From NCBI GenBank assembly GCA_029881215.1, contig JAOUNA010000052.1, forward strand, positions 1 to 16,830: a stretch of DNA of 16,830 nt, written 5' to 3'. The notes under the pieces are model-generated. The model was not told where the DNA came from, ran no database searches, and saw nothing but the letters and a program-made list of their open reading frames with translations. This stretch comes from Myxococcales bacterium. GTDB lineage: Bacteria; Myxococcota_A; UBA9160; SMWR01. Within the stretch, counting starts at the first letter, position 1. The number at the start of each line of letters is the position of its first letter. Shown here one piece after another: positions 1-16,830 of the stretch. The position numbers and the translations under genes are program-made.

Positions 1-837
1 CACGAACTGCAGGAACGAGGTGCCCTGTGCACCCGTGAAGTCACCCGTCGCCTTGTAGGAGTTGTAGTTCGACGCTTGGCCGTTCAGGAACTCGCCATTG
101 CCCGACGGATGCTTGTGGTTGTCATTGATATACGTGCCATGGCAGCCCGCGCACCATTCTCCCATGTTCTGACCGTACGCCGGGTGGCTGGCATCCGACT
201 CGGCATAGCCAGCGGTGACGGCGATCGGCGCCGTTGTGGTGCCGATGTCGCGCAGCAACCGGTAGTTACCGGCGATCGTGCCGGTCACGGGCTCTTCCCC
301 GTACGAACCCGACACGGAGATCGGGAGCGCGCCCGCCGCCGTGCCGCCCTGCACCTGGCCGTGCGGATTGTGGCAGCTGTTGCAGCCGAGAGCGCTGGCG
401 GGATAGCCGCCGCCAGGCGCCACCGTGTTGGTGCCGTCCGCAGTCAGGCTGAAGTCGATGGCGACTACGTTGTGACCCATGTTGTCGGGGTCGGACGTCA
501 CCGGTGTGCCGCGTACCACGTTCGTGTAGGGCGTGGTCAACCAGAAGAAATCGCCGCCCGGTGAGAACTTGCTGCCGTTGTTGCTGAGCACGGCGTAGCT
601 TCTGGACGGGTTGCCGTGGCAGTTCAGACAAGTCGAGCTCGCGTCTGTGCCCTTCAGCAGGGTGTTGTTGGGCGTGCCCGAAACCGGGTTATCCGGCGAG
701 TTGTGCATGCTGTGGCACCCGTCGCAGTGTGCGACGCCGCCCTCGTGGAAGGCGAGTGCCGTGTTGGCAAAACCGAGAGTCAGAAGCCCGGCCAGCACAG
801 CAACGCCCTGCACGAGCGTGTGACTATTGATCCTCAT
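1..837 (-). CDS. Multiheme c-type cytochrome. N-terminal ~279 aa are present; the C-terminus runs off the window start.
   Basis: Manual minus-strand translation from the ATG at 837..835 gives MRINSHTLVQGVAVLAGLLTLGFANTALA, a signal peptide. Four CXXCH heme-binding motifs follow: CDGCH, CLNCH, CNSCH and CAGCH (the last is the reverse complement of nt 138-152). GC3 is high. The ORF is open to the window edge, so it is absent from the ORF track. Confidence 0.85.
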   Translation of the reverse strand, partial: MRINSHTLVQGVAVLAGLLTLGFANTALAFHEGGVAHCDGCHSMHNSPDNPVSGTPNNTLLKGTDASSTCLNCHGNPSRSYAVLSNNGSKFSPGGDFFWLTTPYTNVVRGTPVTSDPDNMGHNVVAIDFSLTADGTNTVAPGGGYPASALGCNSCHNPHGQVQGGTAAGALPISVSGSYGEEPVTGTIAGNYRLLRDIGTTTAPIAVTAGYAESDASHPAYGQNMGEWCAGCHGTYINDNHKHPSGNGEFLNGQASNYNSYKATGDFTGAQGTSFLQFV

Positions 838-1975
838 TTTCCAGATCCTCCAAGTGATTGGAATCCTCATCTGCAATGAACTCGAGCCGAGCAGATACCC
901 GCTTTTCTTCGACGGTCTGTTCGGTTTCTTGTGACACCGGTGACGGTGTCGTGATCCCGCTTGCGGGATCGCTGCTCTGTGATGAACGTGACGTTTCGTA
1001 GGTTATTCCGAAGACACTCACTCCTCTGTTTGCGGCTTGGCCGACGTAGACGTTTCCGCTGGTGTCGATGACCAGATCATCTGGCACGATCAAGTTGGAG
1101 GGCTGATCGCCGCGGTAACCGAATTCGGTCTGGAATTCGAGCTCGGAGCTGAAGACCAGAACCACGGAGCGCAGTCGGTCCGTGACGTACACGTATCCCA
1201 TCGCATCCGTGGCGATGCCCGCGGCGACGCCGAACTTGCCCGTTCCGCTCCCGCTTCGACCGAACTGTGTCAACGTGCCGTCAGCGGACAGGCGATACGC
1301 GACGAAGAGAGTCGGAACGGTGAAGAACAGGTTGCGGTTTGCGTCGACAGCAAGACCGCCGAGGTCGGCGTTCTGGAGCTTCTTCTTCTGGCGATCGATG
1401 TTCTGCAGCTGATCCGGGCCCGCATCGTCGAGCGCGAGGCTGGGACGCAGCGCGGCTTTGAGGTCGTATCCGCGCCGGAAATATCCGGCTTCATCGAGCT
1501 CGAGGACGCGCATGGCGTTCGAATCGACCAGATAGAGGGATCCGTTCTGATACAGCAACTGGTCTGCGAGGAATTGTTTGTAGGCAGCCGGGACGTTCTT
1601 GAGCTCGAGCTCAGCGAGGTACTCGCCGCGGTAGTTGAGGAGATGGACCGCGGTGGTCTGATAGCCCGAGGTCAAGAGGAAGATGCTTCCGTCCTGGCCG
1701 ACCGCGATGTCCGCGGCACTGGCATAGGCATCTCCGAAGACGAAGATTTCCATGCCGTGCTCGTCGAAGACGCGAATGTCGTTGTGTCGTTCGTCGAGCG
1801 CATAGACTTCGTTGCGCTCGGGATCGACGGCGAGCTTCGCCCAGTGCGAAGGCACGGGACCGGAGAAGTTGGCCAGGGGATAGCGGAAGGACGCCGCCAC
1901 CTCGGCCCGGCCTGGGAGGGACGCCGCAAGCAGCAGGAGCGCGGCGCAAAGCAGTGTGAGCGTTCGTCCCGTCAT
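824..1975 (-). CDS. Secreted NHL-repeat beta-propeller protein. Likely start is the ATG at 1975, not the track's TTG at 1993.
   Basis: Track ORF 824..1993. Signal peptide MTGRTLTLLCAALLLLAASLPGRAEV. Repeated YVTD/VAVD/LLTSG-type NHL blade motifs. The C-terminal tail is acidic and S/T-rich. Its last codons overlap the cytochrome start (ATGAGGATCAATAG), consistent with translational coupling. Confidence 0.8.
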   Translation of the reverse strand: MTGRTLTLLCAALLLLAASLPGRAEVAASFRYPLANFSGPVPSHWAKLAVDPERNEVYALDERHNDIRVFDEHGMEIFVFGDAYASAADIAVGQDGSIFLLTSGYQTTAVHLLNYRGEYLAELELKNVPAAYKQFLADQLLYQNGSLYLVDSNAMRVLELDEAGYFRRGYDLKAALRPSLALDDAGPDQLQNIDRQKKKLQNADLGGLAVDANRNLFFTVPTLFVAYRLSADGTLTQFGRSGSGTGKFGVAAGIATDAMGYVYVTDRLRSVVLVFSSELEFQTEFGYRGDQPSNLIVPDDLVIDTSGNVYVGQAANRGVSVFGITYETSRSSQSSDPASGITTPSPVSQETEQTVEEKRVSARLEFIADEDSNHLEDLENEDQ

Positions 1976-1988
1976 CACTGGCGGGTTG

Positions 1989-2004
1989 TGCAATGGTTGT
2001 GCCG
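1989..2004 (-). promoter_or_regulatory. Candidate sigma-54 (RpoN) -24/-12 promoter CGGCAC-N5-TTGCA on the minus strand, reading into the NHL/cytochrome operon.
   Basis: Minus-strand sequence is CTTCGGCACAACCATTGCACAACCCGCCAGTGATG. The GG and GC elements are exactly 10 nt apart with GGCAC/TTGCA flanks. An NtrC-type activator gene lies 4.7 kb away. Caveat: the GC element sits only about 14 nt before the ATG at 1975. That implies a near-leaderless transcript or a different start. Confidence 0.35.
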
Positions 2005-2076
2005 AAGCTTGTCGAGTCTAAAAAAGATAATCAGAACAGATAGTTAGACTGATATCAGCAAGACCTATCCGCGTTT

Positions 2077-2092
2077 CCAACCTGGCTGTTGG
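2077..2092. promoter_or_regulatory. Imperfect dyad CCAACC-tggc-TGTTGG, a possible enhancer-binding-protein site (UAS), inside an unusually AT-rich tract (2017-2160).
   Basis: 6-bp arms (5 of 6 match) with a 4-bp spacer, about 75-100 bp upstream of the candidate sigma-54 -24 element. The neighbouring AAAAAAGATAATCAGAACAGATAG tract and a T8 run at ~2145 are atypical for this GC-rich DNA and may be IHF/bending sites. A direct repeat TGGCGAAATGGCGAAT lies at ~2113-2128. Confidence 0.2.
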
Positions 2093-2477
2093 GCTTATGA
2101 CCACATCGCAGTTGGCGAAATGGCGAATTTCTCGTTGATTTCGGTTTTTTTTCGCTTCCAAGGCAGCGTGTGGCGCCTCGCGATCCCGTTCGACCCGAGC
2201 TGCGCAGTCTTTCATCCAGCCGGCCTTGCTCGCGCGTCGAAACGGGTGTAGGGATGCGAGGTCGATCCTCGACTCGCGAGACGATTCTTCCACCCGGCTC
2301 CCAGATCCTCCTCCGCCTTCGCCGGGGACTCCGTCCGGGTTGCCGCGGAAGCGCTCGATCTCGCTGGCGCAGTCGTTGGGCAGAGCGGACGTGCCGATCC
2401 GGCGGCCGGGAGCTCGAACGGTCGGAGTCGGCGCGCGATCCGGCGGAAGAAGGCGAGACAGCGGAGAGCAAGGGAGG

Positions 2478-3827
2478 ATGACAGTGGTCCCGCGAAGCGC
2501 GCGTCAGGGCAGGAGGATGCTCCTCGCGGTCGTCTTGGCGATCGGCATTTCCCCAGCCACGCAGGCCGCGATTCCCGCAGTGGAACGAGTGGCCTTGATC
2601 GCTCTGTACGACAGCACAGATGGTGACCACTGGGACGAGAACGCCGGCTGGAAGACGGCGCCCCTCGCGGCGGACGGATTCGCCCTGCCCGGTACGGAGT
2701 GTGCGTGGTTCGGCGTCCTCTGTGACGCCGGAGATACGACCGTGCAGATGTTGCTCCTCTTCTGGAACGACCTGTCCGGCAGTCTTCCTCCCGAGCTGGG
2801 AGATCTTGGGAACCTTCTGGATCTCTCCCTCGATGGGAACCATCTCACGGGCGCCATTCCTCCGCGGCTGGGAGACCTCGCCAAGCTCCAGAGTCTCTAC
2901 TTGGATAGCAACCAGCTCTCCGGCGCCATACCGGCCGACTTGGGGAGCCTTGCAGAGATTCGCAACCTCTATCTCCGAGGCAATCAGCTGTCGGGCCCGA
3001 TTCCTTCTCAATTGGGAAGTCTGGCCAGGCTCGAGGATCTCCGCCTCAGCGAGAATCAGCTGTCTGGCAGCATCCCCCCGACGCTCGGGAGCCTCGGGAG
3101 CTTGCGGGTGCTCTCGCTCTACGAAAACGATCTATCCGGCAGCATTCCCCCCGAGCTGGGCGATCTTGCCAATCTCGAAATCCTCTGGCTGGACGCCAAT
3201 CAGCTCTCCGGCAGCATTCCCTCGGAACTCGGGAAGCTTGCCCGCCTGCAGGTGTTCTGGGCCTTCAGCAATCAACTGACCGGGAGTGTTCCCGCGGCGC
3301 TGGGAGCTCTCGTCGATCTCCGTTCTCTCTATCTCAACGGCAATCACCTGGCCGGCAGTCTGCCGCCGGAGCTGGGAGGTCTTGCGAGCCTTCTCCAGCT
3401 CTATCTCTACGACAACCAGCTCACCGGAAGCATTCCCGCCGGGCTCGGCAGTCTTGCAAATCTCGACCGCCTGTATCTGGGCGGCAACCAGCTGTCGGGC
3501 GCCATTCCGCCGGAGCTCGGCAGTCTCGGAAAACTCCGTCGACTTCTGCTCGACCGCAATCAGCTGGAGGGTCCGCTTCCGCTCGAGCTGCTCGGTCTCA
3601 GCAGCCTGGTCGATGCTTCGAGCAATCTGTGTGAAAACCATCTCTACACAGACGACGCTTCGCTCCGCGATTTTCTGAACAGCAAGCAGATCGGTGGCGA
3701 TTGGGAGGCTTGTCAGATTCTTCCGATTCCCTCCGTTCCCGGCAGCGCTCTCCTCGTGATCTTCGCGCTCCTCACAGGATGTGCCTTGTGGCTGCTGCGA
3801 CCATCGATCCCGGTGCATGCGTCGTAG
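2478..3827 (+). CDS. Secreted plant-type leucine-rich-repeat protein with the architecture of a receptor-like protein: signal peptide, LRRNT_2-like cap, 12 LRRs, Cys cap, C-terminal TM/PEP-CTERM-like anchor.
   Basis: Track ORF 2226..3827. The first 84 codons are R/P-rich junk. AGGGAGG at 2471-2477 precedes ATG 2478 / GTG 2484, followed by signal peptide RSARQGRRMLLAVVLAIGISPATQAA. The cap ALIALYDSTDGDHWDENAGWKT...CAWFGVLCD matches the plant LRRNT_2 pattern. Twelve repeats of NxLSGxIPxxLGxLxxLxxLxL follow. The C-terminus is ...CENHL...EACQILPIPSVPGSALLVIFALLTGCALWLLRPSIPVHAS. Confidence 0.9.
   Translation: MTVVPRSARQGRRMLLAVVLAIGISPATQAAIPAVERVALIALYDSTDGDHWDENAGWKTAPLAADGFALPGTECAWFGVLCDAGDTTVQMLLLFWNDLSGSLPPELGDLGNLLDLSLDGNHLTGAIPPRLGDLAKLQSLYLDSNQLSGAIPADLGSLAEIRNLYLRGNQLSGPIPSQLGSLARLEDLRLSENQLSGSIPPTLGSLGSLRVLSLYENDLSGSIPPELGDLANLEILWLDANQLSGSIPSELGKLARLQVFWAFSNQLTGSVPAALGALVDLRSLYLNGNHLAGSLPPELGGLASLLQLYLYDNQLTGSIPAGLGSLANLDRLYLGGNQLSGAIPPELGSLGKLRRLLLDRNQLEGPLPLELLGLSSLVDASSNLCENHLYTDDASLRDFLNSKQIGGDWEACQILPIPSVPGSALLVIFALLTGCALWLLRPSIPVHAS
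2748..3612 (+). repeat. Twelve tandem ~72-bp imperfect direct repeats (the LRR units) inside the LRR gene.
   Basis: Recurring DNA words at 72-bp spacing (e.g. caatcagctgtc(c/g)ggc..., ggcagcattcc, ctctatct) correspond to the 24-residue protein repeat. Confidence 0.8.
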
Positions 3828-3917
3828 AGCCAGCGGATCCGCGACCCGTGGATTGAGCGAAATGACAGATTTCCGATCGTGCACAATGCGAGGCCCCGCA
3901 TGACTTCCAGGATCCCG

Positions 3918-4856
3918 ATGCCGAGCGATTGCTCGAAACGGATGCGCTACCTCGCGATTCTCCTGGTGCTTGCTCCGTTGCTGGCATTTGCGGCGAATTG
4001 CAGCGAGCAAGAGCCGACAGCGACTGCGAGCCAGGAGCCTCAGAGATCGATCCGGATCGGCCTCATTCCGGAGCAGAACATCTTCCTTCAGAAGAAGCGC
4101 TACCAGCCGCTCGCAGACTACCTCTCGGAGAAGACTGGTGTGCGCATCGAGCTTCGCGTGCTCTCCAGATACGGGAACATCATCCAGAATTTCGTTTCCA
4201 AAGGTCTGGACGGGGCGTTCTTCGGCAGCTTCACGGCGGCACTGGCGCACCGGAAGCTCGGTGTCGAGGCCGTGGCGAGACCGGAATATCCGGACGGCAG
4301 CTCGACATATCACGGCCTCCTCTTCGTTCGGAAAGACAGCGGAATCCGGAATGGAAACGACATGAAGGGGAAGCGTTTTGCCTTCGTGGACAAGGCAACC
4401 ACCGCCGGATGGCTGCTTCCCCTCTACTATTTCAAGACCCAGGGCATTCGGGACTACCGTTCCTGGCTCAAGGAATCGTACTTCGCGGGAACCCACGAGG
4501 GCGCGATCTACGACGTCCTCGAGAGAAACGCCGACATCGGGGCCGCGAAGAACACGGTATTCGAGGCGCTCGCACGCGAAGATCCCCGAATCTCTGAGGA
4601 TCTGCTGATTCTGGCCCGATCCCCGGATGTACCCGAAAATGGCTTGTGCGTGCGAAAGACGCTCGACGAGCCGCTCAAGCGAAAGCTCAGGGAAACCCTT
4701 CTGGGCCTCGATACGACCAGAGAGGGGAAGAGGATCTTGAAGAAATTCGGTGCGCGCCGATTCATCCAGACGAGCGAGAACGACTACGCGGTGGTGTTCG
4801 AGTATGCACGGGAGATTGGGCTCGATCTCGAGACGTACGACTACATGAACGAGTAA
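3918..4856 (+). CDS. Orphan periplasmic substrate-binding protein of the PhnD/phosphonate-binding family. No ABC permease or ATPase is present nearby.
   Basis: Track ORF 3879..4856; probable start is the ATG at 3918 or 3942. Signal peptide MRYLAILLVLAPLLAFAANCS. Family pattern IRIGLIPEQN...PLADYL...GV.IEL......Y..I......G.DGAF.G.......H..LG.E....P....SS.YHGLLFVRKDSGI....DMKGKRFAF.D..TTAGWLLP..YF...GI. Confidence 0.8.
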   Translation: MPSDCSKRMRYLAILLVLAPLLAFAANCSEQEPTATASQEPQRSIRIGLIPEQNIFLQKKRYQPLADYLSEKTGVRIELRVLSRYGNIIQNFVSKGLDGAFFGSFTAALAHRKLGVEAVARPEYPDGSSTYHGLLFVRKDSGIRNGNDMKGKRFAFVDKATTAGWLLPLYYFKTQGIRDYRSWLKESYFAGTHEGAIYDVLERNADIGAAKNTVFEALAREDPRISEDLLILARSPDVPENGLCVRKTLDEPLKRKLRETLLGLDTTREGKRILKKFGARRFIQTSENDYAVVFEYAREIGLDLETYDYMNE

Positions 4857-4898
4857 CCGCGTGGCGGCGCCGAGTCCCGCGCGGCTCGAGAGCAGTCG

Positions 4899-6746
4899 AT
4901 GAAGAAGAAGATCTTCATAGGGTTCGTGATCCTGACCGCCTGCTTCGTGGGGGGCGGCATCTACATCGCTCGCTCCATCGACCAGGTGATCTCGAAGCTC
5001 GAAGCTGTCATCACGCTGCACCAGGTCGAGATCCTGCGGAAGAGCTTCCTTACGGACGTCAAGGCCGTTCAGCAGGATCTGCTGCTCAAGGATTCGCCCC
5101 ACGAGGCAGAGGATGATTCCGTCATTAGGCGCGGTGAGAAGATGGCGGAGGAGGTCGCCGGCTGTTTCGCCTGTCACCACGCGGAGCCGGCACTCCATCA
5201 GCTGAAGAGTCTACAGGGCGAAATTGACCTGTATCAGAAAGCTCTCAGCAGGGTCTACACGACCCGGGCAAACGCCGAGCGATTGAGTCGACAGAAGCAG
5301 GTCGCGTTCCACATCGGACAGCACTTGATCGAAGAAATCGACAACATCATCGAGTACTCGTCACGCGCACTGGGAAACCGGACGCAGCTCGCGAAGCACA
5401 GCATCGCCGAGACGAAGAAACACCTGACTTTCCTCGTGATTGCGGGACCGGTGATCGGTCTGGCGATCGCTCTGTACTTCATCCACTACCTGACGCGTTC
5501 GATGGGAGCCCTCATCGACGGGACTCGAAAGCTGGAATCCGGTCAGCTGGATCACAAGATCGAAGGCCTGCGGGACGAGTTTGGTGAGCTGGGGGCCTCG
5601 ATCAACGAGATGGCTCATTCGCTGGGCAAGATGATCCGCGCGATCGAGGAGAGCCAGAAGCGGTACAGGATGTTGTTCGAGAGCGCGGGAGATGGAATCC
5701 TCATGCTCGAAGCCGAGGGGGAGAATGTCGGCGGAGTCGTGTCAGCAAATCAGGCGGCTGCGGATATGCATGGCTACACCGTCGCGGAGATGTTAGCGCT
5801 CAACCTTCGAGATCTCGATGCCAGTGAGGACACAACAGCGGCGCGCAAGCGCATCGATCGGATCCTGGGCGGAGAGTGGATCAATGTGGAAAGCAGCCAT
5901 CGAAGGAAGGACGGCTCGATCTTTCCGGTCGAGATCAGCGCAGGGCTGCTCGAGTTCGAGAATCAAAAATACATTCTCGCGTTCGATAAGGACATCACGG
6001 AGCGAAAGCAGGCGGAAGACGCCTTGCAGCGGGCCGAGCAACTGGTGGTCGTGGGCGAAATGGCAGCCGGGCTGGCCCATGAAATCAAGAATCCTCTCGC
6101 TGGAATCAAGGTGTCGATCGAGGTCTTGACGAGCGAGCTGCAGCTCGAGCAAGAGGACAAGGAAGTCTTCGAGCGGATCATCGACGAAATCAATCGTATC
6201 GAGACGCTGCTGAAGAATTTGCTCAGCTACGCAACACCCCCGAGGCCGCAGTTTGCGCTGGTCGACGTGAACAAGATCGTCGAGACGGCGATCAAGACGG
6301 CGGCGTTCACGCTGAAGAGTCCGGGCGGGGAGGCGAAGGAGAAGGACGCGAGGGATGTCCGATTCGAGAAGAGGCTGAGTGAGCATTTGCCGCAGATCGT
6401 CGCAGACGGGGCTCAGCTGCAGCAGGTACTCCTGAATTTGCTGATCAACGCGATGCACGCGATTCAAGGCTCCGGTTGCATTTCGGTTGCTACTGCCGCT
6501 GGCACTGCGCATGCGGTCCAGATCGTCGTGTCGGATACGGGAAAGGGCGTCGGCGGCGCGGACATGGAAAAGATCTTCCTGCCGTTCTTCACGACGAAGC
6601 CGAAGGGAACAGGGCTCGGACTGTCGATCTGCAAGCGCTTGATCGAGCAGCACGGCGGCTCGATTGAAGTTGCGCGCGGTCCGCAGGGAGGCCTCATGTT
6701 CACGATCAGTCTGCCGGTCGAGCAGGGGGAGGGCAGTCACTCGTGA
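4899..6746 (+). CDS. Sensor histidine kinase. Its periplasmic domain (about 150 aa) carries a CXXCH c-type heme motif, followed by HAMP, PAS, HisKA and HATPase_c.
   Basis: TM1 is IFIGFVILTACFVGGGIYIA and TM2 is LTFLVIAGPVIGLAIALYFIHYL. The loop between them contains GCFACHH (nt 5163-5180). A PAS domain runs from RYRMLFESAGDGILMLE to ITERKQAE. The H-box is AAGLAHEIKNPL, the N-box LLNLLINAMHA, G1 VSDTGKGV and G2 KPKGTGLGLSI. Confidence 0.9.
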   Translation: MKKKIFIGFVILTACFVGGGIYIARSIDQVISKLEAVITLHQVEILRKSFLTDVKAVQQDLLLKDSPHEAEDDSVIRRGEKMAEEVAGCFACHHAEPALHQLKSLQGEIDLYQKALSRVYTTRANAERLSRQKQVAFHIGQHLIEEIDNIIEYSSRALGNRTQLAKHSIAETKKHLTFLVIAGPVIGLAIALYFIHYLTRSMGALIDGTRKLESGQLDHKIEGLRDEFGELGASINEMAHSLGKMIRAIEESQKRYRMLFESAGDGILMLEAEGENVGGVVSANQAAADMHGYTVAEMLALNLRDLDASEDTTAARKRIDRILGGEWINVESSHRRKDGSIFPVEISAGLLEFENQKYILAFDKDITERKQAEDALQRAEQLVVVGEMAAGLAHEIKNPLAGIKVSIEVLTSELQLEQEDKEVFERIIDEINRIETLLKNLLSYATPPRPQFALVDVNKIVETAIKTAAFTLKSPGGEAKEKDARDVRFEKRLSEHLPQIVADGAQLQQVLLNLLINAMHAIQGSGCISVATAAGTAHAVQIVVSDTGKGVGGADMEKIFLPFFTTKPKGTGLGLSICKRLIEQHGGSIEVARGPQGGLMFTISLPVEQGEGSHS

Positions 6747-8134
6747 CGATGATCAAGGGAAGAATCTTCCTGCTGGACGACGATGAGTTGATTTCTTCAA
6801 TGGTGGCACGATCGCTGAGGAAGGAGGGCTACGAGGTCAAGAGCGAGACGGGCACGGAAGACATCATCAGCAAGATCTCCACGTGGTGCCCGGACCTGAT
6901 CATGCTCGATATCCACCTGGATGAGGAGAAGAGCGGGCTCGACATTCTCGGCGAGCTGAAGCGAGAGGAAATTCCCGGTGAAGTCGTGATGCTGACGGCG
7001 GACGCATCGGCCGAATCAGCGATCACTGCGATGAAGCTCGGCGCAGCAGACTACCTGACGAAGCCCTTCAACATGGCTGAGGTGCAGCTCGTCATCCGGA
7101 AGGTGATCGAGAAGGAGAGGCTCAAGGAAGAGGTCCGGTACCTCAGGAAGGTCGGAACCATCGGTGTTCAGGACCAGATGATCGGTGAGTCTGCGGCGAT
7201 GGTGGAGTTGATGGAGAAGGCGGAAAAGCTCGCAGAGGCTCATGTTCAGAACGTGTTGATTACGGGCGAATCCGGTACCGGGAAGGAGGTCGCCGCGCGC
7301 TATATCCACAACCGGCTGCACGCGAGGCGCGGTGACGAGTACGCACCCTTCATTGCCGTGAATTGTACTGCCTTGCCGGAGCAGCTGTTCGAGAGCGAGC
7401 TGTTTGGCCACGTGAAGGGAGCGTTCACGGACGCGAGGAACGATAAGAAGGGAATGTTCGAGCTCGCCAACGGCGGAACCATTCTGCTCGACGAAATCGG
7501 GGACATGGCAGCGAATCTCCAGAGCAAGCTGCTTCGCGTGCTCGAGGATCGGTCGGTGAGGCGGCTGGGGGGCAAGACGGATCTTCCGGTCGACGTGAGC
7601 GTAATCGTCACGACGAACACGCGGTTGGATGAAGCGGTGAATCTCGGGAAATTCAGGACCGACCTCTTCTATCGATTGAATGCGTTTCCGCTGCACATCC
7701 CGCCGCTGCGAGAGAGACGCGAGGACATCCCGCTGCTTGCGCGGCATTTCCTGCAGTTGTTTGCGCAGAAGTACCTGAAGAGGGCGATTCGGGAGTTTTC
7801 GCCGGAGGCCGAGAGGATTCTTTGTGCGCACGACTGGAAGGGGAATTGTCGCGAGCTGCGGAACGTGATCGAGCGGATCGTGGTGCTGGAGAATGTGGAG
7901 ACGATTCTTCCGGAGCATCTTCCGGCTGCCTTGCTGAAGGAAGAGTTCGTCGAGAGGCGGCGCGCGACTGGATTCGTGCTGCCGGAGCAGGGAATTTGCC
8001 TCGAGGAAGTGGAGAGGGATCTGATCGTTCAGGCGTTGAAGCGCGCGGAGAACAACCAGACGAAGGCCGCGAAATTGCTCGATCTCTCCTACGACTCGCT
8101 GCGGTACCGCATCAAGAAGTACGGGCTGGTGTAG
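6743..8134 (+). CDS. Sigma-54-dependent response regulator of the NtrC family (REC, AAA+ sigma-54 activator, Fis-type HTH).
   Basis: GTG 6743 overlaps the HK stop (GTGA). REC domain: LLDDDE...IMLDIHL...MLTADAS...KLGAADYLTKPF. Walker A GESGTGKE. ESELFGHVKGAFTDA. The arginine-finger region is FYRLNAFPLHIPPLRERREDIP. C-terminal HTH QTKAAKLLDLSYDSLRYRIKKYGL. Confidence 0.92.
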   Translation: MTMIKGRIFLLDDDELISSMVARSLRKEGYEVKSETGTEDIISKISTWCPDLIMLDIHLDEEKSGLDILGELKREEIPGEVVMLTADASAESAITAMKLGAADYLTKPFNMAEVQLVIRKVIEKERLKEEVRYLRKVGTIGVQDQMIGESAAMVELMEKAEKLAEAHVQNVLITGESGTGKEVAARYIHNRLHARRGDEYAPFIAVNCTALPEQLFESELFGHVKGAFTDARNDKKGMFELANGGTILLDEIGDMAANLQSKLLRVLEDRSVRRLGGKTDLPVDVSVIVTTNTRLDEAVNLGKFRTDLFYRLNAFPLHIPPLRERREDIPLLARHFLQLFAQKYLKRAIREFSPEAERILCAHDWKGNCRELRNVIERIVVLENVETILPEHLPAALLKEEFVERRRATGFVLPEQGICLEEVERDLIVQALKRAENNQTKAAKLLDLSYDSLRYRIKKYGLV

Positions 8135-8138
8135 ACGG

Positions 8139-8185
8139 GAGCCGGGGCAGGGCGGGCCCAACAGCCCGACGGCTCAGCCCGGCTC
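8139..8185 (+). terminator. Candidate GC-rich hairpin (GAGCCGGG ... CCCGGCTC, 8-bp stem, long loop) immediately 3' of the response-regulator stop. It has no U-tract.
   Basis: Inverted repeat at 8139-8146 / 8178-8185, five nt after TAG 8132-8134. Confidence 0.2.
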
Positions 8186-8571
8186 TTGGGCGCGCGGATG
8201 ACACGGGCGGAGCTCGCTCTTTTCGAGGACGGCGAGCATGGCGCGCCACAATGCGGGGTGGACGTTCGCCTGCGACACGCCGAGCTGTTGGACGAGGCGG
8301 GAGTGCAGCGGACCGGAAAGCTGCTCGCATTCCGAGCGCGCCAGCTCGCGGTATGGGGCGTTGCGAAGCGAAGCTCGATGGCGGTGAAGCCGATCCCTCG
8401 CCCCAGATCATCTGGAAGACGGCGACAAGGGCGGCGCTGTACTCGTCTTGGTGCTCATCCGGCACGGTCATGGCGAGTCGGCGTGGGGCACGCACCGCAA
8501 GGGCTTCAGTGGGCTCGGAAAGCTCTGGCAGCGTGCGTGCGGCAAGCGCTGGGATCCTCCTGCGGGATCTC

Positions 8572-10923
8572 CTAGCGGAATCCGTGCGACGCGAGAACTC
8601 GGGCGGGGAATCCGGGGCCTTCTTCCTCATCGATTTCGTGCAGGTGCTTGTGCTGTGATGCCATCTCGGTCCTGATCTGGACCAAGACCTGCTGGAACTC
8701 GGGCAGATCCCAGAGCAGCTCGAAGGCCGGATCGAGGGGCAGGATCCACCAGGCCACTCGCGCGCCGGCGGCGACGTCTCGTTGCAACGCGGCCAGTGCG
8801 CGTCCCGGCTCGCCCGCGATGCTATGCGCGAGAACGTCCGCGAAGCCGTGGCCAGAAATGCCGGTCACGGGCAGCTTCTCGATGCTGGAGAGAGTCGCGC
8901 CCAGGAGCTTCACCGCGGCATTCCGGTCGCCGGTCTGCAGGCGCAGCAACGCGAGGCTTGCTGCGGCTGTGTAGTTGCTTCCTTGTACGAGGGGTGGGGT
9001 GCTCAGCAACTCCGGATAGATTCTCTCGTAGACGGCCAACGCGGCTTCGGGATCCACCGACTGAAGCTGCCGGAGCCAGAGGAGATGGGGCACGGCCTGA
9101 TATCCAGAGATGCGATCCGTTCGTGTGGCGAACGCTCGCGCGATCTCGAGCGCTTGCTGCCGGTCCCCAGCGTGAAGCGCGAAGAAATAGCGACCGGTAA
9201 GCGCGAAGTAGGTGTCGGGCGCGGTGGCCAGGAGGACTTCCAGCCACCGCGCTGCGGCCGCCGTGTCGTCCAGGTGCAGGTAGAGATGCACGAGCTCGGC
9301 GAGCATCCAGGGTGCCGGATCGAGCGCCAGGGCCCGGGCGAACCAGCGGATGCTCTCATCGATGCGGCCGAGACTCCAGCCCTGCACGATCGCAAGGGCC
9401 CAGTAGTTGGCCGTGACGTCGGGTGACTTGGCGATGTTGGCGCGCAGCCGCTCGATTCCATCCTCCACGCGCCCCGATGCGGCCAGCGCGTAGCCGAACA
9501 GATATTGAGTCACCACGTTCAGCGGGTCTCGCGCGAGGGCCTTCTCGAGGTGGCGCAGTCCCTCTTCCGGCCGTCCGAGGGTTTCGAGCAGCAGGAAGCC
9601 GTAGAGCTCGTGGGGCCCCGCATCCGGGCTCAGCTCGAACGCGCGCAGGTAGGCCGCCTCTGCGCCAGCCGGGTCGCCGAGCAGTTGGCGCAGACGTCCC
9701 AGCGTGGTGTAGGTCTGCGGAGACTCGGGATCGAGCGCCAGCGCCCGCTCCATGGCGGAGCTGGCCGAACGTTCGGCAACCTCGCGGGAGATCGATCCAA
9801 ACTCGTAGAGATTGGCGTAGATGTTCACCAGCGCTCGTTGGGCCGCGGCAAAATCCGGATCCAGCGCGGCGGCTCGACTGTACCACGAGAGCGCGACCAT
9901 CCCGCTCTGAGCGCCCACGTTCTGATGCGCGGCGCGACCCCTCAGGAAGGCTTCGTACGCCTCGATATTGGTGGTTCCGCCCCAGTCCAGCGCGCTGACC
10001 TGCAGCTCGAGGCGCAGCGCGTTGGTGATCTGCCGCGCAATGTCATCCTGGATTTCGAAGATGTCCTGTAGCTCCCGGTGATACGTCTCCGCCCACAGCT
10101 GGAACCCATCCTTCGCGCTGACGAGCTGCGCCAGCACGTGCACCTGGTTTCCGGAAGTGTGCACGCTGCCTTCGAGGATGGCCTCCACCCCGAGCGCTTC
10201 TCCGATCGTCTTGAGATCGGCATCGCTCCCCTTGAACGAGAACGAAGACGTGCGGCCCACCACCCGCAGACCCTCGAAGCGCGTGCAGATGTTGATCAGC
10301 TCCTCGGCCACGCCCTCGGCGAGATACTCCTGATCCGCGTTGTCACTCAGATTGATGAAGGGCAGCACGGCGAGGGAGCGCGGCGGGGTGGGCCTGGCGG
10401 AGCAGAACTTGACGCCCCAGACGGCGGCAGCCGTGAGCAGGAGCAGGACGGCCGCGCGGGCGACTCGGAGTGGGATGCGGATCTGCGCGGGCGCGGTGTG
10501 GCTCATCGCCGGGGCGTGACGGCGCTCCAGGGCGGGGGGCCACGCTGTGATGCTCTCGCTGCCATGCTCGCCCCGGCCGCATCGCGTCGGCGGGAGGGTC
10601 GCTTCGGGCTCCGGCAGCACGTCGACGTCCGCAACGAATCGGAAGCCGTGCCCGTGCTCGGTGCGCAACAGCTTCTGATGCTCGCCGTCGTCGCCGAGAG
10701 CCCGGCGCGCCTTCTGAACGGATCGCGCCAGCGCGGCCTGGGTTACATTGACGCCGGGCCAGAGCGCGTCGAGCAATTCGCCGCTCGACACGACGCGGTG
10801 GCGTTGCTCGATGAGGTAGGCGAGCACATCGAAAGCCTTGGGCTCCAGCGGAACCCGCTGCCCGCGCCGCAGCAGGCTCCTCGCATCGGTGTCGAGGTGA
10901 TACTCGCCGAACCCGAAGCGCAT
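8572..10923 (-). CDS. Membrane-anchored one-component regulator of the CadC/ToxR type: N-terminal OmpR/PhoB winged HTH, single TM, TolB-N-like periplasmic domain, long TPR region.
   Basis: Track ORF 8572..10962 uses a GTG start; the ATG at 10923 (MRFGFGEYHLD) is more likely. wHTH: LEPKAFDVLAYLIEQRHRVVSSGELLDALWPGVNVTQAALARSVQKARRALGDD...HGFRF. TM: IPLRVARAAVLLLLTAAAVWGV. TolB-N-like segment: LAVLPFINLSDNADQEYLAEGVAEELINICTRFEGLRVVGRTSSFSFKG...ILEGSV...QLWAETYHRELQDIFEIQDDIA. TPR-like AYxxAL repeats fill the rest. Confidence 0.8.
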   Translation of the reverse strand: MRFGFGEYHLDTDARSLLRRGQRVPLEPKAFDVLAYLIEQRHRVVSSGELLDALWPGVNVTQAALARSVQKARRALGDDGEHQKLLRTEHGHGFRFVADVDVLPEPEATLPPTRCGRGEHGSESITAWPPALERRHAPAMSHTAPAQIRIPLRVARAAVLLLLTAAAVWGVKFCSARPTPPRSLAVLPFINLSDNADQEYLAEGVAEELINICTRFEGLRVVGRTSSFSFKGSDADLKTIGEALGVEAILEGSVHTSGNQVHVLAQLVSAKDGFQLWAETYHRELQDIFEIQDDIARQITNALRLELQVSALDWGGTTNIEAYEAFLRGRAAHQNVGAQSGMVALSWYSRAAALDPDFAAAQRALVNIYANLYEFGSISREVAERSASSAMERALALDPESPQTYTTLGRLRQLLGDPAGAEAAYLRAFELSPDAGPHELYGFLLLETLGRPEEGLRHLEKALARDPLNVVTQYLFGYALAASGRVEDGIERLRANIAKSPDVTANYWALAIVQGWSLGRIDESIRWFARALALDPAPWMLAELVHLYLHLDDTAAAARWLEVLLATAPDTYFALTGRYFFALHAGDRQQALEIARAFATRTDRISGYQAVPHLLWLRQLQSVDPEAALAVYERIYPELLSTPPLVQGSNYTAAASLALLRLQTGDRNAAVKLLGATLSSIEKLPVTGISGHGFADVLAHSIAGEPGRALAALQRDVAAGARVAWWILPLDPAFELLWDLPEFQQVLVQIRTEMASQHKHLHEIDEEEGPGFPARVLASHGFR

Positions 10924-11253
10924 GGGCCGCAAGCCTCTTCGCCCCGAGGCGCATTTTGCCACGGCGCAGCGAGCAAAGGAAAGAGCGCGATTGCTGCGCC
11001 TGCGGGTAACACAATCACTCGCGCGTGTCTTTCTGGGCGTGGGGGAAGAGCCAATGTGAGGGGGAGCAGCGTGTTGCGCGCCTAGTCGGATTAGCCCCCA
11101 GACTCGGACGCTGCGTGCGACGACGCATGCCCCGGCCCGCGCGTCAGGGGGTCACGCCACCGCTGCGTTCAGCCGATGCGGGGAGGTTGGCGCGGATTCC
11201 CTGCGCGATGGGCGCGCGGAGCGGATCCTCGCCCGGATTCGAGCTCGACGCCG

Positions 11254-11664
11254 ATGTACCTCCGTTCGCGAGGCTTCGCGCTCGCCAGCATTGCGCTGGC
11301 GCTCTTTCTCGGCTGGAAGGTCCTGGCGCGTGGCGCCCACGAGGTCGTGGTGCTGCGCACCGAGACGCTCCAGGGGCAGGACCACTACGCCACCCTCTGG
11401 GTGGTCGATGCCGAGAAGTTCGTGTGGATCCGCGCCGAGAGCCCCACTCGGCGCTGGCTTCCGGCCGTGCGCAAGAATCCCCAGGTAACGCTGCGGCGCG
11501 GCGGTCGCGATCTGCGTTATCGCGCCACGATCTGGGACACACCGGAGGCGCGTGCTTACGTGGATCCGATGTTCCGCGCCAAGTACGGTCTGGCAGATAC
11601 CGCGCGCGCAATCCTGACGCAGCGCGAGACCATTCCCATCCGGCTCGAGCCGCAGGCGCGCTGA
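11254..11664 (+). CDS. Small N-terminally membrane-anchored protein with a DUF385-like (deazaflavin-dependent nitroreductase / PNPOx-like split-barrel) fold.
   Basis: Track ORF 11176..11664; the ATG at 11254 gives MYLRSRGFALASIALALFLGWKVL, a TM helix. Pattern VVLRTETLQG...LWVVDAEKFVWIRAES...WLPAVRKNPQVTLRRGG...ATIWDTPEARAY...IPIRLEP resembles the DUF385 consensus (W..NL.ANP.V ... T.EER ... IPIvv.EP). GC3 is high, and the overlapping minus-strand ORF is R/P-rich junk. Confidence 0.55.
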   Translation: MYLRSRGFALASIALALFLGWKVLARGAHEVVVLRTETLQGQDHYATLWVVDAEKFVWIRAESPTRRWLPAVRKNPQVTLRRGGRDLRYRATIWDTPEARAYVDPMFRAKYGLADTARAILTQRETIPIRLEPQAR

Positions 11665-11672
11665 CGTCGCCG

Positions 11673-12461
11673 CTAACGCTTGTCCGTGTCCTTGGAGTGG
11701 ACGATCTCGTCGATGGTGAAGCCTTCGCTCTCCGCGAGCTTCTCGATTTCCCTGCGCACGCGCTCCTTCGCCGCGACGCGGCGCTTCTCGATCTCGTCTC
11801 CAATGCGCTTGCGCAGCGACTCGAGCTCGGGCAGAGGATAGTCGGCGAGATCGAGGTCCTGTGCTCGGCGCGCGACGCGTACCGACGCCGGCGCATCGCT
11901 GTGGCGCTCGGCGCTCGGCTTCGGCGCGCTCTTCTTTTCGGCGGGCTCTTTGGCGGGCTCTGGTTTCGACTCTTCGAAGCGGATGGCGGTGTCCATGTCA
12001 TCGAGCGGATCCGAGCCGGGTTTCGTCTGGGGCGCCTGGCGCTTGTCGGACCGCGCGTCGAGGACCTGGGGCGCCTCGTCGAGCGCATCCGCGGAGTCGT
12101 CGGTGTCGAGGGAGGACGCGGCATCCAGCTCGGCGCTCTTGCTGGCGTCGACCAATGTTGCGACCCGATCCACGCCCCGGCGCAGCTCCGGGCCGGGCTT
12201 TTCGTACGCGATGGCGAAGCCGCCGGCGGTGTGTCGCGCGACCTTGCCCTCGAGCTGAAAAGGCTTGTCCTGATTGGGGAGAGATACGTACAAGATCGTG
12301 TGGGCACCGACCTTCGGCTGAAGCTCTACATCCTCGATGCGCGCGCCTGTGTACGAGATGTCGGCGAGAATCCCTTCTCCTTCCTGACGCTGGGAGGAGA
12401 AGTGCGTCTCGAACCAGGTGCGGATGCGGGGACTCCGACGTGTCGCGCTCGCTTGGTCCAT
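11673..12461 (-). CDS. PilZ-domain protein (putative c-di-GMP receptor) with an acidic/Lys-Pro-rich disordered linker and a C-terminal charged coiled-coil helix.
   Basis: Track ORF 11673..12656; the ATG at 12461 is preceded by GAGGGGTGG. The PilZ signature is RRSPRIR (RxxxR) followed 22 residues later by DISYTG (DxSxxG). The linker is DDSADALDEAPQVLDARSDKRQAPQTKPGSDPLDD...KPEPAKEPAEKKSAPKPSA. The tail is LPELESLRKRIGDEIEKRRVAAKERVRREIEKLAESEGFTIDEIV. Confidence 0.75.
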   Translation of the reverse strand: MDQASATRRSPRIRTWFETHFSSQRQEGEGILADISYTGARIEDVELQPKVGAHTILYVSLPNQDKPFQLEGKVARHTAGGFAIAYEKPGPELRRGVDRVATLVDASKSAELDAASSLDTDDSADALDEAPQVLDARSDKRQAPQTKPGSDPLDDMDTAIRFEESKPEPAKEPAEKKSAPKPSAERHSDAPASVRVARRAQDLDLADYPLPELESLRKRIGDEIEKRRVAAKERVRREIEKLAESEGFTIDEIVHSKDTDKR

Positions 12462-12633
12462 GGGTTCCACCCCTCTTGTCGTCCAGGGAAGCCCGGGCTG
12501 CCGGCCCGGCGAGCCCGCCGCGATAGGAACGCGGCTCTGGCTATGGGGGTGAATCGGCTGGGATCGAAGCGGACCTGAGATCGATTCTCGTCTCTCCGCA
12601 GCCACGTTGCTCGCGACTGCGGGGGCCCGACGC

Positions 12634-12999
12634 TCAGCGAATGCGCAGGAAGGCAAGCCCGACCGCGAGCATCACGCAGGCGCAACCCGCGGCCGTGAGA
12701 AGGAATCCGGCACCGCCCAGGTAGAACCACCGCAGCACGGCGGCGCGCTCGGGGCCCGAGAGATCCGCGTGCAGGGCGGTCGGTCGCAGCCACCAGCGCG
12801 CCGGCAGCGGCCCGTGCGCGCGCAGCGCGCGGTACAGCCGCACGTGGTACCAGAATCCGGTTGGCACGCCCAGCAGCATGCCCAGCGCCACGCAGCCGAT
12901 CCCGGCCGACAGGACCCACTCGAGCGGGAGGATCGGGACGAGCCAGCCAATCGCGCAGAGCACGACGAGCGCGGCCAGCGCGATCAGCGTTTCACGCAC
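12634..12999 (-). CDS. Small hypothetical integral membrane protein (3 predicted TM helices, W/R-rich loop).
   Basis: GTG start at 12999. Strong GC3 bias. Hydrophobic segments LIALAALVVLCAIGWLVPILPL, VLSAGIGCVALGMLLGV and FYLGGAGFLLTAAGCACVMLAVGLAFL. Same strand as the flanking SBP and PilZ genes. Confidence 0.5.
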   Translation of the reverse strand: MRETLIALAALVVLCAIGWLVPILPLEWVLSAGIGCVALGMLLGVPTGFWYHVRLYRALRAHGPLPARWWLRPTALHADLSGPERAAVLRWFYLGGAGFLLTAAGCACVMLAVGLAFLRIR

Positions 13000-13062
13000 G
13001 CCTCGCCCATCGTCCGCGCCGCGCGCGCGCTTGAACGCGTGGGCGTCGATCCACCGCTGCAG

Positions 13063-13905
13063 CTAGGGAAGTTGTTCGAGCCAGCTTGCGTCTTCGAACC
13101 AGCGATCCTGGAGCTGCGCGAGCCTGCCGGTGAACTCGAGACCCTGCAGCAGGTTGTCGACGAAGTTGAGCAGCAGCGGGTCCCCGGCCGGGAGCGCGAT
13201 GCCGATCGGCTCGTGGGTCAGCCGGGTGATCACCGAGACCAGATCGCTGTCGGGGTTCCGGGCGTGGGCGACCAGGCAGATGGGATAATCGGCGATCATC
13301 ACGTCCGCCTCGCCCGAGAGCACGCGGCTCACGGCCGTGTCGTAGTCGGGCGCGGTCGTCAGCCGCGCCGCCGGAATCAGCTTCTCGACGAACGCCTGGC
13401 TCGTGGAGCCCTGCAGCGCGGTGACGGTGAGGTTTGCACTGTTGATTTCCGCGGCGCTCTCTGCCGAGGCAAGGCTGCTGGCCTTGGTGAGCACGCACTT
13501 GCCGGAGACGAAGTACGGACCCGCGAAGGCCACCCTCAGGTTGCGCTCGGGCGTGATGGTCATGGCGGAGAGCACCATGTCCACCTTGCCGGTCTCGAGC
13601 GCTCCGAGCAGCTCCGAGAACTGCAGCCTCTCGAGTCGCAGCTTCACGCCCATTGCAGACGCGAGGTACGCGGCCAGATCCGGCTCGAGTCCGATGATCT
13701 CACCGCTGCGCGTCGTCATGTTGAGCGGCGGCATGCTGGCTGCGGTCCCGACCACCAGCTCCCCGCGCGAGAGAATGCGGTCCAGGACCGGCGAGTAGGT
13801 GGCCGCCGGCGTGCCCCCGACGTGCGAGCAGCCGAGCAGCAGGAGCAGCGGCGCGGCCAGGGTCCAGCGCGTCCAACGAGTCGGTCGGGTCTGCGGTCGG
13901 TGCAT
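13063..13905 (-). CDS. Orphan lipoprotein substrate-binding protein of the SBP_bac_3 (polar amino-acid binding) family.
   Basis: Track ORF 13063..13920; the ATG at 13905 follows GGGAGGAG with a 5-nt spacer. Lipobox LLLLGC. Family pattern LVVGTAASMPPLNM...GEIIGLEPDLAAYLASAMGVKL......F..L..AL..GKVDMVLSAMTIT.ER...V.FAGPYF.SG....GEADVMIADYP. No permease or ATPase gene lies within the window. Confidence 0.85.
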   Translation of the reverse strand: MHRPQTRPTRWTRWTLAAPLLLLLGCSHVGGTPAATYSPVLDRILSRGELVVGTAASMPPLNMTTRSGEIIGLEPDLAAYLASAMGVKLRLERLQFSELLGALETGKVDMVLSAMTITPERNLRVAFAGPYFVSGKCVLTKASSLASAESAAEINSANLTVTALQGSTSQAFVEKLIPAARLTTAPDYDTAVSRVLSGEADVMIADYPICLVAHARNPDSDLVSVITRLTHEPIGIALPAGDPLLLNFVDNLLQGLEFTGRLAQLQDRWFEDASWLEQLP

Positions 13906-13996
13906 CGGGGCTCCTCCCATCTGAGCGCTGCGTCACCGCGGGGCGTGGAGCGGAGCGCGGGGAGCGGGAGGGTAGGCTGCGGAGACCTGCTGTCGA

Positions 13997-14028
13997 GGCC
14001 CGCGCTGCAATGCGAGGGCGCGGGGGCC
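13997..14028 (-). terminator. Candidate GC-rich hairpin 3' of the zinc-ribbon membrane protein gene (GGCCCGCGC - 12-nt loop - GCGCGGGGGCC). It has no U-tract.
   Basis: Inverted repeat 13997-14005 / 14018-14028, 8 nt beyond the stop at 14036. Confidence 0.2.
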
Positions 14029-14035
14029 GGGGAGC

Positions 14036-14581
14036 TCAGGCCAGGCGCTCGATGGGGAGGGGTCGGCCCTGCGCGTCCCACGCGGCACAGCGCGTGGATC
14101 TTCGCTCGAACGGCGCGAGTCTTTCGCCGGGGCGCTTCCACCACATGATCCCCAAGCCGCTTGCCCACGTCAGCACGCCCGAGAGCAGCGCCGGTTCGAG
14201 GGCGCTCGCCCACACGAGCCCGGCGATCGCGAGCGCAGCTGCCGAGGCGAGGCCCGCGCTGCCGCGCCGCAGGCGCTCGCGTGGCGAGGTCAGGCCCGCG
14301 GGCCAGGCGACGGCGCGACGCGCGCTTCGAATCCGGGTCGTGGTGATCTCGCTACGCATGAATCCGACGCGCACCGCGGTGGCGTGAGCTTCGCGCACGA
14401 GATCGGCACTGCCGCAGTGCGGACAGAGCTTGCGGCGCAGCAGGTGCCGGAGCGCGCAGTAGAGCAGGCCCGGCAGCGCCAGGCAGAGCCACGCCAGCAG
14501 CTCGAGTCGATCCGATCCAGCGAGCAGCGTTTCCGGGACGGCCGTGTGGAAACAGCGGGTGCAGAGCATGCGAGTCTTCAT
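14036..14581 (-). CDS. Hypothetical membrane protein with an N-terminal Cys4 zinc-ribbon-like motif (CxxC-x41-CxxC) and a C-terminal ~40-residue hydrophobic hairpin.
   Basis: The ATG start begins MKTRMLCTRCFHT...LELLAWLCLALPGLLYCALRHLLRRKLCPHCGS. A basic linker and AGLASAAALAIAGLVWASALEPALLSGVLTWASGLGIMWW follow. GC3 is strongly G/C, and the overlapping plus-strand ORF is R-rich. Confidence 0.55.
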   Translation of the reverse strand: MKTRMLCTRCFHTAVPETLLAGSDRLELLAWLCLALPGLLYCALRHLLRRKLCPHCGSADLVREAHATAVRVGFMRSEITTTRIRSARRAVAWPAGLTSPRERLRRGSAGLASAAALAIAGLVWASALEPALLSGVLTWASGLGIMWWKRPGERLAPFERRSTRCAAWDAQGRPLPIERLA

Positions 14582-14611
14582 GACGCCCTCCGTGCAGTCC
14601 GCATCGGCCGG

Positions 14612-14650
14612 AGCGCGAAAAACTTTCGCGTGTATCTCGAAATATTTCCT
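14612..14650. promoter_or_regulatory. Two adjacent palindromes in the divergent zinc-ribbon/SPFH intergenic region: CGCGAAA-aac-TTTCGCG (17 bp) and GAAATATTTC (10 bp, perfect).
   Basis: Read directly at ~14614-14630 and ~14639-14648 (about +/-1 nt). This is the only AT-rich patch in the 196-bp divergent intergenic region. Both elements share the GAAA-N(2-3)-TTTC core. Confidence 0.3.
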
Positions 14651-14777
14651 GCGAGTGGAATTTCACCCACGGGGGCACAGCCCTCGATCGTCCGCAGAAT
14701 TGCCCTGCCGGGCTGCGCCTCATAGTCTTGGGCCGGCGCCGCTCGAAACGCGCCGCTGCGGCGATCTCGTTGCGGCC

Positions 14778-15584
14778 ATGATCATGGGGAGAGAATTCGT
14801 GCAACGTTTCATCTTGCTCGCTGTCTTGTTCGCCGCGATTCCGCTGGCTTTGGGATGTGTCGTAATCGAAGACGGGGAAGTGGGTGTCTCCAAGAGCTTC
14901 GGTGCGATCCGGGACGAGCCGGTAGGCCAGGGCATCGTGATCCAGATTCCCGTGGTGCGCACCGTGGAAACCTGGAACGTGAAGCTCCAGGAGGTCAAGG
15001 AGACGGCGAACGTGCCCTCGTCGGAGGGACTCATCGTCGGCCTCGATACGTCGCTGCTCTTCGAGGTGCAAGCGAGCGAGGCGCCGCGCATCCGCAAGAC
15101 GGTGGGCTGGAATTATCTGGACCGCCTCGTGATTCCCTACTTCCGCAACGCCGTGCGCGACGTGGTGAGCGGTTACCCCGTCAAGAACATCTACTCCGAG
15201 ACCGGGCGCCGCGAGATCGCCGGCAAGATCCGTGGCTTTCTGCGCGAGAACCTCGAACCGCGCGGCATCACCGTGGTGGACGTGCTCCTGCGCGACGTGC
15301 AGCTCCCGCAGAAATTTCGGGAGAGCATCGAGCTGAAGCTGACGGCCGAGCAGAAGGTCCAGCAGAAGCAGTTCGAGCTGGATCAGGCGCGCAAGGACGC
15401 CGAGATCGAGATCGCGCGCGCCGAGGGCGCGGCCAAGGCTCAGGAGATCGTGCGCTCGACGCTGAGCGACTCGTATCTACAGTACCTGTGGATCAAGACG
15501 CTGAACGAGAATCCGAACGTGATCTACGTGGCGACGGAAGCCAACATGCCGTTGTTCCGGCTGCACGGTCAGTCGTCGCGGTAG
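14778..15584 (+). CDS. SPFH/Band-7 (prohibitin-like) membrane protein.
   Basis: Track ORF 14544..15584. The first 78 codons are junk that overlaps the divergent gene. The start is ATG 14778 (MIMGREF...) or GTG ~14799, which is preceded by GGGGAGAG. N-terminal TM: FILLAVLFAAIPLALGCVV. SPFH core and prohibitin-like helix: QKQFELDQARKDAEIEIARAEGAAKAQEI...YLQYLWIKTL. Confidence 0.85.
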   Translation: MIMGREFVQRFILLAVLFAAIPLALGCVVIEDGEVGVSKSFGAIRDEPVGQGIVIQIPVVRTVETWNVKLQEVKETANVPSSEGLIVGLDTSLLFEVQASEAPRIRKTVGWNYLDRLVIPYFRNAVRDVVSGYPVKNIYSETGRREIAGKIRGFLRENLEPRGITVVDVLLRDVQLPQKFRESIELKLTAEQKVQQKQFELDQARKDAEIEIARAEGAAKAQEIVRSTLSDSYLQYLWIKTLNENPNVIYVATEANMPLFRLHGQSSR

Positions 15585-15606
15585 GGTCCCGCGCTCGCGC
15601 CCGCCG

Positions 15607-16101
15607 CTAGCTCCCCTCGATGGAAACGCCGATCTCGGTCTGCGGTCCGGTCACCATGATCGTGATGATCGCCGTTCGGTCGCCCTTCTTTGCGACGAGA
15701 CGGTGCGTCTTCTCGTTCTCCTCCGAGAGGGTCCAGCCGTTCTCCTGCATCTGCTCGCGGTAGAACCCGTAGACCTCGCTCGGGGCTGCGCTGGTCTGGA
15801 AGATGGCGAACACACCGCTGCCCGGAGCGGACATGCCCGTCTGCGCGGTCGTTCCCGGATAGGTCGGAACGTCGGGCGGGAAATCGCTCGGGAGCTGACC
15901 CACTTCAGGCAGCGCCACCTCTGCCTCGGACGGGGTCGGGACCGACTGACTCGCTTCCCGCATGCCGGGAGCCGGGCTGGCTTCCTGGGCCGCTTGCGGG
16001 CCGGTCCCCTTCGTTTCTGACTTCTCTCCGCACCCCGCGAGACCCGCGGCGCAGCAGCATGCGATCACGACCATCGGAAAACGTCGGTGAATGAGTGCCA
16101 T
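15607..16101 (-). CDS. Hypothetical lipoprotein (about 164 aa).
   Basis: Track ORF 15607..16569; the upstream 156 codons are R/P-rich junk. The ATG at 16101 follows GGAGGGAG. Lipobox MALIHRRFPMVVIACCCAAGLAGCGEK. A Pro/Ser/Thr-rich linker leads to the compact C-terminal domain ...YGFYREQMQENGWTLSEENEKTHRLVAKKGDRTAIITIMVTGPQTEIGVSIEGS. Confidence 0.6.
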   Translation of the reverse strand: MALIHRRFPMVVIACCCAAGLAGCGEKSETKGTGPQAAQEASPAPGMREASQSVPTPSEAEVALPEVGQLPSDFPPDVPTYPGTTAQTGMSAPGSGVFAIFQTSAAPSEVYGFYREQMQENGWTLSEENEKTHRLVAKKGDRTAIITIMVTGPQTEIGVSIEGS

Positions 16102-16244
16102 CGAGTCGTTACTCCTCCCTGGGCCGCAGGCATCGTACCGCCACCGGGCCGCTTCCGCCGCCCTCCCGGGCGGTGCGCCCGGGCCCGTTTCGGACTCTTG
16201 ATGGGCTATGCTCCGCGCCCTTGCATTTCCTGCGGAGCGAACCG

Positions 16245-16830
16245 ATGTCTCGAGTCGTCCAGGCGCAGCTCTTCTTCGGGTTGCTGATCGCGGCACTCGC
16301 ATTTCCGGGCAGCGCGCTGGGGGCCGACGAGGGCGGGTCGAAGCTCGAGAGCGAAAAGGACCAGACCCTGTACGTGCTTGGGGTCCTGGTGGGCAAGCCG
16401 CTCGAGCCATTCGGTCTCTCGGAGCAGGAATTCGAGATGCTGAGCCAGGGACTGCGGGACGCTGCGCTCTCGCGGGAGCTCCGCGTCGATCCCCTCGAGC
16501 TGCAAGAAGACGTGCTCGCGTTCCAGCAGGCGCGCCTGGCGGCGCGGGCGGAGGGAGAGCGAAAGGCATCGCGCGCGTTCCTGGACGAGGCCGCGAAGCA
16601 GCCGGGCGCGCTGCGAACCGAATCGGGCATGATCATTCGCGAAATCGTCGCGGGATCCGGCGATTCGCCCCAGCCGACCAGCGTGGTGAAAGTGCACTAC
16701 CAAGGGGCCCTGCGCGATGGAACGATCTTCGACAGCACGCGCGCGACCGGGACCCCCGCGACGTTCAGCCTCGAGCGGGTCATCCGCTGCTGGCAGGAGG
16801 GCCTTAGCCGCATGAAGGTCGGCGGTAAGA
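16245..16830 (+). CDS. Periplasmic FKBP-type peptidyl-prolyl cis-trans isomerase (FkpA/FklB-like). Truncated 3' by the window end.
   Basis: Manual translation from the ATG at ~16245: MSRVVQAQLFFGLLIAALAFPGSALGADEG... (signal peptide). A helical dimerisation region is followed by the FKBP domain ESGMIIREIVAGSGDSPQPTSVVKVHYQGALRDGTIFDSTRATGTPATFSLERVIRCWQEGLSRMKVGGK. It is not in the track (no stop). The track's 16208..16807 ORF is a wrong-frame artefact. Confidence 0.8.
   Translation, partial: MSRVVQAQLFFGLLIAALAFPGSALGADEGGSKLESEKDQTLYVLGVLVGKPLEPFGLSEQEFEMLSQGLRDAALSRELRVDPLELQEDVLAFQQARLAARAEGERKASRAFLDEAAKQPGALRTESGMIIREIVAGSGDSPQPTSVVKVHYQGALRDGTIFDSTRATGTPATFSLERVIRCWQEGLSRMKVGGK

Follow-up and report, generated by a model that had tools for sequence, protein, structure and literature searches.

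A candidate enhancer-dependent sigma-54 promoter region, with a conserved short distance to the start codon, upstream of an NHL propeller/multiheme cytochrome operon in a Myxococcales bacterium

How is transcription of an operon encoding an NHL β-propeller protein and a multiheme c-type cytochrome controlled in a Myxococcales bacterium, and by which activator? This question is raised by a 16,830-nt stretch of contig JAOUNA010000052.1 (assembly GCA_029881215.1), which we refer to as the window. The NHL propeller protein has more than 230 homologues, and its pairing with the cytochrome is kept in nearly all loci. The cytochrome gene shares 14 nt with the NHL gene and extends past the edge of the window; in the full contig it encodes a protein of 378 aa. 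As can be seen in Table 1, the region upstream of this gene pair contains a series of elements, and the segment 1989-2126 on the minus strand is very probably explained as an enhancer-dependent sigma-54 promoter region driving the operon.

Table 1. Features of the promoter region, its target operon and the neighboring sensor-regulator cassette. Positions of activator sites and of the IHF-like element are counted from the predicted transcription start.
Feature	Coordinates	Strand	Remarks
Distal candidate activator site (UAS 1), TCGCCATTTCGCCA	2113..2126	-	Centre ~-141; left half-site degenerate
Proximal candidate activator site (UAS 2), TGGTCATAAGCCCA	2090..2103	-	Centre ~-118; 8/12 match to palindrome
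IHF-like element cTAACtatcTGTTCT (2047..2033), then T-rich tract (2030..2021)	2021..2047	-	Centre ~-62
Candidate sigma-54 core promoter, CGGCAC-aacca-TTGCA	1989..2004	-	-24 GG at 2003/2002, -12 GC at 1991/1990
Predicted transcription start zone	1976..1979	-	11-14 nt after C of GC; bases a/g/t/g
ATG start codon of NHL β-propeller gene	1973..1975	-	Conserved N terminus; no Shine-Dalgarno
NHL/SBBP β-propeller protein, first operon gene	824..1975	-	383 aa, signal peptide; Pfam NHL, SBBP
Multiheme c-type cytochrome, second and last operon gene	1..837	-	Translation, gene calls; several CxxCH
PhnD/PtxB-family periplasmic binding protein, presumed co-sensor	3918..4856	+	Pfam PF12974, 4.7e-64
Sensor histidine kinase	4899..6746	+	TM, periplasmic domain with CxxCH, TM, HAMP, PAS, HisKA, HATPase
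NtrC-type response regulator, presumed activator	6743..8134	+	REC, sigma-54 AAA+, Fis-type HTH

The first-pass annotation had noted, just upstream of the operon, a match to the RpoN consensus at every position but the first T, and our analysis bears this out. The minus strand from 2004 to 1989 reads CGGCACAACCATTGCA, which agrees with TGGCAC-N5-TTGCW at 10 of 11 positions, with C instead of T as the first base and a spacing of exactly 10 nt between the GG and GC doublets. The shorter core GGCAC-N5-TTGCW is matched once in the window, at 1989-2003(-), against 0.04 matches expected from 200 dinucleotide shuffles. When up to two mismatches to the full motif were allowed, the window yielded 10 hits (5.9 expected), among which 1989-2004(-) is both the sole hit with a single mismatch and the sole intergenic one; as candidates for further sigma-54 sites, for example for the divergent operon, there were only intragenic 9/11 hits. 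No terminator was found between 1900 and 2600, nor any sigma-70-like promoter in a scan with an E. coli-type consensus, which may suit this lineage poorly. The possibility of a riboswitch or other structured RNA was also considered and dismissed, the same interval containing no Rfam family and giving only sub-threshold hits to eukaryotic snoRNAs.

A lone 10/11 match in one window might be coincidental, and the AT-rich sequence beside it no more than ordinary intergenic DNA, since 9 of the 200 shuffles gave at least one match to the core. However, comparison with homologous loci, which are not assembly duplicates because protein identity among them is 36-62%, effectively refutes this possibility and makes it exceedingly improbable. 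A sense-strand -24/-12 motif (≥9/11) precedes the NHL-propeller homologue in 64 of 69 non-redundant loci, whereas the controls gave 13 (antisense), 3 (coding sequence) and 1.6 (shuffles), and the motif keeps its orientation, its partner elements being fixed as well. In an alignment of 14 diverged upstream regions, the only blocks that are kept are an IHF-like block, a T-tract, the core promoter and GATGACG, plus the palindrome sites described below. The elements, their conservation and their spacing are shown by the sequences themselves. The proposal that 1989-2004(-) is a sigma-54 promoter is therefore supported by its recurrence upstream of the orthologous gene, and we consider the promoter reading, with its predicted dependence on sigma-54, to be very likely. 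The promoter is of the ordinary sigma-54 kind.

The AT-rich tract with A6 and T8 runs that had been pointed out upstream of this promoter is present. GC content is 0.44-0.48 over 1950-2150, compared with 0.6-0.73 on both flanks, with an A6 run at 2021-2026 and a T8 run at 2145-2152 on the plus strand. The upstream alignment reveals a GTAAC-N4-TGTTTT block plus TTT..TT conserved at a fixed position, and matches of at least 8/9 to the IHF consensus WATCAANNNNTTR occur in 25 of 69 loci, concentrated 35-37 nt upstream of the GG, versus 6 of 69 in a control region. The suggestion that the tract is a bend thus gains support at the level of the family, from the IHF-like element, the T-tract and their fixed position, but the copy in the window matches WATCAANNNNTTR at 6/9 only. 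IHF may bind at 2021-2047.

As for the activator sites, the first-pass annotation had correctly looked for them at typical distances from the promoter but had picked the wrong dyad. The sequence that it highlighted, CCAACC-TGGC-TGTTGG at 2077-2092, is indeed there, with arms of 5 bp only (CCAAC-N6-GTTGG), but it falls below the repeat-finder threshold, shows no conservation in the upstream alignment and is no more than expected by chance. The conserved sites are instead 2113-2126 and 2090-2103. They correspond to a family palindrome of the type YGGTGAWWTCACCR, with consensus TGGTGA-N2-TCACCA, which is found twice per promoter, 22-23 bp apart, and in most loci at fixed positions, approximately -113 and -91 from the GG. 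The upstream alignment also contains a conserved TGGT..TATC.CCA block, and the proximal site of the window is positionally homologous. While the two copies in the window are degenerate, each matching at 8/12, they are 23 bp apart, no second pair of this kind occurs in the 16.8 kb, and one arose in 1 of 5000 shuffles. Enhancers of NtrC-type activators comprise two or more dyad-symmetric sites some 80-150 bp upstream of the promoter core, a pattern that this pair fits.

The nearest candidate for the protein that would bind these sites is encoded in a cassette of three genes on the same strand, specifying a binding protein, a kinase and a regulator, with junctions of 42 nt and -4 nt. The binding-protein gene has an alternative start at 3879, and its product scores above the cut-off of TIGR01098, a PhnD-type subfamily model that alone was passed; all scores of the three proteins against NCBIfam equivalogs were below the cut-offs. 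The periplasmic domain of the kinase gave no significant match to solved structures, and the heme-c motif in it may point to redox as a signal governing expression of the cytochrome. The regulator displays REC, Sigma54_activat (PF00158, 5e-63) and HTH_8 domains, and its GAFTGA-type loop, GAFTDA at residues 226-231, which is conserved in its family, is a recognized functional variant, listed in Desulfovibrio vulgaris (PMC4641369).

That this neighboring NtrC-type regulator activates the promoter, as first suggested, is plausible, and two lines of comparative evidence point to it. First, the cassette adjoins the NHL-cytochrome pair in at least 10 other loci, in both orientations (L008, L009, L010, L096, L109, L113, L121, L144, L152 and L154), and regulators that are 55-60% identical are encoded a few kilobases downstream in L125, L127, L141, L146, L163 and L166. 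Second, loci with TGGGAA-type dyads have a different recognition-helix sequence from those with TGGTGA-type dyads, so that helix-turn-helix type and dyad type change together. Against this, the promoter might be genuine yet activated by an enhancer-binding protein encoded elsewhere, the neighboring regulator controlling something else. The adjacency is not universal, since the closest protein subfamily (L007 and L093) has conserved dyads without any such cassette within 8 kb upstream; moreover, the dyads in the window are degenerate, and such regulators are numerous in genomes of these lineages (PMC12316311). With the repeated synteny and the co-variation opposing it, we judge an activator encoded elsewhere unlikely, and take the regulator at 6743-8134 as the probable activator that would bind the dyads.

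These elements suggest how the operon would be switched on. RNA polymerase with sigma-54 would form a closed complex on CGGCAC-N5-TTGCA, while an NtrC-type activator, most probably the neighboring regulator phosphorylated by the adjacent kinase, would assemble on the two dyads; the kinase would work together with the PhnD-like periplasmic protein. The IHF-like element and the T-tract would introduce a bend that brings the activator within reach of the polymerase, and ATP hydrolysis by the activator would then open the promoter. The predicted transcription start lies ~11-14 nt beyond the -12 GC, leaving a predicted leader of ~1-4 nt before the ATG, and translation would therefore have to begin leaderless, without a Shine-Dalgarno sequence. 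We infer both the exact start site and this mode of translation from sigma-54 promoter geometry, in which GC and start are usually 11-13 nt apart. In vitro data place the start of the -12 hexamer at -16 to -14 and identify G as the commonest start base (PMC11997794).

The short distance between the -12 element and the ATG had been noted as an oddity, possibly caused by a mis-assigned start codon. It is real and conserved. In the window, the ATG is found 15 nt after the C of the -12 GC, and the intervening cacaacccgccagtg contains no Shine-Dalgarno sequence, a motif (GGAGG) that is present before other genes in the window. The GC-to-ATG spacing is 12-19 nt in 34 independent promoters, in all of which the start codon is ATG, and it is kept across a deep clade with GC contents ranging from 45 to 67%, while the sequence in between varies freely. 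A Shine-Dalgarno core is found in 5 of these 34 promoters, versus 12 of 29 promoters with longer leaders. Since the ATG begins 12-19 nt after the GC, mostly without a Shine-Dalgarno sequence, the predicted leaders are of ~0-6 nt, which leaves no room for a Shine-Dalgarno leader. A mis-assigned start can be rejected: 35 aligned homologues share the MTxRTL N terminus and the signal peptide, the spacing is conserved, and the reading frame offers no alternative start. In a clade with leaders of 140-210 nt (L118, L138, L163 and L166), we looked for a conserved small leaderless ORF; there is no consistent one, since the search gave just peptides of 8-10 codons and a single ORF of 64 codons.

The translated mRNA might nevertheless have a conventional leader, if there were another promoter further upstream or if the true start codon were elsewhere, and it would then not matter for translation that the -12 element and the ATG are so close. 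The sigma-70 promoters of this lineage may indeed escape an E. coli-type scan, and in open-access text we came across no sigma-54 transcript described as having a leader of ≤6 nt, which is why this part of our reading is drawn from geometry. However, the ATG coincides with the conserved signal-peptide N terminus, is the sole in-frame start ahead of the mature protein, and lacks the GGAGG seen elsewhere in the window; the spacing in the 34 promoters, with variable sequence between, is hard to explain if it is unimportant, and sister lineages with longer spacing do carry Shine-Dalgarno cores. A conventional leader therefore appears quite improbable, and we moderately favor a leader of ≤6 nt.

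The promoter region resembles the classical enhancer-dependent sigma-54 promoters with IHF, of the type of Klebsiella pneumoniae nifH, Pseudomonas putida Pu and E. coli glnAp2. It shares with them a -24 GG/-12 GC core with 10-nt spacing, tandem dyads ~100-150 bp upstream with a putative IHF-like bend site between, and an NtrC-family candidate activator with an AAA+ sigma-54 interaction domain. In contrast to these promoters, the start codon lies only 12-19 nt after the -12 element. In open-access text, we found no described regulon with the dyad consensus TGGTGA-N2-TCACCA and these target genes, nor any description of the near-leaderless sigma-54 design or of the NHL-cytochrome regulon.

The sensor cassette is reminiscent of AioXSR, ArxXSR and ArrXSR, three-component systems for arsenic oxyanions (PMC5908839, PMC6011840). 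In both cases, a PhnD/PtxB-like protein, a kinase and a sigma-54 response regulator are encoded together, and the sensor genes adjoin a sigma-54-driven redox operon, control of which by the cassette is presumed here. However, the binding protein does not belong to the AioX/ArxX/ArrX subfamily, since its best solved relatives are PtxB/PhnD (5e-31 to 4e-21, with PtxB at 5e-31), and it is more distant from ArrX (2e-14) and AioX (6e-12). The periplasmic CxxCH of the kinase is a further difference, and the targets are an NHL propeller and a multiheme cytochrome rather than arsenite oxidase or arsenate reductase. By analogy, the system would thus work like AioXSR, of which it is not a member.

Similarities to two other systems, as far as the parts of their published descriptions considered here go, concern the target operon. 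The Geobacter sulfurreducens BccR is a sigma-54-dependent response regulator, encoded divergently from cbcBA and needed for its induction (bioRxiv 10.1101/2021.04.15.440034); it is likewise found near a cytochrome operon with a sigma-54 promoter, but that operon encodes a b/c-type quinone oxidoreductase instead of a periplasmic NHL propeller and a multiheme cytochrome, and no binding-protein partner is mentioned in that part of the description. NHL proteins also occur beside multiheme cytochromes in outer-surface clusters, for example DFE_0451/0463 of Desulfovibrio ferrophilus and UetH/I of 'Ca. Tenderia' (PMC9769857, bioRxiv 10.1101/2022.05.06.490989), which are thought to function in extracellular electron transfer. 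These clusters are larger and, in the portions considered, their regulation is not described.

What emerges is a precise regulatory map, comprising a core promoter, two candidate activator sites, a putative bend site and a likely sensor cassette, for a widespread and uncharacterized NHL propeller and multiheme cytochrome pair of uncultured sediment bacteria, together with a dyad consensus that, like its variants, could help to find the regulon in metagenomic data. That the 12-19 nt gap is conserved suggests that transcripts from sigma-54 promoters can enter leaderless translation, which, if confirmed, would tie tightly gated transcription to a mode of ribosome binding that needs no leader. A broader proposition, on which we are evenly divided, is that across the clade enhancer-dependent sigma-54 promoters produce (near-)leaderless mRNAs (0-6 nt) for this secreted pair, under a three-component sensor undescribed in the literature searched, in which a PhnD-like protein would act with a kinase whose periplasmic part carries a heme-c motif and with a GAFTDA-type activator. 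If true, sigma-54 transcripts that are translated with no Shine-Dalgarno leader would, within that literature, be described as a class for the first time, and a new regulon that senses redox state or oxyanions would be widespread among uncultured Desulfobacterota and Myxococcota of sediments.

The sigma-54 motif that the first-pass annotation had proposed upstream of the NHL–cytochrome operon is confirmed, and the interpretation given there is supported, subject to two corrections, one on the activator sites and one on the start codon. On the minus strand, the region reads ...aagctt CGGCAC aacca TTGCA caacccgccagtg ATG ACG..., and GGCAC-N5-TTGCW occurs once in the 16.8-kb window, against 0.04 occurrences expected. 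When one mismatch to TGGCAC-N5-TTGCW is allowed, this motif is still the sole match in the window, and the remaining 9/11 sigma-54 matches are all intragenic. The A6 and T8 runs lie where they had been described, with a GC content of 0.44-0.48 over 1950-2150 vs 0.6-0.73 in the flanks.

Features of the window, with strand and remarks
Feature	Position	Strand	Remarks
Multiheme cytochrome	1-837	minus	14-nt overlap with NHL gene; extends past window edge
NHL/SBBP beta-propeller with signal peptide	824-1975	minus	ATG at 1975
Sigma-54 core motif	2004..1989	minus	GG = 2003/2002, GC = 1991/1990
IHF-like element	2047..2033	minus	6/9 match to consensus
Proximal activator site (candidate)	2103..2090	minus	TGGTCATAAGCCCA, 8/12 match to palindrome
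Distal activator site (candidate)	2126..2113	minus	TCGCCATTTCGCCA, 8/12 match to palindrome
Leucine-rich-repeat (LRR) protein, secreted, 436 aa	2517-3827	plus	divergent
PhnD/PtxB-type periplasmic binding protein	3918-4856	plus	
HAMP-PAS histidine kinase	4899-6746	plus	
NtrC-type regulator (REC, sigma-54 AAA+, Fis-type HTH)	6743-8134	plus	

The source of the window is a metagenome-assembled genome with the NCBI label "Myxococcales bacterium", and the same locus was also recovered on a 66.5-kb contig and several others. More than 230 relatives of the NHL protein were found, metagenomic in nearly every case. We fetched 160 homologous loci (numbered L001 onward, L001 being the window's own contig) from genome and metagenome collections, and scanned 400 nt upstream of each NHL homologue. 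Of 69 non-redundant loci, 64 have a sense-strand -24/-12 motif with at least 9/11 matching positions (at least 10/11 in 54, perfect in 28), compared with 13 for the antisense strand, 3 for coding sequence of the same length and 1.6 for shuffles. Since protein identity among these loci ranges from 62% down to 36%, they count as independent sequences. We regard the promoter as established to the limit of sequence analysis; in type, it is the enhancer-dependent sigma-54 promoter of textbooks. The 13 antisense matches, of which 4 reach at least 10/11, hint that some loci also have divergent sigma-54 promoters.

As for the upstream region, an alignment of 14 diverged sequences, anchored by sequence alone, retains six blocks and no others: G.GAAATC.CCA, TGGT..TATC.CCA, GTAAC-N4-TGTTTT, a T-tract, TTGGCAC-N5-TTGCA and GATGACG. 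The first two each represent a palindrome, TGGTGA-N2-TCACCA, repeated at an interval of 22-23 bp; in most loci, the centers fall ~113 and ~91 nt before the GG. A variant, TGGGAA-N2-TTCCCA, occurs in some lineages, and a different upstream motif in one clade. The two candidate sites in the window occupy the homologous positions; though weak, they are the sole such pair on either strand, and 1 of 5000 shuffles produced a pair at these fixed positions. Taking 1978 as the predicted start puts their centers at ~-141 and ~-118. The dyad singled out previously, CCAACC-N4-TGTTGG at 2077-2092, is present, but its arms are just 5 bp and it sits in an unconserved stretch between the conserved blocks; as an activator site it gives way to the conserved predicted sites within 2090-2126. 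The GTAAC-N4-TGTTTT block resembles, on the opposite strand, the IHF consensus WATCAANNNNTTR. Matches of at least 8/9 to this consensus occur in the -80..-25 interval of 25/69 loci vs 6/69 in a control interval, and 13 of these 25 share one position, 35-37 nt upstream of the GG. IHF binding in the window is likely but not secure, because the window copy scores only 6/9.

The short gap between the -12 element and the ATG had been ascribed either to an mRNA with little or no leader or to a mis-assigned start. The latter reading can be set aside, since the N terminus, M-T-x-R-T-L followed by the signal peptide, aligns across 35 homologues, and no other in-frame start was found before the mature NHL protein; on this alignment, the start codon is correctly assigned. 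We found no Shine-Dalgarno sequence in the 14 nt before the ATG; GGAGG-type sites precede the cytochrome, LRR and regulator genes of the window. In 70 non-redundant promoters, the spacing between the C of the -12 GC and the A of the first in-frame ATG peaks sharply at 12-19 nt, with 34 promoters in the peak (modes 15 and 17); the other 36 range from 23 nt upward, 29 of them at 80 nt or less. Shine-Dalgarno cores precede 5 of the 34 short-spacing genes vs 12 of the 29 in the long class. On the protein tree, short spacing marks one large clade (GC 45-67%), whose sister clade has ordinary leaders, plus the separate pair L014/L015, and by this distribution it is an old clade. The sequence between -12 and ATG varies; its length alone is conserved.

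At sigma-54 promoters, transcription starts ~11-13 nt after the C of the -12 GC, so that a spacing of 12-19 nt predicts a leader of 0-6 nt for the short class, and of 1-4 nt in the window (starts at 1979-1976). In vitro data from P. putida place the beginning of the -12 hexamer at -16 to -14, with G as the commonest first base (PMC11997794). The predicted leader leaves no room for a ribosome-binding site, which makes leaderless-type initiation of the NHL mRNA the most economical reading. In the literature searched, we found no description of a sigma-54 transcript with such a near-absent leader. In the clade of L118, L138, L163 and L166, 140-210 nt separate the promoter from the start of the NHL gene and an ATG lies ~13 nt after the GC, opening ORFs of 8-10 codons (MPTHNLDDDN, MTRYNLDVDN, MPSFNVGR), or 64 codons in L118; this ATG may start a leaderless mini-ORF within the leader or be a relic of the short-spacing design.

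The cassette of binding protein, kinase and regulator adjoins the NHL-cytochrome pair in ten loci (L008, L009, L010, L096, L109, L113, L121, L144, L152, L154), divergently in some and co-directionally in others, and in six further loci, regulators sharing 55-60% identity are encoded a few kb downstream. The second HTH helix reads NMTK.AKLL.VSYD..RYQAKKY in loci with TGGGAA-type dyads and N[QK]..AAKLL.[IL]SYD.LRY..KK in those with TGGTGA-type dyads, and a third regulator type is found in the clade whose upstream motif differs. We rate the neighboring regulator as no more than the probable activator of the operon promoter, since this correspondence is a correlation and no cassette lies within 8 kb upstream in L007 and L093, of the subfamily closest to the window. 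The sigma-54 contact loop of the regulator is GAFTDA (aa 226-231; 7418-7435, plus), the canonical form being GAFTGA. Its D is conserved across the family, and GAFTDA, found in D. vulgaris regulators treated as functional, is listed among functional variants (PMC4641369). The kinase carries a c-type heme-binding motif, CFACH(H) (residues 89-93; 5163-5177, plus), in a periplasmic domain between two membrane segments, a region covered by no Pfam domain or solved relative. Homologous kinases encoded next to NHL-cytochrome operons (L008, L009, L010, L109, L113, L144, L152) retain C-x-x-C-H and a nearby SPH, which suggests a heme-based sensor of redox state or ligands in the periplasm.

This three-component architecture is shared with the AioXSR/ArxXSR/ArrXSR systems, whose PtxB-like periplasmic protein, kinase and sigma-54 regulator control a redox operon next to them (PMC5908839). 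However, the window's binding protein is closer to PtxB/PhnD than to AioX/ArrX and the target genes differ, so the cassette would work like these systems without being a member. The window also resembles BccR-cbcBA of Geobacter, where the sigma-54 regulator is encoded divergently from a cytochrome operon that it induces (bioRxiv 10.1101/2021.04.15.440034). NHL propeller genes next to multiheme cytochrome genes, as here, are known in clusters implicated in extracellular electron transfer (PMC9769857; bioRxiv 10.1101/2022.05.06.490989).

The operon is complete with two genes, the next being a convergent M16 peptidase gene. The LRR protein has homologues (47-59% identity) encoded 2-5 kb away from the NHL gene in L007, L088, L092, L093 and L100, and by this measure it is a conserved neighbor in the closest subfamily. 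The ~350 bp between the activator sites and the LRR gene (2160-2516) are GC-rich (0.63-0.73) and apparently non-coding, and contain short inverted repeats (e.g., 2229-2240/2269-2280, 92%) and an 11-nt direct repeat (2395/2436). Neither sigma-70-type nor sigma-54-type sites nor Rfam families were matched there. Immediately after the sigma-54 regulator gene and convergent to it, 8572-10962 (minus) encodes a large regulator with an N-terminal OmpR-type winged-helix DNA-binding domain, a predicted membrane segment and many TPR repeats. Pfam gave no match at 1e-3 for the ORFs at 11025-14148 (plus; two consecutive, ~515 aa each) and 15607-16569 (minus; 320 aa). Outside the window, L001 15721-21152 holds a second cluster encoding an NHL protein (313 aa), a multiheme cytochrome (427 aa), a 676-aa protein without Pfam matches and a peptidyl-prolyl isomerase; a 9/11 sigma-54-like match at 17891 (minus) falls within its cytochrome gene.

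What lifts this promoter above the routine is that its whole architecture is deeply conserved in uncultured lineages, together with a conserved spacing that leaves almost no leader.

Follow-up and report, generated by a model that had tools for sequence, protein, structure and literature searches.

A bacterial leucine-rich repeat protein of the plant-specific class and its linkage to NHL/multihaem-cytochrome genes and a haem-motif sensor kinase

The window analysed here, i.e. the entire stretch of 16,830 nucleotides, carries on its forward strand a gene for an exported-type leucine-rich repeat (LRR) protein. As the preliminary description had stated, this gene lies between a sigma-54 operon, which is transcribed divergently from it, and an SBP/HK/RR module that occupies positions 3879..8134 (Table 1). 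The divergent operon pairs an NHL/SBBP beta-propeller gene with a multihaem cytochrome c gene that shares 14 nt with the end of the NHL gene. The module on the other side combines a phosphonate-type SBP with a HAMP-PAS histidine kinase and an NtrC-type activator.

Table 1. Features of the LRR locus and its flanks, with positions in the window
Feature	Position	Strand	Basis and remarks
Multihaem cytochrome c gene	1..837	-	four CxxCH motifs visible in 279 aa; runs off the window start
NHL/SBBP beta-propeller gene with signal peptide	824..1975	-	Pfam NHL/SBBP matches; recurrent neighbour of the LRR subfamily
Sigma-54-type promoter cGGCACaaccaTTGCA	1989..2004	-	serves the divergent NHL/cytochrome operon; not part of the LRR gene
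LRR protein gene	2478..3827	+	449 aa and stop; Pfam LRR_1/4/8/14 matches; homologues 44-57% identical
Signal peptide, residues 1-30	2478..2567	+	predicted cleavage between ATQA and AIPAVER; hydrophobic core at residues 14-30
N-cap, residues 31-88	2568..2741	+	helix ERVALIALY, DGDHW, GWKT..DGFALPGTE, C75-x-W-x-G-V-x-C82
Twelve uninterrupted 24-residue plant-specific-class LRRs, residues 89-376	2742..3605	+	repeat register; PDB matches by sequence and by fold; model made up of beta-beta-helix units
C-cap, residues 377-413	3606..3716	+	recurrent bacterial module; LVDASSNLC385ENHLYTDDASLRDFLNSKQIGGDWEAC412Q
C-terminal anchor or sorting signal	3717..3824	+	I417-P-S-V motif, hydrophobic helix 422-440, R441 and 8 residues; hydropathy
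Phosphonate-type SBP gene	3879..4856	+	Pfam
HAMP-PAS histidine kinase gene with periplasmic CxxCH motif	4899..6746	+	Pfam
NtrC-type sigma-54 activator gene	6743..8134	+	Pfam

The LRR reading frame has two candidate starts, ATG 2478 and the in-frame GTG 2484, of which the latter has the better spacing because a GGGAGG sequence abuts the ATG. The signal peptide shows the n/h/c layout, and the junction of its last alanine with AIPxxER is conserved among homologues, from which we infer that the protein is exported across the inner membrane. A GRRMLL stretch that looks like a twin-arginine motif was considered as a sign of Tat export and rejected; it is not conserved in orthologues, and for this reason Sec export is assumed. 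Pfam profile searches with the whole protein recovered LRR_1 (E=1.8e-37) and LRR_8 (E=9.4e-22) with scores far in excess of chance.

All twelve repeats are exactly 24 residues long and in register. N9, L11, G13, I/L/V15, P16, L19 and L22 are each present in 12 of 12 repeats, and S/T12 and G20 are near-invariant (10 and 11 repeats, respectively). This array fits the published consensus of the plant-specific (PS) class, LxxLxLxxNxL(t/s)GxIPxxLGxLxx, which is found as tandem repeats of 23–25 residues (PMC2946307). In a sequence search of the PDB, 23 plant LRR-RK ectodomains rank first (GSO1, 5.5e-150), and only after them comes Leptospira LIC11098 (6e-86), the highest-ranking structure from a bacterium. 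The AF2 model of the protein (pLDDT 92, pTM 0.85) displays two strands and a short helix per repeat, and its best 50 Foldseek matches in the PDB are all plant LRR-RK ectodomains. By sequence and by predicted fold the repeats are thus assigned to the PS class and not to the usual bacterial classes, in agreement with the preliminary description, which had recognized the class from the repeat pattern and proposed the structural comparison with plant ectodomains as a check. Internalins, T3SS effectors and Leptospira LIC proteins resemble the LRR protein in being secreted or surface bacterial LRR binding proteins, but they differ from it in repeat class and length: internalins are SDS22-like with repeats of 22 residues, and T3SS effectors (XopL, XopAC, XopAE) have the 20-residue 'bacterial' class. 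The corresponding NCBIfam scores fall short of the cutoffs for both internalin_A (63.4 vs 1600) and XopL (41.6 vs 500). A TRF search detected no 72-nt tandem array in the LRR gene at the DNA level, suggesting that the repeats are old and speaking against a recent expansion. Among 12 orthologues, the variable positions of the concave face do not differ in mean entropy from those of the convex face (1.57 vs 1.52, p=0.69), giving no signal of a ligand face; the only pattern among these orthologues is that repeats 1–4 are more variable than repeats 5–12.

The region preceding the repeats, with the layout ERVALIALYDSTDGDHW..GWKT..EC75AWFGVLC82, contains a helix predicted by AF2 at residues 34–46 with pLDDT >96, and had been equated with the plant LRRNT_2 cap. 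When the whole protein was searched against Pfam, LRRNT_2 (PF08263) was not matched. The N-cap alone scored 10.7 bits (E=0.66) and 13.2 bits (E=0.11), both below the gathering threshold of 20.7 bits, with the match limited to its last 11–14 residues at profile positions 28–41. Related bacterial caps match LRRNT_2 at E<=1 in 51 of 58 cases, the best of them at 5e-7. Furthermore, a profile of the bacterial caps run against the PDB obtained 31 matches, 29 of which are plant receptor N-caps (PEPR1, 7.8e-4; BAK1, about 0.01), though the alignment covers only the W..CxWxGVxC half. The proposed equivalence thus receives some support from the CxWxGVxC motif and from the related caps, but none from the score of the cap in the window; likewise, the Pfam check suggested in the preliminary description recovered the LRR families and not LRRNT_2. 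The N-cap alone, used as the query, matched 2,459 clusters at E<=1e-3, and a single protein can contain as many as 20 cap stretches. Both cysteines are retained in 149 of 326 caps.

The cap that follows the repeats is of a different kind. We detected 163 instances of it in 115 of the 264 fetched proteins; its cysteine pair occurs in 13 and shows co-variation with R..T. Searching with a profile built from 44 C-caps, we recovered no PDB chain at E<=10, not even among the plant LRR-RK/RLP entries (e.g. 7drb), and no Pfam family. Judged from these searches, the C-cap is a helical module of bacteria that is unrelated to the plant caps. Given that it has neither a Pfam model nor a solved relative, this module (..NxLYTxDxxLRxFLNxKQxGGDWExxQ) could serve to define a new family. 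The cysteine pair within each of the two caps could form a disulfide.

The protein ends in a hydrophobic helix and a tail of nine residues, R441-S449; this segment, GSALLVIFALLTGCALWLL, is devoid of a GxxxG motif, and no cytoplasmic domain was found in the protein. The tail aligns with those of orthologues that have the pattern [VI]P[TAS][LIMV]..G-TM-GR[ST]. IPTL_CTERM is the best match for 7 of 15 distinct tails, over its full length and at 13.8–19.8 bits. The tail in the window (IPSV, helix, single Arg) had no match to IPTL-CTERM at E<=10, nor to any other sorting-signal model, and resembles IPTL-CTERM at the level of the pattern, i.e. IPSV followed by the helix and R. Two orthologues, at loci L063 and L068, possess instead a long T/P linker and a PEP-CTERM-like end, which was matched by PEP-CTERM (TIGR02595) and by seven PEP-CTERM families. 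The tails of the subfamily share with IPTL-CTERM (TIGR04174) and PEP-CTERM a hydrophobic helix that is preceded by a short motif with a proline and followed by basic C-terminal residues, but all orthologue scores stay below the respective cutoffs (best 19.8 vs 20.5 bits for the former and 14.5 vs 16 bits for the latter). This pattern suggests that the tail is interchangeable among orthologues with IPTL-CTERM-like and PEP-CTERM-like sorting signals. To our knowledge, there is no identified sorting enzyme for the IPTL-CTERM signal class, and none for a tail of this type was identified in our analysis. The surface S-layer protein of Methylomirabilis lanthanidiphila is an IPTL-CTERM protein (PMC8671808).

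Comparison with plant LRR-RLPs and LRR-RK ectodomains (MIK2, GSO1, PEPR1, FLS2, BRI1) reveals a common repeat class, a solenoid with beta-beta-helix units, an N-cap ending in W..CxWxGVxC and the same layout, which runs from the signal peptide through a cap, the LRRs and a second cap to a single helix and a short tail. The protein departs from them in its sub-cutoff N-cap, in its C-cap and in its tail, which appears homologous to bacterial sorting signals. In SOBIR1-dependent RLPs the GxxxG motif of the TM helix serves association with the partner kinase; the LRR protein has neither this motif nor an acidic juxtamembrane stretch. It also lacks an island domain, a feature of many RLPs in which the LRRs are interrupted (PMC4030839), its twelve LRRs running without a break. 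Thus, of the complete plant RLP architecture proposed in the preliminary description, the repeats and the overall layout hold; the Cys-containing cap and the single TM helix with its nine-residue tail do exist, but as a bacterial module and a sorting-signal-like end, respectively, they lend no support to an RLP-like reading.

More than 7,900 homologues of the LRR protein were recovered, whereas a look-up of the exact protein gave no record. Precomputed domains on them include fn3, T9SS, PPC and Big_2; their C-terminal ends vary, and the cassette is also joined to dockerin-like domains or sorting signals. Relatives with the same architecture comprise four proteins (P0017, P0098, P0103 and P0186) and about ten further distinct genes on metagenome contigs from a scan that used the LRR tail as its anchor; these relatives align in register and differ by indels of whole repeats. 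Sequence comparison thus indicates that the cap-LRR-cap cassette, far from being rare, is widespread in environmental bacteria and forms a large modular family. Bacterial PS-LRR proteins have already been reported (Miyashita, Kuroki, Kretsinger & Matsushima 2013, Nat Sci 5:580, doi 10.4236/ns.2013.55074, as cited by PMC9471246 and PMC5122149) and share the same 24-residue consensus, LxxLxLxxNxL(S/T)GxIPxxLGxLxx; the new element of the present analysis is the gene context of the subfamily.

These comparisons bear on whether the gene might be a recent acquisition from a plant, a eukaryotic contaminant or a host-mimicking T3SS effector of the XopAC or XopL type. Among solved structures plant proteins do score best, and there are weak NCBIfam matches to XopAC and XopAE. 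However, the latter amount to about 84 bits (84.5 and 84.2) against cutoffs of 450 and 600, and the protein, with its signal peptide and membrane anchor, is devoid of any effector domain. The nearest relatives are bacterial or metagenomic with 44–57% identity, as against 37–39% for the plant structures, and a single named plant protein occurs among the best 120 matches. The GC content at the LRR gene (0.62–0.65) is the same as in its flanks, and the neighbouring genes, the C-cap and the tail all point to bacteria; in particular, the kinase and the regulator are 64–76% identical to those of Deltaproteobacteria MAGs, consistent with the preliminary assessment that the flanking genes are bacterial and argue against contamination. 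The combination of a bacterial C-cap with interchangeable bacterial anchors implies that we are not dealing with a plant receptor transplanted into a bacterium. We therefore regard this group of explanations as exceedingly improbable and as effectively refuted already.

Turning to the gene neighbourhood, NHL homologues that are 54–64% identical adjoin the LRR genes at loci L045, L053, L056, L063 and L068, and cytochrome genes with 70–74% identity come after NHL at L045, L056 and L068. Altogether, NHL and/or cytochrome genes adjoin the LRR gene in the window and at L045, L053/L054, L056, L063 and L068, in at least four gene orders. At L058, 3.8 kb upstream of the LRR gene were free of NHL, and several other loci do not extend far enough for a judgement. 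This linkage may in part be synteny inherited within one clade. Housekeeping genes (ComM-like, topo VI) are found downstream of the LRR gene at L047, L049, L054 and L056; downstream reading frames that clustered with the LRR gene proved to be ComM-like Mg-chelatase genes and not LRR paralogues. The contexts of P0017 and P0103 contained no related neighbours. These last observations, together with the fusion of most family members to adhesin-type domains (fn3, Big_2, T9SS, dockerin-like) or their organization as giant multi-cassette proteins, are what a generic adhesin would lead one to expect, i.e. a surface LRR protein whose targets are substrates, cells or matrix in the surroundings and which is functionally unconnected to its neighbours, the linkage simply reflecting inherited order in one clade. 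Nevertheless, the adjacency of LRR and NHL genes has been kept through at least four rearrangements among proteins that are only 46–57% identical, which exceeds what simple conserved order predicts, and we consider the generic adhesin rather unlikely.

The SBP, kinase and regulator genes lie on the strand of the LRR gene with a gap of 52–118 bp, and no terminator-like site separates the LRR gene from that of the SBP; over positions 1900-4000, the search yielded neither a sigma-70-like promoter nor a terminator. The kinase has a periplasmic sensor domain at residues 26-175, and its CxxCHH motif does not vary among the 21 matches, which come from 20 loci. This arrangement had given rise to the idea of an RLP-like co-receptor, in which an LRR ectodomain anchored in the inner membrane binds a periplasmic ligand and signals to the neighbouring SBP or kinase, the sensor domain of the latter being available as a partner. 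In favour of it, about 30 bp lie between the end of the LRR gene and the HK(-RR) genes in two closely similar contigs, L052 and L059, with a kinase that is 67–68% identical; as there is no SBP between the two, the LRR gene occupies the SBP position. It should be noted that both contigs carry the same kinase N-terminus and hence count as a single observation. Against it, the LRR gene is absent from all 42 kinase-anchored genome loci, including the 64%-identical L001 and L002, and no two-component system is found near the subfamily members at L045, L056, L063 and L068. Moreover, the T/P linker and PEP-CTERM-like end of the L063 and L068 orthologues favour surface display over an inner-membrane signalling helix, and the lack of GxxxG and of a cytoplasmic domain likewise speaks against a co-receptor. 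The position directly upstream of a kinase gives the co-receptor limited support, but with many subfamily loci lacking a nearby two-component system we consider it unlikely. A related and still more doubtful proposal is that the ectodomain acts as a co-sensor, with binding of a ligand or of a redox-state-dependent partner modulating the haem-motif kinase and, through it, sigma-54-dependent expression of the NHL/cytochrome genes, and with the LRR protein replacing the SBP in L052/L059.

A perfect TGGCAC-N5-TTGCA occurs at the same position upstream of NHL at L045, L053, L063 and L068, and sigma-54 sites with up to 2 mismatches were found in 5 of 6 kinase-linked genome loci. For the NHL gene in the window, the mRNA starting from such a promoter is predicted to be nearly leaderless. 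Direct sigma-54 control of the LRR gene was considered and rejected: in the window no site upstream of it combines an intact GG/GC with up to 3 mismatches, and the best candidate (2365..2380) is without the -12 GC. Across 14 related loci, 11 had no sigma-54 site upstream of the LRR gene, and sites with 2–3 mismatches were restricted to L047, L049 and L054. Hence, the LRR genes are not co-regulated with the NHL operon by that route.

In view of the rearranged but persistent neighbourhood, we favour the idea that the protein is an exported solenoid binding protein with a partner that, in this lineage, most likely comes from an envelope redox system, and we think this probably correct. The signal peptide would take the protein across the inner membrane, and the cassette of cap, twelve LRRs and cap would fold outside the cytoplasm. 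The C-terminal hydrophobic helix and Arg would tether it, or the same helix may serve as a cleavable IPTL-CTERM/PEP-CTERM-like sorting signal that leads to the cell surface. It is through the LRR surface that the partner would be bound. Here and in close relatives the LRR gene would head the operon of the haem-motif sensor kinase and the NtrC-type activator, which plausibly switch on the NHL/cytochrome operon. As for the role of such binding, our first guess is that it provides the propeller/cytochrome pair with scaffolding or adhesion, and our second is accessory sensing. NHL proteins have been reported with multihaem cytochromes in gene clusters for extracellular electron transfer (EET), such as the Uet cluster of Ca. 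Tenderia and, as cited there, Gmet_0556 and the D. ferrophilus complexes (bioRxiv 10.1101/2022.05.06.490989). The operon in the window resembles these in combining genes for a multihaem cytochrome and an exported NHL propeller, but no LRR component is described for them, and the link here is one of gene neighbourhood.

The abundance in environmental bacteria of 'plant-specific' LRRs with an LRRNT_2-like cap, in the form of a portable cap-LRR-cap cassette, corrects the tempting reading of such a gene as a plant receptor. It also raises the idea that the plant receptor ectodomain may have been acquired from bacteria, and not the reverse. For bacterial PS-LRR proteins, the subfamily described here offers a testable context, namely an NHL/multihaem-cytochrome cluster of the EET-linked kind under putative sigma-54/haem-sensor control. 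If the co-sensor proposal were true, plant LRR receptor complexes (LRR-RLP/kinase pairs) would have a prokaryotic analogue, which would also bear on the origin of plant receptor ectodomains.

The open reading frame is a real gene with a product of 449 residues, and its anatomy (see table) is that which a preliminary description had read from the sequence: repeats, two caps, a hydrophobic helix and a tail. Its exact start codon is ambiguous, because two GGAGG motifs (window 2472..2486 and 2509..2519; GGGAGGATG, AGGAGGATG) each touch an in-frame ATG without a spacer, whereas the first of them is separated from GTG 2484 by 6 nt, a normal distance. Given that GGGAGG directly abuts ATG 2478, this in-frame GTG may be the true start.

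Features of the LRR protein (residue numbering of its own product), of the window and of related loci
Feature	Location	Strand	Remarks
Cytochrome c gene, multihaem	837..1	-	four CxxCH motifs visible; continues past window edge
NHL/SBBP beta-propeller gene	824..1975	-	exported; left of LRR gene
sigma-54 promoter, near-consensus	2004..1989	-	cGGCACaaccaTTGCA; ahead of NHL/cytochrome operon
LRR gene	2478..3827	+	
Signal peptide	residues 1-30	+	ends ATQA/AIPAVER
N-cap	residues 31-88	+	ends EC75AWFGVLC82
12 LRRs	residues 89-376	+	24 residues each, perfectly in register
C-cap	residues 377-413	+	C385 and C412
Hydrophobic helix	residues 422-440	+	
C-terminal tail	after helix	+	9 residues
Histidine kinase	4899..6746	+	periplasmic domain of ~150 aa between two TM helices
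CxxCHH motif of kinase	5163..5177	+	
OmpR-type winged-helix plus TPR regulator	8572..10962	-	796 aa
67-75% GC stretch	11025..14148		long + strand ORFs, 517 and 513 aa, no Pfam match
Band 7/SPFH gene	14544..15584		
~720-aa and GNA1162-like gene region	L045 306..3068	-	
~720-aa and GNA1162-like gene region	L056 1..2541	-	
~720-aa and GNA1162-like gene region	L068 6253..9046	+	
~270-310-aa conserved gene	L056 7461..8387	-	also L047, L048, L049, L053, L054, L058, L063, L080

Plant-specific leucine-rich repeats (PS-LRRs) follow the consensus LxxLxLxxNxL(t/s)GxIPxxLGxLxx (PMC2946307), each diagnostic position of which is filled in 10–12 of the 12 repeats. Pfam LRR models match the protein with e-values down to 1.8e-37. 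When it was compared with all PDB sequences, ranks 1–23 were occupied by ectodomains of plant LRR receptor kinases (LRR-RKs), namely GSO1 (5.5e-150) followed by MIK2, PEPR1, FLS2 and others, with the best bacterial entry, Leptospira LIC11098 (6e-86), falling below them. An AlphaFold2 model built from 36 homologues (pLDDT 92, pTM 0.85) predicts a repeat unit of two strands and a short helix, typical of PS-LRRs, and the 50 PDB structures that Foldseek ranked highest for it were all plant LRR-RK ectodomains, a comparison that the preliminary description had called for; MIK2 was among the matches (3e-25, TM 0.71, 37% identity). Matches to the NCBIfam XopAC, XopAE, XopL and internalin models were far under their cutoffs. 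Sequence ranks, predicted fold and these scores together place the repeats in the PS class, as originally proposed, and in none of the usual bacterial classes. No 72-nt periodicity was detected by TRF in the DNA of the gene, and the repeats are therefore ancient at that level.

The caps relate to plant receptors less directly. Pfam LRRNT_2 did not match the whole protein, and the isolated N-cap reached 10.7–13.2 bits against a cutoff of 20.7, aligning over its last 11–14 residues only. Among 58 related bacterial caps, 51 hit LRRNT_2 at E<=1 (best 5e-7), and 29 of 31 PDB matches of a bacterial-cap profile were plant receptor N-caps (PEPR1 7.8e-4, BAK1 about 0.01), the alignment spanning the W..CxWxGVxC half. 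Both cysteines are kept in 149 of 326 bacterial caps, under half. The N-cap thus appears LRRNT_2-like at the level of the family, with the window's copy below the curated threshold. The 59-residue N-cap alone retrieved 2,459 clusters (50% identity) at E<=1e-3 and 604 at E<=1e-10, with up to 74% identity. Many of these matches are giant proteins of 2,000–6,600 aa in which as many as 20 stretches match the cap (for example, the homologues P0123, P0127, P0132 and P0133, within P0121-P0264), so that the cap-LRR-cap cassette serves as a repeated building block.

At the other end, the segment SNLC-ENHLYTDDASLRDFLNSKQIGGDWEAC-Q fits a module of the form ..(D/N)F(C/R)xNxLYTxDxxLRxFLNxKQxGGDWE(S)(C/T)Q, with 163 instances in 115 of 264 fetched proteins. 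The Cys pair is found in merely 13 of these instances and is elsewhere jointly replaced by R..T, the covariation expected of a putative optional disulfide. Searched with a profile of 44 instances, the PDB yielded no hit at E<=10, not even among its plant LRR-RK and receptor-like protein (RLP) entries, and the profile matched no Pfam family. The Cys-containing cap, real as it is, is thus a bacterial module and not the plant C-cap.

The single TM helix and short tail are likewise present, but resemble bacterial sorting signals in relatives. Proteins of exactly the same architecture (P0017, P0098, P0103, P0186), together with about ten further distinct genes on metagenome contigs found by a C-cap-plus-tail alignment search, show a pattern of [VI]P[TAS][LIMV]..G, hydrophobic helix and GR[ST], several having VPTL, VPTI or VPTM. 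IPTL-CTERM (TIGR04174), a signal also carried by the surface-layer protein of Methylomirabilis lanthanidiphila (PMC8671808), was the recurrent full-length best match for 7 of 15 distinct tails, although at 13.8–19.8 bits against a cutoff of 20.5, and the window's own IPSV tail matched no sorting-signal model. In the orthologues at loci L063 and L068 the place of such a tail is taken by a Thr/Pro-rich linker followed by PEPGLLLQLASGLLGLVVLDKRRRR, which matches PEP-CTERM models (TIGR02595 at 14.5 bits, cutoff 16) and seven PEP-CTERM family C-termini. Among remoter relatives of the cassette, the C-terminus is made up of dockerin-like repeats, of fn3 domains or of an unrecognised TPPFxxAMPWIPLLLLDD. 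That these ends can replace one another speaks for an anchoring or sorting role of the helix and against a signalling helix of the plant kind; since all sorting-signal scores are sub-threshold, this reading is an inference. In five loci (L069, L071, L074, L076, L077) the C-cap leads directly into a short conserved end, TPPF(T/F/I)(R/K)AMPWIPLLLLDD, for which the NCBIfam sorting-signal models gave no match; it may represent a C-terminal signal not yet described. The plant RLP architecture, first described as complete, is only partly supported: it is retained in the repeats and, sub-threshold, in the N-cap, but not in the C-cap and anchor, which are bacterial, and the protein has neither an island domain nor a GxxxG motif.

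Plant-type repeats in a bacterial contig could reflect plant origin, contamination or effector mimicry. However, the best of over 7,900 significant homologue matches are 44–57% identical and mostly bacterial or metagenomic, with one named plant protein in the best 120; homologues carry fn3, T9SS, PPC or Big_2 domains. The GC content of the gene is in line with its flanks, and the adjoining kinase and regulator are 64–76% identical to Deltaproteobacteria MAG counterparts. These comparisons give no sign of recent transfer from plant to bacterium or of the eukaryotic contaminant considered at the outset, and all three readings appear highly improbable.

The gene lies, as had been noted, between a sigma-54 operon and a sensor module, which the promoter and the Pfam-identified neighbours bear out. 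The NHL and cytochrome genes form one minus-strand operon to its left; NHL proteins adjoining multihaem cytochromes have been described in extracellular-electron-transfer clusters (bioRxiv 10.1101/2022.05.06.490989). From the -12 GC to the NHL ATG there are only 15 nt, in the window and in L045 (4217-4247), a distance that implies an almost leaderless mRNA and leaves a ribosome-binding site no space. The LRR gene is followed, on its own strand, by genes for a phosphonate-type SBP, a HAMP-PAS histidine kinase and an NtrC-type sigma-54 activator (SBP-HK-RR). The c-type haem-binding motif in the periplasmic domain of the kinase is invariant in 21 of 21 matches (20 loci) of 28–62% identity; the protein looks like a periplasmic haem/redox sensor kinase. 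Perfect TGGCAC-N5-TTGCA sites precede NHL in L045, L053, L063 and L068, and of six genome loci linked to the kinase, five have a site with <=2 mismatches in this place; the simplest circuit suggested by these sites would run from the kinase through the NtrC regulator and sigma-54 promoter to the NHL/cytochrome operon. A ~720-aa protein without Pfam match and a GNA1162-like (PF05643) protein accompany the NHL, cytochrome and LRR genes in three loci, one of which (L056) also has a YNCE-like beta-propeller there, and the window's operon may continue into such genes past its left end.

No LRR gene was found in 42 kinase-anchored genome loci, about ten of which retain SBP-HK-RR and six also NHL. 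A 67–68% identical kinase begins ~30 bp after the end of the LRR gene in L052 and L059, with no SBP between and, in L059, with the regulator following; as both contigs share one kinase N-terminus they count as a single observation. The LRR-kinase association is therefore narrow, and a role as accessory sensor for the kinase seems unlikely. Loci anchored on the LRR tail place a subfamily gene beside NHL and/or cytochrome in L045, L053/L054, L056, L063, L068 and the window, in at least 4 different gene orders. This association is recurrent and not universal, given that L058 has no NHL in the 3.8 kb upstream, the P0017 contig has unrelated neighbours, that of P0103 nothing but a 52-aa ORF, four loci run on into ComM-like and topoisomerase VI genes, and no LRR locus has a sigma-54 promoter ahead of the LRR gene. 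A conserved gene without Pfam match lies divergently upstream of the LRR gene in 8–9 related loci and is absent from the window. That the protein is a generic adhesin with merely inherited neighbour linkage is a lesser possibility. We moderately favour a binding and scaffolding module of the envelope or surface that works with the sigma-54-controlled NHL/cytochrome system, the functional part being held with much lower confidence. The protein, a predicted 12-repeat solenoid of a bacterial cassette family, would be exported by Sec (the twin-arginine-like GRRMLL is not conserved in orthologues), form disulfides in both caps, be tethered or cleaved for sorting through its C-terminal signal, and bind a partner through its LRR surface; concave and convex residues did not differ in conservation (p=0.69).

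PS-LRRs were once viewed as confined to plants (PMC2244805), and bacterial PS-LRR proteins have since been reported (Miyashita et al. 2013, as cited in PMC9471246 and PMC5122149). The LRR protein of the window belongs to this already reported and, by our searches, very abundant kind, to which it adds an undescribed C-cap module, interchangeable tails resembling sorting signals and a recurrent link to a putative redox-sensing sigma-54 regulon.

Follow-up and report, generated by a model that had tools for sequence, protein, structure and literature searches.

A predicted four-helix-bundle kinase sensor family with an invariant c-type haem motif, encoded beside an orphan PhnD-family binding protein

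What might a sensor histidine kinase perceive when a CXXCH motif lies in its periplasmic loop and its gene follows that of a solute-binding protein with no transporter beside it? This arrangement is found in a 16,830-nucleotide stretch of contig JAOUNA010000052.1 from a Myxococcales bacterium (here, the window). C-x-x-C-H is the recognition motif of haem lyases and, to our knowledge, examples of signalling proteins that carry haem c covalently are very few.

Genes and domains of the module

Three co-directional genes (Table 1) encode a PhnD-family binding protein, a histidine kinase with two transmembrane segments and a sigma-54 regulator of the NtrC type. The open reading frame of the binding protein (3879-4856) is covered over its full length by the Pfam profile Phosphonate-bd (E 4.7e-64, profile positions 1-242 of 242) and also matches the NCBIfam model TIGR01098 above its cut-off. 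Gene callers on four public contigs place the start at ATG 3918, which leaves a product of 312 residues with the signal peptide MRYLAILLVLAPLLAFA; on these two grounds GTG 3879 is merely the start of the longest open reading frame. The original prediction of an exported PhnD-family protein is thereby upheld, with its start corrected from 3879 to 3918, as is its statement that no ABC permease or ATPase accompanies the protein: a search of the window and the 21.8 kb of source contig revealed neither.

The kinase contains HAMP (residues 194-242), PAS (255-368), HisKA (386-445) and HATPase_c (503-608) domains according to Pfam. Its loop of residues 25-175 is assigned to the periplasm by the positive-inside rule and by the cytoplasmic HAMP domain that follows TM2. 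The last gene was predicted to encode a translationally coupled sigma-54 regulator, and its product has the complete domain set of an enhancer-binding protein (Pfam Response_reg, Sigma54_activat at E 5e-63, AAA_lid_14 and HTH_8). All features of the NtrC family are present, from the receiver aspartate through an AAA+ domain with Walker A to the Fis-type helix-turn-helix, and D56, T84, K106 and the Walker A motif GESGTGKE can be read directly from the sequence; the sigma-54 loop, GAFTDA, is one residue away from the GAFTGA consensus. The kinase stop codon (TGA, 6744-6746) and the regulator start (GTG, 6743-6745) form a GTGA overlap of four nucleotides, with an ATG at 6749 as a second possible start. 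The window contains no match to Rfam RNA families. A 688-codon open reading frame on the minus strand (3132-5198) is rejected as a gene, since its apparent conservation merely reflects the conserved binding-protein gene on the opposite strand.

Table 1. Positions in the window of the module, the kinase segments and the neighbouring candidate operon
Feature	Coordinates	Strand	Basis
Hexahaem c-type cytochrome gene, 5' part, 378-391 aa, runs off the window	1..837	-	
Exported NHL-repeat beta-propeller protein, first gene of the candidate operon	824..1975	-	Pfam NHL/SBBP, gene call
Exact sigma-54 core promoter GGCAC-N5-TTGC, intergenic, 13 nt before the NHL ATG	1990..2003	-	
Exported orphan PhnD-family solute-binding protein, 312 aa	3918..4856	+	Pfam, gene calls, signal peptide
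Sensor histidine kinase, 615 aa: TM1, periplasmic four-helix bundle, TM2, HAMP, PAS, HisKA (H394), HATPase_c	4899..6746	+	
TM1, residues 5-24, after cytoplasmic MKKK	4911..4970	+	Sequence; models: continuous helix 2-62
Periplasmic sensor domain, residues 25-175, predicted four-helix bundle; founds an unannotated family	4971..5423	+	
H41, helix 1, candidate distal haem ligand, same bundle level	5019..5021	+	Inferred from helix register
CFACHH (C89, C92, H93, H94), predicted covalent haem c site, H93 proximal ligand	5163..5180	+	
TM2, hydrophobic helix, residues 176-198	5424..5492	+	Sequence, models
HAMP domain	5478..5624	+	Pfam E 4.7e-9
Cytoplasmic PAS domain	5661..6002	+	Pfam PAS_9/PAS_8/PAS
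Kinase core, HisKA + HATPase_c	6054..6722	+	Pfam E 4.5e-16 and 4e-24
Sigma-54 enhancer-binding response regulator	6743..8134	+	REC D56, AAA+ GESGTGKE/GAFTDA, Fis-type HTH

The closest known system is AioXSR. Like AioX-AioS-AioR, and also ArxXSR and ArrXSR, the module combines a transporter-less PhnD-like protein, a membrane kinase and a sigma-54 regulator, encoded co-directionally in the order X-S-R, which recurs in about 25 related loci. Among solved structures ArrX (E 2e-14) and AioX (6e-12) are detectable relatives of the binding protein, but PtxB (5e-31) and PhnD (4e-21) are nearer. The arsenic-specific pocket of AioX involves Cys106 and Asp210. Unlike the known arsenic systems, the module has no aio, arx or arr molybdoenzyme genes in the 21.8 kb around it, and its candidate targets are genes for an NHL propeller and a multihaem cytochrome; for AioS, which was compared through the literature, no mention of a CXXCH haem motif turned up. 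In AioXSR the sensing component is considered to be the binding protein, AioX, which is believed to act on AioS once it carries arsenite, and AioR acts at an RpoN promoter of the neighbouring respiratory operon (PMC5908839). On balance we favor reading the present module as a three-component signalling system of the X-S-R type, sharing its gene order and protein families with AioX-AioS-AioR, in which the kinase would take two inputs with the help of a haem c and the regulator would serve a sigma-54 target operon.

The sensor domain and its CXXCH motif

The loop was originally held to be a haem-c sensor domain of the PAS-like type, an assignment that had to be abandoned. A profile built from 14 homologues of the sensor domain retrieved from the PDB neither 3B42/3B47 nor any other structure beyond noise at E <= 10, kinase residues 1-200 gave no Pfam match even at E <= 10, including DUF3365/Tll0287, and the domain is all-helical in two AlphaFold models. 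PAS-like haem-sensor homology is thus contradicted by sequence, profile and predicted fold, the alpha/beta Cache fold being absent from the models, and the haem claim stands on other grounds. The predicted models show an antiparallel four-helix bundle that is continuous with TM1 and TM2; its fold matches include fusions of cytochrome b562. The Pfam family 4HB_MCP_1 left a sole trace, at E 0.18, in one family member.

The domain belongs to a family of 315 clusters (50% identity) at E <= 1e-3, or 252 at E <= 1e-10. A HAMP domain follows it in all 71 members scanned, with HisKA (58), REC (16), GGDEF (7), EAL (5) and fused Sigma54_activat (2) among the outputs, so the sensor is modular across kinase, GGDEF/EAL and fused sigma-54 activator proteins. 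The pattern-found loci described below come from Nitrospirota, Desulfobacterota, Acidobacteriota and Anaeromyxobacter. Pfam, NCBIfam and the PDB contain no annotation for the family, whose members carry generic public names (AtoS, HAMP-domain protein, nitrate/nitrite kinase). The literature searched held nothing relevant on a helical CXXCH sensor or on a PhnD-like protein with a kinase in electron-transfer clusters, and we regard the periplasmic four-helix-bundle sensor with an invariant c-type haem motif as an undescribed family.

The CXXCH motif was correctly located in the periplasmic loop of the kinase, with the small correction that 5163-5180 encodes CFACHH and the preceding glycine of GCFACHH lies at 5160-5162. 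In the predicted models it occupies the C-terminal, membrane-proximal end of helix 2. Among 131 representatives that are at most 50% identical, C89, C92 and H93 are conserved in 100%, R47 in 98%, H94 in 97% and H41 in 91%, figures drawn from HMMER representatives only, as the motif residues of the pattern-found loci are fixed by design. CXXCH is invariant in every family member that covers its position, while the residues between its cysteines vary freely, with about 60 different dipeptides; from residue frequencies, the chance of finding such a motif in a 150-residue loop is estimated at roughly 3e-4. Helix register, the sole basis for speaking of a haem pocket, puts H41 and R47 of helix 1, CXXCHH at the end of helix 2 and the small residues A136 and G140 of helix 4 at one level of the bundle. 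The confidence of the AlphaFold model is lowest around residues 61-100, as would be expected with the cofactor missing. On the other side, H41 is missing in 9% of family members, and at position 150 the present kinase has isoleucine where most of the family has methionine, so that the axial ligands are put forward tentatively.

Absolute conservation of C-x-x-C-H around dozens of alternative dipeptides, a periplasmic site and cytochrome-rich lineages together strengthen the predicted c-type haem, and covalent attachment of haem c to the kinase sensor, as judged from the motif, is likely. The Ccm system requires little beyond an exported CXXCH. No ccm or ccs genes occur in the window; the contig of one relative (L005) has ResB and CcsA-type genes, and the multihaem cytochrome genes on the same contig as the module suggest a cytochrome c maturation system in the host.

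Two other uses of these residues have to be weighed. C89, C92, H93/H94 and H41 might bind zinc, copper or iron and make the domain a periplasmic metal sensor, by analogy with CZB, a zinc-binding four-helix domain. This seems quite improbable, since a metal site has no need of an invariant C-x-x-C-H spacing with variable intervening residues, which is the pattern that haem lyases recognize; moreover, an exported CXXCH is nearly enough for Ccm, the hosts are rich in cytochrome c, and the sensor domain has no match to Pfam CZB. We think it highly improbable that the CXXC pair is a cofactor-free thiol/disulfide switch reporting oxidative conditions in the periplasm: a CXXC placed at the end of a helix is a well-known redox-active arrangement, and most hosts are anaerobes, but a switch would leave unexplained the invariant H93, the nearly invariant H94 and the conserved H41, R47, A136 and G140, and in such hosts an exported CXXCH would be a substrate for haem attachment.

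A haem c at this site would place the domain near, but outside, the known haem sensors. GSU0582, GSU0935 and Tll0287 (DUF3365, 'sCache_heme') have periplasmic domains with a strictly conserved CXXCH between two transmembrane segments; these domains occur with kinase, GGDEF and other outputs in cytochrome-rich bacteria and are proposed to sense redox state or NO (PMC12889525, PMC8396549). The present sensor shares the strictly conserved periplasmic motif between two transmembrane helices, whereas its all-helical bundle differs from their alpha/beta Cache fold, no sequence or profile similarity connects the two, and the motif ends helix 2 instead of lying in an inserted helix of the Cache domain. 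DcrA of Desulfovibrio vulgaris, a transmembrane signalling protein of a sulfate reducer, likewise has a c-type haem site in its N-terminal periplasmic domain and senses oxygen or redox state (PMC2886117, PMC8396549), a likeness based on its published description. DcrA is a chemoreceptor, however, and chemoreceptor signalling domains are absent among the 170 family sequences examined. One haem within a four-helix bundle also recalls cytochrome c' and cytochrome b562. These are soluble electron or gas carriers rather than receptor domains, neither has a sequence match to the present domain, and in cytochrome c' the CXXCH is found close to the C-terminal end of helix 4, in contrast to the end of helix 2 here. 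The Cache-haem proteins GSU0582, GSU0935 and Tll0287 form the only well-defined periplasmic family, delineated in 2026. If our reading is true, the present domain would represent a second family with no structural relation to the first, using the most common helical receptor scaffold; haem-c sensing would then have arisen more than once, and a cofactor would have been added to a class of four-helix bundles thought to bind ligands directly.

Pairing of the kinase with the binding protein

A degenerate DNA pattern that describes the kinase sensor motif only (H41, E44, R47, L50, Q58 and CxxCHH) located 105 genomic loci. In 82 of them the immediately preceding gene, on the same strand, encodes a PhnD-like protein; the median gap is 17 bp, and stop and start codons overlap in many loci. 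ABC ATPase signatures were seen in only two of the loci with a binding protein and are adjacent in none. The three-component reading put forward originally is much strengthened by this recurrence, and the expectation that no ABC transporter genes adjoin the module holds across its loci. That the adjacency is incidental, the PhnD-like protein serving an ABC importer encoded elsewhere with no contact to the kinase, would agree with the transport roles of its best solved relatives (PtxB, PhnD and HtxB). We give this very little credence, because the short gap and the upstream position persist across phyla, transporter genes adjoin none of these loci, and stop/start overlaps tie the two genes together in many. 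In 20 of the 105 loci there is no adjoining binding protein, so that the sensor domain can evidently act alone or with a partner encoded elsewhere.

Residues at the tip of the bundle follow the presence of the binding protein. T121 is found in 67 of 67 sequences from loci with it and in 10 of 17 without (p 4e-6, in a comparison that ignores phylogenetic non-independence), and S117, D73 and A124 are likewise conserved specifically in the loci with a binding protein. Residues at the haem level are equally conserved in both groups, in loci whose search pattern itself fixed H41, E44, R47, L50, Q58 and H94. The conserved adjacency and the tip residues offer indirect support, at the sequence level, for coupling between binding protein and kinase, and we propose that the binding protein is a co-sensor docking on the kinase.

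Would the binding protein then suffice as the only sensor, the bundle being a docking platform whose haem, if present, or whose motif, if merely structural, feeds no signal? Its presence in 78% of loci, the co-variation of the tip residues and the role ascribed to the binding protein in AioXSR, with the same families and gene order, all speak for such a division of labour. We nevertheless hold it to be unlikely: no part of the domain is more conserved than CXXCHH and the residues on its level, which are kept equally well in the 20 loci without a binding protein, and a structural role would not explain why the motif defines the domain across kinase, GGDEF and sigma-54 outputs.

Binding proteins acting on a helical periplasmic kinase sensor are also known from XylFII-LytS and TorT-TorS. 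The resemblance of the four-helix bundles is generic (8% identity in the structural alignment), the partners there are a sugar-type binding protein and TorT as opposed to a PhnD-like one, and we know of no cofactor in LytS or TorS. A receptor that integrates redox state with a chemical cue is suggested by the near-obligate association between the present sensor and an orphan binding protein.

We tentatively suggest that the domain is the first cofactor-bearing four-helix-bundle extracytoplasmic sensor, one whose covalent haem c may exchange electrons or share ligands with the periplasmic cytochrome pool while its tip reads a docked, loaded PhnD-like protein, and that its family (at least 315 clusters) may be devoted to controlling, through two inputs, the multihaem cytochrome and porin-cytochrome (MtrAB-like) electron conduits of Nitrospirota and Desulfobacterota. 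In the X-S-R reading that we favor, the exported, transporter-less PhnD-family protein would capture a small, probably anionic, ligand and dock at the membrane-distal tip of the kinase's periplasmic bundle. The cytochrome c maturation machinery would most likely attach one haem c to the CXXCH that closes helix 2 near the membrane, H93 serving as proximal ligand and H41 of helix 1 being the likeliest distal one. The kinase could thereby receive two periplasmic inputs, whether the binding protein is occupied and in which redox or ligation state its own haem stands, and relay them through TM2, HAMP and PAS to the kinase core, which would phosphorylate D56 of the sigma-54 activator. Within the window, the activator's target would most likely be the divergent NHL-propeller/hexahaem operon.

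Candidate target genes and genomic company

The divergent operon, which runs on the minus strand from 1975 past the first position of the window, is the most likely candidate target of the regulator here. Its second gene overlaps the end of the NHL gene, which implies a common operon, and encodes a hexahaem cytochrome (L001, 4803-5939) with six CXXCH motifs and a match to Paired_CXXCH_1. The GGCAC-N5-TTGC element ahead of the operon is the single exact match in the window against 0.13 expected, although 24 of 200 shuffled sequences contain at least one match, so that by itself it is not significant. The same element precedes NHL orthologues at the same spacing in L005 and L040, with a one-mismatch version in L039, and because it stands in different reading frames among these orthologues it is conserved at the DNA level. 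Counting against the promoter is its closeness to the ATG, since at 13 nt the mRNA would be almost leaderless, with a predicted start within about 3 nt of that codon. Searches of the window for upstream activator sites, both as inverted repeats and of the TGG-N8-CCA type, gave nothing specific; dyads are present in L005, L039, L040 and L117 and are not clearly present in the window. In the closest relatives, L036 and L085, the divergent hexahaem gene is preceded by a sigma-70-like promoter and has no sigma-54 promoter.

NHL or hexahaem genes adjoin the module in seven loci, with NHL orthologues in L005, L039, L040 and L117 and hexahaem orthologues in L005, L041, L108 and L117. Multihaem cytochrome genes are frequent neighbours of the module, which probably controls cytochrome genes, and the wider genomic company of the family comprises hexa- to decahaem cytochromes, MtrB-like porins and NHL propellers. 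This company suggests control of electron-transfer machinery in hosts that play key parts in the cycling of iron, manganese and sulfur and in bioelectrochemistry, and would, if the suggestion is true, provide a long-sought handle on the control of extracellular electron transfer genes. The large unannotated family includes at least one cultured host, Pelotalea chapellei DSM 13688 with locus L065, which makes the hypothesis directly testable.

Module genes and the sensor family

The three genes of the module, all in one direction, fill 3879/3918-8134 of the window. The PhnD-family protein has a full-length Pfam match and also matches NCBIfam TIGR01098 above threshold; its start is taken as the ATG at 3918 (312 amino acids), following the gene calls on four public contigs with an identical kinase, and its N-terminal signal peptide reads MRYLAILLVLAPLLAFA. 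Since the kinase has an MKKK start and two hydrophobic helices followed by HAMP, PAS, HisKA and HATPase_c domains (Pfam), its intervening loop is periplasmic. The regulator, whose GTG overlaps the kinase TGA (GTGA), retains the phospho-acceptor residues, the Walker A motif and the GAFTDA loop. Neither the window nor 21.8 kb of its source contig (ENA ERZ27296367 k141_1555750, a sediment-type metagenome assembly) contains an ABC permease or ATPase gene. The domain matches, the coordinates and the absence of ABC genes confirm what the original prediction had read here, namely an orphan binding protein, a kinase with a CXXCH loop and a GTGA-coupled sigma-54 regulator.

Positions of the module genes, the candidate target operon and recurrent neighbors (window coordinates unless a locus is named)
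Feature	Position	Strand	Remarks
Sigma-54 core GGCAC-N5-TTGC	2003-1990	-	sole exact match in the window
NHL-propeller gene, exported	1975-824	-	downstream of the sigma-54 core
Hexahaem cytochrome gene	837 to 1 and off the window	-	start overlapped by NHL gene end
PhnD-family binding protein	3918-4856 (longest ORF from 3879)	+	Pfam Phosphonate-bd, full length, E 4.7e-64
Sensor kinase	4899-6746	+	MKKK, TM helix 5-24, 150-residue loop, TM helix 176-198
CFACHH (C89, C92, H93, H94)	5163-5180	+	in the kinase periplasmic loop
Response regulator	6743-8134	+	REC, sigma-54 interaction domain, AAA lid, Fis-type HTH (Pfam)
MtrA/porin operon loci	L010 1-6970; L012, L074, L080, L096, L100, L102, L107, L110
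DtxR/FeoA loci	L012 5615-6274; L100 6553-7212; L090, L110, L115, L070, L063, L111

Among 1.84 billion cluster representatives, searched exhaustively with HMMER, 315 proteins have the sensor domain at E ≤ 1e-3, and 252 remain when the limit is E ≤ 1e-10. Every family member listed that spans the position carries CXXCH, nearly always starting at residue 89. Among 131 representatives of at least 200 amino acids, C89, C92 and H93 are invariant, followed by R47 (98%), H94 (97%), H41 and Q58 (both 91%), Y112 and G140 (both 89%) and A136 (88%), while about 60 different combinations occupy the two positions between the cysteines; H68 and M82 are kept among close relatives, not family-wide. HAMP follows the domain in all 71 members scanned, and the outputs comprise HisKA/HATPase (58), receiver (16), GGDEF (7), EAL (5) and directly fused sigma-54 activator (2) domains, modularity of the kind that marks a true sensor domain. 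In two members of the alignment of family representatives, the CXXCH bundle and HAMP are fused straight to a sigma-54 activator with HTH, the predicted architecture of a membrane-bound one-component enhancer-binding protein. Pfam (2025), NCBIfam (2026), the PDB and the literature that could be searched yielded no account of a helical CXXCH sensor domain. The finding is real and goes beyond a lone motif: the sensor family is large and unannotated, is paired almost obligately with an orphan binding protein, and has links to genes of electron transfer.

Several observations concern the surroundings of the module. The space from the NHL promoter region to the binding-protein gene holds a leucine-rich-repeat gene (2517-3827, 436 amino acids), not seen in related loci, which is on the same strand as the binding-protein gene and 90 nt 5' of it. 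An antisense ORF of 688 amino acids (3132-5198, minus strand) overlaps the binding-protein gene and the kinase start; it is probably no gene, grouping with like ORFs in eight loci only as a shadow of the conserved gene. Convergent with the regulator gene is that of a 796-residue protein (8572-10962, minus strand) with an N-terminal OmpR-type winged-helix DNA-binding domain and many TPR repeats. The module has a G+C content of 0.58-0.59 (about 3500-8000) versus 0.66-0.72 downstream (8000-16830), and the GC skew is strongly positive (0.16-0.18) over 5500-8000; the module may therefore be of different origin.

Fold and predicted haem site of the periplasmic domain

Pfam and NCBIfam coverage of the kinase begins only at residue about 164. 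Residues 1-200 and six homologous fragments returned only noise from Pfam at E ≤ 10, the traces being 4HB_MCP_1 (E 0.18) and, where the motif lies, cytochrome-c families (E 0.03-0.11), and a 14-homologue profile found no meaningful match among all PDB sequences, including the Geobacter haem-PAS structures. AlphaFold2 produced four helices and no strands from 14 sequences (pLDDT 70.7); with 25 sequences the pLDDT rose to 84.0 (pTM 0.65), and the helices span 2-62, 72-90, 96-121 and 126-200. The original assignment to PAS-like haem sensors, for which similarity to the Geobacter domains was expected, is therefore wrong. As any four-helix bundle tends to match any other, with designed ones scoring almost equally high, the safe conclusion from these models is confined to fold class, a Tar/NarX-type four-helix bundle continuous with both transmembrane helices. 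The modeled CXXCH would lie at the end of helix 2, in the membrane-proximal turn of the bundle.

By helix register, H41/R47 of helix 1, CXXCHH and the small residues A136/G140 of helix 4 fall at one level, an arrangement that a haem pocket able to use bis-His ligation would show. A Cys2His2-type metal site in place of haem is geometrically possible, and the fold matches include CZB, a four-helix domain that binds zinc. Covalent haem c is probable, because an invariant C-x-x-C-H with free x-x occurs in an exported domain, and because the hosts are cytochrome-rich, multihaem cytochrome genes adjoin the module and System II maturation genes lie on a relative's contig. The Ccm system recognizes little beyond an exported CXXCH. 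Among the loci listed, almost all hosts are cytochrome-rich anaerobes or microaerophiles (Nitrospirota/Thermodesulfovibrionia; Desulfobacterota, including Geobacteraceae and Desulfobulbaceae; Acidobacteriota; Anaeromyxobacter). Model confidence is lowest at residues 61-100, around the motif, which we counted in favor of haem. The predicted haem thus gains comparative support, although the fold first proposed for it does not.

The binding protein as partner

A degenerate DNA pattern built from sensor-domain residues only, which fixes H41, E44, R47, L50, Q58 and CxxCHH, retrieved at least 120 loci from species-representative genomes. Among the 105 listed with at least 900 bp upstream, a PhnD-like gene is immediately upstream on the same strand in 82 (median gap 17 bp), elsewhere in 3 and absent in 20, comparative support for the three-component reading. 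ABC ATPase signatures occur in only six ORFs across all loci listed, two of them in binding-protein loci and neither adjacent. The binding proteins are a close-knit subfamily; all have signal peptides or, in some cases, lipoboxes. Relative to PtxB they retain 'GTH' and have 'FFGS' for 'YFGP' (Phe in 97% of the subfamily) and 'ATTAG' for 'ASTSS', which suggests an anion-type pocket of altered specificity.

At the membrane-distal tip, T121 is present in 67/67 loci with a binding protein versus 10/17 without (Fisher p 4e-6, shared ancestry ignored), and S117, D73 and A124 are likewise far more conserved with the partner by the same ancestry-blind test. This points to docking at the tip, the mode known from TorT-TorS and XylFII-LytS. 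The haem-level residues, by contrast, show no difference in conservation between the two groups, pointing to haem as the common, ancestral feature. Paralogous sensors, at least two in each of several single MAGs and usually each with its own binding protein (L015/L018, L069/L073, L020/L101, L039/L112, L061/L087, L043/L124), suggest diversified ligand specificity.

In architecture the module is a three-component system of the AioXSR type (PMC5908839), and in sensor fold its kinase groups with the binding-protein-dependent helical sensors LytS and TorS. An arsenic system is ruled out, because Mo-enzyme genes are absent from the 21.8 kb and PtxB is the closer relative of the binding protein. By its chemistry the domain would count as a periplasmic haem-c sensor, alongside DcrA, GSU0582/GSU0935 and sCache_heme; it is not a member of the last, since fold and sequence both fail.

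Genomic company and a candidate target operon

An ORF with at least three CXXCH motifs lies within 8 kb in 27 of the 122 loci listed. In 24 loci listed, among them a Mn-oxidizing Nitrospirota enrichment MAG (L033), the PhnD-like gene comes after another gene of binding-protein type (Pfam ABC_sub_bind), and in about ten of these one tight operon encodes, in order, an MtrA-like multihaem cytochrome (9-10 CXXCH), an MtrB/PioB-like porin (Pfam score at threshold), the ABC_sub_bind protein, the PhnD-like protein and the CXXCH-bundle kinase. In eight loci listed, the neighbor of the kinase gene encodes an iron-dependent repressor of the DtxR type that carries FeoA at its C-terminus.

The sigma-54 core of the window is intergenic, in AT-rich DNA, 13 nt ahead of the NHL-propeller ATG; alone the match is not significant (0.13 expected; at least one in 24 of 200 shuffles). 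Orthologous NHL and/or hexahaem genes adjoin the module in L005, L039, L040, L041, L108 and L117, and NHL orthologues have at the same position TGGCAC-N5-TTGCA (L005), TGGCAC-N5-TTGCT (L040) and TGGCAC-N5-GTGCT (L039). Because the reading frame of the element relative to the ATG differs between loci, it is conserved at the DNA level. In L005, L039, L040 and L117, the stretch about 90-130 nt 5' of the NHL gene holds tandem TGG-N8-CCA dyads that resemble enhancer-binding sites (e.g. TGGTGAATTCACCA, TGGGAATTTTCCCA); the window has no convincing instance, only TTCGCCA direct repeats at about 2110-2135. On these comparisons, the NHL/hexahaem operon is a tentative candidate for the regulator's target, with the odds slightly against it.

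In three loci the core is just 11-13 nt from the NHL ATG (window 1975-2003, minus strand; L005 15985-16013; L040 about 5270-5300, minus strand), so that the sigma-54 transcript would have little or no leader, an unusual arrangement. L005 (ENA ERZ25039600 contig_87435, a long-read assembly), a 35-44% identical relative, has its module split by apparent frameshifts, an IS110-family transposase between module and NHL/cytochrome operon, and ResB/CcsA cytochrome maturation genes with hemA 6-9 kb upstream. On the window's own contig, upstream of it (L001 1-2801), a second multihaem cytochrome (427 residues, Paired_CXXCH_1) is followed by a further NHL-repeat protein and a beta-propeller protein, so that the module borders on a larger cluster of cytochrome and propeller genes.
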